Virus record (IMG/VR): IMGVR_UViG_2936413993_000002
Span: 11,053 to 75,052 of that record
Direction: 5' to 3' (one strand)
Source of the DNA: a virus
Taxonomy: Duplodnaviria; Caudoviricetes
DNA length: 64,000 nucleotides
Shown here: piece by piece, positions 1-64,000 of the stretch
Position numbering within the stretch: the first letter of the stretch is position 1
Layout of the letters: each line of letters opens with the position of its first letter
The notes under the pieces: model-generated
Databases searched by the model: none
Told to the model about the DNA's origin: nothing
What the model saw: the letters and a program-made list of their open reading frames with translations, nothing else
Translations under genes and position numbers: made by a program

Positions 1-342
1 ATAGGCACTTATATCAAAATCTTGATTCATGTTGCTGTTAATGGCTACATGAAATGTTCTATATCCTTTAGAAGCAATAGGTATTCCAATCCATGTAGGT
101 TGCCCAGTAGTAAATGCTAAATATCCGAGATAGGGTACAGCAGATGCAGGGTTTGATGGATTTAATACAACACCAGAACTCAAAGATCCTTCGTTTACTC
201 CTTTAGCAAAAATAAAATCAGTTAGATTACCTTTTAAAGATGTTGCGTTATTGGCACCTGCGACCCATCCATAAGTATACTGACTAGATGCAGAAACATT
301 TAAAACCGGATTTGTAATTTCCGTCATTGTAAAATCATTCAT
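1..342 (-). CDS. Partial gene (3' end outside window), probable tail/baseplate-associated protein
   Basis: SD AAGGAGAG, then ATG at 342 overlapping the stop of the upstream gene (ATGA); frame MNDFTMTEITNPVLNVSASSQYTYGWVAG... stays open to the window edge. Confidence 0.7.
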   Translation of the reverse strand, partial: MNDFTMTEITNPVLNVSASSQYTYGWVAGANNATSLKGNLTDFIFAKGVNEGSLSSGVVLNPSNPASAVPYLGYLAFTTGQPTWIGIPIASKGYRTFHVAINSNMNQDFDISAY

Positions 343-2165
343 AATGCAGACTCTCCTTCATTAGTGACTATGCTAGTTACAATGTTATTAACATCTCTAT
401 TAATAACAGTCATTTGAGTTTTACCATTAACCCATTTTTTAAGCATAGACGTGACATATCCATTTGCATTTCTTAGTATTTCAACACTCGATATGTCATT
501 AGTAACAGTTTTAAGAAGACCATTACTATCTCGATTAAAAATGGTCGTCCCTAAAAAATTGCTTTTATCTTCTAAATCTTTAACTCTTCCTGCTAATCCA
601 AGAGGATTTCCGACTCCATCTCCTTTATTGATTACTAATTCTGTAAATGAAAACGAATCAACGAATTCTGTTGTAAATCCTCTAACATCAAGTTGTATAG
701 TAAAATTCATAGTTTTTGCATTTAAGGGAATTTCTTGATTTTCTAGTCGGTAATGACTTTCCTTTTTTTGTAGATAGTGACTTGTCAGTGCATTTCCACT
801 AGAATCATAAAATGCAATTCCTATTTTAACAGGTGATGAAAAATTGCTGTCACGTAAAATTTTAATTCCAATATTTAAATGCTCTCCATCACTAATTGTG
901 TCTCCATTTAAAACTATTCCAAATTTTATTTCACTTAGATGAGTTTTTGTAGTAGATTGAGTGTCAACTTTTAATTCATAGCCTTTTGAAATTTTAGTTA
1001 TCAAACCAACTTTCTCTAAGTCTATAAGATAATCTGTGTCCGAGATAGTTTGTTCAAGAGTCTTACGAAAATATGTATCTGGGTATACATTATCTATCCC
1101 GAGAGTGGTTTTTAATTCTGCAGCAAGTTTATTGGCTGTGATAGTTTTGTTTCCAACTTCTATACCTTGGTAAACCCCTGCGTCTTGCCAAGAAGAATTA
1201 ATCCATAAATAGATATGTCCGTTTTCAAGTACTAAAAAAATCCCATCGGTTCCATTCGGGTAAGCGTTTTGTAAAGAAGAAAGAGTATTAAAAAAACCTT
1301 TTGGTGCTCCTGAAACTACTGCAGCGAGAATAGTTTCAACATCAGACTGATCTGCTTTTTTACGTTCAACAATAGATAACTGGGTTGCAGTTTCATATAA
1401 GTTATTATTAGTTTTATTTAACTCGGCATATATACCTGTAACATCAACTGAATTGTTCACAACTTTTTTGCCTTCAGACCATTTTACGTAAACTTTAACT
1501 CCAGCGGGAAGGGGGGTAAGTAGTTTAATTGTTTTTTCATTTTCTAAGATGAAATTATCAGAAGATTGGGGGACATTCCCAATTGATAAATCAATCAAAC
1601 TTTTTTCGGTAAATTTTCCAGTGTCGATAATAAATGTGTCTTGATTAGCAATAGAAATCCAAGTAAATTCTTTTGGTGATTGAAACGTAGTATCCTTTAA
1701 ATAATTAAAATCATCTAGCTTAACAATTTGATTACGTTCAATAGTAGTTTTAACATCTGTAACTTGTGTATAAATGTCCTCTTGAGTGTCTAATATGTCT
1801 TGTACTGTTACTTCTTCTTCATTAGTAGGACTTGTATTTACAATTATTTTATTAGCCCCAAAATTCACCTGACCTGTTCCGGTATAGCTTATTTCAATTT
1901 CTTCGCCTTCCATAGCAGAGTGGAAGAATACATCTCCAGTCACAAAATCTACCCTAAACTGATTGGAAGAAGAAGGCGTAGTGTCAACCATATTCAATGC
2001 TGTTCCTTCAAGTTTTTTTACAGCTATAGAATGTTTATAGCTAGGTATTTCTTTAAGTGTGACTTTGTTATATTTAACTATTTTAGTCTGAATAAGTTGA
2101 ATATACTGATCAGGATTTCTAGGAAATACATAGTTAGGAGAGACGTTAGGATAAAATAATGACAT
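339..2165 (-). CDS. Tail fibre / baseplate-associated structural protein
   Basis: 608 aa; N-terminal FRVDFVTGDVFF...EIEISYTGTG segment resembles the N-terminus of the 2773-5772 spike; SGAPKG.F.TL.SLQ.AYP.G..GI.LV..NGH.Y.W....W.DAGVYQG motif typical of Bacillus phage tail fibres; SD GGAGG. Confidence 0.7.
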   Translation of the reverse strand: MSLFYPNVSPNYVFPRNPDQYIQLIQTKIVKYNKVTLKEIPSYKHSIAVKKLEGTALNMVDTTPSSSNQFRVDFVTGDVFFHSAMEGEEIEISYTGTGQVNFGANKIIVNTSPTNEEEVTVQDILDTQEDIYTQVTDVKTTIERNQIVKLDDFNYLKDTTFQSPKEFTWISIANQDTFIIDTGKFTEKSLIDLSIGNVPQSSDNFILENEKTIKLLTPLPAGVKVYVKWSEGKKVVNNSVDVTGIYAELNKTNNNLYETATQLSIVERKKADQSDVETILAAVVSGAPKGFFNTLSSLQNAYPNGTDGIFLVLENGHIYLWINSSWQDAGVYQGIEVGNKTITANKLAAELKTTLGIDNVYPDTYFRKTLEQTISDTDYLIDLEKVGLITKISKGYELKVDTQSTTKTHLSEIKFGIVLNGDTISDGEHLNIGIKILRDSNFSSPVKIGIAFYDSSGNALTSHYLQKKESHYRLENQEIPLNAKTMNFTIQLDVRGFTTEFVDSFSFTELVINKGDGVGNPLGLAGRVKDLEDKSNFLGTTIFNRDSNGLLKTVTNDISSVEILRNANGYVTSMLKKWVNGKTQMTVINRDVNNIVTSIVTNEGESAL

Positions 2166-2240
2166 ATGTATTCCTCCTTAAATTATATTTATTTAATAAA
2201 AGACGCATTTTATTTGTAGACAAATGTGTCGCTGTTAATT

Positions 2241-2648
2241 TTATAAGCCAAATGATTGCAAAATTTTAGGAATATCAGAAATAGCTATTTTTACTCCTGA
2301 AACGATTATAATAATGAACATAAATATTCTAAATACCTTACTTGTATTATCAGTTAAGTAAGTCTGATACCACTTTGTATGAGTATTTGTTGTTTCTTTA
2401 AAATCATTTCTCAAATTACCAATTTCTGAATCAACATGTGTTTTTAAGCCGTTGATATCTTCTTTCATTTCAGCATTCTGTCTTTCTTGATTTTTTAAAA
2501 TTTCTGTTTGTTGTATTTGAGTTAGTGTTAGCTGATTTATATTTTTTGTTAACATTGTTTTTGTCTCTTTTACATCAGCTTTCACCTCATCGATATCCTT
2601 TTTCATATGTTCTATTTCAACTTGTATAGCTTCAATAGATTCTGCCAC
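2241..2648 (-). CDS. Holin-like / XhlA-BhlA-like membrane protein (coiled coil plus C-terminal TM helix)
   Basis: 135 aa; heptad-rich N-terminus, hydrophobic VFRIFMFIIIIVSGV helix; located among distal tail genes. Confidence 0.5.
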   Translation of the reverse strand: MAESIEAIQVEIEHMKKDIDEVKADVKETKTMLTKNINQLTLTQIQQTEILKNQERQNAEMKEDINGLKTHVDSEIGNLRNDFKETTNTHTKWYQTYLTDNTSKVFRIFMFIIIIVSGVKIAISDIPKILQSFGL

Positions 2649-2729
2649 AATTGATTCACTCCAAACTATCTATATGTTCTTGTCATATATCGCCTCGGTT
2701 TGATATAATAAAGACAAGCATTCGTGCTT

Positions 2730-2770
2730 AAAGAGACTGTTTAACCTCAACCGTTGACAGTCTCTTTTAT
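2730..2770. terminator. Intrinsic terminator-like hairpin
   Basis: AAGAGACTGT...ACAGTCTCTT inverted repeat immediately after the spike gene stop. Confidence 0.55.
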
Positions 2771-2772
2771 TG

Positions 2773-5772
2773 TTATCTGATAAATACCAATGCAATTCCA
2801 TAGCCAATTGATTCAATATACGGCTTAGTTATTTTCATAACTTTCCATCCTTGACCACGTTCAACTGACATTGTTGCAATTCCATCAGATGGTTTTATGT
2901 AATCGCCTTGCTTAACTGTTTCATCAATTCTTACATATACCTGACCAACTAATCCTACAATGTTCCATTCAGGTCTTTCAGAACGGGGAAGATAGTTGTC
3001 CGATTCCTTATAATTAGGATTCTCTTTAGGCAATAAAGCTACACGATTAGTCGTTGAACCTGTATCTGCATTGACTTCAGTAAGTACAACTTCTTCATAA
3101 ATTAATCCTCCAAAGTCATTTCTTAAGTATTTACCTTGCCAATAGAATGAAGATTCACCTAATACACTTCCTGCAGTTTCAGAAATTACTCCTAGCATAT
3201 CGTCTCCATCTTTAGCAATACGAATAAACCCTTGATCTAAGGTAACAAGAGTTCCACTTGGAATACTGTTGCCATCTATACTTTCAAAATACTCGGCGTA
3301 GTCACTAAAAGAGGAGGAGCCTGTAATAGCGCCTGTGGCTTTAATAGTACCGTTTGCTGCATCTAATTCAATATTTCGATTAGCAGTTGATGGAGTCCAT
3401 CCATGACCCAATACTACTGTATTACTTCTAGGATTTATAACGTTATTAGAAGCCAATACAACTGATTCATAAGCATCCGTATTTGTTATTTTAGATCCAT
3501 TGGAAGCTATAATAGCTCCACGAGTATTCTTCAATTGTGAATCTCCAGATGATGAAATAATCGCATTGTATTCTCCTGTTGTGTCAACGTTAGAAGAAGA
3601 AATAATTGCATTTTTACTACCGCTGGCAATCGAATTAGCCGTACTTGCTGCAATAAATGCCGTATCAGATTTAGCTGCTCCTGATGAACTGGCTACAACT
3701 AATCCATTACGAATACGAGAAGGGGGAGTGGTGTGATCTACCCCTGCGATAGTTGCTTGTTTACTGTATCCAGAAACTGTTAAGCCTAGTAGATTATTTT
3801 GTGAGTTAATAGCAACAACACCAGTTCCACTATTACTAGTTTTATATAATGCTACCTTAGAAATGTCAGCATTTGTAACTTGGCTTCCTAAATAAATACC
3901 GTTTTTCGCAGATTCATAACTTGTCATATTACTCACATTTATATTGTCGGCTTTTTGTGCACCACCAGTTATATATAAATCATTATCCGCATTTTTGAAT
4001 CCACTCACTTTAACGTTATTTACATTTATCAATCCTGATTTATACTGAAAGACAATTACAGAATCACCAGTAGTTAAATTAGAAGATTCACCGATAGCAG
4101 TAAAATTATTAATATTAACATTTCGATATGCAGAAACAACCAATGCACGTGGTCTCAACGAAGCATATAGAGAACCCGTTTTAGGATTAATAGCCGTGCA
4201 ATTATTTAAAGTAACATCAAAAGCATTTGGTGAAATAGGTTCATCATCTGTGTGGTGTCCAATATGACGTAAATCAAATGAACGAATACTGTTGATAGAT
4301 TTACAGTTATCTAGTGTAATATTTCTAGCAGCAGGGGCATATACATGCGCCTTTATTTCAAACCCACGAACTCCACCAATAGCCGTACAATTTGTTACCC
4401 AAATATTTCTTGATCCGTCATCTATTTCAAAGTTATTGCTGTTAGCCGCACCTTCTTCATGTACATTTCCAAGAGGGGCGTAGGAATAGCAATTATTAAA
4501 ATAAATATACTCGCTGAAATGAGTAGTGAAGTTATCATCACCCGCTCCAGTAGCAATACAACTATCAAGCCATATATTTGAGCAACCTTTTGGTTGATAG
4601 TAAGTAGGACTATTTTGTCCACTTGTTCGGTTATACTCCGGAGAAGTAATATCAAAACAATGTAAACCACCGTTCTTAGAAAAAACTCGATTTATCCATG
4701 CAAATTGAGTGTTAGCTAACATTAAACCAGAAGAAGTCGGACCCGCTGGAATTGTGTAACCAGATCCCAATCTTTCTCTATTCCAATCTAATTCCAAGTC
4801 TTCAATACGTATGTGAGAATTGCCGTTATTGACTTTATCGGAGTTAGTAAATAAGTGTTCTCCAACAGGAGCATTTTCAATTAACAAAATATGAGTATTG
4901 TATAAACCATCCCCATAAATATAAGTGAAGGAAGGAATATTTACTTGTCTAGTTCTGTATGTACCGGCAGGAAAATATAATTCTACATTACCATCCCCTA
5001 ATGCTGCCTTAATAGGTTCTGTCCAGTCCCAAAAGTCAGGAGAGGAGGCAGTGTTCTTATTAGGAATTAAATCTTCAAATTCGTAAATTGATAATCTGTG
5101 TTTTATCTTTTTCGATAACATATAGAATGCGTCTAGTTTTACAGATTGTTCATCTATTGTTTTATCTACTGAATCAAAACGATTTTTAATAGACGTATAG
5201 TGTCTACCATCTGCACCTTCAAAAGCTTCTTCAACAGAACCTTGAATTGCTGTAACCATATCTCTAGCTACTTTATATACTTTTCCGTTTCTATCGACCC
5301 TTAAATCAACAACTTCACTGGGTTGAGGATTTCCTACTATTAATTCATCAACACGATTTTTTTGTTCTAAATCTGCACGATCTAAATCTTTGAACTTCAA
5401 TGCCACATTAGTGAACTTTTTATCTCCAGTTAAATAAATTCTAGTATCAGGAGTATAATAAGCACCTTTACCGAAATATTCTACTGTTACACTTTTATCA
5501 TTATTATCTGCAGTAAAAAAGACTACACCTTGAATGTAGTCGACTTGGTAGTAATTATTTTCTAAAGCTTCATTTTCGACTTCATACCATGTTTTATCTG
5601 GGCTTGTGACTATGACTTCTCTAGTATGTTCTGGAACCTCACGTAAAACTGCTCTGCCGTTGACAATCTGAACGGTTTCAACAATGTGTTTGTACGGATC
5701 AGTTGCATCGCCTTTCCTACTTAAAAAGACAATGGGGTCGTTGTAATTAATTATTTCATCATCCCAACTCAC
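2773..5772 (-). CDS. Tail spike / receptor-binding protein: pectin-lyase-like beta-helix with C-terminal peptidase G2 (intramolecular chaperone) domain
   Basis: 999 aa; YFPAGTY and repeated beta-helix rungs (GAGDDNFTTH, NNFEIDDGSRNI); C-terminal S-DYAEYFES...YLPRSERPEWNIVGLVGQV motif like the phi29 gp12 pre-neck appendage autocleavage domain. Confidence 0.85.
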   Translation of the reverse strand: MSWDDEIINYNDPIVFLSRKGDATDPYKHIVETVQIVNGRAVLREVPEHTREVIVTSPDKTWYEVENEALENNYYQVDYIQGVVFFTADNNDKSVTVEYFGKGAYYTPDTRIYLTGDKKFTNVALKFKDLDRADLEQKNRVDELIVGNPQPSEVVDLRVDRNGKVYKVARDMVTAIQGSVEEAFEGADGRHYTSIKNRFDSVDKTIDEQSVKLDAFYMLSKKIKHRLSIYEFEDLIPNKNTASSPDFWDWTEPIKAALGDGNVELYFPAGTYRTRQVNIPSFTYIYGDGLYNTHILLIENAPVGEHLFTNSDKVNNGNSHIRIEDLELDWNRERLGSGYTIPAGPTSSGLMLANTQFAWINRVFSKNGGLHCFDITSPEYNRTSGQNSPTYYQPKGCSNIWLDSCIATGAGDDNFTTHFSEYIYFNNCYSYAPLGNVHEEGAANSNNFEIDDGSRNIWVTNCTAIGGVRGFEIKAHVYAPAARNITLDNCKSINSIRSFDLRHIGHHTDDEPISPNAFDVTLNNCTAINPKTGSLYASLRPRALVVSAYRNVNINNFTAIGESSNLTTGDSVIVFQYKSGLINVNNVKVSGFKNADNDLYITGGAQKADNINVSNMTSYESAKNGIYLGSQVTNADISKVALYKTSNSGTGVVAINSQNNLLGLTVSGYSKQATIAGVDHTTPPSRIRNGLVVASSSGAAKSDTAFIAASTANSIASGSKNAIISSSNVDTTGEYNAIISSSGDSQLKNTRGAIIASNGSKITNTDAYESVVLASNNVINPRSNTVVLGHGWTPSTANRNIELDAANGTIKATGAITGSSSFSDYAEYFESIDGNSIPSGTLVTLDQGFIRIAKDGDDMLGVISETAGSVLGESSFYWQGKYLRNDFGGLIYEEVVLTEVNADTGSTTNRVALLPKENPNYKESDNYLPRSERPEWNIVGLVGQVYVRIDETVKQGDYIKPSDGIATMSVERGQGWKVMKITKPYIESIGYGIALVFIR

Positions 5773-5790
5773 ATATATCGACCTCCTTAT

Positions 5791-8700
5791 TTAAGATTTG
5801 TATGCTTCCCAGTAGTAAATGACATTTAATTTATTTCCATAGCATTCAGTTGAATTGCCAGTGAAGAAACCACCACTATCTAATTTCCCATTCGCAATAG
5901 ATATGGGGGAAATGAGAACACTATTTTGTCCAAATAAAAAACCGCCTTCTGAAGACGGAATGAATAAACTAACATCTGTTGAGTTAGTTGTATATAATTT
6001 AACCAAAGAAGGGGAGAAGGGAAGTGCTATTAATTTACTTTGTGTTCCATCTCCGACATAGCTACCACTAGCAAACCTTGATGCATTGCCTAACTGTGTT
6101 AAAGGAACATTTGCAGTTGAATCTAAGGTTGCTAACCCATTTGAAACTCCAGGTCTACGATTTCCAACGGAATTAGCATTTCCTGTAATGGATGCGTTTA
6201 TCAAGCCTTTTGAATCTCTAACTGGAATAGAATTTGGAACATCATTAATATCAGTTGGATAACCCGAAACAGAATTAGCATTACCTGATGAAAGAGGTTT
6301 ATATCCAGTTTCGGTTAGCACTGATTGTTCTAAAGTTGCAGGGTTTACCCATACAGTCTTGTTTACCTCGGCTTCTTCTGGTTCAACATCTGAAGTAACA
6401 TAAATTGCCCCGTTTACCTTTCCGTAGAGTAATCCATTGACAACCGTTAATTCACTTGGTTGATAAGGATTTTGGTTTACGTCAGAAGGAGTTACTAAGT
6501 CAGAAAAGATAATCCCATCTATGTTAATGTCATCATCAACATGTCTATAGGCTCGAACCCCCAATGTATAAAAACGATTAGGAGGGACGCTTGGGAAAGT
6601 GTATGTTTTAATAGAATAATTAACGGATATTATAGTTTCCTTTGCAATTGTTGATCCGAATACATAGCGTTCTTTGGTTAAATCTGAATACATGTAGACA
6701 ATAAATCCGTCAATGTTATCTGCATCTTTTTTAGTCTTTTCGTAATCATTATAATTCCAGTTTATTGTTAAGTCAGCAGACCCATTATCGTTAATTTTAT
6801 GTGCAATAGTTACGTTGGTTGGACTATTAGGTGTAACTGAAATACGATCATTTCGAGAATTAAAATTTGTAGCAATATTGTTCCAATTGCGCTTCCGTTT
6901 ATTGTAATCAGTATTAACCTTATCAATAGTATAAAGAGCATTTATTAATCTTTCTTCATCGGATTTAGGTCTCTTAGTATTAGTAACGTTAATGCTAATC
7001 GAATAATTATCAAAATCAAATGCTAAAGAATCAACGGTTACTCTGACATCTATTCCTATTTTTTTATGTTTAATTTTAATAATGTCACCAATAGATAAAC
7101 GATTCCAATTATGTTTTTCTTCAAGGACAGCAAAGAAATTTATTATCCCCATTGAAATATTAATAGGAGGGGAACTAATATTTTTTAATTCCGTAATGGC
7201 AGATTCATACAAATCAGCATCATTTATTTGACTGTCATCTGAATATTCGCCCTCGAAAATAAAGTTCCTCAATTCTATTAAAAGGTTATCAGCAATATTG
7301 TTTTCTAATTTTAATAATAAATTTAATTTAGAAAGCTCAACATCAACATTGGTTATTTCAGCCTGTTTAGAAGATAATTGCTTTTTCTGAGATGATATTT
7401 GAGATTCTTTATTATCCCGCTGCTGATTCAATGAGGCAGTTGATTCTCCACCATCTTTTGCTATTTGAATATTGTCTAATATAATCGTTAACTCGTTTTC
7501 TAATGTTCTAAATTTTGCATTTATATCCGCTAATTCCTTTTGTAAATTTGATTTTTTTTCTAGTAATTTACTGAAAGTGCCTGTGTTATTTTCTACTAGT
7601 TTATTATAGTTGATTAATGCAAGGCACAGTTCATCAGACATATAATAGCTGTGATTTGTTATATTGCCTTGAGTATCCATATCAAACGGATAAAGAAAAT
7701 AAGAAAAGTTATCAATATACGATTGTCCAGTTGGATTAACCGAATTAATGGATACATCATTAGCACCACTAACATGCAATCTTGTAACTATATCCTCAAT
7801 TTCATCTGTTTGTTCAATGTTCTGAAGATATTTACCATATTCAACCCAAAAACCTTTATAAATAGAAACTTCTTCTTCCTTACAAATATGTACCTTTTTG
7901 TTAACCGTGTCGTAAATTACATACGCATTAAATTTTTTACATATCTCATTGATAAAATCTAATTTACTACTGCTAGACACATCAAATTGATGGTACTTCA
8001 AATTGAATTCATCGTTTATATATCCAATGCTCCAATTAGTGTCTTTTAAAACATCATTTAACACTTGGAGGCAGTTATAAGATACAGCTTGGTAATTCAA
8101 CATTTTACGATATCTTAATTCATACTCTAGTGAAAAACACTGAACATTAATTAAGTCACTATCTGATGAAGAGGGCTGTTTTTGAGTAATAATATACCAA
8201 GACTCTACACCAGCAAAAAGTAACTTTATTAAAAATCTCTCTCTTAATAAATTCACTGTTTTATTTGAAACTAATTTATTTAATACTTCTATTTCATAAG
8301 GAAGAGAGAAGGATAACTCATTAGGATTTGTAAAATTTAGTGTCAACTTTCTATTGTACGATTCAGATAAATCTGCAATCACATTTCCAGTAGGAGTAGC
8401 TAAGAACAATTGGGGATTAGCTACATTTTCTCCATTTCTAACAATATAAGAACTAATTAAGCTATTAGGGTTAACTAACTCTTTTTCATATGGTATTTCT
8501 ATTGGAGGCTTAATTACTCCATCTGTATCATCATCAGGTTGCTCAACATCGTCACCATTACTACCATCATCATCTGGTTCTTCTGGTAATTCAGGAACAA
8601 TAGGAGGTTCAGGCTCCTCAACTGGCGGTTTTTCAGGCTCTGGCTCTGGTGTTGGAACAGGTGTAGAAACAGAAAACGATGTAAAGTAAGATAGCGGTTT

Positions 8701-9267
8701 AGAACCATATAGTGCATTTAAATCGACATCACCTGATATGCCAGACACTGACCCAGTAGATGTGTATTGCCATAAATCACATGCAATAGAAGGTTTAGTA
8801 CTAGGTTTACCATTGTTCACACCGTATCTTGCAATCCATAAGAAATCTGCTTTAACTCTTGATAATTTATTAGTCTTATAGAAAGAATCACCTGAATATA
8901 ACCCAACCTTTTTAGCACCTTGACTATGTAAATAATCAATAAAAGCTTGAGTCGCTGGAACTAAGTCGCTTGAATTCCTAGTTGTAATTTCTTCAACATC
9001 AATAACATAAGTGGTAGCGTTTTTGTCTGAACGTTTCCAAAAATCTTTAGCTTCTTGAACGGCATCGCTCACAGAAACATATTGAGCATATGCGTAGTGA
9101 CCAAAGGGTATTTTATATTGTTTAGCACCAGCAACATACTCTTTATACTTAGAATCAATTAAATTAGATCCATACTGGACTCGAATGAAAACATAATCCA
9201 ACTCATTTTTTGCTTTAGACCAATTTATCGTTCCTTGCCATTTAGAAATATCGGCTATTTTCCCCAA
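5791..9267 (-). CDS. Tail-associated (Tal/YomG-like) protein with N-terminal GH25 muramidase domain
   Basis: IADISKWQG, YVIDVEE, LWQYTSTG, GDVDLN motifs of GH25; Pro/Glu/Asp linker; then phage tail domain (IVTRLHVSG, NPTGQSYIDNFSYF) and coiled coil; directly downstream of Dit. Confidence 0.85.
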   Translation of the reverse strand: MGKIADISKWQGTINWSKAKNELDYVFIRVQYGSNLIDSKYKEYVAGAKQYKIPFGHYAYAQYVSVSDAVQEAKDFWKRSDKNATTYVIDVEEITTRNSSDLVPATQAFIDYLHSQGAKKVGLYSGDSFYKTNKLSRVKADFLWIARYGVNNGKPSTKPSIACDLWQYTSTGSVSGISGDVDLNALYGSKPLSYFTSFSVSTPVPTPEPEPEKPPVEEPEPPIVPELPEEPDDDGSNGDDVEQPDDDTDGVIKPPIEIPYEKELVNPNSLISSYIVRNGENVANPQLFLATPTGNVIADLSESYNRKLTLNFTNPNELSFSLPYEIEVLNKLVSNKTVNLLRERFLIKLLFAGVESWYIITQKQPSSSDSDLINVQCFSLEYELRYRKMLNYQAVSYNCLQVLNDVLKDTNWSIGYINDEFNLKYHQFDVSSSSKLDFINEICKKFNAYVIYDTVNKKVHICKEEEVSIYKGFWVEYGKYLQNIEQTDEIEDIVTRLHVSGANDVSINSVNPTGQSYIDNFSYFLYPFDMDTQGNITNHSYYMSDELCLALINYNKLVENNTGTFSKLLEKKSNLQKELADINAKFRTLENELTIILDNIQIAKDGGESTASLNQQRDNKESQISSQKKQLSSKQAEITNVDVELSKLNLLLKLENNIADNLLIELRNFIFEGEYSDDSQINDADLYESAITELKNISSPPINISMGIINFFAVLEEKHNWNRLSIGDIIKIKHKKIGIDVRVTVDSLAFDFDNYSISINVTNTKRPKSDEERLINALYTIDKVNTDYNKRKRNWNNIATNFNSRNDRISVTPNSPTNVTIAHKINDNGSADLTINWNYNDYEKTKKDADNIDGFIVYMYSDLTKERYVFGSTIAKETIISVNYSIKTYTFPSVPPNRFYTLGVRAYRHVDDDINIDGIIFSDLVTPSDVNQNPYQPSELTVVNGLLYGKVNGAIYVTSDVEPEEAEVNKTVWVNPATLEQSVLTETGYKPLSSGNANSVSGYPTDINDVPNSIPVRDSKGLINASITGNANSVGNRRPGVSNGLATLDSTANVPLTQLGNASRFASGSYVGDGTQSKLIALPFSPSLVKLYTTNSTDVSLFIPSSEGGFLFGQNSVLISPISIANGKLDSGGFFTGNSTECYGNKLNVIYYWEAYKS

Positions 9268-9280
9268 TTATTTTCACCTC

Positions 9281-10045
9281 CTATGAAACAAATTTAAAGC
9301 GATATTGAAATTTAATTTTACAATTTCCCGATATCTGAATCCGATTCTTCCCTACATAAAGAGGTAAATAAAAATCATTGAAATTATCATACCTATATAT
9401 GTTAGGTAAATTAGTTTCAATGATTTGATTTTCCCCATTTATCATAACTTTTTCATTCTTATTTAATGAGACTATTTTCAGAACATTATTAGCTCTACTT
9501 AAATTCGTAATTTCTACATTTCCGTCATCCAATTTACTTATATAAATTAAAGGATATATCGTTTCATGTCCTAGATTTATTATTTCTAAAGTAGTAGGTG
9601 AATTCTTACATTCATACCATCGAGTAGTAGATTGTCTACCATAGACATATGGAGAGTCACAGCGCATGGTTAGTGTGATATAACCTTGCTTTAAACCATT
9701 ATGAATAAGTTCAGTTGATTCTACAGGCATACAATAATAAACTTTATCTAGATTTTCACTGAAAGATAGAGGCTGGTAATAGTCAACATTCAACCATTTA
9801 ATTACTTCATGTATTTGTTTATCGTCCCACTTATCATCAAAGTAAAAACTTAATTGAAAGGAGAGAGGGGATTTTTCGATATCTATAAAATAAGGCTTAT
9901 CTCGACCACGAATCGACACTTCATTTATTGTTCGATTACTCATTAATGGTTCATTAAATAAACTGTTACTTACAGACACATTCATAATGTTAAATCTAGT
10001 TGAACGCACACCCGCAAATTCAAAATATAAACTTTCCCTAATCAC
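9281..10045 (-). CDS. Distal tail protein (Dit, YomH-like)
   Basis: 254 aa after the tape measure gene; GYITLTMRCDSPY and LPLYVGKNRIQISG motifs typical of siphophage Dit. Confidence 0.8.
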   Translation of the reverse strand: MIRESLYFEFAGVRSTRFNIMNVSVSNSLFNEPLMSNRTINEVSIRGRDKPYFIDIEKSPLSFQLSFYFDDKWDDKQIHEVIKWLNVDYYQPLSFSENLDKVYYCMPVESTELIHNGLKQGYITLTMRCDSPYVYGRQSTTRWYECKNSPTTLEIINLGHETIYPLIYISKLDDGNVEITNLSRANNVLKIVSLNKNEKVMINGENQIIETNLPNIYRYDNFNDFYLPLYVGKNRIQISGNCKIKFQYRFKFVS

Positions 10046-10101
10046 TGTTTTTCACCTCCATATAAAAAGAGCCAACTATTTAAGGCTGACTCAAAGTATG
10101 A

Positions 10102-13100
10102 TTATATATTTCCACCTAATTTTCTTACTCCGTTAACAAATGTATTTAATAATGTTTTAGCACCGTTTTGATCACCAGTCACCTTTAAGTCCCCAAATGT
10201 TACATGGTAATGATTATCTCCTCCAGTAGATATAGAAGGGGAAAGGGAGGGGGCATTAGGTCTTTTAAAACTTGTCTGTAAATTCAGCGCTGCGTTACCT
10301 AAAACTTTTCCCAACTCTAAACTTTTCAACGAATTCGCTAAAGTTTTTGACTCTTCTATAGTCGATAAGAAATTTTCAGTGTCATTTTCTTTCAAAATAA
10401 TTTCTTTCTTATCCAAGTAGGCTAAACCTTCAGAATCACCAGTATATCCGCCGGTATTAAATTTCTGAATTTTGATAGGCTTATAATCTTTACCGTTTAG
10501 ATATCGATTGGCTTGGTTGATTAAATCAATAAGGTTATTAGATATAGCTTTTCCCATGATATTAGAATTAGCTTTAATATTACTGAAATACTTATTCAAA
10601 TCCTTTTGAATCTGACTAGCATTTCCATTGATAATGTCAGAGCGCATTTTAGCAAACTTACGTTCATCATTTACAAGATTATCAAATTCTTCTTGGATAG
10701 AATCCTTTTGAGTATTTAGATTATCGATTCTAAGCTGTTTTTCTCTGTCGGATTGCATGTCATCTAGCACTTCATCCATATCTGCTAATTGATCTTGTAA
10801 CTCTTTAACCTTAGCAATACCTGCAAATGAGTCATCTAATGAATATTTAGCTATGTCATCTAATAACTTTTGTCGCTCACTTTGTTTTTTAGCTAAGTCT
10901 TTTGTGTATGATTCATCGTCATCTTTCTTATTGATAGCATCAATCATTTTATCAATTGTCTTAAGACGAGTGTCTTTAATTGATTCCGCAGCTTGTTTGT
11001 AAGTATCAACAATGGTATCTACCATTTGCTTACGTTGGTCTAATAGCTGAGTCTCAAGAGAAATCATATCTTGAGTACGTTGAAGTAAATCATCTGATAA
11101 TTGAGCTTTCTGCGCTTCGGTTAAAGCTTTATTGTTTTTAATTTGCTCTTTCAGATATTTTATAGCTTCTTGCTCATAACCAAACTGTTTACGAAGTAGC
11201 TTTTCTTTCTTTAATTGCGCATCCGTCCACTTATTAGAAGACTCTGTTTCATAACTTTGAACAAGGTCAATTTGAGCCAAGTCGTCTTCGAGTACAGCTT
11301 TTTTGTAGTCGATGCCAGCAAGAACAGAGTTAACTAGCTCCATATTAAGATCATTGATTTGTTGCTGTATCTGTAATGCTTCTTCTTGCATACTCAATAC
11401 GTCAGACTTAGCTTGGTCAATAGCTTGTATTTTATCTGCTATTGCACTTGATGTATCTGCACTAGCTGAGCCAGTAGGGGTAGTACCAGCATATTTCGTA
11501 TATATACTGTTGGCATACTTTTGACGATTACCTAGAGCATCACCACCTGAACGTTCAAACGCTTTTTCGAATAGAAGGGCAGCATCGTTAACTCCCATAT
11601 TCATGAAAGCATTCATACCACCATTTTTATTAATGATGGACTTTGTTGTAGGGTCTGCACCGTTTAATTCTTTCCATAACCATTCAAGTTGAGTGTTAAG
11701 GTTAGTATAGCTAGTACCTTGAGATCCAGCAAAGTTTTTAAGTCCACTTAAACGCCCACCTAACCATTGAGCGATACCAGTAGCACCTGATGACCTATTA
11801 ACAGCAGTGGTTGAAAAACCAGATTCTTGACGTAAATTTCCCATAATACCAGCAGTTGCAGAATCAGAGAAACCTTTAGACTTAAAGAAATTCCAAACAG
11901 ACGCTTCAGTACTTCCTCCACTTGCATAGTTGGAAGTAGAAGGGGAAGTGGAACTTATAGTTGTCTTAGTACCTTTAGCAACTATATTTCCTGATTTAAT
12001 TTGCTTGTTAAGGCTATTAACTTCAGTATTCATTAACTTCAATTGCTGTTCTTTAAGTTTGATTTCCTGTTTAATTGCATCCTGGTATTTCTTAGAACGC
12101 TGTGGATATTCACTTTTAATTTTATCCACTTTAGCTAAAGCAAGACCTAACTCTTCCATTTTTTGCTTATATTTATCAGTTGTATATGTAGATTTTTCGT
12201 TAGCTTTGCTTGTTTTATCAGAGGAAGATTCTGCAGATGTGCCAACTTCAGTTAATCCTTGAGATACTAATCCAGAAAGTGAATCGATTTGATCATATAA
12301 ATCAATTACATCTTGAATTGAATTGTATGCACCAACCATGTCGTTCACGAATGTATCATCTGGACTAGGTAGCCCGCCCATTGCATACATTTCTAAACGT
12401 TTTTTATTTTCTTCTGATTGAAGATCCGCTAAACGTTTCTTTGCATCTTGTAATGATTGGATAGCCTTAATTTCGATGCCATAATTTTTAAGTTTTGACA
12501 GTGTAGCATTTGCAGTATTTTGCGCTTCTGCTATAACTGATTTTTCCATATCTTTATAAGATTTTAATTTAGCGTCACGAAGTTTTAATACCGCTTCTTT
12601 ATTGATGGATACCTGTCCGTTTTCAATTTTGATAGCATCGGTGAGCGATTTTTCCTTATTCATTAGGTTTATCGCTTCGTTAGCAGATATAGATTTACCG
12701 TTAGCCATTTTCTCTAAAACTTCATTTAAAGGCGAAATTTCATTTGAAAGTGCTTCATACCCATCTTTTAATGCAACATTGACAGCGGCTTGATAATCTC
12801 CAGCTTGAGCCATTTCGATGATAATGTCTTTTATGGCTTCAAAGTCACCTTTAGCATCTTGGAGTCTGGATGATAAATCTTTGTATTCACCCGAAACTTC
12901 CCCGACAACTTCACCATTCTCATCCCAAATTACTTTCTGACCTTTAGCTGCATCTGAAACTCCATTTATACTATCTTTAACTTGTTGGAAGGATAATTCT
13001 AGATTTCTTGATCCGCCTTCAGCAACATTATAAGAAGTAAGAAGATCATCTAAATCAGCTTTAGCAATCTTATAGGCATTCTCATCATTATTTGTTACAG

Positions 13101-14300
13101 CATTTTGCATTTTCTTCATAGCAGAAGATACGTTGGTTGCAAAAGTATTCAGTTCTTCAGCAGATGCACCAGAAACATCAAGTGAGCTAATAACACTGTT
13201 TACTTTAGCAGTAATAGAAGTGTCAATAGTTATGTCAGTAAAATAAGAGTCTACAGTTTTCTGCAACTCTTCACGTAATTTCATTTGTTGCTCATTGTAT
13301 TGACGTTTTAATTCAGTAATTTCAATTTCGATTTTCTTTTTATCCGCATCTGAGTATTTAATACCACTGACTCCAGCTTTATGATCAAGAACTCGATTCT
13401 TTTTATCAATTTTATTGTCTATTTTATCTGCTGATTTCAATGCGGATTGGATATTGTCTTGAGCTTCAAGTTGTTGTAGTTCTTTCTTTTGACGAACAAG
13501 TTCTTTAGTATACTCAATTTCTTGTTTAAGTGCATCTCCAACTTTTAAGACAGCATTTCCTTGTGAGTCATAATGATCAACAAGAGAAGGGAGGAGACCC
13601 GCAAGTTGTTGTGATACTTGTAAATACTCTTTTTCTTTATCGCTATTAAAATTGCCCGAGTGTTTAGCTTCAGTTAATTCTTGATATTTCTTTAATAATT
13701 CATCAGTTGCTTGTTTATTAGCTGTTAATGACTCAACCGTTGTATTCTGAATTTGTTCATATTCTTGTTGTTTTTGTTTAGCTTCGGCAAAGTGGTTTGT
13801 TATTTTTTCGATAGCAAAACCTAAAACAGTTAATATAGCACCTACGCCAGTAGCCACCATTAAACCACGTAATGCTGTTTTAAATACAGCAGTAGCTATA
13901 GCTGCTCTTGACATACCAGCTTCCAAACCAAATAAAGAAGTTGCAGTACCAGCTAGAGATACATTTCCAGTAAGAAGGGCAGTAGACATTCCTCGAACAT
14001 TCTTACTTAGTAATACTGTTGCGACACCAGCAGTTCCCATTACAATAGGTAATACTCCAATTACATCTATTACATCGCCAGTAGTTTTTAGAAAGTCACC
14101 AAATTCTTCAGTAGCCACAATTAAAGTATCAGATATTAGTGCATCTCCAGCACTTACTGCCAAAGATGTAAATGCGTTAGAAAGGCGGTTAATACGAGCT
14201 TGTAGAGATTCTGAATATTTTTCTTGTTCACGCATTGCCGAGCCAAAACTATTAGCCGCTGTTTCAGATGCTTCTTGCGCTATCGAGTAGTTGTTCATCA
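10102..14300 (-). CDS. Tape measure protein, exon 4 (contains phage tail lysozyme domain)
   Basis: Long helical Ala/Lys-rich frame; VWNFFKSKGFSDSATAGIMGNLRQESGF...GIAQW...FER is a phage tail lysozyme motif; joins exon 3 as ...FNA(T/TG=L)MNNYSIA. Confidence 0.9.
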
Positions 14301-14610
14301 CGTTAATTCATATATTTCTATATGCACAGACTATATCATCATCTTAATAAGATGTTCGGCACTTCGAACGGTAGCTCATTACCCGTCCTACAATTAGTCG
14401 TTGCACTTTTCCTCCCATAAAAGAAATAGGGGACTTAGCACAGGATTGCCATATTCAATATAAATAAGATATATTGAACTTAGGTTTCCCTGTTAGCAAA
14501 TTCATTAGCAATCATTTCCTATTGTTACTAAACGTTGAATTTACACCTCTGAGCAATAGAGTTCACCGAATTTTACATATATTATCACTAATATACGGCA
14601 CTGTATTCCA
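14301..14610 (-). ncRNA. Group I intron 3 of the tape measure gene (310 nt, no ORF)
   Basis: Exon ends in U with P1 GCAU/GUGC (U.G); intron ends in G; core GCAACGACUAA (14394-14406) and GAUAUAGUC (14329-14340) form P7; removal restores the frame. Confidence 0.88.
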
Positions 14611-14833
14611 ATGCATTAAACCTCGATAGTTGATACATGCCAGCACCTTTTACACCCACATTTTGTTTTTCAGCATCAGATAGGGTGTTCCATTTAGCCG
14701 CAATCTCATCTAAAATTTGACCAGTTGGCTTTAGTTTTCCATTAGCATCATTTATTGAAATACCAATATCATTTAATGCACCAATTGCTTGAGAATTATT
14801 TGTTAATCTAGCGAAAATAGTTTTTAAAGAGTT
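14611..14833 (-). CDS. Tape measure protein, exon 3 (223 nt)
   Basis: NSLKTIFARLTNNSQAIGALNDIGISINDANG...QLSRFNA, a conserved TP901-type TMP core segment. Confidence 0.88.
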
Positions 14834-15070
14834 CACTCTGTTACTTTCACCAATAAAGGTTACTGACCATAGTTAATTATATGGCGGTAAGGCACTTCAA
14901 CCTTACTCTCTATGTCTCCATAGAAGTTCAGACTATCGCTTCATTCTATTAAGAATGTCTCTTCACTTAGTCGTTCACGCTGCAATTACGCTTGCGCCCT
15001 GTCTCCCTCGTCTAAACGTTAGGGGTTCCAAGTCAATCAGAAGAGATTTAATGTCAGCAATTCGACATTT
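14834..15070 (-). ncRNA. Group I intron 2 of the tape measure gene (237 nt, no ORF)
   Basis: P1 UGUCGGU/GCUGACA with U.G at the splice site; terminal G; core GUGAACGACUAA (14967-14978) and GCGAUAGUC (14931-14942); removal gives ESGNIVG|NSLKTIFAR. Confidence 0.88.
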
Positions 15071-15206
15071 ACCGACAATATTTCCGCTTTCTCTTGTAGT
15101 ACTTGCAATGGCTGTTGTGTAACCAATTAAATCATTTAATTCTACATTGAAAGTAGATGCAGTACTACCTGCTTTACGAATAGAATTTGCTAAATCTAAT
15201 GTTGTT
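15071..15206 (-). CDS. Tape measure protein, exon 2 (136 nt; absent from ORF track)
   Basis: Reads TTLDLANSIRKAGSTASTFNVELNDLIGYTTAIASTTRESGNIVG, bridging exons 1 and 3 in frame. Confidence 0.88.
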
Positions 15207-15517
15207 CAATTATACCCTGTGTTTCCACATATTTAAAAGGGGTTAGACTATATCTTGTAGTCAATGACTACGTTGGCACTTCCTATAAAGGAATTTCACC
15301 TTTACAGTACAATCCTCATCTCCATATCATTTGACGTAGGAGGTACGAATTAGTCGTTACACCTTCAAGAAAGTTTCCCTTCAAGCTTGGCACGGTATTA
15401 CCATATCCCTATGGACTTAGGCTTCCACCGTTAGCATTCGCTAGAACACACCCTGCATTTACAGGTTCACCAACTTCTTATAGTATGTCGCCATACTAAG
15501 CAGCACAACAGAAGTTT
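15207..15517 (-). ncRNA. Group I intron 1 of the tape measure gene (311 nt, no ORF)
   Basis: P1 GCAGU/GCUGC with U.G; terminal G; core GUAACGACUAA (15350-15362) and AAGAUAUAGUC (15246-15257); removal gives NNYA(GT/A=V)TTLDLANS. Confidence 0.88.
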
Positions 15518-16923
15518 ACTGCGTAATTGTTATCAACTTCATTTAATTTATCAGCTATCTGAGCAGAATCTTCCGCAGCTATATTGAAATTGAGCATTGC
15601 TGCAGTAAGAGTATTAACAGTATCATCTGGAGTTAAATCCGAGACATTCTGTAGGATTTGAGCAGTGCGTGATACAGCAGTCAACTGATTTTCATCATAT
15701 CCCATTCGACCAAAGCCGCCATACATATCAAGGATGTCACCGATTTTATTCGAGAGTTGATCACCTAGAGCAATAGATTCCTTCATTAAATCATTAAATT
15801 TATAGTCTGGTAAATCCATCACTCTTCGTAAATTGGTCATTTTTGTATCAAGTTCAACCACTTGATTTGTCATGTCTTTAATAGTATTAACAAATCCATA
15901 AAATGCCCCATATGTAAGCATTCCAACCGAAATAAAGCTAAATGCCGATTGCACTCTTTCGCCAAATGTTCTAGCTTGAGCACCTGCATTTCTTGCTTCT
16001 GAGGTTATTTCATTAAACCTTAAAGACATTTCACGCAATCTTTGATTCAATTGAGGAGTTCTAGCTGTTAATGAGTTTATTGACTGTAAGTAAGCATTCA
16101 ACTGAGCCGTTTGCGTTGAGTTTAAATTAGAATTAGCTTTAAAGTTATTTACTTTTAATTCAGCTTCACGTTGAGCAAGTATTAACTTATTTTGCATTTC
16201 TCTAACTTTATTAACATTATCAATGTTTTGTTTAAGTCTATTTAATTGTTCAATATTCTTAGCACTATTAACTGCATTATTTAATCTAGATAAACTATCA
16301 GAAGATATTTTACCTTCACTGTTTAAAAGTCTAAGGGTATCTCTTAATTTATTTTTACTATTTATTAATGTTTCAGTTGCTTTTCTTTCTTGGTCTAGGT
16401 TCTGTACAGTTTTAACAGAGGTAACATCACCATTGACATTAGAATTTACAGTTGTATTTGTGAATCCATTCTTAAATTGATTAGAAGTAGAAGTACCATT
16501 ATTAGTCTGAGTAGTAACTTGTTTTTGTTTCTGACCAAGTTTATCATACGCTACTTGTAATTTATTTGTATTTTCAATTTCCTTTTGAGTAGCTTTATTC
16601 TTATTATTAATACGAGTTATTTCTTTTTGAATAATTTCTCCACTTTTTAACTGTTGAGAAATCCTTTCTTTTGTAACGCCATTTACATCTTTAGTAATTG
16701 TTTTTTCTTCTTTAAGAACTCTATTCAATTGAGAAGAGATATTCTTATAGTTTTCCATAGCTTTAGCATAATCTGTAAGAGACTTTGCTACTTTATCATC
16801 AAGCTGGATATTTAGTTTAATCTTTGATAAATCTTTTTCTATTTTGGATATTACTTTATTTACTTCGGTAATAGTAGCTTTAGAATTCAAAGTACCTATA
16901 ATTCTAAGTTTTAAATCTGACAT
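15518..16923 (-). CDS. Tape measure protein, exon 1 (ORF track 15496-16923 reads into the intron)
   Basis: SD AAAGGAG; helical N-terminus then TMP core ELDTKMTNLRRVMD...IADKLNEVDNNYAV. Confidence 0.9.
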
Positions 16924-16950
16924 TAAGACATCTCCTTTCTAAAAAAGTGC

Positions 16951-16983
16951 ATAAAAAAAGAGATGCTCTTATCAGAACATCTC
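16951..16983 (-). terminator. Intrinsic terminator after the FxLYD gene
   Basis: GAGATG-TCT...AGA-CATCTC hairpin followed by a U-tract on the minus strand. Confidence 0.55.
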
Positions 16984-16987
16984 AAAA

Positions 16988-17791
16988 TTAATTGCTATAA
17001 TTTACAACTTCAATTTTATACTTTGTATATTTCTCTCCGATCATTTCAACCATAGTATCAAAACTCTTTTGTTCATTTGGTAGTAATGCATCAGAACTGT
17101 TTACATAAGTTGTTTTCGTATCTTGAATATCTCCATTTTCATTATAAAACGATACTTTTACTTCAATATAGGAGAGAGGGGAAGAAGTATTATTCTTAAC
17201 TGTTCCTATGACTGAAATAAAATTACCACTATATTTAGCGTTATGTTTCTCAATACTTACTTTAGAAGTACCTGATTTCTTTGACTTATCACTAGATGAA
17301 TTTAAAGTTATAGTTTTATTGCCCCCAGTACCGATAACTTCCATAGCTAAATCATCGGCAGATTGATCATACTCATAGGGGATTACGTAAGAAACAAGGT
17401 CATCATTTTCATCTCTACCCATTACAAATATGTCTTGTATGGAACAATATTTGTTCCTCCCGCATTCGACAAGTGAACTAGTCCCGGTTGTTTCATCTAT
17501 CTGTTTCGAAATACTCTCCATCGCCAACAATTTCTCATCATCTGACATTTCTATAAACTTAGAAGATGGGTATGCGGCTATTTGATAAGGATAAGATTTC
17601 TTTCCTTCGAGTGAAAACACTTTAGCATCATCATCTTTAGTTATGTCCACTGATGATATATATTCATTTTCTAAGAGTTTGCTTTCAAGATATCTTAGTT
17701 TCGTCTCATCTAATCTATTTATATACAAGAATAAAGAAACTGAAATAATTAAAATTATACCAATAAATAATGATATTTTCTTTTTACTCAC
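16988..17791 (-). CDS. Membrane-anchored exported protein with C-terminal FxLYD-type Ig-like domain (moron, possible superinfection exclusion)
   Basis: N-terminal basic + hydrophobic anchor; GTVKNN...YIEVKVSFYNENGDIQD...L.PNEQKSF motif; own terminator. Confidence 0.65.
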   Translation of the reverse strand: MSKKKISLFIGIILIISVSLFLYINRLDETKLRYLESKLLENEYISSVDITKDDDAKVFSLEGKKSYPYQIAAYPSSKFIEMSDDEKLLAMESISKQIDETTGTSSLVECGRNKYCSIQDIFVMGRDENDDLVSYVIPYEYDQSADDLAMEVIGTGGNKTITLNSSSDKSKKSGTSKVSIEKHNAKYSGNFISVIGTVKNNTSSPLSYIEVKVSFYNENGDIQDTKTTYVNSSDALLPNEQKSFDTMVEMIGEKYTKYKIEVVNYSN

Positions 17792-17875
17792 TCATGTCTC
17801 ACCCTCACAAATATAGTTACTTCCATAATATCACATCACATGAAAATTGTAACTATGGTGAAGGGGAGAGATCAA

Positions 17876-17914
17876 TAAAAAAGACCCCACCATTTAAGGT
17901 AAAGGTCTTTTTTA
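17876..17914. terminator. Bidirectional terminator
   Basis: AAAAAAGACC...GGTCTTTTTT. Confidence 0.6.
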
Positions 17915-18060
17915 TTGATCGATCACTAAGAAAAATCTACTTGAATATTTCCTTAATTAGATTTTTCTTCTCTAATTCAACTCACTAGAGGTATAGTACC
18001 TCTCTCAAAACTATCTAATCTAATAATAACGGTAGTAAGTTTTATTGTCAACTCATATGT

Positions 18061-18606
18061 TTAAATTTTTATTCCTGATTTTTTCATCGCTTCATTAATC
18101 GCATCCATATATTTCCCTTGCAATCTCCCTGTTCTTGAAGTGAAATCCAATCTCATCTTACTCACACAAACAATCCTTAATACATTCGCCCATCTTGGTA
18201 TTGCAGCTAGATCATATACAAATGGAATATCTACGCAATATGGTTTTCCTTTTTTATCAAGAGGAATTTTCCCACTTGATAAAGGTAACACAAAAACACT
18301 GTCCCCAGTTTCCTTTAATATTACCGCAGGATGATGTCCGCCGAATTCTTTACCTACATTGAAACCAAAATGAACCCAATGCACATAAGATCTTTTAATC
18401 AAAGGAGCTTTATTATCTGGGATAGTAAACAAATCTTCATTTTTGATCATTTCTGTTTTTAAAGTAGTCCATTCTAAATAATTTTTAACTTTTTTCGAAG
18501 ATTCACTACCTGTCCCATATACTGACTTTTTAAAATTCGTAATTGATTGGATTGTATTATCCAGTATAATATCTATTTCATCTTTATTTACTTTGATTTC
18601 ACTCAA
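18061..18606 (-). CDS. PemK/MazF-family endoribonuclease-like protein (orphan)
   Basis: VHWVHFGFNVGKEFGGHHPAVILK...VLPLSS and IVCVSKMRL motifs; likely TTG start at 18606 after SD GGAGGT (ORF track start 18621). Confidence 0.75.
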   Translation of the reverse strand: MSEIKVNKDEIDIILDNTIQSITNFKKSVYGTGSESSKKVKNYLEWTTLKTEMIKNEDLFTIPDNKAPLIKRSYVHWVHFGFNVGKEFGGHHPAVILKETGDSVFVLPLSSGKIPLDKKGKPYCVDIPFVYDLAAIPRWANVLRIVCVSKMRLDFTSRTGRLQGKYMDAINEAMKKSGIKI

Positions 18607-18717
18607 ACTCTCACCTCCCATATTTCTCTACATTTTACCATATTAAGAAAATAGCAGGGAGGAAACTATTCGAAATAAAGAACATTTTGTCAATTATTGC
18701 GGTTGCCTGGGAAATTA

Positions 18718-20184
18718 TTAAATATGAGAAACCTGAAACTGTGTATTTGCAACCATAAAATAAGGTTGAATGATTGTGTTATTTAGAACTATGCTTCCGT
18801 TAGAAGTTAAATGATAGTTAAAACTATTGTAATCATCTAAAATACCATTTTTCAGAATATAAAATTCTATTAACTTTTCGCAGAGAAGAGAATTTTTATT
18901 TATGTCTTTTTCCCATAAATAAAGTATCTTTGTATTATACTTATTTTCAATATAATTTCTTTTTCTAGAATCTTTCTTGGCATTCTTAGCTTGCATATCA
19001 TTTAAATATTCTACACTTTCGTATCTTATAGGAGAGGCATGCCAATAATCTCCCATTATTTCTATTCCTAACTGATAATCAGGTAGATAAATATCCATTG
19101 AATAATATCCAAATACTTTTTCATTTTGATAACTAATCCCTATTGATTCTAACAAATTGTTAATTTTAACATGAATACTTGTTCCAGTGTTTTTTAAATC
19201 AGAGATTTCCATTCTTCTTTGTTGATAACAATCGAATGAGCAAAAGAAGTACTTATTCTTATTAAAAACACTTTCATGCACATACTTAATTTTTGCGCAT
19301 GTATAACATTTAACTTTTACTTTTTCTTTTTTTGGATTGGGATTATGAAGTTTAAAGTATTCATTTCTACATCTCGATGAACAGAAAATTATATTTCCTC
19401 GAATTTCACTAGGATATTTATAGGTTTCTGTATTACATAGTGCACAATAATTTTTTAATTTATTTTGTTCTCTTTTAAAGTCGCTCATTACATCTTTAAA
19501 CTCATCCGTTTTCGTCCATATCAATCGACAAGCATTGGAGCAAAAATATCTATCTTGAGATTCAATTCTGTATTTCGCTAAATAAAATTCATTTCCACAA
19601 GTATGACAATTTACAAAAGAACCTTTCATAATTGAAGTATTCGATTTACCAATTTTATGCTTATCAGCACATCTTCTTGAACAAAAATGATTTTCACCAC
19701 TATTTACTCTTGTTTTTATTCTAATAATTTCAGACGAGCAATATGTACATTTTAGTTGTAATCTCTCAACCCTATATCCTAAGGGACGACCTAGTTTAAA
19801 TTTATCAGTACATTCTTTTGAACAAAAGACATTTTTATTTTCAATTAAATCACTTTTTGCTCTTAATATTTTTTTGTGACAATACATACAATTTAAATCA
19901 ATTTTACTATAATTCCAAGGTTTTTTTCCTATTAAATATGAATCCTGACAATTACGTGAACAAAAATGATTTTTATTTTTAGATTTTCCACTGTAAGTAG
20001 CTATATGATTTTCTCCACAATAGTCACATATAAATTTAACTGGAGCTCTGCTAGAAAAAGGTAAATGCTCCACATTTACATGGAATTCCTTACCGTTCTC
20101 AAAACTCTTATATCCTAGATTAGTATAATAGGCTTTATTTCTATTACTCCATTTCATGACAGTAGTCTGATTAGGCACAATCAC
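18718..20184 (-). CDS. Free-standing homing-endonuclease-like protein: multiple Zn-binding repeats plus C-terminal Vsr/EDxHD-like PD-(D/E)xK nuclease
   Basis: Six CxxC...FCSxxC repeats; C-terminal DIYLPDYQLGIEIMGDYWH...D.RK...ILYLWEKD. Confidence 0.75.
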   Translation of the reverse strand: MIVPNQTTVMKWSNRNKAYYTNLGYKSFENGKEFHVNVEHLPFSSRAPVKFICDYCGENHIATYSGKSKNKNHFCSRNCQDSYLIGKKPWNYSKIDLNCMYCHKKILRAKSDLIENKNVFCSKECTDKFKLGRPLGYRVERLQLKCTYCSSEIIRIKTRVNSGENHFCSRRCADKHKIGKSNTSIMKGSFVNCHTCGNEFYLAKYRIESQDRYFCSNACRLIWTKTDEFKDVMSDFKREQNKLKNYCALCNTETYKYPSEIRGNIIFCSSRCRNEYFKLHNPNPKKEKVKVKCYTCAKIKYVHESVFNKNKYFFCSFDCYQQRRMEISDLKNTGTSIHVKINNLLESIGISYQNEKVFGYYSMDIYLPDYQLGIEIMGDYWHASPIRYESVEYLNDMQAKNAKKDSRKRNYIENKYNTKILYLWEKDINKNSLLCEKLIEFYILKNGILDDYNSFNYHLTSNGSIVLNNTIIQPYFMVANTQFQVSHI

Positions 20185-20364
20185 AATCCATCATCCTCCT
20201 CACAATATCTCACTCTAATAAGAAAATAGGGCAGGGGAGATGTAGAGTGAGGATTCATCATCTTTCTTCACATATGATCAGTATGCTGCACCACTGCCGA
20301 ATATTAAACTTTCCATAATACCCGTGACCGTTTCTCGCTATGTAATAACTAAAATATTTCTCTC

Positions 20365-20577
20365 TTACTCTTCAACAGTATCTAAAATTCCTTCGCCAAC
20401 TATTTCACAGATATCAACTTTATGCCGCTCACCTTTGTAATCAATTCGATACAGTTCATAACCAATGTTCAAATCAGGTGAAAATTTGTAATTAGCTTGT
20501 TCCAATACAACTTCTTCATTGTCACCGTCAATTCGCATTCCTACTAGAACTTCAACTTTTCCCATAGCATAAGCCAT
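20365..20577 (-). CDS. Hypothetical protein, divergent from the XRE regulator
   Basis: 70 aa ORF with SD-like AAGGGAGA upstream. Confidence 0.55.
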   Translation of the reverse strand: MAYAMGKVEVLVGMRIDGDNEEVVLEQANYKFSPDLNIGYELYRIDYKGERHKVDICEIVGEGILDTVEE

Positions 20578-20611
20578 TCACATCGTTCTCCCTTATATAT
20601 TAAATTTGTAA

Positions 20612-20707
20612 TTACATATTTGCAATTCTAGTTGTTAATTACATATTACATATATGCAATTATATAGTCAAGACTTTATTGACAATTATATTACAAATGA
20701 GTAATAT
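20612..20707. promoter_or_regulatory. Divergent sigma-A promoters with three operator-like boxes
   Basis: +: TTGACA(20679)-17-TAATAT; -: TTGACT(20671)-17-TAATAT; boxes TTACATATTTGCAA (20612), TTACATATATGCAA (20646), TTACAAATGAGTAA (20691). Confidence 0.65.
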
Positions 20708-20748
20708 GTAATCATAAAGATAAAGAGTTACACGATTGGGGAGGAAAT

Positions 20749-21033
20749 ATGAGTCAGCGTACAAGATTTGTTGCTAAAGGTAGGCTTAAAGAATTGCTTG
20801 AACAAAGTGAATATCCTAACCAAAAAGAATTTGCTAGAGCGGTTGGTGTAGGTGAACCGACTATTAGCAGATTTGATAGTCAAACAAGATATGATATTAA
20901 TACATTAGTTTCTATTAGTAGAGTTTTAGGTGTGACGGTTGATGAATTATTTATCATTGAAGAAAATGAAAATTACAGTCATCTGAGACCTATAGGTATA
21001 AATATGCAATCACACACTAAGAAAGATAACTAG
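20749..21033 (+). CDS. XRE/Cro-like helix-turn-helix regulator
   Basis: RLKELLEQ...QKEFARAVGVGEPTISRF...LGVTVDELF; SD GGGGAGG. Confidence 0.85.
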   Translation: MSQRTRFVAKGRLKELLEQSEYPNQKEFARAVGVGEPTISRFDSQTRYDINTLVSISRVLGVTVDELFIIEENENYSHLRPIGINMQSHTKKDN

Positions 21034-21077
21034 TAAATAAACATCTAATAAAACAGCACTTTTAACTTATCGTAAAC

Positions 21078-21113
21078 ACAAGAAGACATTGGAATTGTCC
21101 AGTGTCTTCTTGT
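21078..21113. terminator. Strong hairpin between the converging XRE and recombinase genes
   Basis: ACAAGAAGACATTGGA-ATTG-TCCAGTGTCTTCTTGT. Confidence 0.6.
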
Positions 21114-21156
21114 ATGCACAATAGGGGAGAAGGGAGGGAGCATAATATAACTCCCA

Positions 21157-22164
21157 TTAACCAAATATTTTATTCTTTTCTTCTTCGAAATCACGCAAGT
21201 CATAATGAGCAATAGTTGTAGCCACGTTTTCATGGTGGGCAACATATTTAGAGACTAATTCAAGTTTTACACCTTGCTCCAATAGATATGTGACACAAGA
21301 AGCTTTAAATAAGTGAGGATTAATCCGTCTACCTAATATGTCTGACAATGTGTTTGCACAAAAATAGTCAGCCCAAGAAGCTGACATCTGATCTATACTA
21401 CCATTATATTTAGTTGTAAAAATATACTCATGATCATACCCACGCTTATCTAACCATAGATTTATATAATCTAATGCCTCTCGATTAATCATGTAAGGTT
21501 CTATTTTTCCGTCTTCTCCACGTCCTTTCAGACGAACATTATGGCTATAAACAAAAGTAGCATCATCAGGGAAATTATAACTAGTGATCTCAGTTTTGAA
21601 TTGAATTATTTCTGAACGTCTAGCACCTACATTAAAGGCGGTGGATAACCAAGCCATACCTAAATAGTTTTCATCATTTTCTAAAACCGACATCATTTCC
21701 TTGTATTCTTCATATGTAACTTTAACCTTATCATATACCTTATTTTTGGGTATTGGAGGAAGACCACGAGTGAAGTTTCTGAACAATTTATAATCCTTAA
21801 AGTCATCTTCACCAACAATTACATTCTCGATATAATTACAAAGACTAGAAACACAAGCTTTCTTAAAACTAATTGCACTAGAAGACATTTTTCGGTTATC
21901 ACGTAAATAACTCATGTATCTTAAAAAGTCACGTTTAGTTATTTTATGTAGAGCTTTGTTATTCATAGCGTCATATACGTAATAGCCAAATTGCCTAAGA
22001 CCCGATATATATTGCTTTTTAGTAGCTGGAGAGTGGTTTTGTACTGAAACAAATTCTTCTACTAATTCACGATACTCTGCATTAACTAATTTCCACATTT
22101 CATCCGTCACTTCTGGTAATTTAGGGGCTCTATCACGAAGCATATTCTTTTCAATTTTACCCAA
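21157..22164 (-). CDS. Tyrosine recombinase (YomM-like)
   Basis: SAM-like N-domain; GARRSE (R), KGRG (K), NPHLFKAS (H-x-x-K), AHHE, HY (Tyr); same position as yomM in SPbeta. Confidence 0.85.
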   Translation of the reverse strand: MGKIEKNMLRDRAPKLPEVTDEMWKLVNAEYRELVEEFVSVQNHSPATKKQYISGLRQFGYYVYDAMNNKALHKITKRDFLRYMSYLRDNRKMSSSAISFKKACVSSLCNYIENVIVGEDDFKDYKLFRNFTRGLPPIPKNKVYDKVKVTYEEYKEMMSVLENDENYLGMAWLSTAFNVGARRSEIIQFKTEITSYNFPDDATFVYSHNVRLKGRGEDGKIEPYMINREALDYINLWLDKRGYDHEYIFTTKYNGSIDQMSASWADYFCANTLSDILGRRINPHLFKASCVTYLLEQGVKLELVSKYVAHHENVATTIAHYDLRDFEEEKNKIFG

Positions 22165-22182
22165 TTTCTCACCTCCTATAAA

Positions 22183-22671
22183 TTATTCAATATCTAATCC
22201 ACGAGCTTTAAGTGATTGTTTCATTGTTTTCGTATGTAAGTCTCTACTTAAAATTTCCTTCTCTGCTTCCTGAGTGAATGGGCGAGGGGAGGTATATTGA
22301 TCAGCAGTACCATCACGGTTAGATGTATATTCATATCCAGTACCATACTCAATTCCCTCAGCTATTTCATAACCATTTGCACCTTTAGTTATGTTCTCAA
22401 CAGATAATTCAATACCATCCCCAACACGCTTAACATCAACTTTCATGTTATCTCTAGAACGTAAGCCACCTTTATCCCGTCTACGTTCATAAACCCATGG
22501 CTCACCATCTTCAGTTCCTGGTTTATAAGCATCATATACTGTATTATCAATAGCTTTCTGTTCCTCGTCTTTGACCATTTCAGCCATAACGGTTTCCATT
22601 ACTGGTCTAAAGTGATTCTTTTCAACATGTTTTAATAGCTTTGCTAGACTATCAAATGTGTCAGTAGCCAT
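22183..22671 (-). CDS. Putative neck/tail-completion protein
   Basis: VYDAY.P..YERR...GGL and IEYG...PRPF motifs; position in the tail operon. Confidence 0.55.
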   Translation of the reverse strand: MATDTFDSLAKLLKHVEKNHFRPVMETVMAEMVKDEEQKAIDNTVYDAYKPGTEDGEPWVYERRRDKGGLRSRDNMKVDVKRVGDGIELSVENITKGANGYEIAEGIEYGTGYEYTSNRDGTADQYTSPRPFTQEAEKEILSRDLHTKTMKQSLKARGLDIE

Positions 22672-22686
22672 TTACATCAATCCCAA

Positions 22687-23223
22687 CTACACCATAGGTA
22701 TTTGTTTCTTTTGCTTAAAAGCCGACTCAATTAAATCAGCATTTTTCAGATCTAACTTAAATAGGTGTTCTTGAACCATATTTTGTAATTTTTCTACATA
22801 TTCAAATTGTGCAATGTGTTTAGCTGTGTATTGATAAACTTTATTTATCTCTGTTTGTAAGAATAATTCGTTCATAATAAATTCAAAAGCACTATCTCCA
22901 TTATCTACACGTAAATCAATTAAGGCATCAATTTCACCTAACACCTCATTGAAAGTTTTAGCTTTCAATTGAGATTTAAAATGGGTAAAATGCTTAATAA
23001 TAAAAAAATGCAATAATGAAAAAGTTAACTTTTCACTTAGATTTATATTTTCATCTTTTGTAGCCAAGATATTTTGAAGATCCTCATGCAATTCTAATAT
23101 TTTTGTATGAGGGAAGAGAGGATAAAATGTGATAGTAGAACCGTCATTAAGTTCGTATTTTTCTGTTTCGTGTACTTCTTTGACTTTCTTCTTAGTTAAT
23201 TTCAAATCGGTGGATTTACCCAT
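22687..23223 (-). CDS. Putative tail assembly chaperone
   Basis: 178 aa, downstream of the tail tube gene; SD AAAAGGAGG. Confidence 0.45.
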   Translation of the reverse strand: MGKSTDLKLTKKKVKEVHETEKYELNDGSTITFYPLFPHTKILELHEDLQNILATKDENINLSEKLTFSLLHFFIIKHFTHFKSQLKAKTFNEVLGEIDALIDLRVDNGDSAFEFIMNELFLQTEINKVYQYTAKHIAQFEYVEKLQNMVQEHLFKLDLKNADLIESAFKQKKQIPMV

Positions 23224-23249
23224 GTTATTATTTTCCTCCTTTTAATCCT

Positions 23250-23276
23250 AAAAAAGAGGACTCCGAAGAATCCTCA
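23250..23276 (-). terminator. Terminator after the tail tube gene
   Basis: GAGGATTCTTCGGAGTCCTC hairpin plus U-tract on the minus strand. Confidence 0.7.
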
Positions 23277-23294
23277 ATAAAATTTATTTATGTA

Positions 23295-24059
23295 TTAAGC
23301 TTCATCGTCATTTTCGAAAATGTAGTCAATATAAGTACCTTCACCTGAAGCATCTTTGACTTCATACATATCAAAGACAATTTCAAGATTAGTAGCTTCA
23401 GTACCACTCATAGTAAAAGTCATGTTTTGTTGAGGTTTTGCCTTGTAAACAGTCACATGACAAGGGTAATCACTATCATCTTCTTGGTTTCTAGCTAAAC
23501 CTGTTCCATAAATCGCCACAGTCTTAGGGAATTTAGTTGATTTAATACTAACTCTATTAGAAGTTGCAGGGGCTGCGTATTGATAGAAAGCAATAACTTC
23601 TTCACCATTTACAGCAGGAGTAGAAATATCCACTTCTTTAGCTGTTACACCAGTAATTGTTAACTCTTCCCCGGTGTCACGTAGACCTTTCAATTTATAT
23701 AATTTTACGTCTCCAACAGGAGTTTCTGATAATGTAACGGAAGGAGCTCCGTCAGTTTCAGTTATTTTTAATACTTCTCGTTTAAAGATTGAACCAACAC
23801 CTTTACCTAACTCTTCTCCAGTTAAAAGTGCTAGTAAATTTAAATCCACCAAAGGAACTGTTAATGTAAAAGTACCTGCTTTTGAGTGATCAAAAGACAT
23901 CTGCTTAGCATTACCACGTCCGCCAGTTAAATCCAATCTTTCTCCTGTAACTTCATTAGTTGTTGCTTGTGCATAATCAACAAAAGCAACAGGATTCTTT
24001 GTTTTAAAGTCGACGATATTAACGTCTAATACTTCCTTAATCCCATATTGTAAACCCAT
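23295..24059 (-). CDS. Major tail tube protein
   Basis: GG.GN..QMSFDHSK, IKSTKFP, FTMSG..ATNLEIVFD motifs; strong SD; followed by a terminator. Confidence 0.75.
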   Translation of the reverse strand: MGLQYGIKEVLDVNIVDFKTKNPVAFVDYAQATTNEVTGERLDLTGGRGNAKQMSFDHSKAGTFTLTVPLVDLNLLALLTGEELGKGVGSIFKREVLKITETDGAPSVTLSETPVGDVKLYKLKGLRDTGEELTITGVTAKEVDISTPAVNGEEVIAFYQYAAPATSNRVSIKSTKFPKTVAIYGTGLARNQEDDSDYPCHVTVYKAKPQQNMTFTMSGTEATNLEIVFDMYEVKDASGEGTYIDYIFENDDEA

Positions 24060-24074
24060 TGGATAATTCCTCCA

Positions 24075-24815
24075 TTATAATTTAATTTTATTATTACCAA
24101 CTACCCAATGCTTCATTTCTTTCCTATCTTTTTCAGACATATGAGGTAGATGGATATAATCGTTATGATAGTTGTCCCAAAGCACTAGTCTTAAATACTC
24201 AAGATATAATTGGTTAACTGTTAACTCCCAAACATTTAAAATACTAATATTTTTACTATTACTCGCAACAATAGAAATTGTATCTGCTAAAGTTAAACTG
24301 TCATTACCAGTCTTTTTTTGAATTTCACTTTTAACTTTGTTTAATCTTTCAAGTAATGCGTTAGCTTTTTTATTGGCAGGTTTATAATTTTCAGCAGAAT
24401 CACTTCTGAAGTTCTGTTTAGATAAAACATCTCTTAAACGTAAAAAATCTTCCTCTTTCAAAGGAAGATGGTTGTTATTATTAATTAAATAAAAATTTCT
24501 AGTTGCTTCGTCGAAAAATGAATCAGTCCTTAAAAAGACTCTAATTGCATTAGTCACAATTTCTCTCATATTCAAATCTACTTCTAGTAACTGAATAAAA
24601 AACTGATATTCTGTTAATTTGGAATGAGAAACTCTTTCTTCATAACTTAGTTCGTTAATAGGTATGTGGTTTTTACTCATTAATAATCCGTTCAAACAGA
24701 GAACATATAAATCTTCGCCCAATTCAGAGATTTCTCCGAGAGTGAGAGGATGAACAAAAATATTATCGATTAACTGAATAGGGGAGCCTTTTAATATTTT
24801 CAGATCATCACTCAT
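24075..24815 (-). CDS. Virion morphogenesis protein (SPbeta YomV-like)
   Basis: 246 aa; GSPI...VHPLTLGEI and ISILNVWELTV.QL motifs; synteny. Confidence 0.55.
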   Translation of the reverse strand: MSDDLKILKGSPIQLIDNIFVHPLTLGEISELGEDLYVLCLNGLLMSKNHIPINELSYEERVSHSKLTEYQFFIQLLEVDLNMREIVTNAIRVFLRTDSFFDEATRNFYLINNNNHLPLKEEDFLRLRDVLSKQNFRSDSAENYKPANKKANALLERLNKVKSEIQKKTGNDSLTLADTISIVASNSKNISILNVWELTVNQLYLEYLRLVLWDNYHNDYIHLPHMSEKDRKEMKHWVVGNNKIKL

Positions 24816-25321
24816 TTTCTAAAACTTCCAAACTCATATACGCACTTGTAACCAACATAATTTCTAGGTACACCTGATATTATATTCCCACCAACATACT
24901 CTAATTTCCCAAACACACCTTTAACTTTTGCATTTACTAGTAAGTCGTTTAACCTATCAGTAATTCTAGAGGAACGAAAATCTCCATTCTCATAATCAAC
25001 ATGACATAGTATATCAATATGTATTTCTTGATCTGCAGTAGCGTAATTATTTCGTTCAGGAGTTCTTCTTCCTGGATAAATAAATAATCTGCACAATTTT
25101 ATAGGCTCCAAATCATCAACTTTCACTGACTTCATAATATGCTTATTTTGAATATCAGATAATTCTTCAGGCGGTTTGTCTATAATATTTGGTAGAGTAG
25201 GGGATAGGGGGTCAGGAATACCTTCAGCAAAATTCTCTGGTTTAAGAGTTAATAATCTTAATAAGTCTTCATCTTTCCTAATATGTATAAATGTGTTGAG
25301 GATGTCATCATATAAGCCCAT
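24812..25321 (-). CDS. Putative tail terminator
   Basis: 169 aa; IHIDILCH...R...ITDRLNDLL...GKLE; synteny upstream of the tube gene. Confidence 0.55.
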   Translation of the reverse strand: MGLYDDILNTFIHIRKDEDLLRLLTLKPENFAEGIPDPLSPTLPNIIDKPPEELSDIQNKHIMKSVKVDDLEPIKLCRLFIYPGRRTPERNNYATADQEIHIDILCHVDYENGDFRSSRITDRLNDLLVNAKVKGVFGKLEYVGGNIISGVPRNYVGYKCVYEFGSFRK

Positions 25322-26004
25322 TATGAAGTCACCTCGCTTGGTATAATATCAGCCGTAATTGTCATTAATCCAACCTCATTAATCACCTTAGTTTTATCAA
25401 CGTTGACAATTTTGTAAGTATTGTCATACATCATAAACTCAGAGTTATCTTTAACATTGGAAATTGGTTGATATTTCATTGTTATAACAATTCGACCATC
25501 AGGAAGATTTAGCTGACTATTTTTCTCTCTATCTTTTATACTAGATTCCACAATACAGGGTACTAAGAATTCTTCTCCACCAACCCATTGATAAACAGGA
25601 TCTCCAAACTTATCTCGAATGACATTTCCTTGATCATCCCGCATTAAAACTTTCGTTTTATCAGTAATGGCGGGGAAGAAGGAGTTACAAATCTTCATAT
25701 CTGCTTTTCGATAAATTTTGTTATCCTCTGGAATTGTCACAACTAACCAATCTTGCTTATTGATGTTTAATATGTTCCCACGTTCTATATCTGCAATATG
25801 CCCGATAACTCTTTTAGTTTCACTATCAGAATCGTATTTTTGATAAATCAATACTCTAATAGGAGTAGGATAGCTATCTACAAATGCTTCATAAGATTCA
25901 AAACCATTAAGAGAATGTTCTAATAAGGTCATTCCGTCTCGATGTATTTTATCATTGGTATTTATGTTGTGATAATTACTATAATCCTTCATCTTCATCA
26001 CCAC
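25321..26004 (-). CDS. Putative head-closure / head-tail joining protein
   Basis: 227 aa, beta-rich; synteny. Confidence 0.55.
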   Translation of the reverse strand: MVMKMKDYSNYHNINTNDKIHRDGMTLLEHSLNGFESYEAFVDSYPTPIRVLIYQKYDSDSETKRVIGHIADIERGNILNINKQDWLVVTIPEDNKIYRKADMKICNSFFPAITDKTKVLMRDDQGNVIRDKFGDPVYQWVGGEEFLVPCIVESSIKDREKNSQLNLPDGRIVITMKYQPISNVKDNSEFMMYDNTYKIVNVDKTKVINEVGLMTITADIIPSEVTS

Positions 26005-26227
26005 AAATGACTAGTTGACTTATCTTGGAAACATCAGCGCTAACAGTAAGGATAATATCTCTCAATTCAACCAAATCCGGCTCATCTAATAATCTTTTAC
26101 CTAGATAATTCTCCAACTTATATAAGATTGAATTATTTCTCTTACTAATTCTTGAGCAATAAGCATACAACGATTCAATCTCAATAGTTCCGTCATTTTT
26201 AACTATTTTTACTTTAAGGTTGCTCAT
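25979..26227 (-). CDS. Hypothetical protein (head-tail cluster)
   Basis: 82 aa, overlapping both neighbours, SD GGAGG. Confidence 0.6.
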   Translation of the reverse strand: MSNLKVKIVKNDGTIEIESLYAYCSRISKRNNSILYKLENYLGKRLLDEPDLVELRDIILTVSADVSKISQLVICGDEDEGL

Positions 26228-26619
26228 AAGAAATCAACCTCCGTATTCATGATTAAACGGTCAATAGTTTTATCTTGGAGTTCAATAGATGATTTAAGAG
26301 AGTTAAGTTGAGTGCTGAAGTTTTTTAAGCCTACATCTTTCGAGAAAGGCTGCCAAAGATTCTCAAAGTATGTCTTTTGGTTAATTAAAAATATATAACG
26401 AATATAGTTTGCTAAAATCAAAAGGTGATCTTGTGTTATTTCTTTATCTAGCGTTTCTTTAACATCATCGCAAATTAGGTCTGTTCTCAGTCTGTTATTC
26501 ATATACATGACTGCATTTCTGATAGATTCATAAATTGCTTTATTCGTTTGAGGTAAATCTAAATCGGATACTTTACAATTATTTAGAAAGGTAGTCCAAA
26601 TTTCATCATAAGAAGTCAT
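26224..26619 (-). CDS. Putative head-tail adaptor
   Basis: MTSYDEIW..FL N-terminus, helical, 131 aa; synteny. Confidence 0.55.
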   Translation of the reverse strand: MTSYDEIWTTFLNNCKVSDLDLPQTNKAIYESIRNAVMYMNNRLRTDLICDDVKETLDKEITQDHLLILANYIRYIFLINQKTYFENLWQPFSKDVGLKNFSTQLNSLKSSIELQDKTIDRLIMNTEVDFL

Positions 26620-26632
26620 TTATCATCACTCC

Positions 26633-27097
26633 TTATTCGAATAGAAGAGAAGGGTCAATATTCATCCAATTAGCTAAGAAATCAATTTTACCTTTAGTTA
26701 AATCATCTTTTAGTGTAGCAGCAACTTCTAGAACAAATTGTTTTTCTGAATCAACGGTAATTTTGTTTAAAGATGCTTTCATTTTATTGATATTGCCTTC
26801 TAATAATTTTTTAATTTCTTCATGAGAGTGAGTGTTATTTTCATATGTTTCAATCTCTGCGATACCATCTTTTAGTTCAGTTGTAGTTTCATTCTGATCC
26901 ATAATTACCAATTCGCCTTTGTCAAAACAAATAGTACTCATAGTTAACCATTCAACTACCTCACGAGGTACTTCTTTTACATCAGGTTTACCATTTTTAC
27001 TACCATTCCATGTATACTGACGATTTGATCCATCCCCATCATATCTAACAAAATAAGATGTGTTTCTATATCTACCTAATTTAACTTTATCTGTCAT
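26633..27097 (-). CDS. Head-associated protein (YonA-like)
   Basis: 154 aa immediately downstream of the capsid gene; SD AAGGAGG. Confidence 0.55.
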
Positions 27098-27172
27098 ATA
27101 AGATATCCTCCTTATTATCCTAAGAAAGGAGTAAGTTTTTTCTTACCCCTTGTAATTTATTTTTATAAAAAA

Positions 27173-28189
27173 TTATAAAGTAACTGCAGATTGCTCTTCA
27201 ATAATCCCGATAGCCTCACCAAATAATAGGTTAACTGCAACATCTTGAGTAATTTTCATCATAACTCTTTCATCTTCAATATCTGTAGCAGTTTGTTGAC
27301 GTAATCCACCATACTCAACGATAGAGAATGGTTTTTGTTCTACTCCACCGGCAAACATGTAACCTTTATTTACTGGAAGCTCAACTTTTGAGTTAGTAGC
27401 ATCAGTGAATGGGTTTACCAAGTTGACCGCAGTAGTACGAGCTATAGTTGCTGGATTTAATGCTGTTAATAATTCATCTTTAATACCATCAGTTAAAAGG
27501 TTTTTCAAAGTAGAATCTGTAGCTTGTTGCATAGCAAAATAGTCAATCAATAAAGCATCTGCAACAAATACAGGACGACCACCATAACGTTGAAGTACAG
27601 AAGCCACTTTATTGTATTGTGCAATTGTCAAGTTAGCACCTGTTACAACGTTTTTACCTGGGATCTTACCACTTGTAATAGCTGTAGCAGTAAGTTCATT
27701 GATCTTATCAAGGAATAAACGTACTTTTGCATTAGCAACGTCATTGATTAATTTGCGGAAATATTCTTCTGATTCCTTAACTAAATCAAGTGGCTCATAA
27801 TAGAAACCAGTAGATAGGTGAACAGGAACTGCTACAATAGACTTTTTACCTTCTACACGTACTAAATCCACACCAGAACCAACAGCAGACCAAACTACCT
27901 TAGCTTTGTTCTTTTGTGGAATCTTTAATTCTACTAAATCACCGCGATTACGATTTTCCACTTTAGCAAATAAAGAAAGAAGGTTAGTCACCATAGGTTT
28001 TGCAATTTCATCTGCCATTTCTACAACTAAAGTGTTAAATTGATGCAATGCAGAAGGATCTGGAGTTTGTGAACCATCGCCGAATACTTTAGTAATATAA
28101 GCTTTAATATCAGTTGAATCCTTTTCTTCCATTTTGTTATTGTATACACGGCTAAACAAGCCTTTTAATTTTGAGTTATCAAGTGTCAT
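27173..28189 (-). CDS. Major capsid protein (YonB-like)
   Basis: 338 aa; position after protease/scaffold and decoration genes; highly expressed codon style. Confidence 0.8.
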   Translation of the reverse strand: MTLDNSKLKGLFSRVYNNKMEEKDSTDIKAYITKVFGDGSQTPDPSALHQFNTLVVEMADEIAKPMVTNLLSLFAKVENRNRGDLVELKIPQKNKAKVVWSAVGSGVDLVRVEGKKSIVAVPVHLSTGFYYEPLDLVKESEEYFRKLINDVANAKVRLFLDKINELTATAITSGKIPGKNVVTGANLTIAQYNKVASVLQRYGGRPVFVADALLIDYFAMQQATDSTLKNLLTDGIKDELLTALNPATIARTTAVNLVNPFTDATNSKVELPVNKGYMFAGGVEQKPFSIVEYGGLRQQTATDIEDERVMMKITQDVAVNLLFGEAIGIIEEQSAVTL

Positions 28190-28220
28190 TATTAAATCTC
28201 CTTATAAGTTATTTTTAAAA

Positions 28221-28757
28221 TTAGGCTTCAATTACTTCAAGACGCACAGTTGCAGCACCTAAAGTGTATTCCATGTCATCTTCACTATTTACTACTAAGA
28301 ACTTAGCAGAAGATCCTGCGTAATCTTCATGAGCTGATCCAACTTCAGAAATAATAAATTTCTTAGTAGCAGGATCAAAGTGAGCAACCTGTCCTTTAGC
28401 AACAGCAGAAACGCCAGTATTTAATGTGAATGCGGATGTTTCAAATCGAGTATAACCCGGTTCGAAAATTACGATTCTCGCACGTTCTCCAACCCCATTA
28501 TAGAAATCAACCATTGCTTCACCTAAATATCTCACTTCAGGAGTAGCAATTAAGTATGCCTTCTTATCAATAGCTGATAATTGTTTCGCAGTACGTTCTC
28601 CATCGTCATTGAAACCAAGTTCAACAAGTGTGAAGTTATCAATATCTGTTCCTTCAACTAAAGCACCATGCGCTAGTGTTTTGATTTTCATAGAATTTAA
28701 GTTACCAACAGTATGAGTGCCTACCTCAGTTAAGGCTTTTAAAATACGACTTGCCAT
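28221..28757 (-). CDS. Capsid decoration/cement protein (YonC-like)
   Basis: 178 aa between scaffold and capsid; IDNFTLVELG and FYN..GE.ARI motifs. Confidence 0.6.
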   Translation of the reverse strand: MASRILKALTEVGTHTVGNLNSMKIKTLAHGALVEGTDIDNFTLVELGFNDDGERTAKQLSAIDKKAYLIATPEVRYLGEAMVDFYNGVGERARIVIFEPGYTRFETSAFTLNTGVSAVAKGQVAHFDPATKKFIISEVGSAHEDYAGSSAKFLVVNSEDDMEYTLGAATVRLEVIEA

Positions 28758-28790
28758 TGTTTTATTCCTCCAATTTGTAATTTAATTGTT

Positions 28791-30221
28791 TTATTTTGAA
28801 TATCTACTATCAAAGTCATCACTAGCAGGAATAAGGTTTTCTCTCTTACTAGAAACTTCTCTGATAACATTTTCCTCTGGTTTAGCTTGTTCAAATACTA
28901 CTAAATCTACTAAAATACTGTTTAACTGTAAGATTGCTTGTTTACCATCTTCATTTTCGTAGATAGATTTATTTAATAGTTCTTGAACTTCATCTGAAGC
29001 AAATGTATCACTTGCTTTCAATGCTTCAAATTTCTTAGAGTAGAATTCTTTCTTCTCATTAAGTTTTTCCTCATTTTGTTTCGCTTCAAATTGAGTCTTG
29101 AAAGGTTCTAATTCAGAAACTTTAGTAGTTAGTTCAACAACCTTTTCAGAAGCACTATTGAATTTGTTTTCAATATCATTTTTCGTTTCTGTTAAACTAT
29201 TAACTTGTGTTTGTAAGTCAGTAATAGTCTGATCTTTTTCATTAAGTTGGGATTGAACAGCTTCAGGAACAAGCTCTTCCCAGTTGCGAGTTAGAAATAC
29301 TTCAACTTTTGAATCAAAATCAATTTCAACATCATTTTCTGATTCTGTATAGTTTAACTTAAAGTGTTTATCATACGAATTTTCTTCAGACCAACTATAT
29401 AAATTCACAATAAAGTAAGTTTCGTATACATCTGAAATCCACGAATCTTCATTTTCGCCAAGTGTGGCATCCAATTTAGCATATAATTTTGATCGTATAT
29501 CACTATGCGATAATTCAAACACTTTCTTAAATTTTTCCACTTTATTAACCTCCTTGTCGTTCAATTGTTTATCAATATTTTCTTGATTAACTGCTTGAGC
29601 AACTAATTTTGTTATCTTAGAAACGTCGTAAGCAGGATAGACTTTTTGATGATCGCCACGTTCTTCAGAGTTCAAAATGCAGTGTCCTTCATAAACATAT
29701 GAAAGAATTTCTTCAACTCCATCTTTAAACAAGTAACTATCATATAGAATTTCCATACTTGAAACTACATCAATTCCACTATCATTCCATTCTTTTAGTA
29801 AACCAATGACATTGGGGAATCTAGAAGCCCATAATATTCCTTTACCAATAACAACTTCTTTTTCTTGACCATTTTCATCAAGAATAGTCGATATGTAACC
29901 ATCTTCAGTAAAAACTCCTATAGGTACTGTATCCAATCCTAATATGGTGTCACCAGATTTTCTGTCTTGATCCAAATAAAGTTCATGAGAGCCAAGAGCA
30001 TCATCTTCTGCACCACTCTCTGAAACTGGATGATATTTACAAACAATAGGCATATCTTTTAAAGTATGTAAGGTCTTTAATGCAGTCTCTTTTGAGATTA
30101 TTGAATTATTATGACTAACTTCGAAATCATGTAGTATAAACTCGACTTCTTTTTTAGTCGGATTATCAGTGTCCTGTATTGAATTTAATTTAATATCAAA
30201 TAATGCTCTCTTTTTTTTCAA
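28791..30221 (-). CDS. Prohead protease-scaffold (YonD-like)
   Basis: HNNS.I, PIVC, H, GILW.SRF, SSMEI, GHCIL...PAY protease motifs; acidic coiled-coil C-terminal half. Confidence 0.8.
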   Translation of the reverse strand: MKKKRALFDIKLNSIQDTDNPTKKEVEFILHDFEVSHNNSIISKETALKTLHTLKDMPIVCKYHPVSESGAEDDALGSHELYLDQDRKSGDTILGLDTVPIGVFTEDGYISTILDENGQEKEVVIGKGILWASRFPNVIGLLKEWNDSGIDVVSSMEILYDSYLFKDGVEEILSYVYEGHCILNSEERGDHQKVYPAYDVSKITKLVAQAVNQENIDKQLNDKEVNKVEKFKKVFELSHSDIRSKLYAKLDATLGENEDSWISDVYETYFIVNLYSWSEENSYDKHFKLNYTESENDVEIDFDSKVEVFLTRNWEELVPEAVQSQLNEKDQTITDLQTQVNSLTETKNDIENKFNSASEKVVELTTKVSELEPFKTQFEAKQNEEKLNEKKEFYSKKFEALKASDTFASDEVQELLNKSIYENEDGKQAILQLNSILVDLVVFEQAKPEENVIREVSSKRENLIPASDDFDSRYSK

Positions 30222-30251
30222 TATCTCACCTCCTTAAAGAGAGAAAAGTAA

Positions 30252-31784
30252 CTAAGTAGGGGAGTTGTTCCCATCTATAGTTTTAGATTGAATAGTATTT
30301 TCATTTGTCGGATCTTCAACAACAGTTCTACCGCTATCATTATCACCGTTCATCGTATAACTAGATTGATAAGGCTTAATTTTCTTTTGTAGCTCAAGCT
30401 CCTCAGTCTCATACAAGGTTTGTTCAAGATAAGATTCCCATGAAACACCAGCTAAATGATCAACTACATGCTTAATAGACCAACCTTTATCATTAAGTTT
30501 GATCAATACATCTAATTTTTCTTTTTGAGTTAATGGAGTTTCTTTGTCGTATTCCATTCTGTAATTATCCGATTGGGAAGAGGGGAGGATTATATTGAAT
30601 AATTTTTGATATACTTCTTGTTCGATATCTTCAAGTAATACAGCCAGGCGCTTATAAATTGTATCTAAGTTCAATTTAGCAGTAGAGTAGTTACCGCTGT
30701 TCCCATTTAAAATAGCTCCTGAAATTCCGTATCCAGATTGTATATCATTGTTGATATGTTCGAACTTATCGCCATCTAAACCGTCTGTTTTAACATCAGG
30801 GAATTCAAGGGAAGCAAAATCTGGAATAGTAACTACAGTAACTCCATTGGAGTTGTTTTTTTCAAGTGCTGCCTTAACACCACTATGAACTTTTTGTTTT
30901 ACAGCCTTAGGTAATTTTAAGTTTGCATAATCTTGTAGTTTTTCGTTAGTTCCGATATGACCGACAGTTAGAACAGCAACAGCATTAATTATCTTATTGG
31001 CAATTGATCTTTCAACATCTTTTAATTTTTTCTTATGTAAAACATCGCTTAAACCTGGAGTGACCCATGAGGTTCCTAAACCTTGGTTTCTTTTTAAAGT
31101 ACCTGTTCTTAGTACAAATGTTCTATCTTGAGGCAGTTCAAGATATTGTTTATTATTTGTATCAGCTAAATAGGCTTCGTAAAGCTTTTTTGTAACATAA
31201 GGACTTAGATTAGAAAATTGAATGTTTCTTTGGAATTCAGTCATAGTTGAGAACCAACTCATATCTATAACACAAACCCATTCTCCGTTTTTACGAGAAG
31301 CAGGAAAGATGTATTTCAAGTCGTCAAATACATAAGGGTAGGGTTTATTTTTATCGCCTAGCCATATACCAACTAAAGTGCCTGCTGATGTGGTCTGTTT
31401 CATTAAGTCTCTTGTTAATCGTTTGTGTTTCACTTTATGTAGAGTCTTATTAATTGTAGATATATGTTTCTCATTACCTTTTGAAGTATCGAATAACTCT
31501 AATCTATAATTTAGGGTTGGAAGAGATTCTATTAATTCATACATTTGATGTATTTCTGCTGTAGAAATATAAAAGTATTGTGCTAAATCCTCAATTTCTT
31601 TTTGGTAAGTATCAGGATTAGAAAAATAGTTTTTAATTGTCTCCGCTTCAACTTCATTCACAATATCTTTTGAAAATAAGTTACTCACAAATCCATTAAC
31701 ATACGTAGCGATATAATCTTGATAATCATTTACCATGCGTTGATACTCTTCTGACTCCATATCTATTTTTACTGTTTCAACCAT
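30252..31784 (-). CDS. Portal protein (YonE-like)
   Basis: 510 aa between terminase and protease; helical. Confidence 0.75.
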   Translation of the reverse strand: MVETVKIDMESEEYQRMVNDYQDYIATYVNGFVSNLFSKDIVNEVEAETIKNYFSNPDTYQKEIEDLAQYFYISTAEIHQMYELIESLPTLNYRLELFDTSKGNEKHISTINKTLHKVKHKRLTRDLMKQTTSAGTLVGIWLGDKNKPYPYVFDDLKYIFPASRKNGEWVCVIDMSWFSTMTEFQRNIQFSNLSPYVTKKLYEAYLADTNNKQYLELPQDRTFVLRTGTLKRNQGLGTSWVTPGLSDVLHKKKLKDVERSIANKIINAVAVLTVGHIGTNEKLQDYANLKLPKAVKQKVHSGVKAALEKNNSNGVTVVTIPDFASLEFPDVKTDGLDGDKFEHINNDIQSGYGISGAILNGNSGNYSTAKLNLDTIYKRLAVLLEDIEQEVYQKLFNIILPSSQSDNYRMEYDKETPLTQKEKLDVLIKLNDKGWSIKHVVDHLAGVSWESYLEQTLYETEELELQKKIKPYQSSYTMNGDNDSGRTVVEDPTNENTIQSKTIDGNNSPT

Positions 31785-31815
31785 TCATACACCTCCAATT
31801 CGTAATTTAATTTTT

Positions 31816-33591
31816 TTAATAGTAAACTAGATCATCATCAATATCAATTTCTTCATTCTTGTTTAATTTTCTTTCTAATAGAGTGGCAACATAATTACCG
31901 TATGAAACAGAAGAATACCTATCTTTACGTTTTGAATTAGGTTCTTTTAATTTAACTTGACCATTCGAGTCATTAAATTCAGCTTCTAAGTTAATCATTT
32001 CGTTTATAAGTAGAGTTATTTGAGAGTACGAAGATACAAATTTAGCTTTCATTTCCTCTGGTAAATTCTCAAAACCTCTTAATTTCTTTAAGTATTCTTT
32101 ACCTTCCATTTCATTGACTGGCATTCTAATTTTCCCACGCTTTAAACTATCTCTCATAACAAATGCTATCTCAGAGTTCAACGATGCGTTACCTTTAATA
32201 CTATAGATAACTTTTTCAGCATTAGAGTACGTACATCTTTCCGCCATATCATCATTATTAATACAATTCAAAGGTTCGTATTCTTTATTTCTATCTTTAT
32301 CGTAGAGAGGTAAAATCAATTGGTCATACACACTTAAACCAATATTTTGTGTATCTAAGACAATGAAATCACAATCATAGTCATCGTATAATTGTCTAAT
32401 ACGGATAGCTTGATGTACTGTATTTTCTCCATTCAAGCTTTCCATGTAAACAATTTGTCTTTCATATCCTGATTTAATAGGTATTAATCTAAATACCGTA
32501 TAAACACTCGAGTCATTCTCCTTACCAGCCATACCAGCAATATCACAAGTTACTAATCTTATTTCGTTTGATTTTTTATTATCATATTTAAATGACGTAT
32601 CTTTAATTAAATCATAGTATTCTCTAGGATAAAGAGGAGAGGCTAATTTTCTGTTTTTCTCTAAATCTTCAAATTTAAAAAATGCTTTTTCAGATTCACC
32701 AAACCATAATGCTTCCATTTCCATGCTCCAGCCCACTGAGTCAAAATCATCTTCAGACATCTCATCTCGAACTTGTTCTTCATCAAGAAGTCCTTCTTTG
32801 ATTGCAAGCTGATAAGGGAGACCACAAACGAAATATTTCGCTCCGTTTGTCATAGCTTTATAGTATGTTAAGAACCTGTTATAAGACCAATGCACCTTGT
32901 ACCAACATGAACTCAAATATATTTCCTTATTACGTTCTTTTAAATGGGCGTATTCTTCTTTTTCTAAATACTTAGGAGAACGTGGAGCAGTTAAAAACTT
33001 TCTAAGAACTTTACTAATAATTGTTAAATCAACCATTCTAAATTCATCTACTATTAGTAAATTTGCTCTTTTACTTCTTGCTCCATCATTAGATGCAACG
33101 ATCTTAATCCAACTTCCATTATGAAACTCAACTCGAGCATCATTAGTAGAAGTTCTCAAATCGCTTATTTCTCTAGCCAGGTTAGGAGAAGTCTTCCTAA
33201 GATCGTCTATTTTTTCAATGACTTCTCTCGCTTGTCCTTTGGTTCCAGATGCTATGACAATTTTTGTTTGAGGGAAGAGTATTGCTCGTACACAACAAAA
33301 TATTGAAGTTAAAAACGTTTTTCCTTGCCCACGACTAGCTAGATACATAAAGTAATGGTTATGCATCATCATATAAATCAATATACATTGAAACATTTTT
33401 AACGTAATACCAAGATACTCTTTAACAAATCGATGAGGATTACTTCTATAAAAAGAAGCCCATATCCCTATGCCATCCATTAAGCGTTCTGATTTTGTTT
33501 TCTTTGTATTAAAATTTCTATCTTTTTGAAAGACGTTGATACCTTTAGAAGATTTATTACGGTTAACTTGGAAATTATTATAACTCGCCAT
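31816..33591 (-). CDS. terL: Terminase large subunit (YonF-like)
   Basis: Walker A ASRGQGKT, Walker B LIVDEFR, nuclease CDIA and RKDRYSS. Confidence 0.92.
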
Positions 33592-34501
33592 TATCTAATT
33601 CCTCATCATCCATAACAGGCTCTTCAACGGTTAATTTATCAATCTCTTCCCAATATTCTTCCTCATACTCATTTTTTAACCCTAGCATTCTAGTTAAATG
33701 CCCTAAAAAGAATACTCTAATATACTTACTAACCTTATCAACATCTTTCCATTTCTCGTCGGGCTCTGGAATAGGTTTCTCATTTTCGTACTTCTTGATT
33801 AAAGTGCCAAATGTCTCTTGTTCAACTGCATTTGCTCCTGTTTCTTGGACTGGCTTCAAATTACTTGATCCCAATAAATCTTGAAGCGTTTTTAATTGCT
33901 GATCAACTTTTTCACCGTTAGCTCTCCTATTTTTAATATCTAATTGTTGGAGGCATATTTCTTTAATAAGAAGTTCCATCCCTTTTGAATCACATTCATA
34001 TCTATTCAAAAAGTCTTCGTACTCTTGTTGCAGCCATATGTATGATTCAACTTCAAACCCTTTTCCCCAAAAGTTAACTAGAAACCTTAATTCATCTTTA
34101 TCTAGAGTAACAATTTCTTCTTCGATTTCTGAAAGTATATTTTCATTGTCTATAACTTCTTGTGCAGTTACCTTTTTATGTCCTTCAAATTCACTATCAT
34201 TCCAATTGAAGGATTTATACTGACCCATTGATACGTTTTTCATATATAGAGACCAAACAGCTTTATTAGTTTTATTAGATTCTTCTAATGAGGAAAGAAA
34301 TAGTTGGTCAATAAATGGTTTATCAATCATCCTCAAAGTATTAATTAATGATTTTTTATCATTAATATTTTTTAATAAGCACACTTTACAAACATGCAAT
34401 CGTCCTGTTCCTTGATGGAAAGGAGAGTGAGAAATATAATAATCTCCAACTTTTTTTTCTTTAGTGCAACATGAGCAAACAATTTTTAATATTTCACTCA
34501 T
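33578..34501 (-). CDS. Zn-binding protein upstream of TerL, probable terminase small subunit (YonG-like)
   Basis: CSCC...VCKVC; overlaps the terL start. Confidence 0.55.
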
Positions 34502-34717
34502 AGAAACTCAACTCCTTTCTAAAGTAATTCTGTTAATCCATTTCAAGAGAGCACTTGATGAGCAGTAAAAGGAGAGGGGAGGTGGAAGCGAACACCAAAA
34601 AAAATACTCACCAAATGTTCTCTGGGAATGGATTAAATTAAAAAGCCGAGAAGAAATTAATCTCCTCGACCTTGGGAATAAAGTATGTATAAGTCAAAAT
34701 AAAACCTTGATTTTAAG

Positions 34718-34975
34718 CTAATCGTCTAAATCTTCTAAAAAGTCATTTTCAAACTGACAAACTTCTTCTAAATTAGATAGTGTTTGTCTAGCTGAAGTAA
34801 TTAAGTATTGTTTTAATGACCAAAAAGAAACTTCTTCTGCAAATAATTCTAAGAACTCTTTCACTGAAACTCCTTTATTAAGGTTATAACTAATCATTTC
34901 AGTAAAATCTTCAACAATATCTTCTAATGTCTCAGAATTATCTGGTATTAATACTAAATTTGGATAATCTTCCAT
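34718..34975 (-). CDS. Acidic hypothetical protein
   Basis: Likely ATG at 34975 (MEDYPN...) after SD GGAGGT; ORF track start 35023. Confidence 0.6.
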   Translation of the reverse strand: MEDYPNLVLIPDNSETLEDIVEDFTEMISYNLNKGVSVKEFLELFAEEVSFWSLKQYLITSARQTLSNLEEVCQFENDFLEDLDD

Positions 34976-35048
34976 GTCATTACCTCCACGAATATAATAG
35001 GGAGGAAGCGGATGTGTAAACATCGTACCTTATGTAATTTATTTTTAA

Positions 35049-36287
35049 TTAAATATAATATATAGCATCAAGATTAGTAGGGGAATACTCAAATAATTGA
35101 AACCTTTTGTGAGCCCCTATGAATCCATTGGAGTCATGCCAATCATCGGTCTTACCTTTAGTACTCAATGTTCTAACTAGCACTCCAAACTTATCCTTAG
35201 CAGCTTCTGTATGCAGATGTCCACTGTGAATTTCAACGACATCTGCTACTGCCATTTGTTTACCGAAATCAGATAAGAAGTTTTCATGAAGTCTGTTAGC
35301 ACCTTTATGCCCATGTGTATAGCCAACAAAGATACCATTCCATTGAAATGATTTTCTAACTTTCTTGGAAGTATCAAATTCAACATCAGGGAATTTAACT
35401 TCTAAACATTTTACAAAAGCCCAACTCATTGAATCATCATGATTAGCAATAGAGTAACTACATTCAACTGTTCGTGAGTTATCTTGTGCTAGATTAATTA
35501 ACTCACAATAGAATTTAAATGCATCCTCCCAAGCTTTATCCATATCCACTTGTTCAATAGGAGTACCACTTGATGTTTTACCGTCAAATCCATTATTGTG
35601 CAGGAGATCTTGCCCAATTATAAAGAAAATCTTATCCCATTTCTTACTTGCAATCTTTGAGATAATACTTTCCTTCACAACTAAATAGTCGTCATATGTA
35701 TTTACACCAAAGTGCATATCGAATAAAGGAATTTCTAATAATCCTGTACCATCAGAAGTTTTCTCTTTAATATGTACAGGTATAATTTCCTTTTTAGCCT
35801 TTTCAAGAAATTTCTCATAATCAAATCCATTAACTCTCGGTTTAACAGTTATTTTACTAGAATATAAAGTTTGAACACCATCTTGCTTACTATGCACATT
35901 CCAAATATTATTCTTAGCATTGACTAATTCCCATGATTTCGTATCAAATCCGTGAGCAGAGAGGAGATAATCAACATCTTTAGATTGTTCAGAAGTCATT
36001 CTTAGCAGTTTATCAGATTTATGAGAACCATTAGCCATAATTTCAGTAGTTTCTTTATAAGGAATTTCTTCATCAGAGGATAGCTGTTCAATTTCTCTAG
36101 CTTCCAACTCCAACTTCCACCCAGAAGCATACTTTCGAAGTGATTCAGCACTGTGTTGGAAGTTAAACATTTCCTTAACATCTAGCCAATCCATATTATG
36201 TAACTTGTTTAGCTTATCAATTGCTACACGTTTCAAATGATCGAAGTCTGTTTCACCTTGTAATCTATCAAAATTATATTCTGTCAT
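35049..36287 (-). CDS. Calcineurin-like metallophosphoesterase (YonJ-like)
   Basis: DMHFG, GQDLLH, ANHD, HGH, GHLH motifs. Confidence 0.85.
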   Translation of the reverse strand: MTEYNFDRLQGETDFDHLKRVAIDKLNKLHNMDWLDVKEMFNFQHSAESLRKYASGWKLELEAREIEQLSSDEEIPYKETTEIMANGSHKSDKLLRMTSEQSKDVDYLLSAHGFDTKSWELVNAKNNIWNVHSKQDGVQTLYSSKITVKPRVNGFDYEKFLEKAKKEIIPVHIKEKTSDGTGLLEIPLFDMHFGVNTYDDYLVVKESIISKIASKKWDKIFFIIGQDLLHNNGFDGKTSSGTPIEQVDMDKAWEDAFKFYCELINLAQDNSRTVECSYSIANHDDSMSWAFVKCLEVKFPDVEFDTSKKVRKSFQWNGIFVGYTHGHKGANRLHENFLSDFGKQMAVADVVEIHSGHLHTEAAKDKFGVLVRTLSTKGKTDDWHDSNGFIGAHKRFQLFEYSPTNLDAIYYI

Positions 36288-36290
36288 CTA

Positions 36291-36497
36291 TTAGACCTCC
36301 TCAACAACAGGGGCTTCATCTTCATATGAAACAGTAATAGAAACTTTTCTGCCATCAAATTGCTTCAGCATTTCCTTTAAATCATAGGTGAATTCTCCAC
36401 CATCTTTTTCATCAATATTAACTACAGTAAAATCTTCAAAATTTAGAATACCAACTCTATTACTTGTCTTAGTGTCTAGATTTTTCTTTTTTGCCAT
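36291..36497 (-). CDS. yonK: YonK-family protein
   Basis: GILNFEDFTV...YDLKEMLKQFDGRKVSITV; directly upstream of the phosphoesterase as in SPbeta. Confidence 0.7.
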   Translation of the reverse strand: MAKKKNLDTKTSNRVGILNFEDFTVVNIDEKDGGEFTYDLKEMLKQFDGRKVSITVSYEDEAPVVEEV

Positions 36498-36535
36498 TTG
36501 TAATTCTCCTCCTTTTATATCCTTAAAACAAAATA

Positions 36536-36565
36536 AAGAGAGCCTTCGTCAATCGAGGGCTCTCA
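36536..36565 (-). terminator. Hairpin terminator after phoH
   Basis: GAGAGCCTTCG...CGAGGGCTCTC. Confidence 0.55.
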
Positions 36566-36647
36566 TATTTAAATGATTAATGTTCTAATACTTTTATTAG
36601 TCACTGTTGTATTTAGGTGCTATTGTGCAGCGTAACTGTTAACTTGT

Positions 36648-37358
36648 TTATAATTTATTTACTGTATCTAAAACTTGATCAGCAAGTAAACTGAACGCTC
36701 CACGATAATTAGTTTCCAATTTATGATATGTAACATTGAATCCTTCAAAATGTTTCATATAAACTTCAAATGGTGTTAAACCACCGTATCTTTTAAGTTT
36801 TGTGTTATCAACCTGAAGTGTGGAACCAATCACTACTACCTTACAGGTAGAATCTACTCTTGTTAAAAGCGTTTGTAGTTCATGTAAATCAAAATTTTGA
36901 CTCTCGTCAATTACTACATATGCATTCTTAAATGTTACACCTCTGCTGTAAGAACTAGACATGGCATAAACTTTCGGAATTCCTTCTTCGCCATTAGACC
37001 ACTTTTCAAAAAGGGAAGGGTGGACATAATCCATCGCATCAATTAATGGTTGCATATAAGGCGATTCTTTAGCTTCTGTTGTTCCAGGTAAGAATCCTTG
37101 ATCACGAACTGCAACAGTATTTCTTATGTAAATTAACTTATCATATGTTCCTATTTCAACTTCATAAATACCAGCTAAGACAGCTAATGTTGTTTTTCCT
37201 GTGCCTGCCGGACTATTACAAAAACATCCATGAACAATATCAACGGGACTCCATAAACTTTGCATATAAGCATATTGATGTTTATCAGATAGAACGTTAA
37301 AACCTTTTTCAGCTAACCATTTCCAACGAATGTCACCATATTTGTTTCCCATTGACAA
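36648..37358 (-). CDS. phoH: PhoH-family ATPase
   Basis: SPAGTGKT, GFLPGT, RGVTF, IDESQN, LTRV, GSTLQVD motifs. Confidence 0.9.
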   Translation of the reverse strand: MSMGNKYGDIRWKWLAEKGFNVLSDKHQYAYMQSLWSPVDIVHGCFCNSPAGTGKTTLAVLAGIYEVEIGTYDKLIYIRNTVAVRDQGFLPGTTEAKESPYMQPLIDAMDYVHPSLFEKWSNGEEGIPKVYAMSSSYSRGVTFKNAYVVIDESQNFDLHELQTLLTRVDSTCKVVVIGSTLQVDNTKLKRYGGLTPFEVYMKHFEGFNVTYHKLETNYRGAFSLLADQVLDTVNKL

Positions 37359-37520
37359 AACCCCTTATTTAATATTTTTATTACTTTCTTGCAGAGTAGG
37401 AGGGAGGTGAGGGGATGATAAATACCTACTCTTAATGTAATTTATTTTTATTTAATGAATGGTGCAAATACACAAGTTAAAAGAAAAATTTTATTATGTA
37501 TCCATACTGATAAATAAGCT

Positions 37521-38357
37521 CTAATTGCTAACATTTCCTCTTTTATTTCTCATTAAAATTTTTTGATAATTTCTTCTATGCTCCTTATAGCATTTGTCAC
37601 AATATTTCTGCCTGTTGCTTTTTGGTAAGATTTGTTCATTACAACCTAAACAAAATACTTTTTTATTTCTATTAATATCCTTTACATAATTCTGCATGTA
37701 TCCAGTTAAACTCTTACAAAAATACTTAACAGCAAAATTATCATCGCTCCAACCATTAACATTAACCTTCATTTCCCATCCATGTTCTTTTTCGTATTCA
37801 TGTGGGGGAGTGTAGTTATTAAATAATCTTTCAATATATGTGTTAATTAACTTTTTATATTCTTTCCATGTTAATTCAATTTTCTTTTCCTGATCAATCT
37901 TTTTTATTGTAGGAGCTTTATCTAATGCATAATCAATTTTATGTCTTACCTCATTGTAATTAACTTCTTCTTTATTCTTTAATTTATTTACAACTATGTA
38001 ATATAAGTTTCTAGGAGTCATAACCATTTCATAATATTGCTTTGATAAGTACACATTTTTATCAGTCAGGTATCCAAACATGTTATTAATGTGTACTCTT
38101 ATGTAATCCGCAGCAGTTAGTTTCTTTTTATAAAAACTTTTACAAAAATCCAACTCGATTATTCTATGTTTATTGAATAATTCGATTAAATCTTGCCTGT
38201 CATCTAATAGCTCATCATTAACATCATATGTATAAATCTTTTTATACGTACTATACCGACATTTACTTTTCCAAATTAAATCAATAAACTCATCAAGTAA
38301 TTCTTTTTTTAATGTTTCATCGGCTTCTTGATAGTCTTCTAAAATATCACTTAGCAA
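37521..38357 (-). CDS. Hypothetical protein with C-terminal Zn finger, directly downstream of the RNA polymerase gene
   Basis: 278 aa; CLGC...NRQKYCDKC; 4 nt gap from yonO. Confidence 0.65.
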   Translation of the reverse strand: MLSDILEDYQEADETLKKELLDEFIDLIWKSKCRYSTYKKIYTYDVNDELLDDRQDLIELFNKHRIIELDFCKSFYKKKLTAADYIRVHINNMFGYLTDKNVYLSKQYYEMVMTPRNLYYIVVNKLKNKEEVNYNEVRHKIDYALDKAPTIKKIDQEKKIELTWKEYKKLINTYIERLFNNYTPPHEYEKEHGWEMKVNVNGWSDDNFAVKYFCKSLTGYMQNYVKDINRNKKVFCLGCNEQILPKSNRQKYCDKCYKEHRRNYQKILMRNKRGNVSN

Positions 38358-38361
38358 TATA

Positions 38362-40944
38362 TCACTCTCCTAAAACTTTCATAAATTTATAGTGTCTTCC
38401 TAGAAATTCATGAGAATTGACATCTTGCTTTGAAGTTTCTACAATTTTTAATTCTTTTCGCTCATCTGAATTATGTTTAAGATTAGATAACATAACATCA
38501 CTAAACAATAGCCAACATAATGTTTTATCAGTGCTCATGGATCGGTATGCCGTTTTAACACAATAATTAGCTAACAGATAGTCATCACCTATGATTTTAT
38601 GTAATTTATTTTTATATAAATCGGCTATTGGTTTCATATCAATTTCTTCTTCAGTATCAAGTATTTCACGAAACTTCTCATCAAACTCAATTATAATTTT
38701 TCTTATTTTTTTCATTACCTTTTTGTCTTCTAGTTGTAATGAGTTATCTACTAAAAGATGACCATTATTAATTAAACTTCTATCCCAGTCAATCTTTCTT
38801 TTTTCCCATTGCTCAATGTATTCACATAACTCATTGAGTGGGGAGGGGGACTTAAATGCATTATATTCAACTCTTTCTATATAATTGTTCGACTTGTTGA
38901 TTGCTTTTAAACGATTGTAAACATCTAATTTTTTAGGATAGTTATGTAATAAAAAATATGGCAGTTTCTTTAAGTACTTTCTTAAATTCTTAGTTATTAT
39001 CCATCTAAATCCTGTTTTTAGAAAATCAATTTCTTTTCCCTGGTATAAACGTAACAAGGAAACATTATCAGCATTTACTTTTTTCCATTTTTCATTCTCG
39101 GTATAGTGATTAAGAATAGATGTAGCAATATTAGTAATCTCTCCAATTCTACTATCACGACTGTTACATTCATATTTCACAATCTCATCCATACAGTATT
39201 CTACTGGCTCAGTAGTTACTTTATCATCCATATCAACAACAATAGGAGTATTAATTTTGGAATTTATTAAAATAGGTTCTACGCTGAGAAAAACACTATC
39301 ACCATCCATATCCATTCCACCTTGTTGTTGCTGAGTTAAATCGTACATGTTTATCATGCAAATATCATGATTTTTCAAGTGTTGCAGATATTCATCAGTA
39401 AAATCATTTGTTGTTAATTTAATTTTATTAACTTCTGATGGATCGACCAAAGGACTTCTGAAAGAGACGGCATCTCCAATAGGGAAGGAATGTGTGAAAA
39501 ATTCACTTTCATGTAAACAACCTGTAATATTCAATCCCGCAGCATATTCTAAATAGCCTTTTATATCACCGACAACAGTATGATAAAAACCTTTAGCAAA
39601 AATCTTACCGTATTTCATTTGAGTAATTGTTTTGTCTAATTTACGTTTAAGCATTTTTTTAATACTTGGGTCTTTTAACATTGAGTCATTAGTTAAGATT
39701 GCTTGAATATATTTACTTTCTAAATCACTTTCAAGCGTATTGTTTATACCCAAAAACTTTAAGGAATATAATTTATCACCTTTGATTATTTTCTCCAGTA
39801 AATCAGTAGAGTAAGTAGCTAAATCAACTATCTTACCATTGTTATCTTTATCTAAAATGTCATATTTATCATGGTTCTTATATTGATCTATGTATTTTGT
39901 GTTCCACAAATCTAAACATTGAAGATACTGAAAGTTGAGCTTGGAGTATAAATTAATCTCATCTAAATGATGACTGTACTTACTAATACCTATTTTATAT
40001 CCATATTTATTAACTCTTTTTAGATACTCATTCCATCCTTCGCTTCCGAATTCTTTTTTGAATATGCCAGCGCCTTTCCACATTGATGTATTCCAAATAC
40101 AATCAATTTTATCAATATCATGCCACTTACCAAATACATCTTTTATCTTTGTAATAGGCGTATCTAAACTAGCGTAGTATTTTTTAAAATCCGTCTCGAT
40201 TGTTACACCTTTCATAAAGGGTAAGCGAATTTGAAATAGAACAGAATCGTGTGTACTAGCAGTATATTTAGAGAATAGTTTACTGATTTCTTTTGTATGT
40301 ACTCCAAAACCATCGAAAGGTAATATTTCTATATCAGTTGTACTTTCCTCAATAAATTTCTGATTTTTTGCAATTACTTTCTTATGAGTTTGCGGATTAG
40401 TATATTCCACATCTTTTTGTACAGCATATCTAACATGCTGATCATGTATCATTTTACTATATTCATCAACTATAACTATGTAAGGTAATTCTTCATCAAC
40501 CATTTGACAAGAGCTTAAAATTAAGTTTCGGTAGCTTTCATATTTGGAAATGACACATTTTTCAACTTTAACTCCTAGTTGACTACGTTCCATCATTTCT
40601 TCATATACGTCATTATCAATGAAAACTGTAACACCGTCTTTTGCTTGAGAAGAACTTTTCCCGTATCTCACAAACAATTTACCATTATAGTAAAAACCTT
40701 CTTTAAGTAGTTTTTCTAACAGAGGTCTGCGTTTTTTATTATGTTTAGCTTCAACGAATACAAGCTCATCGATTCTTTTTGTTTCTTTACCCCTAATCAA
40801 AGATAATTGTCTGAATAGGGGAGTATCCTGCTGTTGTATTATGTATTGTTTTTCATCTTCTTCAGTGATAGAAAAATTATAATCTGATTTGATGATTTGT
40901 TGAATTTTTATCTTTGGTAGTTCGAACATTTTAATTTTGTTCAT
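38362..40944 (-). CDS. yonO: YonO-type single-subunit two-barrel DNA-dependent RNA polymerase
   Basis: 860 aa; FDGFG, FQIRLPFMKG, RSP and catalytic GGMDMDGD (DxDGD); upstream of the late genes as in SPbeta. Confidence 0.9.
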   Translation of the reverse strand: MNKIKMFELPKIKIQQIIKSDYNFSITEEDEKQYIIQQQDTPLFRQLSLIRGKETKRIDELVFVEAKHNKKRRPLLEKLLKEGFYYNGKLFVRYGKSSSQAKDGVTVFIDNDVYEEMMERSQLGVKVEKCVISKYESYRNLILSSCQMVDEELPYIVIVDEYSKMIHDQHVRYAVQKDVEYTNPQTHKKVIAKNQKFIEESTTDIEILPFDGFGVHTKEISKLFSKYTASTHDSVLFQIRLPFMKGVTIETDFKKYYASLDTPITKIKDVFGKWHDIDKIDCIWNTSMWKGAGIFKKEFGSEGWNEYLKRVNKYGYKIGISKYSHHLDEINLYSKLNFQYLQCLDLWNTKYIDQYKNHDKYDILDKDNNGKIVDLATYSTDLLEKIIKGDKLYSLKFLGINNTLESDLESKYIQAILTNDSMLKDPSIKKMLKRKLDKTITQMKYGKIFAKGFYHTVVGDIKGYLEYAAGLNITGCLHESEFFTHSFPIGDAVSFRSPLVDPSEVNKIKLTTNDFTDEYLQHLKNHDICMINMYDLTQQQQGGMDMDGDSVFLSVEPILINSKINTPIVVDMDDKVTTEPVEYCMDEIVKYECNSRDSRIGEITNIATSILNHYTENEKWKKVNADNVSLLRLYQGKEIDFLKTGFRWIITKNLRKYLKKLPYFLLHNYPKKLDVYNRLKAINKSNNYIERVEYNAFKSPSPLNELCEYIEQWEKRKIDWDRSLINNGHLLVDNSLQLEDKKVMKKIRKIIIEFDEKFREILDTEEEIDMKPIADLYKNKLHKIIGDDYLLANYCVKTAYRSMSTDKTLCWLLFSDVMLSNLKHNSDERKELKIVETSKQDVNSHEFLGRHYKFMKVLGE

Positions 40945-40971
40945 TTAATTCCTCCGAATTCTATTTTTTTA

Positions 40972-41598
40972 TTATTTCCAATAAAACCTTCCGTTGTCGT
41001 CAACATCGTTGTAAATGTGATATCCGTTAACTAATTCAAGATTTTCTCTAAATCTAGCATCCTCATCAAAATCATCAAAGGAGTAATCATCTTTTGGAAT
41101 CCAATGATTGTCATCATCAATATAAAATCCACAGGAATCTGCTACGTCATCTATTGTCATATTATCTTCATCATCCATATCTTCTTCGTCATCATAATCA
41201 CTATCAACTTGAAATATGTAATCTTCCCATTCTAGTAAATATTCAAATTTATCAAGTAATGTTTTCGCATTTTCAAGTATATCTTCAATATAGAATGAGT
41301 CATCCTTCTCATAATAATAGTAATTTGAAGTCTCGAAATTATAGTCAGTGTTCGCATAAGTAATTGTGAATTTTAAATCATAAATATTAGACTTTGTATA
41401 CGCACTAAAATCTTTCTCAGGCTTATTAAATTCAATTTTAGTTAATTTAATTGGAGCCAACGTTTCATACATATATTCATCAGGAATCGAATAGCCATAC
41501 GTATCTCCACAGTTCAATATTTTCTTAATGTTATTTTCTATGTAATCAATCTTTCCACATATTAATGTTTCTACTTTTTTTCTCGGATACTTTGTCAT
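40972..41598 (-). CDS. Highly acidic hypothetical protein
   Basis: 208 aa, Asp/Glu-rich C-terminus; SD AAAAGGAG. Confidence 0.65.
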   Translation of the reverse strand: MTKYPRKKVETLICGKIDYIENNIKKILNCGDTYGYSIPDEYMYETLAPIKLTKIEFNKPEKDFSAYTKSNIYDLKFTITYANTDYNFETSNYYYYEKDDSFYIEDILENAKTLLDKFEYLLEWEDYIFQVDSDYDDEEDMDDEDNMTIDDVADSCGFYIDDDNHWIPKDDYSFDDFDEDARFRENLELVNGYHIYNDVDDNGRFYWK

Positions 41599-41719
41599 TT
41601 TAGAACTCCTTTTATAATTTATTTTTATGAAGATATCGATTCTACGCTAAGTTTCTTTGATAGTATTCACGGAAACTTCAACTGATTCTACCAACCAATG
41701 TATTCATACCTAAAACCTA

Positions 41720-41995
41720 TTAATCTTCTTTTTTACCATGTAATTTAGACATTCTTTCACTCATAGCCTGACGTTGTTCTTCACTCATCACACGTTCCTT
41801 CTTCATACTTACTTGTTTTTCATTTAAAAGACCTTTAACTGCAGTAGGGCGACCATCCTCATTATCTAATATTTCAAGATCAGTCAATTCAGCTAATTTC
41901 CTAATATGTTTAGGACATGTACTATAAACACTCCACATACCAGTTCCATTATCGTAAACAAGTGTAGTTTCTTGTTCATCTCTGCTATACATCAT
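41720..41995 (-). CDS. Hypothetical protein
   Basis: EQETTLVYD...WSVYST.PKHIRKL...MSEEQRQ; SD AAAAGGAG. Confidence 0.7.
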   Translation of the reverse strand: MMYSRDEQETTLVYDNGTGMWSVYSTCPKHIRKLAELTDLEILDNEDGRPTAVKGLLNEKQVSMKKERVMSEEQRQAMSERMSKLHGKKED

Positions 41996-42133
41996 TTCAA
42001 TCCATCTCCTTTTATAAATATCAATTCTAAGCCAAGTAATTCCATATATTCACATAAAAACTCCATATGAAATAGAAGGGGAAGGTATTTATAAGCTTAG
42101 AGTAATACCTAATAATATGTAATTTATTTATAT

Positions 42134-42343
42134 TTAAAAACCATTATATGTATTCATTTCTCTAATAATCTCATTAATTAGCTTTCTATGTTTCTTTGTA
42201 TCTATGTATTCGCCTTGCCACTTAAACACCTGATAAAAGAGTTCCATTTCGTAAGAAGCAGATCCTTCTAGCATCATTTCCTCAACATAACTTATCACCT
42301 CACTTAAAGTATGTCGTTTCATCTTGCTGTCCATCCATTTCAC
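42134..42343 (-). CDS. Hypothetical protein
   Basis: 69 aa; SD AAGGAGGTG. Confidence 0.6.
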   Translation of the reverse strand: MKWMDSKMKRHTLSEVISYVEEMMLEGSASYEMELFYQVFKWQGEYIDTKKHRKLINEIIREMNTYNGF

Positions 42344-42471
42344 CTCCTTATTTGTAATTTAATTATATTTAAAAGTAAAAAAAATAAAATTTCCCTTGTC
42401 TATATTTTACATTACAAATTGAGTTTTTGTCAATTTAATTATATTTAAAACGATATGAGGGAAGAAACAAA

Positions 42472-42693
42472 TTATTCTTCATCGTCTATGTATACAAATA
42501 AATCATCAACCTTACAATTCAATATGTAGGCAATTTTGAATGCTGTTTCAATCGGTGGATTGTTATGACCATTTTTCCAATTAGTTATTGTCTGTTTGCT
42601 GACAGCTAATCTTTGAGCAAGTTCGGTATTACTCATATTAGCTTCTGCTAGTTTTATCTTTAGTTTTGATTCCAACATTATAAGTTCCCCCAT
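42472..42693 (-). CDS. XRE-family HTH regulator
   Basis: MSNTELAQRLAVSKQTITNWKNG...IAYILNCKVDDLF. Confidence 0.88.
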   Translation of the reverse strand: MGELIMLESKLKIKLAEANMSNTELAQRLAVSKQTITNWKNGHNNPPIETAFKIAYILNCKVDDLFVYIDDEE

Positions 42694-42801
42694 TGTTTCT
42701 ACCCTCCTTTAAAATATACTTGTCTAAAATGATTATAGCAAGTCTATTAAGAAAAGTACAATTATTTTTATAAAAGTACAGATAAATTTATATTTTTCTC
42801 T

Positions 42802-42832
42802 TGCATACTGCTTGTTTTTAAGTTTATACTCT
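42802..42832 (+). promoter_or_regulatory. Possible sporulation-sigma (SigE/SigG-like) promoter of the wHTH-tubulin operon
   Basis: TGCATA-N17-TATACTCT; partial match to the SigE consensus. Confidence 0.3.
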
Positions 42833-42899
42833 AAATCAGATAGACGAATATCATAGAAAATATTCAACTATTTCTAGCGATAGTCAAAAATATTTAAAG

Positions 42900-43223
42900 A
42901 TGAAGGAGGTAGTCATCATTATTACCGATACTTATTTTTATGAAATAGTAGACAGTCTAACAGTTAAGGATTTCTTTTTGCTCAGTTATTTAACAGAGAA
43001 CAATGCAACTGAGAAATTTAAATCAATCAAAAGAAGAAAAGTTGCAGAAGACATGTTAAACAGTGATGCGAGGATCACAGAAGCGACACTAAGAAAATGT
43101 CTTTATCGTTTAGAGCCAATGAAATTTATTGAAATAGTAAGAGAAGAAAAAGAATATAAAATGTTCGTTACACCAAGAGGAATTGAAGCTTTACAAATCA
43201 AATTGGAAAATGAGGGGGAATAA
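42900..43223 (+). CDS. Winged-helix DNA-binding protein (possible TubR-like adaptor)
   Basis: ITEATLRKCLYRLEPMKFIE...MFVTPRGIEAL wHTH pattern; 3 nt upstream of the tubulin gene. Confidence 0.7.
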   Translation: MKEVVIIITDTYFYEIVDSLTVKDFFLLSYLTENNATEKFKSIKRRKVAEDMLNSDARITEATLRKCLYRLEPMKFIEIVREEKEYKMFVTPRGIEALQIKLENEGE

Positions 43224-43226
43224 TAT

Positions 43227-44348
43227 ATGTATTTTGGATTCATAGGTCTTGGGCAAGCAGGAGGCAATATTGCGGATTTGGCAGCTAAGCATTTTTACAC
43301 TAGTGTAGCGATAAATTACTCAGAAACTGATTTAAAATCAATTACTAATATACCTGAGGATATGATTCACTCTTTATTAGGTAGCGAAGGGGTAGGTAAA
43401 GATAGAGAATTAGCTAAACAACTAATGAGAGATAACTGGGAATCAACTGTAAACTTTGTTAAAAAGCATTTATCCAAACCATCAATTGAAGTTATTTTAG
43501 TCCCATTCGGTACAGGTGGGGGAAGTGGTTCAGGGATGAGCTCATTATTATTAGAAATACTATCTAATGAGATGCCTGATAAAACATTTGTAGCTTGTCC
43601 GATTTTACCTGCCAACAATGAAACACTCAATAATAAACTAAATTCGTTAGAGGCTCTTAGTGAGTTATCCGATTTAGAATTTTGCGTTATTCCAATTGAC
43701 AACAATACAGTTCTAACTAATAGTAATACTTTTATCTCTAAAAATATCATTTATAAGAAAACTAACGAGGAATTCATTTCAATGATTAATAAGCTGCTAG
43801 AATACACAAATAAAAGCAGTGAAAATGGAGTGATTGATAGAAAAGATTTGCGACAAATATTCTCGGTGAAAGGAGTGTCAGTCATAGGTGTAGCAAAAGT
43901 GATGGATGTTTCAGGGACAGCATTAACAACTGATCATTTTGCTAAGGAAATACAAGAATCATGGATTAACAGTATATTCGCTCCTATTGAATACGATCAA
44001 GTAATTAGAGCGGGAGTTATTTTCAATGGAGATGACTACTTAATGGAACTTATGGATTATGATGAAATATTTAATGTTTTTAAAAATAAGCGTCCGTATG
44101 ATCTTTTTGAAGGAAACTATAAAGAGAAAAGAGGAGAAGTAATTTCTATCCTTAGTGGTCTACCTTGGATTAACTCAAGAATGCAAGAATTAGATACATT
44201 AGCAGATGAAGAAGAGAATACTCTTAATGAAATCAAAGTTGTTGAGTATAAGCCAAAAGCTAGAAAGAAAAGTGTAATTCCAGTAAGAAGTAGTAGCGTC
44301 AAGGCAAAAAGTAATCCTACTGATGTTTTTAATAAATATCTTCGTTGA
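43227..44348 (+). CDS. Tubulin/FtsZ-family GTPase (TubZ/PhuZ-like)
   Basis: GLGQAGGNIA, GVGKD, tubulin signature GTGGGSGSG, IDN, T7-like IDRKDL; basic C-terminal tail. Confidence 0.9.
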   Translation: MYFGFIGLGQAGGNIADLAAKHFYTSVAINYSETDLKSITNIPEDMIHSLLGSEGVGKDRELAKQLMRDNWESTVNFVKKHLSKPSIEVILVPFGTGGGSGSGMSSLLLEILSNEMPDKTFVACPILPANNETLNNKLNSLEALSELSDLEFCVIPIDNNTVLTNSNTFISKNIIYKKTNEEFISMINKLLEYTNKSSENGVIDRKDLRQIFSVKGVSVIGVAKVMDVSGTALTTDHFAKEIQESWINSIFAPIEYDQVIRAGVIFNGDDYLMELMDYDEIFNVFKNKRPYDLFEGNYKEKRGEVISILSGLPWINSRMQELDTLADEEENTLNEIKVVEYKPKARKKSVIPVRSSSVKAKSNPTDVFNKYLR

Positions 44349-44403
44349 TATCTATTTATTTCTAGCAATATTTGAAAATATTCGCCACAGCAGGAGTGAT
44401 AAT

Positions 44404-44592
44404 ATGAAAATTTATCAGCATAAATGTAAATCGTGTAATCGAGAATATAAAGGTGTAAGCAAATTTCCAAGTATCTGCACAGAATGTAAAAGAATAATTA
44501 TCGAGTGGTATTCTACTATTGATTTACTAATAAAAGAAGGAATGACGCCTGAGACTGTTTTAGAAAAATTAAAACTATCCCCTCCTAAATAA
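44404..44592 (+). CDS. Small Zn-ribbon protein
   Basis: ATG at 44404 after SD AGGAG; CKSC...CTEC. Confidence 0.55.
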   Translation: MKIYQHKCKSCNREYKGVSKFPSICTECKRIIIEWYSTIDLLIKEGMTPETVLEKLKLSPPK

Positions 44593-44628
44593 GAGGGAGG
44601 GGTAATTATTATTCAATTTATAAAAACA

Positions 44629-44659
44629 GTCATATTTTCCAACATGCAAATCATATAAT
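44629..44659 (+). promoter_or_regulatory. SigE-like sporulation promoter upstream of the pilin-like/ATPase operon
   Basis: GTCATA-N17-CATATAAT, close to the B. subtilis SigE consensus (-35 tCATA, -10 CATAca-T). Confidence 0.5.
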
Positions 44660-44710
44660 TTTCCCGAAGGATAAAACCTTTTGACGTAGGGAAAATTTTA
44701 GATAGCTTGT

Positions 44711-44776
44711 TTAGAACGGTAATAATCCAATTGTAATCAACGTTAAACCAACCCCAATTAAAGTCGCAGTTATCAT
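44711..44776 (-). CDS. Putative 21-aa hydrophobic peptide
   Basis: SD AAAGGTGG then ATG; MITATLIGVGLTLITIGLLPF. Confidence 0.35.
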   Translation of the reverse strand: MITATLIGVGLTLITIGLLPF

Positions 44777-44854
44777 CTTAGATTCCACCTTTCCATCTTG
44801 TCTTGTTTTTAATATCTCCTAAATATAATTAAATTATTCTTTGAAGTGGGTGAA

Positions 44855-44962
44855 ATGATGATTCCTTTTTTCGGTATGCTTTTTACAACTATTGTTTACT
44901 GGGCTTTCGGTTTTAAACATGTAAAAAGAATGGAGGAAAAGAAAAATGATCATAAGGATTAA
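44855..44962 (+). CDS. Putative 35-aa membrane peptide
   Basis: MMIPFFGMLFTTIVYWAFGFKHVKRMEEKKNDHKD; overlaps the start of the next gene. Confidence 0.4.
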   Translation: MMIPFFGMLFTTIVYWAFGFKHVKRMEEKKNDHKD

Positions 44963-45410
44963 TGGCGAAGAAATCAACGAACAAATACATCGTGAAATTA
45001 TAGATATATCCGAATACTTACCAAAGACTAAAAAAGAAGCAAAGAAGATGAAAAAGTTAGCAACGTGGTTATGGGGGATATCGGGAGTGATGATGTCTCA
45101 AAGTAGAGTATTTGCTTCTACCACTGGTGGAATGAACATTTGGAATAGTATGCAACCCTTATGGGATGTTTTCAAGGATATTAGCATGGTTTGTGGGACG
45201 TTGGCACTCTTTATCGGAGTAATTACTTTTTTGTTTAAACGTAACGCAGGTAAACAAGTCATATTGACTTCAGTCATTGTAATTGCAGGATGTTTCTTAA
45301 TTCCTTCAGCAGTTATGTTATTTGCAATAATAGGTAATATGCTGAATGATGTTTTAACAGAAGCTTTCCAGAATATGAATTTCAAAGATAGTGTAAAGGT
45401 GGGAGGATAA
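44946..45410 (+). CDS. TrbC/VirB2 pilin-like membrane protein
   Basis: Leader ending in VFA|S, then two hydrophobic helices separated by FKRNAGKQ; SD GGAGG. Confidence 0.55.
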   Translation: MIIRINGEEINEQIHREIIDISEYLPKTKKEAKKMKKLATWLWGISGVMMSQSRVFASTTGGMNIWNSMQPLWDVFKDISMVCGTLALFIGVITFLFKRNAGKQVILTSVIVIAGCFLIPSAVMLFAIIGNMLNDVLTEAFQNMNFKDSVKVGG

Positions 45411-45559
45411 TGCTAAAGAAAATAATCTTTACTATTATTGGATTTATATTTGGATATTTAATCGGATTTCCATATGGGATTTATTACACTGTGGAAGCAA
45501 ATGATAATTACTTTTTACTTAAAGCTATCTCTGTTATTAAGGCTATGATCGGCTTATGA
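45410..45559 (+). CDS. 49-aa membrane protein (not in ORF track)
   Basis: MLKKIIFTIIGFIFGYLIGFPYGIYY...; SD GGGAGG; overlaps both neighbours (TAATG, ATGA). Confidence 0.6.
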   Translation: MLKKIIFTIIGFIFGYLIGFPYGIYYTVEANDNYFLLKAISVIKAMIGL

Positions 45560-47943
45560 AAATTATTATGTTGGGACATTTAAATGATCCATTAATTAAA
45601 AAGAAAGTAATAAAAAATACATTTCCCATGAAAGTGGAATTTACAGTTATTCCTAAAGTTGAACAAGTGATAGAAATACCTGAAGAACTGCAGCAAAAAG
45701 AATTCAAAATACCTGAAATAAAATTCAACTTCCAAATTCAACAACCAGAATTAGTAACTTATCAAATAAAACCAACTCCATCCACTAAAAATGATAAAGT
45801 GCATCTTCTATTAGATTATCTTTCCGACTCTTTTCAAGAATTAGCGCATATGACCAACCAATTCAAGATGGATAGTGATGGAATTACACTACCTGTTCAA
45901 AATAAGTTTTTCTTTGAAACAAAAATAACTAATAAAGAATATTCCAACTATATGACTTTCCCAAAAAATATTGAAGAAGAAACGCTTCAGACAATGAATT
46001 TTACATGGCATAAAGCAGCCAAGGTAAATGTTAGTAATCCCATACCTAACGTAACTAACCATACTGTATGTTTCGATTTAAAACTTAAATATACCCCTGG
46101 GTTATCACTATCAGTTGATCAACGTTTAAAGGAAAAGCCTATAAGAGAACTAATGGAACAATCACAATCCATTCGAAGTGGTGAAGATGTTTTTATACAA
46201 TTTGGCATTCAGCCTGCAGAGTTTGATTGGTGGAGAGAAGCTAAGAAAAGAAATTCTTCTCTTCCTAAACGTAAAAGTGTTTCTGAATCAAGCAATTCTA
46301 AATTAGGAAATCCAGCGTTTGATTGTTGTTTGAGAGTAATAGTAAATGGCGAGAGTATTAGAAGGTCAGAAATGATTTCGAGAGGGATCATATTAGCTTT
46401 AAAACAACTTAATGGAGACAATGAATTAGTTGAAATACAAATTAAAAACAAAAAACTATATAAATGGTATAAAAAATATGTGGAAAGAAGAAAAATCGAG
46501 ACTTATTTCTTTAACTTTAATAAGCGCTTTTTGTTGACTAGAAAAGAAATTAAACACTTTATTAAATTGCCTGAAAGAAATATACAAAAAGACTTTGACT
46601 TAGGTATTGACGAAAGACAAGAATTGTCTGTGAATAAAATGTTAACTAAAAAGGACGGTATTTTAATTGGTCACACGGAAGACAAAGGTAAACAGGTTGA
46701 GATAAGATTGCCAAGCGATAACTTGGATGCATTGTGTAATACTAATGTACTTACAGGGTCGCCAAGAATGGGAAAAGATACGGCTGCTATTAATATGATA
46801 GTTGAATTTGCTAACACAATAAATGCAGGAGCCATTGTACCTGATGTCATTGATGAAAAAGGAAACGGTCGTGGAATGTGTGATTCTTTATTAGAGTCAT
46901 TACCTAGTGATAGAATAATCGACATTAATCTCGGTGATTACAATAATCCTGTATATTTTGGATTAGAAGATGTAGCTCATTTAATCGGAGTAAATGGAAT
47001 GAACGTAATAGCTGATAATTTCACCAAAGTACTCGGACTAGAAGACACAACAACTTCTCAGGAAATCTGTTCATTGGTAGCTAAGGTATGTAAATGTAAT
47101 CTTTACGATATGTATTGTTGTCTAAAGTCTAAACAATTTGCAAACAGTATGTATGAAATTGTAAAAGAGGAAGATGAGTTACTAGCTTTAGAATATTATC
47201 ATGATTTCTTAAACGCTAAAAATGAAAAAGCAATAGCAACTGTAAAAACTAGACTGAAAATGATTTTAGGTAATCCGCATTTTAAGCATATGATTGCACA
47301 GGAGCCTAACAAGAATATTGATATTGAGAAATGGATTAGAGAAAGAAAAATAGTTCTGTTTAGAATGAAAAAAGTAAATATTGGAGATATAGGTGTTCAA
47401 ATACTTATGTATTTACTAACAATGAAAGTATTTTGGATTAAGAAAATTATCCAAACTGATGATCCTACATTGATTGTATTCAATGAACCACACCAGTTTA
47501 TGTCCGATGGCTTCCAAGAACTAGCTGAATCCATGATGGCTGAATGTCCAAAGTATAGATTGTGTATTAATTGGTTATTCCACAATCCAAGTCAACTACC
47601 GGATAAACTATGGAATATCATGAAATCTAGTAGTTGTAATAACTTCATATTTAAAAATACTAATTGGAAGATATACAATGACTTAAAAGAACAATTACAG
47701 CCAATAGAAGTGGAAACAGCTATGAAAACCAATCGTTACGAATCCATATTTATGCCTTTTATAAATGGTATGCAATTAGATCCTTTTTTTGTGAAAATGT
47801 TACCCCCTCCAGTTAAAAGAGGAATTAAATATGATAATGCAGATATTACTACCAAACATACAAGGAAATATGGCACTCCTGTAGAAGAAGTAAGGAAAAG
47901 AATAATGGAAATAGAATTAGCAATGTATAGTGAAAGTGCTTAG
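45556..47943 (+). CDS. VirD4/TraD-HerA-like P-loop ATPase (T4SS coupling/translocase-like)
   Basis: Walker A GSPRMGKD, Walker B IVFNEPHQF, E.PKYRL...HNPSQL motif; extended N-terminal domain. Confidence 0.75.
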   Translation: MKIIMLGHLNDPLIKKKVIKNTFPMKVEFTVIPKVEQVIEIPEELQQKEFKIPEIKFNFQIQQPELVTYQIKPTPSTKNDKVHLLLDYLSDSFQELAHMTNQFKMDSDGITLPVQNKFFFETKITNKEYSNYMTFPKNIEEETLQTMNFTWHKAAKVNVSNPIPNVTNHTVCFDLKLKYTPGLSLSVDQRLKEKPIRELMEQSQSIRSGEDVFIQFGIQPAEFDWWREAKKRNSSLPKRKSVSESSNSKLGNPAFDCCLRVIVNGESIRRSEMISRGIILALKQLNGDNELVEIQIKNKKLYKWYKKYVERRKIETYFFNFNKRFLLTRKEIKHFIKLPERNIQKDFDLGIDERQELSVNKMLTKKDGILIGHTEDKGKQVEIRLPSDNLDALCNTNVLTGSPRMGKDTAAINMIVEFANTINAGAIVPDVIDEKGNGRGMCDSLLESLPSDRIIDINLGDYNNPVYFGLEDVAHLIGVNGMNVIADNFTKVLGLEDTTTSQEICSLVAKVCKCNLYDMYCCLKSKQFANSMYEIVKEEDELLALEYYHDFLNAKNEKAIATVKTRLKMILGNPHFKHMIAQEPNKNIDIEKWIRERKIVLFRMKKVNIGDIGVQILMYLLTMKVFWIKKIIQTDDPTLIVFNEPHQFMSDGFQELAESMMAECPKYRLCINWLFHNPSQLPDKLWNIMKSSSCNNFIFKNTNWKIYNDLKEQLQPIEVETAMKTNRYESIFMPFINGMQLDPFFVKMLPPPVKRGIKYDNADITTKHTRKYGTPVEEVRKRIMEIELAMYSESA

Positions 47944-47973
47944 AGTGATGGTTTATTACTGTCACTCTATTTT
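47941..47973 (+). terminator. Terminator after the ATPase gene
   Basis: TAGAGTGATGG...CTGTCACTCTA followed by TTTT. Confidence 0.6.
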
Positions 47974-48186
47974 CTGTGTCTATATGACCAATTCTAAGGT
48001 ATTCAGGAGACTTACTGTGAGGATTTAAAGTAGGGAAGGTGTAAATGCTAGGGTATTTATTAGGACACTATATAAAGCTAATACGTAAGCTAGAATCAAT
48101 ACTGTAATTTAATTATAATTAAGTATTGTGTTTTAAATATAAATAAATTACAATTATGGTTATAAAACGATAAAGGAGAGGATTAT

Positions 48187-49974
48187 TTGACTGAACTGAA
48201 TGAGCAACAGAAAGCTGCAGTTGAAGTTACAGAAGGAGCTTTTGGTGTAATTGCAGGAGCCGGTAGTGGGAAAACGAGAATAATTTTAGAAAGGGTTAGG
48301 AATTTAATTGATGTTCATGGAGTGCCAGAAAATGAGATTCTTGCTATTAGCTTTACCAATAAAACTGCTACTGAATTAAAGAACAAATTATCAAAGATGG
48401 GATTTAACGATATTCACGTAGGAACATTTCACGCTATATGTGGAAGAATATTGGCTAAAACTGGGAGTTACATTAATAGTAGAAACTTAATTAAGGATTG
48501 GCAAATTGAAAATGAGTTTAAGCGAATTGATCCCAAGGTGAATACATCAGAAGTTTTGTCATGGATTTCATATCAAAAGAACTATATGAGAATGCCAAAT
48601 GATGAGTTTGTTTATAAAGAGAATAATTACACAGAAGATACATTAAGAATGCTCTATCTCACATATGAAGAGTTTAAGAAAAAGAAAAGGTTGTGTGACT
48701 TTGATGACTTTTTATTAGAGTGTTATAAGGTATTAAAGGAAAATCCAGATTTAACAGATTATACATATGTTCTTATTGACGAGCATCAGGATTCAAATCT
48801 TGTACAAAATGAGTTGCTAAAATTGTTAGCTAAGAAGGGTAATATATTCGCCGTGTATGATACCCGTCAGTCAATTTATAGCTTTAGAGCGGGAAACTTA
48901 GAATATGCAATGCAATTTCAAAAGGATTGGAATGCTAAAATACTCCATTTGGATATAAATTATCGCTCAACTAGAAATATTGTTAACTCAGCAAATGAAT
49001 TCATACGTCCTTATTTTGAACACTTTGAGCATTACCAAGATTCCATTCCGAATAGCAAAGAAGATGGGGAAATAACATTACATACATATCAAACTAGAGA
49101 AGATGAAGCTGTAAAAGTAGTTGACCATATTGAGAGATTAATAGAAGAAGGGGAAGAGCTAAAAGAAATATCTGTATTATATCGTATGAATGCCCATGCT
49201 GCTCATATAGAAAATGAACTGAGAGCAAGGGAGATTGATTACGATATTACATCTACAGATTCATTTTTCCAAAGGAAAGAAATACTGGCAATTATGAGTT
49301 ATTTAAGATTGGTACATAATTTGCAAGATGACGCAGCTTTCATAAACATATTCAATTTACGCAATGATCCATTAAAGTTTTTTAAGAATAGTGTGTTGAA
49401 GGATATCCAAGAACAATCTGCTAAGAATGGGCTATCTCTATATGAGAATTTCTTGGATTATAAGTTTGATGCTAAATGGCATTATGAGAAGAAGAATCAA
49501 TTTGAACAAAACATAAACAGGTTGAGAATGCAGAAGGAACGTAACATAGGAATTAAAAGTTTGATTGATAATATAATTAAATTGTTTAAATTAAAGAACT
49601 ACATATATGAAACTTATACTAATGAGGAAGAAATCCAGGAACGATTGAAAAACATGAACATACTGAAAGGGTTTGTTAAGACAGACAACTTAGAGGAGTT
49701 TATCAATTACGTTTATGGAACGAATTTGAGTAAGAAAGCTAAGAAGAATAGTGTTAAGTTGATGAGCGTTCATTCCTCAAAAGGTCTTGAATTTTCAAAT
49801 TGTTTCTTAGTTGGAGTAGAAGAAAAGAAATTTCCACATGAGAAGGCAAAGTTAGATGAGGAGAGTAGGCTCTGGTATGTTGCTGTGACGAGAAGTAAGA
49901 AGAACTTATACATAAGTCAAATTGGAGAAGGATCTCAATTTATTGAGGAGTATTTTGGAGATATGGTCAATTAA
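48187..49974 (+). CDS. UvrD/PcrA-family SF1 DNA helicase
   Basis: AGAGSGKT, FTNK, TFHA, DEHQD, QSIYSFR, NYRS, HSSKGLEF, YVAVTR motifs. Confidence 0.93.
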   Translation: MTELNEQQKAAVEVTEGAFGVIAGAGSGKTRIILERVRNLIDVHGVPENEILAISFTNKTATELKNKLSKMGFNDIHVGTFHAICGRILAKTGSYINSRNLIKDWQIENEFKRIDPKVNTSEVLSWISYQKNYMRMPNDEFVYKENNYTEDTLRMLYLTYEEFKKKKRLCDFDDFLLECYKVLKENPDLTDYTYVLIDEHQDSNLVQNELLKLLAKKGNIFAVYDTRQSIYSFRAGNLEYAMQFQKDWNAKILHLDINYRSTRNIVNSANEFIRPYFEHFEHYQDSIPNSKEDGEITLHTYQTREDEAVKVVDHIERLIEEGEELKEISVLYRMNAHAAHIENELRAREIDYDITSTDSFFQRKEILAIMSYLRLVHNLQDDAAFINIFNLRNDPLKFFKNSVLKDIQEQSAKNGLSLYENFLDYKFDAKWHYEKKNQFEQNINRLRMQKERNIGIKSLIDNIIKLFKLKNYIYETYTNEEEIQERLKNMNILKGFVKTDNLEEFINYVYGTNLSKKAKKNSVKLMSVHSSKGLEFSNCFLVGVEEKKFPHEKAKLDEESRLWYVAVTRSKKNLYISQIGEGSQFIEEYFGDMVN

Positions 49975-50012
49975 ATAAAAATAAATTATATAATACAAAG
50001 GATGATGTTGAG

Positions 50013-50804
50013 ATGGATTTAACTATTGTAGAACAAAATAATCAATTATTAGTGGATAGTCGTGAAGTTGCAGAAATGGTTGAAATAGAACATAAAGAAT
50101 TGTTGCGTAAAATTGAAGGTACTGAAAATGGTAAATATATAGGGTACATACCTACTTTAACTAAGGGGAAAATTCCCCCTAGTGACTTTTTTATTAAAAG
50201 TAATTATATAGATAGAACAGGAAGGAACGCAAAACACTATCTGTTAACCAAGAAGGGTTGCGATATGGTAGCAAATAAATTAACTGGTGAAAAGGGGATA
50301 TTATTCACCGCTACATACGTAACCAAGTTTGAAGAAATGGAAAATAAATTAAAACATGTTACATTACACTCTTACATGATTGAAGATCCAATTGCCCGTG
50401 CTGAAAAGTGGATTGAGGAGCAGAAGGAGAGGAAACGTATTGAAACTCAGAAGCTGATGTTAGAACAGCAAGTTAAAGAGTATGAACCTAAAGTAACTTA
50501 TTATGATGAGATTCTTAAATCTAAAACTGCTATGACAATTACTCAAATTGCTAAAGATTACGGAATGTCAGGTAAAGCAATGAATCAATTATTACATAAA
50601 GAGAAAGTACAATACAAACAAAGTGGTCAATGGTTATTATATAGTAATCATCAAGATAAAGGGTACACTAAGTCAGATACTCACTTAGATAAGAAAGGAA
50701 ATGCGCATATGAATACTAAATGGACACAGAAGGGTAGATTATTCATTTATGATTTATTAAAGCGTAAAGATGTTTTACCTGTCATGGAACAGAATGAAAA
50801 ATAA
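50013..50804 (+). CDS. Phage antirepressor, Rha N-terminal + KilAC C-terminal
   Basis: VDSREVAEMV...HKELLR, LTKKGCDMVANKLTGEKG, PKVTYYD, KWTQKGRLFI. Confidence 0.9.
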   Translation: MDLTIVEQNNQLLVDSREVAEMVEIEHKELLRKIEGTENGKYIGYIPTLTKGKIPPSDFFIKSNYIDRTGRNAKHYLLTKKGCDMVANKLTGEKGILFTATYVTKFEEMENKLKHVTLHSYMIEDPIARAEKWIEEQKERKRIETQKLMLEQQVKEYEPKVTYYDEILKSKTAMTITQIAKDYGMSGKAMNQLLHKEKVQYKQSGQWLLYSNHQDKGYTKSDTHLDKKGNAHMNTKWTQKGRLFIYDLLKRKDVLPVMEQNEK

Positions 50805-50883
50805 ATTTAACATACTAAAGTGAAACAAAACGGAATACATAATAATTTACAATTAATACCATAAATTACATAGCATATTACAG

Positions 50884-50918
50884 TTAGGTGGTTCAGTTGA
50901 TGAGCTGCCTATTTTTTA
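50884..50918 (+). terminator. Intrinsic terminator
   Basis: TAGGTGGTTCA...TGAGCTGCCTA followed by TTTTTT. Confidence 0.65.
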
Positions 50919-51052
50919 TGGAGAAAAGCGAAAATGGATAAGGTAGAAATATGGAGTAAATTAGAGATAAATGGAGTATAATGGTTGTTTTATGATAGAA
51001 ATACTGTGTGAATATAATATTTGGTAAAATTTAAGGTTATATGGTAGGTGGA

Positions 51053-51359
51053 AAATAGGGTGATTGAAATAGTGTAAAATAAGCCCCCGATAGAGGTGTA
51101 TCGTTGATAGGGTAAATACGAGGGTGAAAAGTGGGATGAAACGTTGATATATAAAGGTTTGTGAGGTGTTTTCTATATGTAAATTAGTGATTATCGAGGT
51201 GGAGTATCGTTCAGCCCTTATGTACCAAGGTATTGAGCCACTTTTAGGGTGAAAATGAGTGAAATTATGAAAATGTGAGGTTAGAGAAAGTCAATGATAC
51301 CAAGGGTTCTATCGACATGTTCCGATAGACTTTCCGATAGAAATAGGGTGAAAATGAGT
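51053..51359 (+). repeat. Cluster of short direct repeats in a long non-coding region
   Basis: TAGGGTGAAAATGAGT at 51245 and 51344, variants near 51056, 51108, 51120; TACCAAGG twice; CCGATAGA three times. Confidence 0.7.
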
Positions 51360-51851
51360 TAAAATGGAAAAATAAGTATGGTGTGTGGATGGAAGTGTTA
51401 GGGGGATTTTACCAGGTAATAAATGGGTTAAAAATGTAAACTATGCCCCCTCTTTATTACCATTTATTAGTAGAAAATAGCCTATTTTTACTCGAAAAAC
51501 CCAATAGAATAACCATTCCATCGGGATAAAGGAAATAAATGTAAGTTAAATTTGATCAATTCAACAGCTATTATGCACGCATGAAAAGGTTATTGATTGG
51601 TAAAGTTTGTAAAATTTTAAATTTGAAAATGATATAAATTCTAGATTGATAGTTACTTTTTACACCGTCGCCCGATAACCGTTCCGCACGAATCTATGTG
51701 TTATACTTATAATAGAACAGAATATATTCACCTTATATAATTAAATTGTACGCAATATAGTTTATCACTATCATATCATCCATTTGTACTATACATAATC
51801 ATTAATACAAATAATACAACAAAAATAAATCAATTTATTTATATTTAATCA

Positions 51852-51880
51852 TTTACATATGTAAACAAATATAGTATAAT
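51852..51880 (+). promoter_or_regulatory. Sigma-A promoter containing palindrome TTTACATATGTAAA
   Basis: TTTACA-17-TATAAT upstream of SD AAGGAGGTGA. Confidence 0.7.
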
Positions 51881-51903
51881 ATAATTAAGGAGGTGAGATA
51901 TGG

Positions 51904-52113
51904 TTGTGGTATGAGAAACTGTTTTACATTATCACTCTCATAGGTGCTACATTCTACACAATAGAAAAGTTTGCTAATCTTATACAAAAGATACTAAACA
52001 TCATAGCTACATACGAATCATTAATCACACGTATCAAAGGTATGAGAAAGCAACCAAAGAAACATAAGCCACCTAAGAGAAAAAGAAAACCTTCTCCACA
52101 TAGAAGAAGGTAG
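51904..52113 (+). CDS. YonT-like type I toxin (TM helix plus very basic tail)
   Basis: Hydrophobic N-terminus and KKHKPPKRKRKPSPHRRR tail, same architecture as SPbeta YonT. Confidence 0.6.
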   Translation: MWYEKLFYIITLIGATFYTIEKFANLIQKILNIIATYESLITRIKGMRKQPKKHKPPKRKRKPSPHRRR

Positions 52114-52187
52114 GTTACCGACAAGGGAAGAAGTTTAGCGACAGATTCCCTTGTTAATAAATAATATATACCACAACTCAAATCAAT

Positions 52188-52361
52188 ATGCAAATATTCA
52201 AATCAGATTATTTATTCCTAATTGTCTTGATCATTTATTGGATCACTCGCTTTGTATCTGATACATCACTAGGCACATTCCAAACTGCAGCAGACATCAT
52301 CATAGGCATAGGGACATTATTAGTAATCCTTTCTATTATCAAAAAGAAGGTGTCTAAATGA
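52188..52361 (+). CDS. 57-aa two-TM protein (YoyJ-like; not in ORF track)
   Basis: MQIFKSDYLFLIVLIIYWITRF...IIIGIGTLLVILSIIKKKVSK. Confidence 0.5.
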   Translation: MQIFKSDYLFLIVLIIYWITRFVSDTSLGTFQTAADIIIGIGTLLVILSIIKKKVSK

Positions 52362-52393
52362 GCCTTCTTATCCCTTGTTAAAGAGGTGAAACC

Positions 52394-52630
52394 ATGTATA
52401 CATTTAACAGTAAAGAAGAGTTAATAAAGTTTATTCAAACAGAAATAGTCAATACAAAAGAAGCTACTGAAATATTGAACACAACTAGACAAAATGTAAA
52501 AAGATTAGTTGATAGCGATATACTTATACCTATTAAAGTTATGGATAGGGATAGACTATTCTTTAAAGAAGATGTCCTTAAACGTAAAGAACATACAAAA
52601 GGGAAGTATAAACATAAGGATGTGAAATAA
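52394..52630 (+). CDS. Excisionase-like HTH (HTH_17) protein
   Basis: IVNTKEATEILNTTRQNVKRLV...LFFKEDV; SD AAGAGGTG. Confidence 0.8.
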   Translation: MYTFNSKEELIKFIQTEIVNTKEATEILNTTRQNVKRLVDSDILIPIKVMDRDRLFFKEDVLKRKEHTKGKYKHKDVK

Positions 52631-52654
52631 TTCATATCCTTTAGATAATATTTT

Positions 52655-52703
52655 AAATATAAATAAATTACTTATATACATATACTTAATTATATGTTAT
52701 AAT
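52655..52703 (+). promoter_or_regulatory. Early promoter with upstream AAATATAAATAAATTA box
   Basis: Box, TATACA-17-TGtTATAAT; near-identical copy at 53908. Confidence 0.65.
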
Positions 52704-52749
52704 AAGTATATAAGGTAATAACAAATCAAACTTAAAGGGGATCATTAAA

Positions 52750-53445
52750 ATGAACAACAAACAAACTCTAGTATTCAATCAATATGAAGTAACTGAACTA
52801 TCAACTAATGAATGGAATAGAGATATCACTAAACATATGGTAGCATACAAACAACTTAAAGATGCTGAGGTTATCACTGAAGAACAACTAAACAATCTAA
52901 TTGATTCTGGTTGCTACTTTTGGATCAAAGTTGTAAATAACAATCCTTTCTACAATAAAGACTCATACTTAATTGAACTTACTTTAATGTACACTAATAA
53001 AGCTATCTCACTATACATAAACAAAGAAGCTTTAAACAAACATGATGACACTGTAACAGAGGAAGTTGTTATAACTGAAGATATTCAAGAAGAAGCTAAC
53101 ACTATTGAGAATACTGAAGAAGTTTACTATACAGTTGCTAACATCTCATTCAAAACTTTAGAGGAAGCTCAGGTATACTGTGATGGTTCAGACTTTGAAT
53201 ATACGATTATCCAAGAAATAAAAGAAATAAATTATAATGATAAAATTGAAATAGAATCAACTAAACCAACTAAACAAGAAGAATCAAATTACTGGTATCA
53301 ATACTCTTTAAGAGGGTTCTCACCTTATTGTCAGCCTAAAGGACATGTTAAACTTGATGATTCAATAGGAAGATATGGAGCTATAGCATACAATAGACAA
53401 CTAACATCAAATGAGCTAGAAGAATATGAACTATTAGCAATATAA
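52750..53445 (+). CDS. Early protein with C-terminal DarA_C-like (defence against restriction) domain
   Basis: YQYSLRGFSPYCQPKG...YGAIAYNRQLTSNELEEYEL matches the pattern of DarA C-terminal polyvalent domains. Confidence 0.65.
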   Translation: MNNKQTLVFNQYEVTELSTNEWNRDITKHMVAYKQLKDAEVITEEQLNNLIDSGCYFWIKVVNNNPFYNKDSYLIELTLMYTNKAISLYINKEALNKHDDTVTEEVVITEDIQEEANTIENTEEVYYTVANISFKTLEEAQVYCDGSDFEYTIIQEIKEINYNDKIEIESTKPTKQEESNYWYQYSLRGFSPYCQPKGHVKLDDSIGRYGAIAYNRQLTSNELEEYELLAI

Positions 53446-53465
53446 TATAAATAAATTAAAAGGAG

Positions 53466-53909
53466 GTGTTTTTTATAACAACCTATCAAGGTAATAAACG
53501 TTTCTGTAATACATGTCAATATTCTCAAAACTGTAAGATGATAGACCATGACACTATTAAATTATTTCAGCCTTACTTTAAGACATATGAATCAATCAAA
53601 CAACTAAACGATATATGTTTCTATTATGAGCCTAAAGAATGGCTTACAAAGGAGTGGAAGGGATTAGACGAGTATATAAAATACTTAGACAAGGAAGTTT
53701 ATGTACATATTCATCCAGATCAAACAAAGTTAGACTATGATAGACGGATCTGTTTAGTGTATATGGGTAATCATTATTACGTTTCCTTATTTAGTTGGTT
53801 AGATGGTTCAGCTATCCAAGACGGTAAAATTAATTATATATTTTGGTTTGAAGTATTGAAGAATAAACGAATATTACGTAATGAAAAGGGATCTATAAAA
53901 ATAACCTAA
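53466..53909 (+). CDS. Hypothetical protein (start uncertain)
   Basis: 147 aa ORF; SD AAAGGAGG overlaps the annotated GTG. Confidence 0.55.
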   Translation: MFFITTYQGNKRFCNTCQYSQNCKMIDHDTIKLFQPYFKTYESIKQLNDICFYYEPKEWLTKEWKGLDEYIKYLDKEVYVHIHPDQTKLDYDRRICLVYMGNHYYVSLFSWLDGSAIQDGKINYIFWFEVLKNKRILRNEKGSIKIT

Positions 53910-53956
53910 ATATAAATAAATTACTTATATACATATAACTAATAATATGTTATAAT
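53908..53956 (+). promoter_or_regulatory. Early promoter with upstream AAATATAAATAAATTA box
   Basis: Duplicate of the 52655 promoter. Confidence 0.65.
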
Positions 53957-54004
53957 TTAATTAAAGATAAGGAATTAAATATAAAATTAAAGGAGACGAT
54001 TAAC

Positions 54005-55117
54005 ATGATCCAAGTAACTTTAAACGCTAATGAATTCAAACACTCAGGTAAACATAACGATAGAGAATACACTTCATTAAGAGTTGACCGTACTAGCAAC
54101 GGAAGAGTATATTTTACAACTATTAACAATGGAATTAGATTATCTACAATGGCAAAGCAAATGCAATTAATTGACGGTCAAGTTATTATCTCATTTGGTA
54201 AAGAAGATAAGTTAATTATTGGTACATACGTAGTTGCAGAAGCTCCTCAAGTATTTGAAGAAGTTATCTCTGAAGATACTCAAGAAACAAATATCATTGC
54301 AGTAGATTTTAAAAATATAATTTCAGAACTAGAGATGAAAAAAATTAAGATATGTTTCTTGAAAAATCAAAATTTATATATCGAGGATAGAGAAAATAAT
54401 TTATATCAAATGGAATTATATAGACAAGGTTCACATCTCGATCAATTGATTAAAGATGGAATTATAGTCAAATTTATTCAAATAGAGAACCACTTAGCTA
54501 ATAATGTGAGAGATACGGAAAAAGAAATCTGGAGTATTTCTGATGTTGAAGACTTCATAAAAAGGCACTTTCTACAAGAAACACCAGTCAACACAGAAGA
54601 AAAAACTCTAGTCGATACCTACACAACAAACGAATATAAAATTGAATTATTCTCTTCACTTGATAAACATAACCATAAAGCGGTTCTATTAGGTGAGACT
54701 ATATATAAATATCATGTTACATTCACAGATAATATCACTGGATTAATCAATCATGAACTATCTGACTTTGTGTATTTATCCTTAGAAGCTGCGTTAAAAG
54801 GAATTAAACTGTATATAGATAATCATACAACTATGGACACTACAGACGAATCAACGCTAAACAAAACAGCATCTAAACCTAAACAAACTATAATAGACTC
54901 AATTCCAGACACTCATATGTTAGCTGATTACGCTAATATTCTTATTGATAAGGGGAAAGTATCCATTAATTACACAAACAATAACCAGGAAGCAATAGCA
55001 ACGTTTAAATATAGAAAGTCTTGGTCAATGCGAAAATATATCGATTATGTATTCAATAATAGTAATATCAAGCCATCCTGGGAATTTAAATATGGATGGG
55101 AGTACCTTAGTAAATAA
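54005..55117 (+). CDS. Multidomain early hypothetical protein
   Basis: 370 aa; SD AAAGGAG; domains separated by Thr/Glu-rich linkers. Confidence 0.7.
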   Translation: MIQVTLNANEFKHSGKHNDREYTSLRVDRTSNGRVYFTTINNGIRLSTMAKQMQLIDGQVIISFGKEDKLIIGTYVVAEAPQVFEEVISEDTQETNIIAVDFKNIISELEMKKIKICFLKNQNLYIEDRENNLYQMELYRQGSHLDQLIKDGIIVKFIQIENHLANNVRDTEKEIWSISDVEDFIKRHFLQETPVNTEEKTLVDTYTTNEYKIELFSSLDKHNHKAVLLGETIYKYHVTFTDNITGLINHELSDFVYLSLEAALKGIKLYIDNHTTMDTTDESTLNKTASKPKQTIIDSIPDTHMLADYANILIDKGKVSINYTNNNQEAIATFKYRKSWSMRKYIDYVFNNSNIKPSWEFKYGWEYLSK

Positions 55118-55183
55118 CCATCTGCATATCTATCCATATGACATATTATCAACTGTATATAACTAACAAAGGAGAACTAACAA

Positions 55184-55396
55184 ATGAACAATGATAAAAT
55201 CAAACAATGGATACACAATAACCTAGTTATGCAAGAAGAAGCTATGCAGATTACTAAACAATCTAAGCCAGGCTTTAATCAATCAGTTGCTGCAGGCTCA
55301 ATCAAGCCATTTGTAGAATACGGTACGAATAGAAAGATAAGATTATATTTGAAGTCTGATTTAGAAGAATATGCTAGGACTAAAAGACAGCGATAA
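55184..55396 (+). CDS. HTH_17-like DNA-binding protein
   Basis: EEAMQITKQSKPGFNQSVAAG.IKP...RLYLKSDL; paralog of 59445. Confidence 0.75.
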   Translation: MNNDKIKQWIHNNLVMQEEAMQITKQSKPGFNQSVAAGSIKPFVEYGTNRKIRLYLKSDLEEYARTKRQR

Positions 55397-55531
55397 ACAT
55401 TAGTAAAAACTTTAAATAAAATTAAATTACTAATGTTCGTTACGTTGCTTTTATGATATAATAGAGGAGTAGAGTTCTATTCTTTTTCAAGTGGGCTAAT
55501 ATATAATAAATTAATAGAAAGGTAGGTAATA

Positions 55532-55720
55532 ATGTTCGGATTAACTTATTCAATTTCGGGTAACTATCCTAAACAGGGACGAAAGAACATAAAAGAGATA
55601 ACTAGGTTACATACATTACTATTACATGAAACTGATCCAGTAGTAAAGGAACAAATAGAGTATCAATTGAATATGTGTAAATGTCTAAGCTGGAAAGATT
55701 ATAAAATATTATTTAAATAA
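55532..55720 (+). CDS. Hypothetical protein
   Basis: 62 aa; SD-like GAAAGGTAGG. Confidence 0.5.
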   Translation: MFGLTYSISGNYPKQGRKNIKEITRLHTLLLHETDPVVKEQIEYQLNMCKCLSWKDYKILFK

Positions 55721-55739
55721 TTATAAGAAGGTGAATTAA

Positions 55740-55931
55740 ATGGACGTAAGAAAAGAAGTATTCTTCTGTTATGACTTAGACTTAGCAGATTATCTTAGAA
55801 CAAATAAACAACCGTATTATACAATCGCATCTAATCCTAAAACTCAACGTATATTTACGTTATTTAAAAGAACAGACTTGTTAACGAGTTACATAAATAC
55901 ATATAAGTCATTGACTAATAGTAAATTATAA
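55740..55931 (+). CDS. Small protein, DUF5659-like
   Basis: FFCYD..LADYL......Y..IA.NPKT...F.LF.RT..L pattern. Confidence 0.55.
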   Translation: MDVRKEVFFCYDLDLADYLRTNKQPYYTIASNPKTQRIFTLFKRTDLLTSYINTYKSLTNSKL

Positions 55932-55969
55932 GCAACCATATTAAATTCTAAAGGAGTAAAATTCCATCA

Positions 55970-57127
55970 ATGAATATAAGTAAATTACAAATAGGAAAAG
56001 AATATAAAAATTATAAAGTTTTATGTTCAGAGCTTGGTGAACCTATTAAATCTGGTAAATCTAAAATACTTCAGCTTGAACAATTTAAGAATCATTTTAG
56101 CTATGAGAAAAAAGGCAATAAATTTGTAATAAGTAAAGTCTTTGATTTACCTGCACAATCCAATGCAAAGGTTAAAGGTAGAAAGCTGGATAAACATACT
56201 GACTTAGTTAGAAGTTTAATACTTGATGAACTAAATAACAGTGATAACGATGGTCATTTATTCATAACTGCTAATCAATTATTAAAAAGTGTAGATATGA
56301 TAAATACAAATTATACATATGCAAAAAGAAAACTGTTACGATTTGCAAAATATATCGATATGGGACTTGATGAAGTACAAGAATTTTTTACAACTTCTGA
56401 TAGTATGTTAAAAAGATCAATAGAATCAGCACTTAACAGTCTTCAAAATGAAAGTTTAATTATTTGGAATAGTGCTTTAACTGTGTGTAAAGCTGATTTA
56501 GAAACTCTAACATATAATGATTTAGGTGAAGTTCAATTAGATGTTACGGAAACTTACAACGAGTTTGAAGAAGTAAATTCAGAAGCTAAACTACTCAACT
56601 CAAAAGGTAAATTTATTCATCGTAAAGCTACAGAAGAGGAAGCAAAACTAATAGTTACCGAACGCAAAAGATTACTAAAAACTGTATATAAATGTGACAA
56701 TGTTCAAGAGGTTTTCAGAAAGAATAAACAGGATGAATTCTATCAGGAATTAAGAAGTATCCTTATGGAGAAAGCTAACATTTACTTTTTTTATAATTCT
56801 TATGAAATAACATTCACAGAGGAATACGTTAATGAAGAATGGAATGAGATGATGGAATACCAAATTAATAGATTAAAAGGAAATGTAGATATCAGAGAGA
56901 TAGTTAATGATAGTGTAATTAATAAACTCCAGGCGAATTCATTAAGAAGACATAAAAAAGCATTAATTACTGATACAAGTAAAAAGAGTATAGCTGCAGC
57001 ATCTAGAATAAATATGAGAATGAAAGATACATACGCAGAAAATCAGAACAGATTATCGGAACTGTTAATATATAATAAAGCAATTAGCATCTTTAATGAT
57101 ATGGAAGAGGTAAATGTTCAGTCTTAA
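55970..57127 (+). CDS. Putative DNA-binding/replication-initiator-like protein (YonV-like)
   Basis: 385 aa; N-terminal YKNYKVLC.ELGE..KSGKSK..QL domain; followed by an inverted repeat. Confidence 0.5.
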   Translation: MNISKLQIGKEYKNYKVLCSELGEPIKSGKSKILQLEQFKNHFSYEKKGNKFVISKVFDLPAQSNAKVKGRKLDKHTDLVRSLILDELNNSDNDGHLFITANQLLKSVDMINTNYTYAKRKLLRFAKYIDMGLDEVQEFFTTSDSMLKRSIESALNSLQNESLIIWNSALTVCKADLETLTYNDLGEVQLDVTETYNEFEEVNSEAKLLNSKGKFIHRKATEEEAKLIVTERKRLLKTVYKCDNVQEVFRKNKQDEFYQELRSILMEKANIYFFYNSYEITFTEEYVNEEWNEMMEYQINRLKGNVDIREIVNDSVINKLQANSLRRHKKALITDTSKKSIAAASRINMRMKDTYAENQNRLSELLIYNKAISIFNDMEEVNVQS

Positions 57128-57140
57128 TATAAATAAATTA

Positions 57141-57210
57141 AAAGTTGTCACCTAATACCTCTCCTTAATTATTATTATTTATAAATGGAAAACAAATAGG
57201 TGACAACTTT
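57141..57210. repeat. 14-bp perfect inverted repeat with 42-nt AT-rich spacer
   Basis: AAAGTTGTCACCTA (57141-57154) / TAGGTGACAACTTT (57197-57210). Confidence 0.8.
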
Positions 57211-57345
57211 CACAACTTAAATTTTAATAATAGAAAATAGGCTTGCCAGCCCACTTTTGCAAAGAACGCAAAAGTTCCTTGGCGTTCAGACAAAGTAAAC
57301 CACTTTGTCTTCTCATAAATTTATTATATTGGAGGTTTTGTATTA

Positions 57346-58281
57346 ATGAATACAAGTAAATTAGAAGTAGGGAAAACGTATAAAAACTATAAAGAACTAT
57401 GCCTATCAATGGGAGAAAAAGTTAAAACGAGTAAATCAAAACTAAAACATATAGACGACATGTCTAAGTATTTCATCACAAAAAGATGGGGCGACAACTT
57501 TATTGTATTACACATATATGATAAACCATTAGAATTGAATAATAAAGAAGAATGGATGAATAAATTAATCTCATATTTAGAAGTTAAACATTTTAAATAT
57601 TCAAGTGAATCCACAATTTTTCTAAGAGGAGACTCAATAATAAAAGAAATTAAATTTCTATTAAACGAGCATATTAATAATAAAATCCAAGCAATAAACA
57701 AGGTTGTTGAAGTTAGTACGAAAAATATTGAAATTTATTACAACTTAGATGACAGTGGAATATTAGAGTACATAGACATAGCATTGAGAAAATTAAGAGG
57801 ACAATGTAAATTATACTATGATAGATATGATATTATTAATCAAAGATTTAAAGTTTTAGTTAATTCTAGTCATTATAAACGTGAAATTATCAAAGATGAT
57901 ATTAATAAATTGAAACTTGAAAATTATTTAATTGAAGGAAATTCAGTGATACAAGGGATTTATGCAATTGTTAATTGTATAAATGGCAAAAAATATATAG
58001 GTAGTTCAGTAGATATAAATAGGAGAATTAAAGATCACTTTTCAGATTTAAAGAAAGAAGAACATCATAACTACAAATTAAAAGATGATTATAGTAAATA
58101 TGGAAATGATAGTTTCAAGGTTATTATTTTGGAGGAAGTAAACAATAAAAAAGATCTTCCGTCAAAGGAAAAAATCTGGATAAATGAATTTGGTGGACTT
58201 TATAGTGATTTCTTGTATAATATGTCTGATCCTATGAAGGAAGAGGGAGTAATAAAAAATAGATCTCGGAAATTCAATTAA
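57346..58281 (+). CDS. GIY-YIG endonuclease with N-terminal domain paralogous to the 55970 protein
   Basis: GIYAIVNCINGKKYIGSS...R...H...HHN...YN; N-terminal YKNYKELCLSMGEKVK. Confidence 0.85.
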   Translation: MNTSKLEVGKTYKNYKELCLSMGEKVKTSKSKLKHIDDMSKYFITKRWGDNFIVLHIYDKPLELNNKEEWMNKLISYLEVKHFKYSSESTIFLRGDSIIKEIKFLLNEHINNKIQAINKVVEVSTKNIEIYYNLDDSGILEYIDIALRKLRGQCKLYYDRYDIINQRFKVLVNSSHYKREIIKDDINKLKLENYLIEGNSVIQGIYAIVNCINGKKYIGSSVDINRRIKDHFSDLKKEEHHNYKLKDDYSKYGNDSFKVIILEEVNNKKDLPSKEKIWINEFGGLYSDFLYNMSDPMKEEGVIKNRSRKFN

Positions 58282-58385
58282 CAACCTAGCCAAACATCAA
58301 GCATAACCTATACAGAAAAACAAATTCACCTCAGCCAGCTATCACACTAGGGAAGCTTTAATTAGTTTCCTTTTTAAAAAAGTTA

Positions 58386-58434
58386 AAATATAAATAAATT
58401 AACAGTTGATATTTTATAACTTATTTGTTATGAT
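58386..58434 (+). promoter_or_regulatory. Early promoter with upstream box
   Basis: AAATATAAATAAATTAA, TTGATA-17-TATGAT. Confidence 0.6.
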
Positions 58435-58493
58435 TTAAGTATCAGGTAAGGGAATACAAAATACATAAATAAAAATAAATTACAAAAGGGAGA

Positions 58494-58796
58494 TTGGTAA
58501 TAATGAATATTAAAATGAATGAGATAGAATTAAAGCAAGTATATACTTATAACAAAGATGCAATCACATCTCTAGATTATGCAAATAACTTAGCTTGTAA
58601 ACATGGATTAAGCTCTTGGAATAGTAATGAATTTGAGCCTGAATTAACCAAAATGGTTAAGAAAGGTATTGTTTCTAAAATATATGACTTCGTAACTGAT
58701 GGATTCAGAGAAGCACTTTATGAATTCCAAGACGGTAATCAAATCACTTTTCATGGTGAAAACCATATGAAGACTAAATTATATTACAACTATTGA
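58494..58796 (+). CDS. Hypothetical protein
   Basis: About 100 aa after the promoter; followed by hairpin GCCGGT...ACCGGT. Confidence 0.6.
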   Translation: MVIMNIKMNEIELKQVYTYNKDAITSLDYANNLACKHGLSSWNSNEFEPELTKMVKKGIVSKIYDFVTDGFREALYEFQDGNQITFHGENHMKTKLYYNY

Positions 58797-58835
58797 GCCG
58801 GTTTATACCGGTTCTTTATAGAAGGTGATGAATAT

Positions 58836-59054
58836 ATGCGTAAACAATCTATGATGGGATCATCTAAGTATGAATTTAGTCCGGAACAGATTGATAAAGA
58901 TATACAGAATAAAATTGATAAGCATCAGCAGCTTAAACGATCCATCCATAATTCGATTATGGAATTTATTAGTAGTGAACCTCATAAAATGGATCAGACT
59001 TTCTCAACGATATTGGAAGTAATGAGAGAGATTAAACAAGAGTATAAATTATAA
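58836..59054 (+). CDS. Hypothetical protein
   Basis: 72 aa; SD GAAGGTG. Confidence 0.6.
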   Translation: MRKQSMMGSSKYEFSPEQIDKDIQNKIDKHQQLKRSIHNSIMEFISSEPHKMDQTFSTILEVMREIKQEYKL

Positions 59055-59082
59055 TATTTAAGTATTTAAAGGGAGATTTTCG

Positions 59083-59313
59083 ATGATAAAAGTAACTTTA
59101 AAAAATAATAAAACTAATGAAGAAATCGAAACATATTACAGTATCAGAAATTTAATTAGTCATGGTGGAGAAGATTTGCTAGTTGAAAATATCATTGAAA
59201 ATAACGTATGTCATTGCAAACCAGTGGGAGAAAAAAATGTAATCGAATGTAACTGTTGGGAAGAATGGGAAAACACGACATTGATTATTGATGAAGATAA
59301 TATGTATAGCTGA
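59083..59313 (+). CDS. Hypothetical Cys-containing protein
   Basis: 76 aa; CHC...ECNC; SD AAGGGAG. Confidence 0.6.
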   Translation: MIKVTLKNNKTNEEIETYYSIRNLISHGGEDLLVENIIENNVCHCKPVGEKNVIECNCWEEWENTTLIIDEDNMYS

Positions 59314-59444
59314 AAAATAACAAATTAAAAGAAACATTTTTCTTCTTAATTATTGGCTTATTTAAGCCGTTTTTTCTCGCTCTTAACATATACGACTATC
59401 TATGTTAAAATAAAACAAATAAACATTTCTGGAGGCTTTATAAG

Positions 59445-59648
59445 ATGAATAGTGAGCAATTGAAAAAATGGATAGAGGAAAACTTACTAACACCTAGAGA
59501 TGCTATGGAAATAACTAATCAAACTAGATCAGCTTTTAATCAATCAGTTGCAAATGGACATTTGAAGCCTTATATATCTAAGGATACAGTTAGGTTATAT
59601 TTGAAATCAGATGTAGAAAAATATGCTAAAAATAAAAGAATGAGATGA
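59445..59648 (+). CDS. HTH_17-like DNA-binding protein
   Basis: RDAMEITNQTRSAFNQSVANG.LKP...RLYLKSDV; SD GGAGG. Confidence 0.75.
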   Translation: MNSEQLKKWIEENLLTPRDAMEITNQTRSAFNQSVANGHLKPYISKDTVRLYLKSDVEKYAKNKRMR

Positions 59649-59752
59649 TTTATAAGAAAGTTTGATTCAACACTTTACATATACAGTTGTATATGATAAA
59701 ATTAAGTCAGTTAAGAAATAATAAAAATAAATTACATAGAGGAGTGATTTAA

Positions 59753-60040
59753 TTGAAAATGATAGTTAACGAAATCAAAGAAAAAAATTACTTGTACTTT
59801 ATGGAAGAAGTGAAGTTATATCAGATTTATTGGTCTATGAATAATAAGGAGTTTATATCACAAATCATAATTAATTCAGATTTAACAAACCAAATAGTAG
59901 TATCCGATGAGCATTATAAAAAGAATAGATATGGAAATTACAAACCTGCTAGAAATTGTGACATAGGTAAGAAGGATGTAATCAATGAAATAAAGCAACA
60001 GTTAGTATCGGAATTTTTAAAATTTAAAGAGTTGGACTGA
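59753..60040 (+). CDS. Hypothetical protein
   Basis: 95 aa; SD GAGGAG; promoter TTTACA-17-TAAAAT upstream. Confidence 0.55.
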   Translation: MKMIVNEIKEKNYLYFMEEVKLYQIYWSMNNKEFISQIIINSDLTNQIVVSDEHYKKNRYGNYKPARNCDIGKKDVINEIKQQLVSEFLKFKELD

Positions 60041-60117
60041 CTAGTCAAACAAGACTAGTCTAAAAGAAAGTAAATAACATTATAAAATGTAAGTTTTATC
60101 TAATAAGAATCTATTTT

Positions 60118-60166
60118 AAATATAATTAAATTAACAATTGAAATGTTTGTGTATACGATTTATAAT
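60118..60166 (+). promoter_or_regulatory. Early promoter with upstream box
   Basis: AAATATAATTAAATTAA, TTGAAA-17-TATAAT. Confidence 0.65.
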
Positions 60167-60229
60167 AGAAGTAACAAGAAAATGAAGATAAGGAAAATAT
60201 AAATAATTTACATAATAGGAGGAGTTAAT

Positions 60230-60454
60230 ATGCTTGAAATTAAAAATTGTACTGATTATTTAGAGGGGAATTATTTCTCAGATATTACTTTCATTTCAGA
60301 GAATCAAGGAAACTTATACTTTACTGCACAGGATGAAGACGAGGATCAATTAGCTTATATCATGTTTGAATATACGAATGATGATAGCTGCTTTGTTAAT
60401 GTGAAATATGGAGAAAATGAACCTTATATGACGTTGGAACAGTTAGTAAAATAA
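60230..60454 (+). CDS. Acidic hypothetical protein
   Basis: 74 aa; SD AGGAGG. Confidence 0.6.
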   Translation: MLEIKNCTDYLEGNYFSDITFISENQGNLYFTAQDEDEDQLAYIMFEYTNDDSCFVNVKYGENEPYMTLEQLVK

Positions 60455-60480
60455 GGATTTTAAAAGAAGAAGGAGTGAAA

Positions 60481-60645
60481 ATGATGAAAGAAACTGTAAT
60501 AAGAATGTTGAATGTTTATAAAGAACAGGTTAACAAATTAAAAAAAGATTTTAGGAATGGTAACACTAACTTTTGTGAGAAGGACTATAAAATCCAATTA
60601 AATATATGGGAAAATCGAATAAAACAATATGAGGATATGCTTTAA
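60481..60645 (+). CDS. 54-aa hypothetical protein (not in ORF track)
   Basis: SD AAGGAG; MMKETVIRMLNVYKEQVNKLKKDF...QYEDML. Confidence 0.55.
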   Translation: MMKETVIRMLNVYKEQVNKLKKDFRNGNTNFCEKDYKIQLNIWENRIKQYEDML

Positions 60646-60714
60646 TAAAATGAATCTTTTATTTAATTAGTCACGAAGCTGCAAATACATATTAGAATAA
60701 GAAAGGAAGAATTT

Positions 60715-61008
60715 ATGGCTGAGTGGGTAGAATGTGAACAGTGTAAGAATTTATATAGAATGGAAAAGCCTTTTGTTTGTAAAGACTGTAACAACATTAA
60801 TTCCTTCAAAAATAAAATTAATGAAACTGTTTATTATTGGAAAAATCTTAATGTTTATAAAGCAACTTTACTTAATGTGAATGATAATGGTCAGTTATTA
60901 TTGATTTTGCCGAATGGAGAATGGTTGATAAAAAATTTTAGAGATGTCATAACAAACAATAGGTTTAAAAAAGAAGGGTTAGAAGCTTATCTTTTACCAA
61001 GAATCTAA
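60715..61008 (+). CDS. Zn-ribbon hypothetical protein
   Basis: CEQC...CKDC; SD AAAGGA. Confidence 0.6.
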   Translation: MAEWVECEQCKNLYRMEKPFVCKDCNNINSFKNKINETVYYWKNLNVYKATLLNVNDNGQLLLILPNGEWLIKNFRDVITNNRFKKEGLEAYLLPRI

Positions 61009-61050
61009 GGATTATAAATAACATTTTAGGAGATAAAAGGAGTGTTTTAA

Positions 61051-61332
61051 ATGGAATTCAAAGTAAACATGAATGAATATGTTAAAGTTAAATTAACTGA
61101 TTATGGAATAAAGATTTTAAAAGAACAACATGAGACTCTTAATGAAAAAATTAAGACTCGTGGAGGAATTGGAATAGGAGATTTTAAGGTTGATATAGAT
61201 GAAGATGGATATACAAAATTCCAATTGTGGAGTTTGATGAATCACTTCGGACATACAACAACTATTACAAGTGATATACCATTTGAATTAGATATTATTT
61301 TTGTTAAAGATGAACTTATTAATAATAGTTAA
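61051..61332 (+). CDS. Hypothetical phage protein
   Basis: NMNEYVKVKLTDYG...DEDGYTKFQLWSLMNHFG; SD AAAGGAG. Confidence 0.7.
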   Translation: MEFKVNMNEYVKVKLTDYGIKILKEQHETLNEKIKTRGGIGIGDFKVDIDEDGYTKFQLWSLMNHFGHTTTITSDIPFELDIIFVKDELINNS

Positions 61333-61449
61333 TAATCAACTAATAAAATTACAGTTTTAATGAGAATAATAAATATAGATTTATAGAAATAATATGTTAT
61401 AAAATAAAAAGAAAGGTTATTTAACATACAATTAGAAAGAGGTAAATTT

Positions 61450-62109
61450 ATGCCTTATCATTTTGGTTTAAAAGTACTTGAAGGTAAGCGTGGATTGAAG
61501 TTAACTAGGGACAAATATGCTATTGTTAGTAATAAAAATTCATTCGGAGTTCGATTTTCAAGAGATATTTACGCTGATGAAGCTGCTAAAGTGTATAGTG
61601 ATGAGTGGTGTGAAACTCAACTTAAAGATTGTTTAGAAAATTACGATTTGAATATGAAATATTACTCATCTTTAGATCATAGTGAATTTAACAAGGAAAT
61701 AGAGGAATTTCTCAAAAATAATAAAGATTTTAAGGAAGTAGTAGATTTAAATTTATACGAGGGCATATCAGGCTACTATTTGATGATTCTTGATGAATAT
61801 TCGCAATTATACGTTGGTACGTCTTATAATATTAAAAATAGAATTAGACAGCATTGGAATAAAAGTAAACAGTTCGATAGGTTATTATTTCCAATGGGCA
61901 ATGTTGATTCCTCCAAACTATCAATAGATAGCTTTAGAGCACTTGATACTACAAGAATTTATGTACATATAACAGAAGATACTTATAGTAAGGAAGATGA
62001 TTATATTAATCAATTTTCATCTGAATTCATTGCTAACAGGATGAGTGGTGGAAAAATAGAAGGTGGATTGATTCAAGCTATTTCCATGATGAAAACTAGA
62101 GATTTATAG
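61450..62109 (+). CDS. GIY-YIG-superfamily nuclease
   Basis: SGYYLMILDEYSQLYVGTS.NIKNRIRQHW...E...NR. Confidence 0.7.
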   Translation: MPYHFGLKVLEGKRGLKLTRDKYAIVSNKNSFGVRFSRDIYADEAAKVYSDEWCETQLKDCLENYDLNMKYYSSLDHSEFNKEIEEFLKNNKDFKEVVDLNLYEGISGYYLMILDEYSQLYVGTSYNIKNRIRQHWNKSKQFDRLLFPMGNVDSSKLSIDSFRALDTTRIYVHITEDTYSKEDDYINQFSSEFIANRMSGGKIEGGLIQAISMMKTRDL

Positions 62110-62227
62110 AGTACATTTTTTATTTTGCCATTTATCGTAATTGGGCATATTACATCTTTTGCGATAAATGTACGATTTTATATCGATTAAGTATAAATAA
62201 ATTTCAAGTATAAATGAGGTGTCTTTA

Positions 62228-62482
62228 ATGGGAGCTTTTATATCTAAACAGCCAAACGGCTTATATTGTCGTTTCTCTACCGTAGTCGATTGTCCTACAC
62301 ATTGGAATATGACAAGAGAAGAGTATTTGAGCAATGTCACAGGAACAGTCAGAGATAAGGAGGAAGGTGAATTAATTTTACAAGATTATTTACGACCTTT
62401 TTCAGAGGTCATTGAGCGTTTTGTTCCTAATAATATGAGAGAAGAAAAATTTGATAACTTGTTACAAATGATGGGTAATTAA
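62228..62482 (+). CDS. Hypothetical phage protein
   Basis: MGAFISKQPNGLYCRFSTVVDCPTHWNMT; ATG at 62228 after SD GAGGTG. Confidence 0.7.
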   Translation: MGAFISKQPNGLYCRFSTVVDCPTHWNMTREEYLSNVTGTVRDKEEGELILQDYLRPFSEVIERFVPNNMREEKFDNLLQMMGN

Positions 62483-62611
62483 CACGACTTAATTAAAATA
62501 CACATTTGATCAATAATTAACTTCTATTATTTACTTGAGAGAAATGCTTAATAGGCTTATTCTAATAATGTAAAGTATAAGATAGAAAAAAATAAAGAAT
62601 GGTGGTGAATT

Positions 62612-63178
62612 ATGAAAATAGATTTTAAGATTACAGAATTATTGACTCTACCAGCATCCATCATGGCTGCAATTTGCTTAGCAAGTGGGACATTATTGTT
62701 TTCTCCTGTTTCATTTATAGAGAAACTTTACATGCTTGCATTCAGAGAAAAATACGGATTTATAATTGGAGTAGTATTTCTGATATCATTGTGTATTTTA
62801 ATCGTAAATATCGCTTATACAACCTTAAACTATATTGCAACTTCACGAGCAGAAAAAAGGTTTTTTGCAAATGCAGGTAAGAAGCTGAGAAAACTAAGTA
62901 CATATCAAAAAGCAATTGTTTATGGATTATACCAGGAAGAGAACCGAACGCATGTTTTACCTTTACACGATGGAGCTGTAAGAGAATTAGAACACAATCA
63001 AATCATTGGAAAGGTGTCTAGTCAGTACATGGTTCCAAATCTAAATAATGCTATGATTCCTTATATGGTACAACCTTGGGTAATTGATGAGTTAGATAAG
63101 GATCAAGACCTATTAACAGATTACCAGAATGCATTTAATAAAATGGACAATGATGAAGGAAACGGGAATTCCTTCTAA
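62612..63178 (+). CDS. Superinfection exclusion B (SieB)-like membrane protein
   Basis: Two N-terminal TM helices then L..LS..QKA.V...LPL.DG.V.EL....II pattern. Confidence 0.6.
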   Translation: MKIDFKITELLTLPASIMAAICLASGTLLFSPVSFIEKLYMLAFREKYGFIIGVVFLISLCILIVNIAYTTLNYIATSRAEKRFFANAGKKLRKLSTYQKAIVYGLYQEENRTHVLPLHDGAVRELEHNQIIGKVSSQYMVPNLNNAMIPYMVQPWVIDELDKDQDLLTDYQNAFNKMDNDEGNGNSF

Positions 63179-63364
63179 TTAATAACGTGACTTACATGTC
63201 TTTAACTAATAAAACCCATGTTTTAAATAATATTGACAGCTAAAAGGGTGTCTTTTTTATACTTTTCTTGTAATTTTAAGGAACTATTTAACTATTACCC
63301 TTGCTGTGTTATACTTGCAACTGTGTCAAAAGGCGCATCAAATTTACATAAAGAGGGGAAAAGT

Positions 63365-64000
63365 ATGAAATATTACATCGTGGCTATTTTATCATCAATG
63401 TTGCTATTGTCTGGATGTGGAGAAAACAAGGTTAAAAGTTCGGATGAACTAGTAGAAAAATCAATGGATTCATTGAAAAATAATGCAGATCAAGTGCAAA
63501 GTGATGATGGTACAGCTTTTTCAATGAAATGGGAAGAATATATAAAAAATTGGAATGATACTGTAAAGCAGCTCGGAGAAGAAGAAGCTGAAATTGGGGA
63601 ATTACTCAGTGGATTACCTAGTCTTAAAGAAGCTGAAAAAGTTAAAACATCTGACAGTATATCATATAAAATCAATCTAACAGATTATGCGACGTTAATT
63701 GTTAATACAGATAAGAAGTCAAAAAAAGTGTTTTCAGCTAATGTGATTTCTACTTTTAAGAAAGATGATGTAAGTTTTGAAGATAAAGGTTTAACATCTA
63801 CAGCATTAGGATTATCTTTACTAATGTCAGCAAATCCAAGTCTAGGATTTGAAGATAATATGAATTTAATAGATGAGAACACAGAAATGTCAGATGAGTC
63901 AATGCATTTAGATATGACTGAGAATGACATACATTACTTCCTAAATGGTGAAGACGATGAAAAGGGTTATTTTAAAACTACTGCAACTATTTCAATGTAA
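63365..64000 (+). CDS. Lipoprotein
   Basis: ATG at 63365 after SD GAGGGG; MKYYIVAILSSMLLLSG|C lipobox; stop at 64000. Confidence 0.8.
   Translation: MKYYIVAILSSMLLLSGCGENKVKSSDELVEKSMDSLKNNADQVQSDDGTAFSMKWEEYIKNWNDTVKQLGEEEAEIGELLSGLPSLKEAEKVKTSDSISYKINLTDYATLIVNTDKKSKKVFSANVISTFKKDDVSFEDKGLTSTALGLSLLMSANPSLGFEDNMNLIDENTEMSDESMHLDMTENDIHYFLNGEDDEKGYFKTTATISM

Follow-up and report, generated by a model that had tools for sequence, protein, structure and literature searches.

Group I introns have been known in phage tape measure protein (TMP) genes since 2008, when TMP-IVS1, TMP-IVS2, and TMP-IVS3a/b were described at three TMP sites in prophages of the Bacillus cereus group (Tourasse & Kolsto 2008, PMC2504315). 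These introns belong to subgroups IA1 and IA2, mostly lack an endonuclease gene, and are patchily distributed: one site can hold different introns, and related introns can be spread over several sites. The same report also tabulates a TMP intron of Lactobacillus phage JCL1032 (PMC2504315). In Vibrio phage ICP1, splicing of the TMP transcript was detected by RNA-seq and RT-PCR (Barth et al. 2023, PMC10448857), a report that counts TMP among the frequently interrupted phage genes. Several group I introns can also reside in a single phage gene. Three of them interrupt orf142 of Staphylococcus phage Twort, for which exon skipping was observed (Landthaler & Shub 1999, as cited in PMC11878797), and two or three per gene, 802 nt on average, are found in the polymerase, terminase, and nucleotide-metabolism genes of the Bastillevirinae (PMC11878797). 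The occurrence of ORF-less introns together with free-standing endonucleases has been discussed in terms of 'collaborative homing' or of turnover of endonuclease genes (PMC3984707, PMC10448857).

In the present work, we describe a new example of a multiply interrupted phage gene, in which three independent group I introns without ORFs very probably sit as selfish passengers in a stretch of about 120 codons inside the conserved PhageMin_Tail core of a TMP of the SPbeta/YomI type, from whose transcript they would be removed by splicing. The gene was found in a stretch of phage DNA of 64,000 nt, hereafter the window. As in the B. cereus-group prophages, where introns are mostly ORF-less, several TMP sites are occupied, a comparison made at the level of the gene; however, the phage is of the SPbeta/YomI type rather than lambda Ba01-like, and the gene carries three introns, whereas at most two, in strain E33L, are named for the B. 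cereus group (PMC2504315). Twort orf142 and the window TMP are both three-intron tail genes with short internal exons, yet orf142 encodes the tail tube and its splicing and exon skipping are experimental facts, whereas the window gene is known from sequence alone (PMC11878797). In contrast to the Bastillevirinae introns, those of the window are short, ORF-less, and located in a TMP gene (PMC11878797), and they differ in the lack of an ORF from the ICP1 TMP intron, which has an HNH gene (PMC10448857). Free-standing endonuclease genes adjoin intron-bearing genes in known phages (PMC11878797, PMC10448857), as an endonuclease-like gene does in the window. This combination of ORF-less introns with a nearby free-standing endonuclease-like gene resembles the systems reviewed as collaborative homing (Hausner, Hafez & Edgell 2014, PMC3984707); here, a homologue of the free-standing gene is also located inside an intron of a related phage at the same TMP codon, and its cleavage role is putative. 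Our literature search found no paper in which yomI is paired with group I introns.

The window belongs to an IMG/VR provirus record of 75 kb, which is incomplete (58% by CheckV). It has an SPbeta-like tail module with a YomG homologue (GH25 and YOMG_N domains), a YomH/Dit-like protein, and the YomI-type TMP, the last exon of which also encodes a tail-lysozyme domain (Pfam Phage_lysozyme2, E 1.1e-32). The layout of the gene, the structural elements of its three insertions, and the insertion sites in related loci are collected in Table 1. When the region was compared by megablast with 50,697 phage records, no match was obtained; SPbeta-type TMPs and scattered intron cores were retrieved only in a more distant search mode. 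The exon 1 protein alone as a query had no relative among viral contigs or genome contigs.

Table 1. Interrupted TMP gene of the window, its insertions and neighbouring endonuclease-like ORF, and insertion sites among 80 related loci. Positions are those of the window unless given as YomI codons.
Feature	Position	Strand	Remarks
YomI-type tape measure gene (TMP)	16923..10102	-	3 insertions: 311, 237, 310 nt
TMP exon 1	15518..16923	-	1406 nt; PhageMin_Tail 6-92; tblastn YomI 5-477
TMP exon 2	15071..15206	-	136 nt; tblastn YomI 475-522, 93.75% identity
TMP exon 3	14611..14833	-	223 nt; PhageMin_Tail 136-196; tblastn YomI 523-597
TMP exon 4	10102..14300	-	4199 nt including stop; tblastn YomI 597-2285
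Intron 1	15207..15517	-	311 nt, no ORF; after 2nd base of codon aligned to YomI 477
Intron 1 P1	exon 15518-15522 with 15500-15504	-	U15518 opposite G15504
Intron 1 P7 strands	15351-15357 and 15246-15251	-	
Intron 2	14834..15070	-	237 nt, no ORF; after YomI codon 522, phase 0
Intron 2 P1	15071-15076 with 15053-15058	-	
Intron 2 P3	15040-15046 with 14958-14964	-	
Intron 2 P7	14968-14974 with 14931-14936	-	
Intron 3	14301..14610	-	310 nt, no ORF; after 1st base of codon aligned to YomI 597
Intron 3 P1	14609-14614 with 14598-14603	-	U14611 opposite G14601
Intron 3 P7 strands	14395-14401 and 14329-14334	-	
Free-standing 488-aa ORF, upstream of TMP	18721..20184	-	zinc-finger repeats and C-terminal Vsr / I-Bth0305I-like domain
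Insertion site	YomI codon 466		4/80 loci; not in window
Insertion site	YomI codon 472		1/80 loci; not in window
Insertion site	YomI codon 477		0/80 loci; window intron 1
Insertion site	YomI codon 505		4/80 loci; not in window
Insertion site	YomI codon 522		12/80 loci; window intron 2
Insertion site	YomI codon 524		1/80 loci; not in window
Insertion site	YomI codon 593		7/80 loci; not in window
Insertion site	YomI codon 597		0/80 loci; window intron 3

Three of the four pieces of the gene were called by the ORF finder, at 15496-16923 (475 aa), 14588-14836 (82 aa), and 10102-14301 (1399 aa), and no separate ORF was called for the short exon 2. The single Pfam domain PhageMin_Tail is divided between the first and third pieces, and the intronless TMPs of SPbeta and SPR are collinear in tblastn with all four. 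In each insertion, T ends the 5' exon and G ends the intron (G15207, G14834, and G14301). When all junction pairs up to 60 nt from the alignment ends were scored against YomI, no junction scored higher in protein alignment than the one given by this T/G rule, in any of the three introns. The exons thus joined make 5964 nt, which encode 1987 aa with no internal stop and one terminal stop, while the unspliced exon 1 ORF runs to a stop at 15496-15498 and gives the 475-aa stub. Because of the lengths of exons 2 and 3, skipping either or both would shift the frame. A preliminary description of this DNA, made from its letters, had already proposed the insertions, the exon sum, a continuous TMP-like product, the frame shifts upon skipping, and the stub; its coordinates proved exact and its arithmetic correct, the reading frame is open, the continuity of the product is borne out by the intronless homologues, and the stub is in the ORF list.

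The insertions were compared with the Rfam group I intron model RF00028 (gathering cut-off 50 bits) on the minus strand of positions 14100-15700. Intron 3 scored above the cut-off (14308-14574, 79.5 bits, E 3.7e-20), whereas intron 2 (14908-15159, 36.1 bits, E 3.6e-07 in this 1.6-kb search) and intron 1 (15225-15527, 31.1 bits, E 1.1e-05 in the same search) fell below it; in the 75-kb record, the E-values of introns 2 and 1 were 4.1e-9 and 1.3e-7. At the curated threshold, intron 3 is the only match in the 64-kb window, and at E ≤ 0.01 these three introns are the sole matches in the whole 75-kb record. Apart from two chance snoRNA matches (E 1.9 and 5.3), no other Rfam family was found at the insertions. 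All three are too small to hold a protein gene, and the ORF list contains only antisense ORFs of 51-57 aa that overlap them.

Each insertion has the P7 pair ACGACTA / ATAGTC, and energy folding, in which the P7 strands alone were masked, places the exon-terminal U opposite a G in P1 of all three introns. The same folding also draws P4-P6, P8, and P9, and P2 in introns 1 and 3. The core of intron 3 aligns with RF00028 over its full length (model positions 1-253), and in intron 2 the core P3-P4-P5-P6-P7-P8 with its P3/P7 pseudoknot is backed by covariation (see below). In intron 1, P4-P8 including P7 were found; however, the partner of P3 differs between the RF00028 alignment, where P3 contains three non-standard pairs, and energy folding, which favours another partner. 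The group I identity proposed in the preliminary description, together with its exon-terminal U in a P1 U.G pair, terminal G, and P7 motifs, was therefore recovered by the covariance-model search, the sequence, and the folds for all three introns, intron 3 alone being above the cut-off. The P3-P7 core, whose folding it had named as a check, is present in introns 2 and 3, while in intron 1 it holds for P7 and is ambiguous for P3.

Phage-type introns of subgroup IA carry extra hairpins, P7.1/P7.2, between the 5' strand of P7 and the 3' strand of P3. In intron 1, the insertion between these strands is 69 nt with two hairpins, and in intron 3 it is 31 nt with one hairpin; both introns also have a P2 hairpin and a similar long-range helix. 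None of these features occurs in intron 2, which is compact, without P2 and without P7.1/7.2. The likeness of introns 1 and 3, as against a differing intron 2, that was noted earlier thus holds for architecture but not for sequence, since the z-score of global alignment for the pair 1/3 (2.6) lies between those for 1/2 (3.1) and 2/3 (1.9), which rules out introns 1 and 3 as a related pair in sequence. By their sequences, the three introns appear to be of unrelated lineages.

To place the locus among its relatives, 80 related IMG/VR loci were gathered with an alignment of TMP stubs, and an insertion was counted if it was longer than 100 nt and fell in the part that aligns with YomI residues 1-1000. 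Insertions were found in 18 of the 80 loci, all between YomI codons 466 and ~597, and the remaining 62 loci had none. At least eight sites are used within ~131 codons (Table 1), with up to three introns per gene; three insertions each occur in L048, L076, and L078, and L078 has one further insertion besides those listed by site. Two introns are separated by an exon of only 50 nt in L024, L026, and L076, the last by likeness. Close relatives of introns 1 and 3 were not found among the 80 loci, where their sites are unused. When the insertions in six of these loci were searched with RF00028 at E ≤ 0.01, 5 of 12 were matched and 7 were missed; L078 accounts for three of the missed ones, the long insertions of L074 and L080 for two, and the intron 2 family at codon 522 for two, in L048 and L076. 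The insertions of L078, L074, and L080 were called introns by junction rules and frame restoration alone. The 1465-nt insertion of L080 contains a 390-aa ORF without a Pfam or PHROG match.

Stubs of this kind are also found among public proteins. The protein database matches of exon 1 comprise 103 stub proteins of 262-823 aa, and the name 'phage tail tape measure protein' predominates among those that carry one; they come mostly from Bacillus licheniformis, B. haynesii, B. glycinifermentans, B. sonorensis, and B. atrophaeus, as well as Sporosarcina, Terribacillus, and Priestia. Most of the stubs end near YomI residues 466, 502, 510-525, or 589-598, although some of them may be cut by contig ends. 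Both the intron hotspot in a conserved TMP core and the prediction that automated annotation would call such a gene broken, as proposed from the window alone, are thus met with in its relatives.

The codon-522 site provided a family in which the structure could be compared. Of its 12 occupants among the 80 loci, 11 align with intron 2, and the remaining one is the homing endonuclease gene-carrying intron of L074. The 11 relatives, from SPbeta-like prophages, are 79-86% identical to intron 2, whereas in the same loci identity falls to 54-62% over the 210 nt of exon following the intron and to 56-58% over the first 1200 nt of the gene. An intron more alike than its flanking exon fits horizontal spread. 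A group I structure with the P3/P7 pseudoknot was drawn by hand on the alignment of these 12 sequences; an RNAalifold drawing of the same alignment was rejected because, allowing no pseudoknots, it wrongly placed the 5' strand of P3 opposite the 3' end. In the hand-drawn structure, 99.7% of the cells are paired, versus 32-48% when the partner strand is slid by 1-3 columns. Compensatory change was found in 15 of 62 pairs, a count reached by none of 500 shuffles, a test that is inflated by sequence kinship, a weakness of which the slide control is free. The compensatory pairs belong to P1 (two of them, between exon and guide sequence), P3, P5, P6, P7, P8, and P9a, and the P1 U.G pair is invariant throughout the family. 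As judged from this alignment, the structure of intron 2 is under compensatory selection across the family.

Contigs of public sequencing runs were mapped onto positions 13800-16200, and two DNA contigs lack one of the introns. A 21.8-kb contig of run X2 (depth 97) skips 14299-14612, that is, intron 3, with 4 replacing letters, and its flanks differ from this phage at 6 of 499 nt on one side and at 0 of 442 nt on the other. A contig of run X4 skips 15197-15517, that is, intron 1, with 10 replacing letters; it is shallow (depth 4.9, the shorter side having 35 letters) and derives from a relative rather than from this phage. Read against the window sequence, the replacing letters of both alleles encode the residues of the predicted spliced product across the join, and the differences beside the site are synonymous. 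These alleles mean that introns 3 and 1 are present or absent among close relatives at the predicted places. Two other joints were set aside as apparent cross-matches among the intron cores of other organisms: the first runs from 14536 to 15448 in X19 (depth 2.1, 26 letters on one side), the second from 15234 to 15316 in X4. RNA-labelled runs were two of the 24 listed, X19 and X20, with word shares of 0.09 and 0.05. Neither contains an exon-exon joint, and both are uninformative on splicing either way. The metatranscriptome X20 gave three short contigs, one of which (163 nt) lies wholly within intron 1. The RNA label of X19 is doubtful, and this run is probably DNA.

Upstream of the TMP gene lies a free-standing 488-aa ORF, whose profile matches are Pfam Vsr (E 2.9e-05, below the cut-off) and a PHROG 'homing endonuclease' (E 8.6e-06). 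The AF2 model of its C-terminal domain (pLDDT 88.6) resembles Vsr and the catalytic domain of I-Bth0305I, with Foldseek matches to 1cw0 (Vsr, 3.5e-05) and 3r3p (I-Bth0305I, 2.1e-04, target TM-score 0.77), and the domain residues E55, D64, E75, H82, D105, and K108 are invariant across 34 sequences. The closest relative, L074, has at codon 522 an insertion of 1141 nt with a 286-aa ORF (PHROG HNH/homing endonuclease, E 1.4e-10), to which the 488-aa ORF is related (BLASTP E 3e-13), and the 3' half of this insertion is homologous to the ORF-less intron 2 family. When the two endonuclease-like ORFs were compared with PDB sequences, the best matches, at E 0.29 and at E 0.22 (this one to 3r3p), were not significant; here the comparison of folds alone was informative. 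Intact homologues of the free-standing gene are located directly upstream of TMP in L026, L048, and L075, all of which carry the codon-522 intron, and a fragment is found in L028; all four loci are intron-bearing, and no such homologue was found in any of the 62 loci without insertions (Fisher p 0.0005, a statistic that ignores kinship among loci related to one another). Homology, proximity, and co-occurrence thus single out the 488-aa ORF as a candidate trans-acting homing endonuclease. Putative cutting of intron-less TMP alleles at or near the insertion sites by the free-standing enzyme would explain the pile-up of ORF-less introns. A more speculative proposal, which we hold only tentatively, is that the SPbeta-like TMP core presents a natural series in which collaborative homing turns into composite mobile introns.

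Taken together, these observations suggest the following scenario. The late transcript would presumably be a single precursor, in which each ribozyme would fold and, with guanosine as cofactor, cleave the RNA 3' of the exon U paired with G in P1, followed by exon ligation after the terminal G of the intron. Three such reactions would yield the mRNA for the 1987-aa TMP, while unspliced RNA would give only the 475-aa stub. The introns would have accumulated here because their target is conserved among SPbeta-like phages and because insertion would be nearly harmless owing to splicing; recombination between co-resident phages is their probable route of spread, possibly helped by endonucleases supplied in trans. 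The preliminary description had suggested instead a splicing gate, by which the introns are kept because three correct splicing events time or limit the TMP supply and hence virion production. Output would indeed depend on splicing fidelity, since any exon skipping shifts the frame, and exon skipping in phage group I introns has been discussed in print together with speculation about an 'on-switch' (PMC11878797). However, intron 3 or intron 1 is absent from near-identical or related phages, 62 of the 80 related loci are free of insertions and the rest differ in their sets and sites, the three introns seem to be of unrelated lineages, and no regulatory element was found. Presence that differs between near-identical phages and the many sites in relatives form the pattern expected of selfish elements, so that we regard the introns as passengers rather than regulators and the gate as unsupported and very unlikely.

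It is very unlikely, too, that at least one ribozyme no longer splices and that the TMP is a pseudogene in a decaying prophage. Such decay would agree with the sub-threshold Rfam scores of introns 1 and 2, the imperfect P3 of intron 1 in the RF00028 alignment, the incompleteness of the provirus record, and the lack of spliced RNA among the contigs of the two RNA-labelled runs; yet the four exons are open and in register over 5964 nt without a stop or frameshift, P1, P7, and the terminal G are intact in all three introns, the structure of the intron 2 family bears the marks of compensatory selection, and a near-identical phage abounds in one metagenome (contig depth 97). Nor do the insertions look like another kind of element, such as a group II intron, an IS/MITE, or an intein-like spacer, or like gaps between four separate proteins: they match no other Rfam family save the chance snoRNA hits and have no ORF of useful size, while one PhageMin_Tail domain is split between exons 1 and 3 and joining at the junctions yields a protein collinear with YomI. 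Nothing specific favours these readings; the sub-threshold scores of two of the three insertions against the Rfam model call for caution only in a general way, and we consider the readings extremely improbable.

If the three group I introns are spliced as predicted, this gene and about 100 public stub 'tape measure' proteins would be intron-split rather than broken, and annotation pipelines that are blind to group I introns would under-call intact SPbeta-like prophages. The 131-codon stretch of YomI-type TMPs is a dense intron landing zone, with at least eight sites, mini-exons of 50 nt, and presence/absence polymorphism, at which one family of endonuclease-like proteins occurs both free-standing and intron-borne. 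Without claiming a new mechanism, we suggest that this TMP core may serve as a convenient natural system for studying the spread of ORF-less introns.

Among the 80 related IMG/VR loci that encode the YomI-type tape measure protein (TMP), a 50-nt mini-exon flanked by two group I introns, at YomI codons 505 and 522, was found in L024 (6755-6804) and L026 (6754-6803). By likeness to these, the TMP gene of a third member, L076, was also assigned a 50-nt mini-exon between codon-505 and codon-522 introns. The distantly related locus L078 carries three TMP insertions, the first two of which have a T before the 5' cut and a G before the 3' cut. The Rfam group I intron model RF00028 gave zero matches to the three L078 insertions at E<=0.01, and these may represent divergent introns missed by the model. 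A further insertion, in L080, encloses an ORF for which no match was found in Pfam or PHROG, and RF00028 did not match this insertion.

Features of the window and of related TMP loci
Feature	Position	Strand	Size	Characteristics
L078 TMP insertion	6417-6675
L078 TMP insertion	6832-7103
L078 TMP insertion	~7280-7860		540-580 nt
L080 TMP insertion	2686-4150		1465 nt	YomI codon 593; encloses 390-aa ORF
Changed exon bases, window	14299-14300, 14611-14612, 15197-15206
Tail-tip gene	2776-5772	-	999 aa	Peptidase_G2 autoproteolytic domain at end (E 2.9e-83)
Tail-tip gene, YomG-like	5794-9267	-	1158 aa	GH25 muramidase domain at start
Toxin-like ORF	18064-18621	-	186 aa	PemK/MazF-like toxin match (Pfam E 7.1e-09)
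Free-standing ORF	18721-20184	-	488 aa	Cys-rich (zf-FCS-like) repeat modules; C-terminal Vsr / I-Bth0305I-like nuclease domain
Tubulin-like ORF	43227-44345	+	373 aa	tubulin/FtsZ GTPase domain (Pfam E 3.7e-16)
GIY-YIG ORF	57346-58278	+	311 aa	C-terminal GIY-YIG domain (Pfam E 3e-12)

Comparison of the window with intron-less alleles from two public sequencing runs, X2 (without intron 3) and X4 (without intron 1), revealed synonymous changes in a few exon bases touching the insertion sites. Where the intron is present, P1 and P10 are formed by these bases. In a food-fermentation metatranscriptome (run X20), a 163-nt contig is identical to the intron 1 core (window 15329-15491), hence intron 1, or an identical copy elsewhere, is present in this sample, the library of which may contain DNA.

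Both tail-tip genes are located downstream of the TMP gene. The tubulin-like ORF, carried here by a temperate SPbeta-like element, also matched a PHROG family annotated as tubulin PhuZ (E 8.8e-07). Between the TMP gene and the 488-aa endonuclease-like gene lies the toxin-like ORF, in which PHROG matches cover residues 24-118 (MazE-like antitoxin) and residues 75-181 (MazF-like); it may constitute a fused or overlapping toxin-antitoxin module.

The 488-aa ORF is homologous to an ORF within the codon-522 TMP intron of L074, and its homologues upstream of TMP were found in intron-bearing loci only (L026, L048, and L075, with a fragment in L028). The 311-aa GIY-YIG ORF matched PHROG 'homing endonuclease' families (E 1.6e-24), and is a second free-standing endonuclease-like gene of the provirus.

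What the first reader, a model, noticed from the sequence alone, without database searches (positions are those of the whole stretch)
42900..47943. Phage module: wHTH + tubulin + pilin-like and small membrane proteins + VirD4/HerA-like ATPase, apparently under sporulation-sigma promoters
Seen: two co-oriented operons. The first is wHTH, tubulin-like GTPase, Zn-ribbon; the second is 35-aa TM peptide, VirB2-like protein, 49-aa TM protein, 795-aa ATPase with overlapping start/stop codons. The second has a close SigE-type promoter match (GTCATA-17-CATATAAT, 44629); the first has a weaker one (42802). No relaxase or other T4SS genes are visible in the window. Established: TubZ/TubR segregate plasmids and phage c-st, and SPbeta excises in the mother cell during sporulation. 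Inference: a minimal cytomotive plus membrane-translocase system that positions or pumps phage DNA during sporulation (for example into the forespore) or between cells. I know of no described system with this composition.
Basis: partly seen in the sequence, partly recalled or inferred. Interest (0 to 1): 0.85.

Follow-up and report, generated by a model that had tools for sequence, protein, structure and literature searches.

The report
Phage tubulin segregation pair beside secretion-like ATPase
A prophage of a spore-forming Bacillus relative carries a tubulin-based DNA-segregation pair next to a small membrane ATPase cassette resembling part of a conjugation machine; similar pairings recur in related phages and the cassette's job is still unknown.

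Summary
Operon 1 (42900-44592) is a TubR-TubZ type III segregation pair plus a Zn-ribbon protein found only in this lineage. After a terminator, operon 2 (44846-47943) is a cassette already noticed, but never characterised, in phage SPP1 (genes 31.1-32). It holds a VirB2/TrbC-like membrane protein, two tiny membrane proteins and a soluble ATPase of the type IV coupling-protein / VirB4 / HerA kind. This ATPase family occurs in 103 of 50,697 phage records, including the lytic phages SPP1 and SPO1, nearly all with spore-forming Bacillales as listed hosts.

The two modules are not obligate partners, but they are linked repeatedly. Of 28 ATPase clusters, 2 have TubZ and 11 have a ParM-like actin within 10 kb. 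Of 37 TubZ clusters, 8 have this ATPase and 8 have a different FtsK/SpoIIIE-type cassette nearby.

The sigma-E-like motif at 44630 is rare by chance and conserved in one relative, but absent in other lineages. SPP1's cassette lies in a unit the authors call early. Sporulation control is therefore unproven.

Verdict: a new variant of known kinds. Function is unknown, and a filament-fed DNA translocon is the leading hypothesis.

The parts
42472..42693 (-). Xre/CI-type HTH repressor-like gene, divergent from the Tub operon
   Evidence: Pfam HTH_26 4.8e-14, HTH_3 1.8e-12, Phage_CI_repr 1.7e-6. Homologues lie in the same position in L003 and L042.
42801..42830 (+). Candidate promoter of the Tub operon (TTGCAT-18-TATACT). 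From about 42791 to the tubR start the DNA is almost identical between the window and L042.
   Evidence: Read and aligned. Not listed by the sigma-70 scan. Function is inferred only.
42900..43223 (+). TubR (winged-helix centromere-binding adaptor)
   Evidence: A profile of 24 homologues hits solved TubR 4asn_A at 1.6e-30 and 6tey_A at 2.2e-15. A homologue sits directly upstream of TubZ in 80 of 80 tubulin loci.
43227..44348 (+). TubZ-type tubulin/FtsZ GTPase
   Evidence: Pfam Tubulin 3.7e-16. The best solved relative is TubZ 4xcq/3v3t, at 1.3e-10 for the single sequence and 8.5e-36 for the profile over nearly the full length. Invariant G98 G99 G101 and D204 D207.
44404..44592 (+). 62-aa CxxC...CxxC Zn-ribbon protein, a lineage-specific accessory gene of the Tub operon
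   Evidence: Weak Pfam zinc-ribbon hits only. Homologue found only in the window and L042 among the ORFs of all loci held.
44579..44602 (.). Bidirectional terminator-like hairpin between the two operons
   Evidence: 8 pairs, 6 G-C, followed by a T-rich tail.
44630..44660 (+). Sigma-E-like motif (TCATATT-15-CATATAAT); it also contains a perfect TATAAT
   Evidence: It is one of 2 matches in the window on both strands against 0.26 expected. It is conserved in L003. The consensus used was recalled from memory.
44654..44700 (.). Hairpin (12-nt arms) next to the 3' end of the antisense peptide gene. Arm sequences differ between lineages but remain complementary.
   Evidence: Inverted repeat I22. Equivalent arms are seen by eye in L003, L001, L016 and L019. 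No formal covariation test was run.
44711..44776 (-). 21-aa hydrophobic peptide gene, antisense to the leader region of the cassette
   Evidence: A 20-21-aa homologue lies at the same place in 11 of 11 loci of the p154 type. It is annotated as gp98 in phage Basilisk.
44846..44962 (+). Tiny single-pass membrane protein (38 aa; 35 aa from the first ATG)
   Evidence: Homologues precede the p154 gene in L003, L017, L016, L002 and L020.
44946..45410 (+). VirB2/TrbC-like membrane protein: long leader, signal-like segment, two hydrophobic helices
   Evidence: phrog_13699 3.8e-42. Hydropathy segments at 78-98 and 101-134. hhalign against the TrbC-like group gives probability 81.6%, E 1.1e-5. No Pfam hit for the window protein itself.
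45410..45559 (+). 49-aa single-pass membrane protein, translationally coupled to the ATPase
   Evidence: phrog_16518 1.2e-13. Alignment A4. 4-nt overlap with the ATPase start.
45556..47943 (+). 795-aa soluble P-loop ATPase of the type IV coupling-protein / VirB4 / HerA-FtsK superfamily (SPP1 gp32 family)
   Evidence: phrog_5156 2.1e-193. BLASTP to SPP1 gp32 7e-56. AF2 model pLDDT 85.4. Foldseek: TrwK/VirB4 7e-12, HerA 2e-11, TrwB 2e-7. Atlas feature score 0.98 and TM 0.70-0.77 to clusters carrying TrwB_AAD_bind, DUF87, TraG-D_C and DUF8128. Invariant G401, G406, K407 and E644.
47941..47969 (+). Terminator-like hairpin closing the cassette
   Evidence: 12 pairs followed by a T run.

Best explanation
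The stretch is the first rightward early region of a fragment of a large integrated prophage of a Niallia-like Bacillaceae host. The fragment also encodes a YonO-like RNA polymerase, as SPbeta-type phages do (that point is recalled, not tested).

The region holds two modules of known kinds.
(1) A TubR-TubZ type III DNA-segregation pair. TubR binds a phage DNA site and the TubZ filament moves the bound DNA.
(2) The Bacillales-phage cassette typified by SPP1 genes 31.1-32. It comprises a VirB2/TrbC-like membrane protein, tiny membrane proteins and a soluble coupling-protein-like ATPase.

My reading of the mechanism is as follows. The ATPase forms a ring docked on the cytoplasmic face of the membrane by the small membrane proteins. 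It works together with the neighbouring site-specific DNA-binding adaptor (TubR here, a ribbon-helix-helix protein in most relatives) and, where present, with the filament. Together they bring phage DNA to, and probably move it through, a membrane-embedded conduit.

Shown: the gene identities, the fold class and the recurrent linkage. Inferred: ring assembly, docking, DNA as the substrate, and coupling to the filament. Unknown: which barrier is crossed (sporulation septum, division septum to a sister cell, or the envelope toward another cell).
For: Identity of the modules:
- TubR and TubZ.
- ATPase fold and family.
- Some relatives of the ATPase reach Pfam coupling-protein families at about the cut-off: L082 TrwB_AAD_bind 20.6 against 20.5 bits, and L092 T4SS-DNA_transf 21.3 against 20.1 bits.
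- Pilin-like partner: 14 of 22 proteins of the sister group match Pfam TrbC/VirB2 at E<=0.01, best 3.9e-7, and that group is linked to the window's p154 family by hhalign.

Conserved cassette order:
- All 28 of 28 ATPase clusters have a pilin-like gene upstream.
- 23 of 28 have an RHH gene. Two of the five without one have TubR instead.

Linkage to filaments:
- 11 of 28 ATPase clusters have a ParM-like actin within 10 kb (Pfam ALP_N 8e-19), and 2 of 28 have TubZ.
- Of 37 TubZ clusters, 8 have this ATPase. Another 8 have an FtsK/SpoIIIE ATPase (1.3e-49) with a TrbL/VirB6-like protein, with or without an M23 peptidase.
- In the phage collection, ParM-like hits occur in only 57 and ATPase hits in only 103 of 50,697 records. 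At least 16 records carry both, 1-3.5 kb apart.
- In jumbo phage G the TubZ-like gp138 and gp155-156 lie 9.4 kb apart in 497 kb.

Analogy from established knowledge (recalled): coupling proteins TrwB and TraD are recruited to DNA by the RHH-type proteins TrwA and TraM.
Against: - The link is not obligate. 15 of 28 ATPase clusters, including lytic SPP1, and 21 of 37 TubZ clusters, including a 20-member cluster of roughly 125-kb viral contigs, lack the partner within 10 kb.
- The loci are related phages of one host order, so the counts are not independent events.
- A terminator separates the two operons in the window.
- The window ATPase and p154 have no Pfam or NCBIfam hit of their own. The profile against solved structures gives only HerA at E 0.086.
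- Foldseek TM-scores to VirB4 are low (0.34-0.37).
- No relaxase, VirB6 or VirB8 homologue was found in the record, and no centromere iterons were found upstream of tubR.
- gp32 is non-essential in SPP1 (PMC6316719, section 3.4).
- No binding or translocation was tested. The complex predictor was not available for this window.
Confidence: 0.5

Rival explanations
1. The two modules are independent and merely share a neighbourhood. TubRZ positions or segregates phage DNA, for example an excised or replicating prophage. The cassette does something unrelated to DNA, such as protein or pilin export, envelope remodelling, or superinfection exclusion. Adjacency then reflects a common slot for early accessory and plasmid-like genes in Bacillales phages.
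For: - A terminator lies between the operons.
- The cassette is present without any filament gene in 15 of 28 clusters and in the strictly lytic phages SPP1 and SPO1.
- TubRZ is present without any cassette in 21 of 37 clusters.
- gp32 is dispensable. The SPP1 authors list host takeover and superinfection exclusion as likely roles of early accessory genes (PMC6316719, section 3.4).
- The PHROG category of the p154 family is 'moron, auxiliary metabolic gene and host takeover'.
Against: - Replacement by analogues on both sides (TubRZ or ParM/RHH; this ATPase or FtsK/SpoIIIE) is hard to explain by neighbourhood alone.
- A DNA-binding RHH gene is part of the cassette in 23 of 28 clusters.
- The nearest named ATPase families are DNA-substrate coupling proteins.
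Confidence: 0.3
2. One reading: the system is switched on by mother-cell or forespore sigma factors, and it places or pumps phage DNA into the forespore during sporulation.
For: - The motif at 44630 matches the recalled sigma-E consensus with one mismatch. It is one of 2 such sites in 128 kb of strand, against 0.26 expected; 4 of 100 shuffles reach 2.
- The motif is conserved in L003, although the proteins there are only 50-60% identical.
- A CATAAA[AC]T element persists at the same place in the Basilisk, L016 and Slash lineages.
- Every listed host genus of the 103 phage records except one (Microcystis) forms endospores (that these genera sporulate is recalled).
- Some cassette variants carry a membrane-anchored M23/LytM domain, a domain also used by the sporulation channel protein SpoIIQ (recalled).
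Against: - The -35 part and its spacing are not conserved in the Basilisk and Slash lineages. The motif is absent in L072 and L076, where the cassette follows TubZ directly.
- The same site contains a perfect TATAAT, and a second TATAAT (44824-44829) lies just upstream of the first gene.
- In SPP1 the homologous genes belong to unit PE5, one of the five transcriptional units the authors call early (PMC6316719).
- The conserved element could instead be the 3' structure of the antisense peptide gene.
- The host range may simply reflect phylogeny.
- No expression data tied to sporulation exist. RNA-library contigs only show that related sequence is present.
Confidence: 0.15
3. A remnant or minimal conjugation-like apparatus transfers the prophage or phage-plasmid DNA to neighbouring cells.
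For: - The cassette combines VirB2/TrbC-like, coupling-protein-like and, in relatives, M23 hydrolase, TrbL/VirB6-like and FtsK/SpoIIIE components.
- Replic_Relax genes are reported beside such genes in other Bacillus phages (PMC9658697).
Against: - No relaxase or Replic_Relax hit in the record, and no VirB6 or VirB8 homologue in the window.
- The cassette also occurs in strictly lytic phages.
- The record is an integrated provirus fragment, so genes elsewhere cannot be excluded.
Confidence: 0.05

Closest known systems
TubZRC type III partition systems (Clostridium botulinum phage c-st TubZ/TubR; Bacillus plasmids pBtoxis and pBM400)
   Same: Gene order tubR-tubZ. TubR and TubZ profiles hit the solved TubR and TubZ proteins. 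TubZ has a basic C-terminal tail.
   Different: It lies in an integrated provirus fragment rather than a plasmid. No centromere iterons were found. It has an extra Zn-ribbon gene. It is directly followed by a membrane ATPase cassette.
SPP1 genes 31, 31.1, 31.2 and 32, the 'potential trans-membrane translocon' of PMC6316719
   Same: The ATPase belongs to the same PHROG (phrog_5156: window 2.1e-193, gp32 1.4e-288). The gene order is the same: DNA-binding protein, pilin-like protein, small membrane protein, ATPase.
   Different: The window has TubR-TubZ in place of the RHH protein gp31. Its membrane proteins belong to other PHROGs (13699 and 16518 against 5422 and 20592). It has the antisense 21-aa gene. 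Only residues 231-781 of the ATPase align with gp32.
Type IV secretion: coupling proteins (TrwB, TraD, VirD4) with RHH accessory proteins, the VirB4 ATPase and the VirB2 pilin
   Same: Fold class and nearest named families of the ATPase. A pilin-like partner. A DNA-binding adaptor encoded alongside.
   Different: No transmembrane anchor on the ATPase. No Pfam hit for the window protein. No relaxase, VirB6, VirB8 or VirB11. An N-terminal DUF8128-type domain. The context is a phage.
ParM-like/RHH partition systems of Bacillus plasmid prophages (IEBH, B83), with TrbC/VirB2 and FtsK/SpoIIIE genes reported next to them (PMC8026635, PMC9658697)
   Same: The same kind of neighbourhood: a motor, an adaptor, then pilin-like and translocase-like genes.
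   Different: The motor here is a tubulin, not an actin. The ATPase is the gp32 family, not FtsK/SpoIIIE. The published remark is an annotation note without a survey or a mechanism.
FtsK/SpoIIIE/TraB double-stranded DNA pumps
   Same: The same ATPase superfamily. In 8 TubZ clusters a true FtsK/SpoIIIE protein occupies the equivalent place.
   Different: The window ATPase gives no FtsK_SpoIIIE hit and has no membrane domain.

Membership tests
TubZRC type III partition system | Tubulin/FtsZ-fold GTPase of the TubZ clade | tested here: met
   Pfam Tubulin 3.7e-16, above the cut-off. Profile hit to solved TubZ 4xcq at 8.5e-36 over positions 2-336.
TubZRC type III partition system | TubR winged-helix adaptor encoded immediately upstream of tubZ | tested here: met
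   Profile hit to TubR 4asn_A at 1.6e-30. Adjacency seen in 80 of 80 loci.
TubZRC type III partition system | Centromere of iterated TubR-binding repeats (tubC/tubS) | tested here: inconclusive
   No iteron family found in 42300-45000. Only two copies of a 9-mer, 21 bp apart, seen by eye. The 5' leader is nearly identical to that of L042.
TubZRC type III partition system | GTP-dependent filament that moves TubR-bound DNA | not testable with these tools
   Needs biochemistry or imaging.
SPP1 gp32 family (phrog_5156) cassette | ATPase homologous to gp32, preceded by a pilin-like gene and a small membrane-protein gene | tested here: met
   (28 of 28 clusters have the pilin-like gene).
Type IV coupling protein (VirD4/TrwB/TraD) | Pfam T4SS-DNA_transf, TrwB_AAD_bind or TraG-D_C above the cut-off | tested here: not met
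   No Pfam family for the window protein at E<=0.1. Relatives L082 and L092 reach the cut-off only marginally. Atlas neighbour clusters carry these families, which is a lead only.
Type IV coupling protein (VirD4/TrwB/TraD) | N-terminal transmembrane anchor | tested here: not met
   No hydrophobic segment. The model shows a soluble N-terminal alpha/beta domain.
VirB4 ATPase | Sequence membership (Pfam CagE_TrbE_VirB / AAA_10; family names recalled) | tested here: not met
   No hit. The profile search of solved structures gives no VirB4.
VirB4 ATPase | Two-domain fold like TrwK/VirB4 | tested here: inconclusive
   The best Foldseek hits are TrwK/VirB4 (7e-12, about 870 columns), but TM is only 0.34-0.37 and HerA scores almost the same.
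VirB4 / coupling-protein / HerA-FtsK superfamily | Walker A and Walker B-type motifs conserved | tested here: met
   Invariant G401, G406, K407 and E644 in 41 sequences. The motif assignment is made by eye.
TrbC/VirB2 pilin | Pfam TrbC (PF04956) match | tested here: not met
   The window p154 has no TrbC hit. In the sister group, 14 of 22 members match at E<=0.01. The two members scanned singly score below the 27.9-bit cut-off. hhalign between the two families gives probability 81.6%. An Atlas neighbour cluster carries TrbC in 16% of members, at score 0.85, which is a lead only.
TrbC/VirB2 pilin | Long leader followed by two hydrophobic helices joined by a short basic loop | tested here: met
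   Hydropathy segments 78-98 and 101-134. Conserved K98 and G102 loop.
Sigma-E (sporulation) dependent promoter | Match to the -35/-10 consensus at the correct spacing | tested here: inconclusive
   One mismatch to a consensus recalled from memory, and rare by chance. Conserved in L003 only.
Sigma-E (sporulation) dependent promoter | Transcription dependent on sigE | not testable with these tools
   Needs reporter fusions or transcript mapping.

The most novel reading that the evidence does not exclude
Phages of endospore-forming Firmicutes carry a dedicated, filament-fed DNA translocon. A site-specific adaptor (TubR or an RHH protein) marks the phage genome. A tubulin or actin filament delivers it to a pole or septum. 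There a coupling-protein-like ATPase, together with a VirB2-like conduit (plus an M23 wall hydrolase in some variants), moves it across the sporulation or division septum. The phage genome thereby enters the forespore or a sister cell without a virion. The antisense 21-aa peptide gene would gate the system.
Probability: 0.15. Interest if true: 0.9.

Novelty: new variant of a known kind. Interest (0 to 1): 0.6.

Why it matters
The gp32-type cassette is one of the most widespread uncharacterised modules of Bacillus-group phages. It matches 103 phage records, including the model phages SPP1 and SPO1.

Its repeated pairing with two unrelated cytomotive segregation systems, and the replacement of its ATPase by a true FtsK/SpoIIIE pump in sister loci, gives a concrete and testable hypothesis for its role. 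The hypothesis is handling of phage DNA at a membrane or septum.

If correct, it would explain how phage genomes are placed in spores or sister cells. It would also add a virus-encoded relative of conjugation coupling proteins that works with a cytoskeletal filament. If wrong, the survey still sharpens the annotation of these genes.

Tried and rejected
- Megablast of the flanks against phages and plasmids: one short hit and none, respectively.
- Sequence searches of the ATPase against Pfam, NCBIfam and solved structures: nothing significant.
- A Pfam rescan of homologues said to carry PF26449 gave no hit in the local Pfam copy.
- The genome search across 401 genomes of the phylum: 8 matches, 3 of them strong. 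No taxon names are returned, so this was useless for the sporulation question.
- Earlier findings of this scan: none held.
- Centromere iterons: none found.
- RNA evidence: contigs of two RNA-Seq runs from one study and two runs of uncertain kind cover relatives of tubR up to the start of the ATPase. They cannot show transcription, strand or condition, and uncovered parts prove nothing.
- A literature search for a printed sigma-E consensus failed, so the consensus used is recalled.
- Idea rejected: the cassette as a first-step DNA-entry motor. It is hard to reconcile with headful-packaged, permuted genomes such as SPP1 (knowledge, not tested).
- Idea not pursued: the 21-aa peptide as a type I toxin.

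Full report
OBSERVATION. The last four overlap stop-to-start: 44946 lies before 44962, 45410 ends one gene and starts the next, and 45556 lies before 45559. GC skew changes sign near 42 kb, which fits divergent transcription from that point. A bidirectional terminator-like hairpin at 44579-44602 separates the two operons, and another at 47941-47969 ends the second. The quoted motif GTCATA-17-CATATAAT is at 44629-44660. The site near 42802 reads TTGCAT-18-TATACT. The Zn-ribbon ORF most likely starts at 44404 (62 aa), as in its only homologue, in L042.

CONTEXT. The window is bases 11053-75052 of a single 75,052-bp virus record. IMG/VR classes that record as a provirus, estimated 58% complete. 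The nearest ATPase homologue (96% identical) is a Niallia protein seen on a 2.99-Mb contig. The element is therefore an integrated prophage of a Bacillaceae host, probably about 130 kb when whole. To the left, on the minus strand, lie structural genes, an Xre-type repressor-like gene (42472-42693) and an 860-aa protein (38362-40944, phrog_8308). The protein in the equivalent position of locus L045 hits Pfam RdRP at 1.5e-10, which suggests a YonO-type RNA polymerase as in SPbeta-like phages (recalled). To the right are a UvrD-type helicase and an anti-repressor.

OPERON 1 IS A TubR-TubZ PAIR.
- The tubulin matches Pfam Tubulin at 3.7e-16. Its best solved relatives are the TubZ entries 4xcq and 3v3t, at 1.3e-10 for the single sequence and 8.5e-36 for a 29-sequence profile over nearly the full length.
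- A profile of 24 homologues of the 107-aa protein hits solved TubR proteins: 4asn_A at 1.6e-30 and 6tey_A at 2.2e-15.
- In 80 tubulin-centred loci from viral contigs, a TubR homologue lies directly upstream in 80 of 80.
- I found no iteron-type centromere.
- The Zn-ribbon protein occurs only in the window and L042 among all loci held, so it is a lineage-specific extra.

OPERON 2 IS THE SPP1 GENE 31.1-32 CASSETTE.
- The ATPase falls in phrog_5156 (2.1e-193). So does SPP1 gp32 (1.4e-288). BLASTP between the two gives 7e-56 over residues 231-781.
- The ATPase has no Pfam, NCBIfam or solved-structure sequence hit. A profile gives only HerA at 0.086.
- An AlphaFold2 model built on 41 sequences has mean pLDDT 85.4. 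Foldseek against the PDB puts TrwK/VirB4 first (7e-12, about 870 columns, TM 0.34-0.37), followed by HerA (2e-11) and TrwB (2e-7).
- Among viral models, the full-length relatives are Bacillus phage proteins: JL (TM 0.67), G gp156 and Slash.
- The protein atlas gives feature scores of 0.98 and structure TM of 0.70-0.77 to clusters whose members carry TrwB_AAD_bind, DUF87, TraG-D_C and DUF8128.
- Two relatives just reach the Pfam cut-offs for coupling-protein families.
- G401, G406, K407 and E644 are invariant. I read these as Walker A and Walker B-type motifs.
- The 154-aa protein (phrog_13699) has a long leader, a signal-like segment and two hydrophobic helices. It has no TrbC hit itself. Its family aligns by hhalign (probability 81.6%, E 1.1e-5) with the pilin-like proteins of the sister cassettes. 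Of those, 14 of 22 match Pfam TrbC/VirB2 at E<=0.01, best 3.9e-7.
- The 49-aa and 38-aa proteins are single-pass membrane proteins conserved in the same positions.

DISTRIBUTION.
- tblastn finds the ATPase in 103 of 50,697 phage records: Bacillus 91, Geobacillus 5, 'Deep-sea' thermophilic phage 2, Lysinibacillus 2, and Alicyclobacillus, Brevibacillus and Microcystis 1 each. These include lytic SPP1, SPO1 and SP-10, and Basilisk- and Slash-type siphophages.
- I held 43 ATPase loci. Four truncated ones (L014, L015, L023, L040) were dropped, leaving 39 loci in 28 clusters at 90% identity.
- A pilin-like gene lies upstream in 28 of 28 clusters. An RHH gene is present in 23 of 28. An M23 peptidase, usually fused to the small membrane protein, is present in 9 of 28.
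- SPP1 fits this pattern: gp31 is the RHH type, gp31.1 the pilin-like protein, gp31.2 the small membrane protein and gp32 the ATPase.

LINKAGE TO CYTOMOTIVE MODULES.
- Within 10 kb of the ATPase, 11 of 28 clusters have a ParM-like actin (Pfam ALP_N 8e-19 and 8e-13). It is usually directly upstream, in the order actin, RHH, pilin-like, small membrane protein, ATPase. In one of the 11 (L007) it lies 3.7 kb downstream on the other strand.
- 2 of 28 clusters (the window and L003) have TubR-TubZ instead, and 15 of 28 have neither.
- Basilisk-type phages carry the actin-RHH pair 1.3-2 kb downstream of the ATPase.
- In the phage collection, ParM-like hits occur in 57 records and at least 16 of them also carry the ATPase.
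- Seen from the tubulin side, 80 loci with a TubZ ORF longer than 250 aa (78 of the 80, plus the window and L003) form 37 clusters at 70% identity. Eight have this ATPase within 10 kb. Eight have instead an FtsK/SpoIIIE ATPase (Pfam 1.3e-49) with a TrbL/VirB6-like protein (1.4e-4, below the cut-off) and a 205-aa membrane protein, with or without M23. Twenty-one have neither. The 21 include a 20-member cluster of roughly 125-kb contigs and all the distant TubZ groups at 27-31% identity.
- L042, whose TubZ is 86% identical to the window's, carries the start of the FtsK-type set instead of the window's cassette.
- In jumbo phage G a TubZ-like gene and gp155-156 lie 9.4 kb apart.
- These loci are related phages, so the counts are not independent events. 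Still, substitution by analogues on both sides argues for more than chance adjacency.

PROMOTERS AND SPORULATION.
- The consensus was recalled from memory as [GT][AC]ATATT, 13-15 nt, CATA-A-[ACT]T. The site at 44630 is one of 2 matches on both strands of the window, against 0.26 expected; 4 of 100 dinucleotide shuffles reach 2.
- The site is nearly identical in L003, although the proteins there are only 50-60% identical.
- In the Basilisk, L016 and Slash lineages only a CATAAA[AC]T element persists, and the upstream half differs.
- In L072 and L076, where the cassette follows TubZ directly, the motif is absent.
- The element abuts a hairpin whose arms differ between lineages but stay complementary. 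It lies next to the 3' end of the antisense 21-aa gene, which is present in 11 of 11 loci of this cassette type. Its conservation may therefore serve that gene.
- A second, perfect TATAAT lies at 44824-44829, close to the first gene.
- In SPP1 the homologous genes belong to unit PE5, one of the five polycistronic units the authors call early (PMC6316719: abstract as listed, section 3.4 read in full).
- Sigma dependence therefore cannot be settled from sequence.

LITERATURE.
- PMC6316719 (passages; section 3.4 in full) calls gp32 non-essential. It reports HHpred similarity to TrwB, VirB4 and FtsK, and proposes that gp32 with gp31.1 and/or gp31.2 builds a trans-membrane translocon whose role remains to be established.
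- PMC9658697 (one passage) states that TrbC/VirB2, Replic_Relax and FtsK/SpoIIIE genes are often encoded next to plasmid-segregation systems of phages.
- PMC8026635 and PMC11526630 (passages) describe ParM-like/RHH and TubZ/TubR systems of plasmid prophages.
- PMC6145125 does not mention the gene.
- I found no experimental function for the cassette in the searches.

MECHANISM. What is shown: gene identities, fold class, conserved order and recurrent linkage. What I infer: the ATPase forms a ring held at the membrane by the small membrane proteins, and an adaptor (TubR or RHH) marks phage DNA and recruits it. This would parallel TrwA-TrwB or TraM-TraD in conjugation (recalled). The filament brings the DNA to the site, and DNA is moved at or through a VirB2-like conduit. 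I put this at about 0.5. The rival that the modules are functionally independent stands at about 0.3. The specific sporulation/forespore version is at about 0.15, and a conjugation-like transfer at about 0.05. No interaction could be tested.

VERDICT. Each module is of a known kind, and the cassette was already flagged in print. What is new is the tubulin version of the pairing, the breadth of the linkage and the antisense peptide gene. Novelty: new variant of a known kind. Interest: 0.6.

Noticed in passing
window 44711-44776 (-) and hairpin 44654-44700: A 21-aa hydrophobic peptide gene lies antisense to the cassette's leader. It is present in 11 of 11 loci of this cassette type (20-21 aa each; annotated as gp98 in phage Basilisk). 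It is flanked by a hairpin whose arms change between lineages but stay complementary. It could be a type I toxin-like or regulatory element, or a membrane subunit.
   Followed up: partly
window 38362-40944 (-): An 860-aa protein with an MDMDGD motif (phrog_8308, no Pfam hit). The protein in the equivalent position of L045 hits Pfam RdRP at 1.5e-10, which suggests a YonO-type single-subunit RNA polymerase as in SPbeta-like phages.
   Followed up: partly
L058 11320-17966; also L062, L068, L069, L077, L083, L084, L085 and L042 11475-13831: In sister loci TubR-TubZ is followed by a different set: an M23 peptidase, a 205-aa membrane protein, a TrbL/VirB6-like protein and an FtsK/SpoIIIE ATPase with a C-terminal MarR-like winged helix.
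   Followed up: partly
L024, L028-L031, L036, L038, L039 (viral contigs): In many 60-68-kb viral contigs the ATPase gene ends within about 0-400 bases of the contig end. This suggests that a genome terminus or prophage boundary lies right after the cassette.
   Followed up: no
L012 8265-8984, L034, L035, L004, L032, L033: The small 'M-I-x-R-I-N-G' membrane protein of the cassette is fused to an N-terminal M23 peptidase domain. It has no signal peptide and a C-terminal anchor, which leaves the domain's topology unclear.
   Followed up: no
window 62612-63178 and 52750-53445: A SieB superinfection-exclusion homologue (Pfam 5.7e-34) and a protein with a DarA_C anti-restriction domain (6.8e-7).
   Followed up: no
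window 55970-57127 and 57346-58281: Two neighbouring genes both match phrog_36702. The second carries a homing-endonuclease-like C-terminal part, which looks like a duplication or an endonuclease insertion.
   Followed up: no
window 21157-22164 (-): A tyrosine recombinase (Pfam Phage_integrase 2.2e-12) lies among the leftward genes, far from the repressor region.
   Followed up: no
L124 (Bacillus phage G) 13686-15113 and 24491-28633: Jumbo phage G has a TubZ-like gene with a small upstream gene, and 9.4 kb away gp155 ('VirB-like') and gp156, a structural relative of the window ATPase.
   Followed up: partly
window 41600-50100 (runs X19, X20): Short contigs from two RNA-Seq libraries of one study, 90-99% identical, cover tubR, tubZ, the intergenic region, p154, p49 and the start of the ATPase. 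They show presence in an RNA library only.
   Followed up: partly

Follow-up and report, generated by a model that had tools for sequence, protein, structure and literature searches.

Gene content and palindromes of the array

The window, i.e., the whole 64-kb stretch of DNA analyzed here, belongs to a 75-kb contig of an SPbeta-like provirus, which is 58% complete and has a G+C content of approximately 31%. Among temperate phages, SPbeta and phi3T serve as models, known for arbitrium signalling, the YonO RNA polymerase, and recombinase-fold repressors. Between 59 and 63 kb, the window carries an array of small genes, including a GIY-YIG-like ORF and a SieB gene, which is punctuated by the 16-bp palindrome TAAAA-N6-TTTTA (Table 1). 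An earlier note on this DNA had claimed that almost all of the small genes end at such sites; accordingly, nine of the 10 ORFs between 59083 and 63178 have a perfect or one-mismatch copy no more than 56 nt past their end, ORF 59445-59648 being the sole exception on the ORF map. The stop codon may lie inside the spacer (60447) or flush with the left arm (60646). Sites are also found within the apparent operon 60230-61332, in which the intercistronic gaps measure 26-69 nt.

The perfect sites previously reported at 60083, 60447, 60646, 61344, 63210, 2197, 21049, 34700, and 37478 are all present, and the near-perfect sites at 59326, 62165, and 62494 contain one mismatch each. The list of perfect sites was correct but incomplete, since it omitted a further copy at 61034-61049 and the copies within ORFs at 552, 17145, and 25645. 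A supposed TAAA-N5-TTTTA variant at 61015 does mark a site; however, a one-mismatch N6 copy at 61013 describes it better. Outside the array, a G+C hairpin (approximately 21078-21112) begins shortly after the site at 21049. The site at 25645 is kept at the homologous place in a Nanhaiella prophage, with DNA homology starting 12 nt upstream of it in both.

Table 1. Palindromic sites, gene units, and associated features of the window
Feature	Coordinates	Strand	Context
Perfect site	start 552		Inside an ORF
Perfect site	2197..2212		Intergenic, late minus-strand module
Perfect site	start 17145		Inside an ORF
Perfect site	21049..21064		Gap between convergent genes; 93 nt past stop of YomM-like gene
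YomM-like tyrosine-recombinase-fold gene	21157..22164	-	PF00589
Perfect site	25645..25660		Within yomX-like ORF 25321-26004
Perfect site	34700..34715		2 nt past stop of minus-strand ORF 34718-35023
Perfect site	37478..37493		27 nt past stop of minus-strand ORF 37521-38357
One-mismatch site	59326..59341		Right arm TTTTT; stop of ORF 59083-59313 lies 12 nt before
Perfect site	60083..60098		Stop of ORF 59753-60040 lies 42 nt before
Sigma-A-like promoter	60138-60166		-35 element 40 nt downstream of site 60083..60098
Perfect site	60447..60462		Spacer bases 1-3 are the stop codon of ORF 60230-60454
Perfect site	60646..60661		Abuts stop of ORF 60475-60645; left edge of the two-gene replacement in X2
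Two-gene unit	60659..61341	+	ORFs 60715-61008 and 61051-61332
One-mismatch site	61013..61028		Stop of ORF 60715-61008 lies 4 nt before
Perfect site	61034..61049		Spacer (GGAGTG) serves as ribosome-binding site for ORF 61051-61332
Perfect site	61344..61359		Stop of ORF 61051-61332 lies 11 nt before
One-mismatch site	62165..62180		Downstream of GIY-YIG-like ORF 61450-62109
SieB unit	62493..63226	+	Pfam SieB, 5.7e-34
One-mismatch site	62494..62509		Stop of ORF 62219-62482 lies 11 nt before
Perfect site	63210..63225		Stop of SieB gene 62612-63178 lies 31 nt before

Enrichment and distribution of the motif

The window contains 13 perfect copies of the motif, as against 1.65 ± 1.14 expected from 100 dinucleotide-preserving shuffles, none of which reached 13. 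When the arms are searched at spacer lengths of 0-12 over the whole 75-kb contig, the counts are 2, 0, 2, 0, 2, 1, 15, 0, 0, 5, 3, 2, and 1. The earlier claim of non-random occurrence thus survives both the shuffles and the spacer scan. The outer T and A accompany 15 of 24 A4-N6-T4 occurrences, whereas the flanks are flat at other spacings; therefore, A-tract phasing does not account for the motif. Across the window, sites with a single mismatch show no enrichment as a class (38 sites with 0-1 mismatch versus 31.4 expected). No two of the 15 spacers in the contig are the same.

The same spacing rule holds in the relatives, in which N6 copies number 30 in phi3T, 36 in Goe12, and 33 in SPbetaL1, with 0-4 copies at the other spacers between N3 and N9; in phi3T, each non-N6 spacer over N0-N12 yields 1-4 copies. 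In Nanhaiella, 48 of the 151 sites in the genome fall within a 160-kb prophage region, and in Oceanobacillus 38 of 77 do so; the host chromosomes of both, of similar composition, show no enrichment. Enrichment is likewise absent from phage Slash and two Paenibacillus relatives. The palindrome is a phage-specific signature of the SPbeta-like family, and it is identical across genera. In phi3T, the arms reach 11 bp, which gives an 11-6-11 layout of 28 bp with A at +21 in 30 of 30 sites, and 22 of the 28 positions are conserved among phi3T-type phages. Nanhaiella and the window phage have different outer arms from these, and in the latter the invariant bases are limited to 5+5. A by-eye check against the annotation placed 27 of the 30 phi3T sites between genes or overlapping a stop codon. 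In the searchable literature, no description was found of a 16-bp joint punctuating SPbeta/phi3T genomes.

Homology breaks at the sites

Junctions in the array were examined by aligning near-identical metagenome variant contigs (groups X1, X2, and X4) to the window. A break was counted where a listed position is flanked by at least 20 unlike letters; 12 such breaks are listed in the array, and a further 43 loose ends fall outside the listing. Seven of the 12 lie in a site or within 2 nt of one. The most informative contig, record 12 of X2, matches 58569-60658 and 61342-62180, between which approximately 1015 nt of unlike DNA replaces the two-gene unit, so that both ends of the replacement are at sites (60646 and 61344); its homology then stops exactly at 62180, the last base of another site. 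Record 15 of X2 matches only 62493-63226, i.e., the SieB unit, with unlike DNA on either side and both ends again at sites (62494 and 63210). Homology in record 6 of X1 starts at 61342, like the resumption in X2, at site 61344. Four X4 contigs start their homology at 61033, beside site 61034, and one X4 contig stops matching at 60455, inside site 60447..60462. Other X4 contigs join approximately 61053-61062 to 61331-61346; one side of these joints measures just 21-26 nt, and they are flagged as unreliable. The joints are places where one- or two-gene units are replaced or re-contextualized in close relatives.

The remaining five breaks are off the sites: three (59663, 59698, and 62582) fall in intergenic DNA close to a promoter or leader, and two (60845 and 61719) fall within genes. 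Outside the array, breaks concentrate at a different conserved element, the promoter/leader-box region 58382-58493. Thus, other short conserved sequences serve as joints too.

Among phi3T, Goe12, and SPbetaL1, 24 of 197 HSP ends have a site no more than 10 nt away, versus approximately 1.9 expected at random positions (7/66, 4/63, and 13/68 per comparison versus 0.55-0.74). Since the sites lie 0-20 nt from stop codons, selection for intact genes alone would push junctions near them. Under an intergenic-aware null, the total is 14/89 versus approximately 5.2 expected, and the individual values are 5/32 versus 1.69 (P=0.025), 2/25 versus 1.30 (P=0.38), and 7/32 versus 2.17 (P=0.005). This excess is modest; it is approximately three-fold, and together with the array breaks it bears out the previously proposed coincidence of gain/loss breakpoints with the sites. 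The earlier reading of the array is supported in part. In these alignments, homology begins at the left arm, stops after the right arm, or switches at the spacer.

Proposed gene joints as sites of exchange

We propose that the sites are gene joints of SPbeta-like phages, i.e., duplex-DNA elements between cistrons, mostly at or just past stop codons, in which a gap of exactly 6 bp separates two invariant inverted arms of 5 bp each. A symmetric, dimeric protein would read the arms, as suggested by their strict spacing, by the invariance of the inner arms, and by outer arms that vary with the lineage. Recombination would start at the site, with crossovers where the non-conserved spacer meets each arm, and units between two sites would thus behave as exchangeable cassettes; we infer site-specific strand exchange inside the 6-bp core. 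An enzyme that acts at the site and tolerates unlike spacers, i.e., a recombinase or a nuclease, is judged more probable than ordinary homologous recombination, which would need more than the 5+5 conserved bases. The explanation as a whole, in which recombination initiates at dyad sites and exchanges gene units, is given a probability slightly above one half (approximately 0.55). Conservation of 30-50 copies in each genome hints at some first-order function, a point that was counted against this explanation.

A more specific version is put forward tentatively, as one possibility that may well prove wrong: a dedicated SPbeta cassette-exchange system, in which a dimeric phage enzyme, possibly YomM, a conserved recombinase of the late operon whose active site has an unusual Lys, swaps units between 5-6-5 or 11-6-11 joints during co-infection or superinfection of lysogens. 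Such an enzyme would accept unlike spacers and exchange strands at their edges, and units would be excised, captured, or replaced. The system would be integron-like but structurally distinct, and any unit between two of the 30-50 joints would be movable.

YomM is a weak candidate for the reader of the sites. The YomM-like gene, which the earlier note had named as a recombinase to assay, carries the only PF00589 domain in the 58%-complete contig and lies 37 kb from the array. Of the R-K-H-R-H/W-Y active site, its product keeps the first Arg (ARRSE), both His residues, and the C-terminal Tyr, with Lys replacing the second catalytic Arg (HLFK); phi3T YomM likewise has HLFK in place of the H-x-x-R box. 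Classical tyrosine recombinases require identical spacers. Paenibacillus G005 encodes a 61%-identical YomM, yet its genome shows no motif enrichment. Oceanobacillus has the motif and no YomM at E<=1e-10; a divergent recombinase with H-x-x-R occupies the same genomic position.

If the joints are true crossover points, they would explain the movement of accessory genes, here SieB superinfection exclusion and GIY-YIG, between phages, and they would provide a simple sequence rule to delimit cassettes in hundreds of Bacillaceae prophages as well as natural insertion points for phage engineering. Furthermore, the joints would make the long-standing question of phage mosaicism, i.e., random illegitimate recombination with selection versus dedicated sites, testable in a tractable host.

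Alternative explanations

A possible but rather unlikely alternative is that the palindrome mainly binds a regulatory or architectural phage protein, e.g., a silencer, insulator, or nucleoid protein. As in the T4-type stem-loop cassettes discussed below, it would mark joints merely as the commonest short conserved intergenic sequence, through short-homology or illegitimate recombination and subsequent selection for intact genes, with no dedicated enzyme. The junctions at other conserved elements (58382-58493; 59663/59698) and the modest excess over the intergenic null agree with this, and the 22 of 28 conserved positions in phi3T-type phages would offer more homology. However, the window phage keeps just 5+5 invariant bases, and RecA and single-strand-annealing proteins need far more homology than this. 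Moreover, a replacement takes two rare events, yet both the X2 replacement and the SieB unit have both ends at sites. In phi3T, a regulatory neighborhood is suggested by the SroF boxes that adjoin the palindrome at 107932, 121065, 125052, and 105167, as far as the accessible part of the published box description goes; against this, no regulator of the motif is known, and the SroF/MrpR boxes in that same part are different and asymmetric.

An RNA element, i.e., a transcribed intercistronic hairpin or protein-binding site acting in mRNA processing, stability, termination, or translational coupling, is improbable. Sites do occur in operons between the stop codon and the next ribosome-binding site, and in two cases (window 61034 and phi3T 39671) the spacer contains the ribosome-binding site. 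However, the predicted hairpins reach only 0 to -2.4 kcal/mol in nine of 10 sites, with z-scores near 0 (the tenth has -5.0 and a z-score of -2.0); the arms are conserved by sequence and not through compensatory change, and an Rfam search of the sites gave no match. Sites also lie between convergent (21049) and divergent genes (phi3T 46637, 118714, and 123467), and breaks in DNA homology at the sites are not predicted by a role in RNA.

It is very unlikely that the SPbeta master repressor uses the sites as its operators, i.e., that they are the SPBRE/Phi3TRE boxes bound by MrpR/SroF. These proteins have a recombinase fold and bind A+T-rich boxes that recur in the genome, according to the accessible parts of the two reports (PMC10516654; bioRxiv 10.1101/2025.11.27.690993). 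However, the palindrome is symmetric, mostly follows stop codons, is present in 30-48 copies, and is identical across genera, and the box sequence, in the published portion available, does not contain TAAAA-N6-TTTTA; identity with these operators is thus rejected. A compositional artefact of phased A/T tracts and stop-codon context, conceivable in a genome of this composition with common TAA stops, is rejected by the shuffles, the enrichment and T...A flanks specific to N6, and the unenriched host chromosomes, and its chance is negligible.

Comparison with known systems

The gene joints share features with several known elements. In the accessible parts of the reports, Phi3TRE of phi3T is a 26-bp asymmetric box that is read by a monomer, occurs at approximately ten sites in promoter regions, and differs from the SPbeta box (PMC10516654; bioRxiv 10.1101/2025.11.27.690993). 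Like the palindrome, SPBRE/Phi3TRE boxes are repeated elements of the same phage family, and several phi3T boxes abut a palindrome; unlike it, the boxes, as far as described there, measure 15-26 bp, belong to early promoters, and have a phage-specific sequence.

The closest known analogue appears to be the PeSL (promoter-early stem-loop) system of T4-type phages. Comeau et al. reportedly also addressed these cassettes in 2014 (PMC4122927). Mini-circles of PeSL cassettes have been shown experimentally (Arbiol et al. 2010, PMC2839356). In the part of that account available, PeSLs are short conserved intergenic motifs that recur among the small non-essential genes of plastic regions, and they bound insertions, deletions, and replacements between close relatives, as the palindromes do here. 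There, each PeSL combines a strong, early sigma-70 promoter with a functional stem-loop terminator, and recombination is homology-based. In contrast, the palindromes are 16 bp long (28 bp in phi3T), occur inside operons, and form a dyad of strict spacing whose 6-bp core is free to vary. No promoter hexamers are present within the 16-mer, the promoters lying separately, and none of the three terminator-like sites in a scan of 52-64 kb coincides with a palindrome. The sites lack the G+C-rich stem and T run of an intrinsic terminator, and their presence inside the apparent operon indicates that they are not efficient terminators.

Integron attC sites are long imperfect palindromes that are recombined as folded single strands. 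Like attC arrays, the array consists of mostly single-gene units that are palindrome-ended and portable between contexts. However, the earlier integron-like reading does not hold, as the sites lack a stable fold and do not approach the length of attC, several units have their own promoters, and no IntI-type integrase, attI, or Pc is found beside the array in this partial contig.

The core sites of tyrosine recombinases (dif/lox-type) consist of two inverted arms for binding, separated by a spacer of 6-8 bp. The palindromes resemble these in their inverted arms and 6-bp non-conserved spacer, arranged as 11-6-11 in phi3T, and differ from them in their 30-50 copies per genome, their all-different spacers, and the 5 invariant bp per arm in this phage. 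The observed junctions are compatible with exchange at either spacer edge. Taken with the gene swaps at them, the palindromes at gene borders point to a hitherto undescribed mechanism of phage-gene shuffling.

A strictly spaced palindrome at gene borders

The palindrome TAAAA-N6-TTTTA (hereafter the site, consisting of two 5-base arms around a 6-base core) occurs in 13 perfect copies in the window, as revealed by pattern search, against 1.65 expected (sd 1.14, largest 4) from 100 dinucleotide-preserving shuffles, none of which reached 13. Six of the perfect sites lie between 60083 and 63225, within the array, i.e., the stretch of small genes at about 59326–63225 that carries sites at most gene ends. 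Allowing one mismatch brings no enrichment across the window as a whole (38 sites at 0–1 mismatch, 31.4 expected); of the one-mismatch copies, five are located inside the 3.9-kb array, and two of these are homology junctions. The earlier note, made from the sequence alone, had claimed a non-random clustering, and this stands under the shuffled background. Its description of region 59000–64000 likewise matches the sequence, and the sites it listed are present, although it overlooked the perfect site at 61034, and its N5 variant at 61015 is better read as a one-mismatch N6 site at 61013.

The window comprises bases 11053–75052 of one 75,052-bp contig, in which spacers of 0 to 12 bases yield 2, 0, 2, 0, 2, 1, 15, 0, 0, 5, 3, 2, and 1 copies, respectively. 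In this contig, the outer T and A are present at 15 of the 24 A4-N6-T4 occurrences, while the bases flanking spacers of 4, 5, 7, and 8 are evenly distributed. Since the outer T and A belong to N6 and the flanks are even at other spacers, phased A/T tracts are ruled out as the cause of the motif. What recurs is one defined 16-mer whose 6-bp core is free to vary, and each of the contig's 15 perfect sites has a different core.

Comparison with the relatives shows a motif that marks the family and is specific to its phages: a strictly spaced dyad at cistron borders throughout. phi3T (128 kb) carries 30 N6 copies against 1–4 at each other spacer (spacers 0–12), Goe12 36 against 0–2, and SPbetaL1 33 against 0–4 (spacers 3–9 for both). 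The 160-kb prophage region of Nanhaiella contains 48 of the 151 N6 copies of a 5.3-Mb genome (others 1–6, spacers 2–10), the 160-kb region of Oceanobacillus contains 38 of 77 in 3.9 Mb (others 0–3, spacers 2–10), and about 106 kb around the Terribacillus prophage contain 16 of 34. No enrichment was observed in Bacillus phage Slash (one copy in 80 kb) or in two Paenibacillus prophages with terminases 70–71% identical (4 copies in 160 kb and 3 in 140 kb).

By eye against the annotation, 27 of the 30 phi3T sites are intergenic or overlap a stop, and in five cases the left arm's TAA itself serves as the stop codon. A crude ORF caller places 23 of 30 sites in phi3T, 28 of 36 in Goe12, and 27 of 33 in SPbetaL1 in intergenic DNA, which makes up about 10% of the sequence. 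The arms are longer in phi3T, where the consensus extends to 11 bases on each side (an 11-6-11 layout), with A at +21 in 30/30 and T at −6 in 23/30 sites. In Nanhaiella, the inner five bases are invariant and about three more per arm are preferred, which differ from the phi3T bases; the window sites display just a weak TAA before the left arm. Such a combination (inner arms that do not vary, a fixed spacing, and outer arms particular to each lineage) would be the mark of a co-evolving symmetric protein reader.

Homology breaks at the sites

Part of a 4.4-kb stretch was found in 13 public DNA runs, three of which hold more than half of its words. Contigs from four metagenome runs (X1–X4, which may share strains) carry near-identical variants of the array and were compared with 57000–64000. 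X2 record 12 (4,223 nt) matches 58569–60658 with 18 differences and 61342–62180 with 3 differences; between these blocks, about 1,015 nt of other sequence replaces 683 nt of the window, namely the genes 60715–61008 and 61051–61332. The left break of this replacement falls inside the site 60646–60661, the right break lies 2 nt before site 61344, and homology stops at 62180, exactly where the one-mismatch site 62165–62180 ends. X2 record 15 (2,328 nt) matches the window in 62493–63226 only (1 difference), i.e., the SieB gene with its flanking sites 62494 and 63210, and is unlike it on both sides, with breaks 1 nt outside each site. Additionally, the match begins at 61342 in an X1 contig and at 61033 in four X4 contigs, and it stops at 60455, within the core of site 60447, in an X4 contig. 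Cassette replacement and re-contextualisation in these near-identical variants are bounded by sites.

When breaks are defined as distinct listed positions in 59326–63230 beyond which at least 20 letters are unlike, 7 of 12 (60455, 60658, 61033, 61342, 62180, 62493, and 63226) fall inside a perfect or one-mismatch site or no more than 2 nt away from one; the remaining five are either intergenic (59663, 59698, and 62582) or inside genes (60845 and 61719). Taken with a 2-nt margin, the sites account for about 6% of the array's length and, within its intergenic DNA (roughly 970 bases), for about 21%, and the 7 of 10 intergenic breaks at sites have a binomial probability of about 1e-3 by hand calculation, figures that are hand counts of listed breaks, with 43 further loose ends outside the count. 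The X4 joints that skip 61053–61346 have short sides and are flagged as unreliable. A site of 16 bp cannot give rise to chimeric contigs when the word length is 31.

Two side observations concern the same contigs. A stretch of 22–26 nt in 60112–60137, just upstream of the 60138 promoter, has three matches on one 15.9-kb X3 contig and is apparently a short repeat, promoter-proximal and dispersed in related DNA. In one X4 contig, the gene 61450–62109 has lost 95 nt (61896 to 61992).

Pairwise blastn of phi3T, Goe12, and SPbetaL1 (HSPs of at least 300 bp) placed 7 of 66 ends within 10 nt of a site for phi3T–Goe12, 4 of 63 for phi3T–SPbetaL1, and 13 of 68 for Goe12–SPbetaL1, against 0.57, 0.55, and 0.74, respectively, at random positions. 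For intergenic ends, the corresponding values are 5 of 32 against 1.69 under an intergenic null (P 0.025), 2 of 25 against 1.30 (P 0.38), and 7 of 32 against 2.17 (P 0.005). Junction alignments revealed that homology starts at the left arm at Goe12 60726, 66346, 89774, 106776, and 112788 and phi3T 107932, stops just past the right arm at phi3T 109320 and 123467 and Goe12 47702, and runs from the right arm on, with unlike cores, at Goe12 86090. Given that every site has the same arms, each of these patterns fits a crossover at either core edge. The association between sites and junctions among SPbeta relatives is real but moderate. Thus, the expectation that gain and loss breakpoints would coincide with the sites is borne out in the array by 7 of 12 listed breaks, while among the relatives it holds as a modest excess over the intergenic null, with most mosaic junctions of the three phages located away from sites. 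Supplementary Table 1 of Dragos et al. (bioRxiv 10.1101/2020.05.06.055103) lists 16 phi3Ts–SPbeta recombination sites, one of them non-homologous and 'following yosA', which may bear on the joint claim.

Between the window and the Nanhaiella prophage, DNA homology starts 12 nt before a perfect palindrome (25645–25660) in both; it lies inside a yomX-like ORF, is kept at the homologous position in Nanhaiella, and the alignment suggests an intragenic joint.

Proposed mechanism and alternative explanations

We propose that the site would be read by a dimeric protein and that recombination would begin there, with exchange at the core edges and tolerance of unlike cores. The main rival follows the model of the promoter-early stem-loop (PeSL) cassettes of T4-type phages, in which the sites would be regulatory motifs that are by chance the sole shared sequence. 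It is favored by the breaks at other conserved elements, i.e., the promoter/leader-box region 58382–58493 and 59663/59698, and by the modest size of the excess over the intergenic null. Over plain homologous recombination, we favor an enzyme that acts at the site, because just 5+5 bases are invariant here and replacement requires two events, and because two independent units have both ends at sites.

Other roles were rejected. According to the available text of PMC10516654 and bioRxiv 10.1101/2025.11.27.690993, the SPBRE and Phi3TRE boxes are asymmetric, 15–26 bp long, bound by the recombinase-fold repressor MrpR/SroF as a monomer, present in promoter regions in about ten copies, and different between phi3T and SPbeta; the site is not such a box, since these are asymmetric and the phi3T box sequence published there has no palindrome copy within it. 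In phi3T, a box adjoins a palindrome at 107932, 121065, 125052, and 105167. No description of the palindrome was found in the available main text of the searched SPbeta/phi3T literature, including PMC8270828 and bioRxiv 10.1101/2021.11.22.469490.

In the ORF map, 9 of the 10 ORFs in 59083–63178 have a perfect or one-mismatch site at most 56 nt past the stop; the core of site 60447 contains the stop of ORF 60230–60454, and site 60646 adjoins that of ORF 60475–60645. Sites 60447, 60646, and 61034 occupy gaps of 26–69 nt between co-directional genes with no promoter between them, and being within a transcript they are not efficient terminators. A promoter/terminator scan detected neither consensus in the sites; a true G+C hairpin follows site 21049, which lies between convergent genes. 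A terminator role is rejected since terminator-like features lie elsewhere and the sites are inside transcripts, and a YonO promoter or terminator is rejected since site density is highest in early regions and, as far as the available text of PMC5467207 goes, YonO uses a single start and transcribes nothing but the late operon. Weak predicted folds of ten window sites (0 to −2.4 kcal/mol with z-scores near zero in nine, −5.0 kcal/mol and −2.0 at site 37478) reject a stable hairpin, and the lack of Rfam matches in 52000–64000 at E<=1 rejects a known RNA family. The sites have no fold, promoter, or terminator function of their own.

A second repeated element of the window, ATAAAAATAAATTACA, has 41 matches at up to 3 mismatches against 12.1 expected. 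Its orientation follows the neighboring genes in all 11 copies with 0–1 mismatch and in 38 of the 41 matches; it is placed between promoter and ribosome-binding site (58469 and 59721) or just upstream of late-gene starts, and it resembles the phi3T SroF box as given in the available published text. X2 and X3 contig breaks at 58486 and 58493 lie just past one copy.

Coordinates of features in the window
Feature	Position	Strand	Remark
YomM homologue	21157–22164	−	Sole integrase-family domain in the contig; PDB XerA-type match, 2.7e-6
Large terminase	31816–33591	−	78% identity to phi3T, SPbeta-type isolates, and Goe12
yonO-like ORF, 860 aa	38362–40944	−	Weak tblastn match, 23.5% over 480 residues, 3.7e-9
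Small protein	42900–43223	+	Weak winged-helix matches
Tubulin/FtsZ-family GTPase	43227–44348	+	Pfam Tubulin, 3.7e-16
DarA_C-domain protein	52750–53445	+	Defence against restriction; 6.8e-7, just above Pfam cut-off
GIY-YIG-domain gene	57346–58281	+	3e-12
GIY-YIG-domain gene	61450–62109	+	2e-4, below Pfam cut-off
Promoter-like sites	59383, 59674, 60138		Distinct from palindromes
Terminator-like hairpin	59354		Distinct from palindromes
ATAAAAATAAATTACA copies	58469–58484, 59721–59736	+	
ATAAAAATAAATTACA copies	27151, 37436, 38600	−	
ATAAAAATAAATTACA, one mismatch	48137, 49975	+	
ATAAAAATAAATTACA, one mismatch	16556, 35033, 41613, 42118	−	
Purine-rich G blocks	21122–21140, 34563–34585, 37400–37416	+	Intergenic, late module, beside hairpins; C-rich on coding minus strand

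Genome identity and candidate reader

The record is classified as a provirus with 58% completeness. tblastn of all ORFs showed that it has in common with phi3T the late operon from yomG to yonK, the YomM homologue (66% identity), a UvrD-like helicase, and a YoqD-type antirepressor. The nearest relatives found are prophages of Nanhaiella sioensis (terminase 82%), a Bacillaceae MAG, Bacillus glycinifermentans, B. pumilus, Terribacillus, Paenibacillus, Oceanobacillus, and Metabacillus; Slash, which lies outside the SPbeta group, is distantly related by way of a 795-aa NTPase. Array DNA had no megablast match in 50,697 phage records, and a scan of IMG/VR with two array-side proteins gave no close relative.

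Several further genes were observed. The yonO-like ORF, at its expected place upstream of the late operon, weakly matches a phi3T gene whose annotation notes similarity to SPbeta yonO (single-chain RNA polymerase). The GTPase gene and the small gene before it resemble a segregation pair of the TubZ/TubR type, an unexpected find for an SPbeta-like provirus, and the DarA_C match points to an anti-restriction role for a protein of the early region. The G blocks could be a late-transcription or RNA element.

The 21157 recombinase named in the earlier note as a possible enzyme exists as the YomM homologue, which retains the first Arg, both His, and the C-terminal Tyr. Its H-x-x-R box reads HLFK, with Lys for the second catalytic Arg, as does that of phi3T YomM; conservation of HLFK between the two suggests altered or lost chemistry. 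A site lies shortly past the stop of the recombinase gene in three lineages (93 nt in the window, 4 nt in Nanhaiella, and 55 nt in Oceanobacillus, where the gene is a divergent recombinase at the same position). YomM is a candidate reader only, since Paenibacillus G005 has a YomM (61% identical) without motif enrichment and Oceanobacillus has the motif without a YomM at E<=1e-10; this phyletic mismatch weakens YomM as the sole reader. The gene for the reader may lie in the 42% of the provirus that the contig lacks.

Comparison with known systems

The array is not an integron, contrary to the initial proposal of integron-like cassette shuffling. The site resembles a recombinase core site, but the copies do not share a spacer, and the enzyme is putative. 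The closest known system is that of the PeSL cassettes of T4-type phages, as described in the available text of PMC2839356; the role at module borders is alike, whereas the anatomy is different and the mechanism presumably so. If a dedicated exchange enzyme exists, the system would be categorically new.
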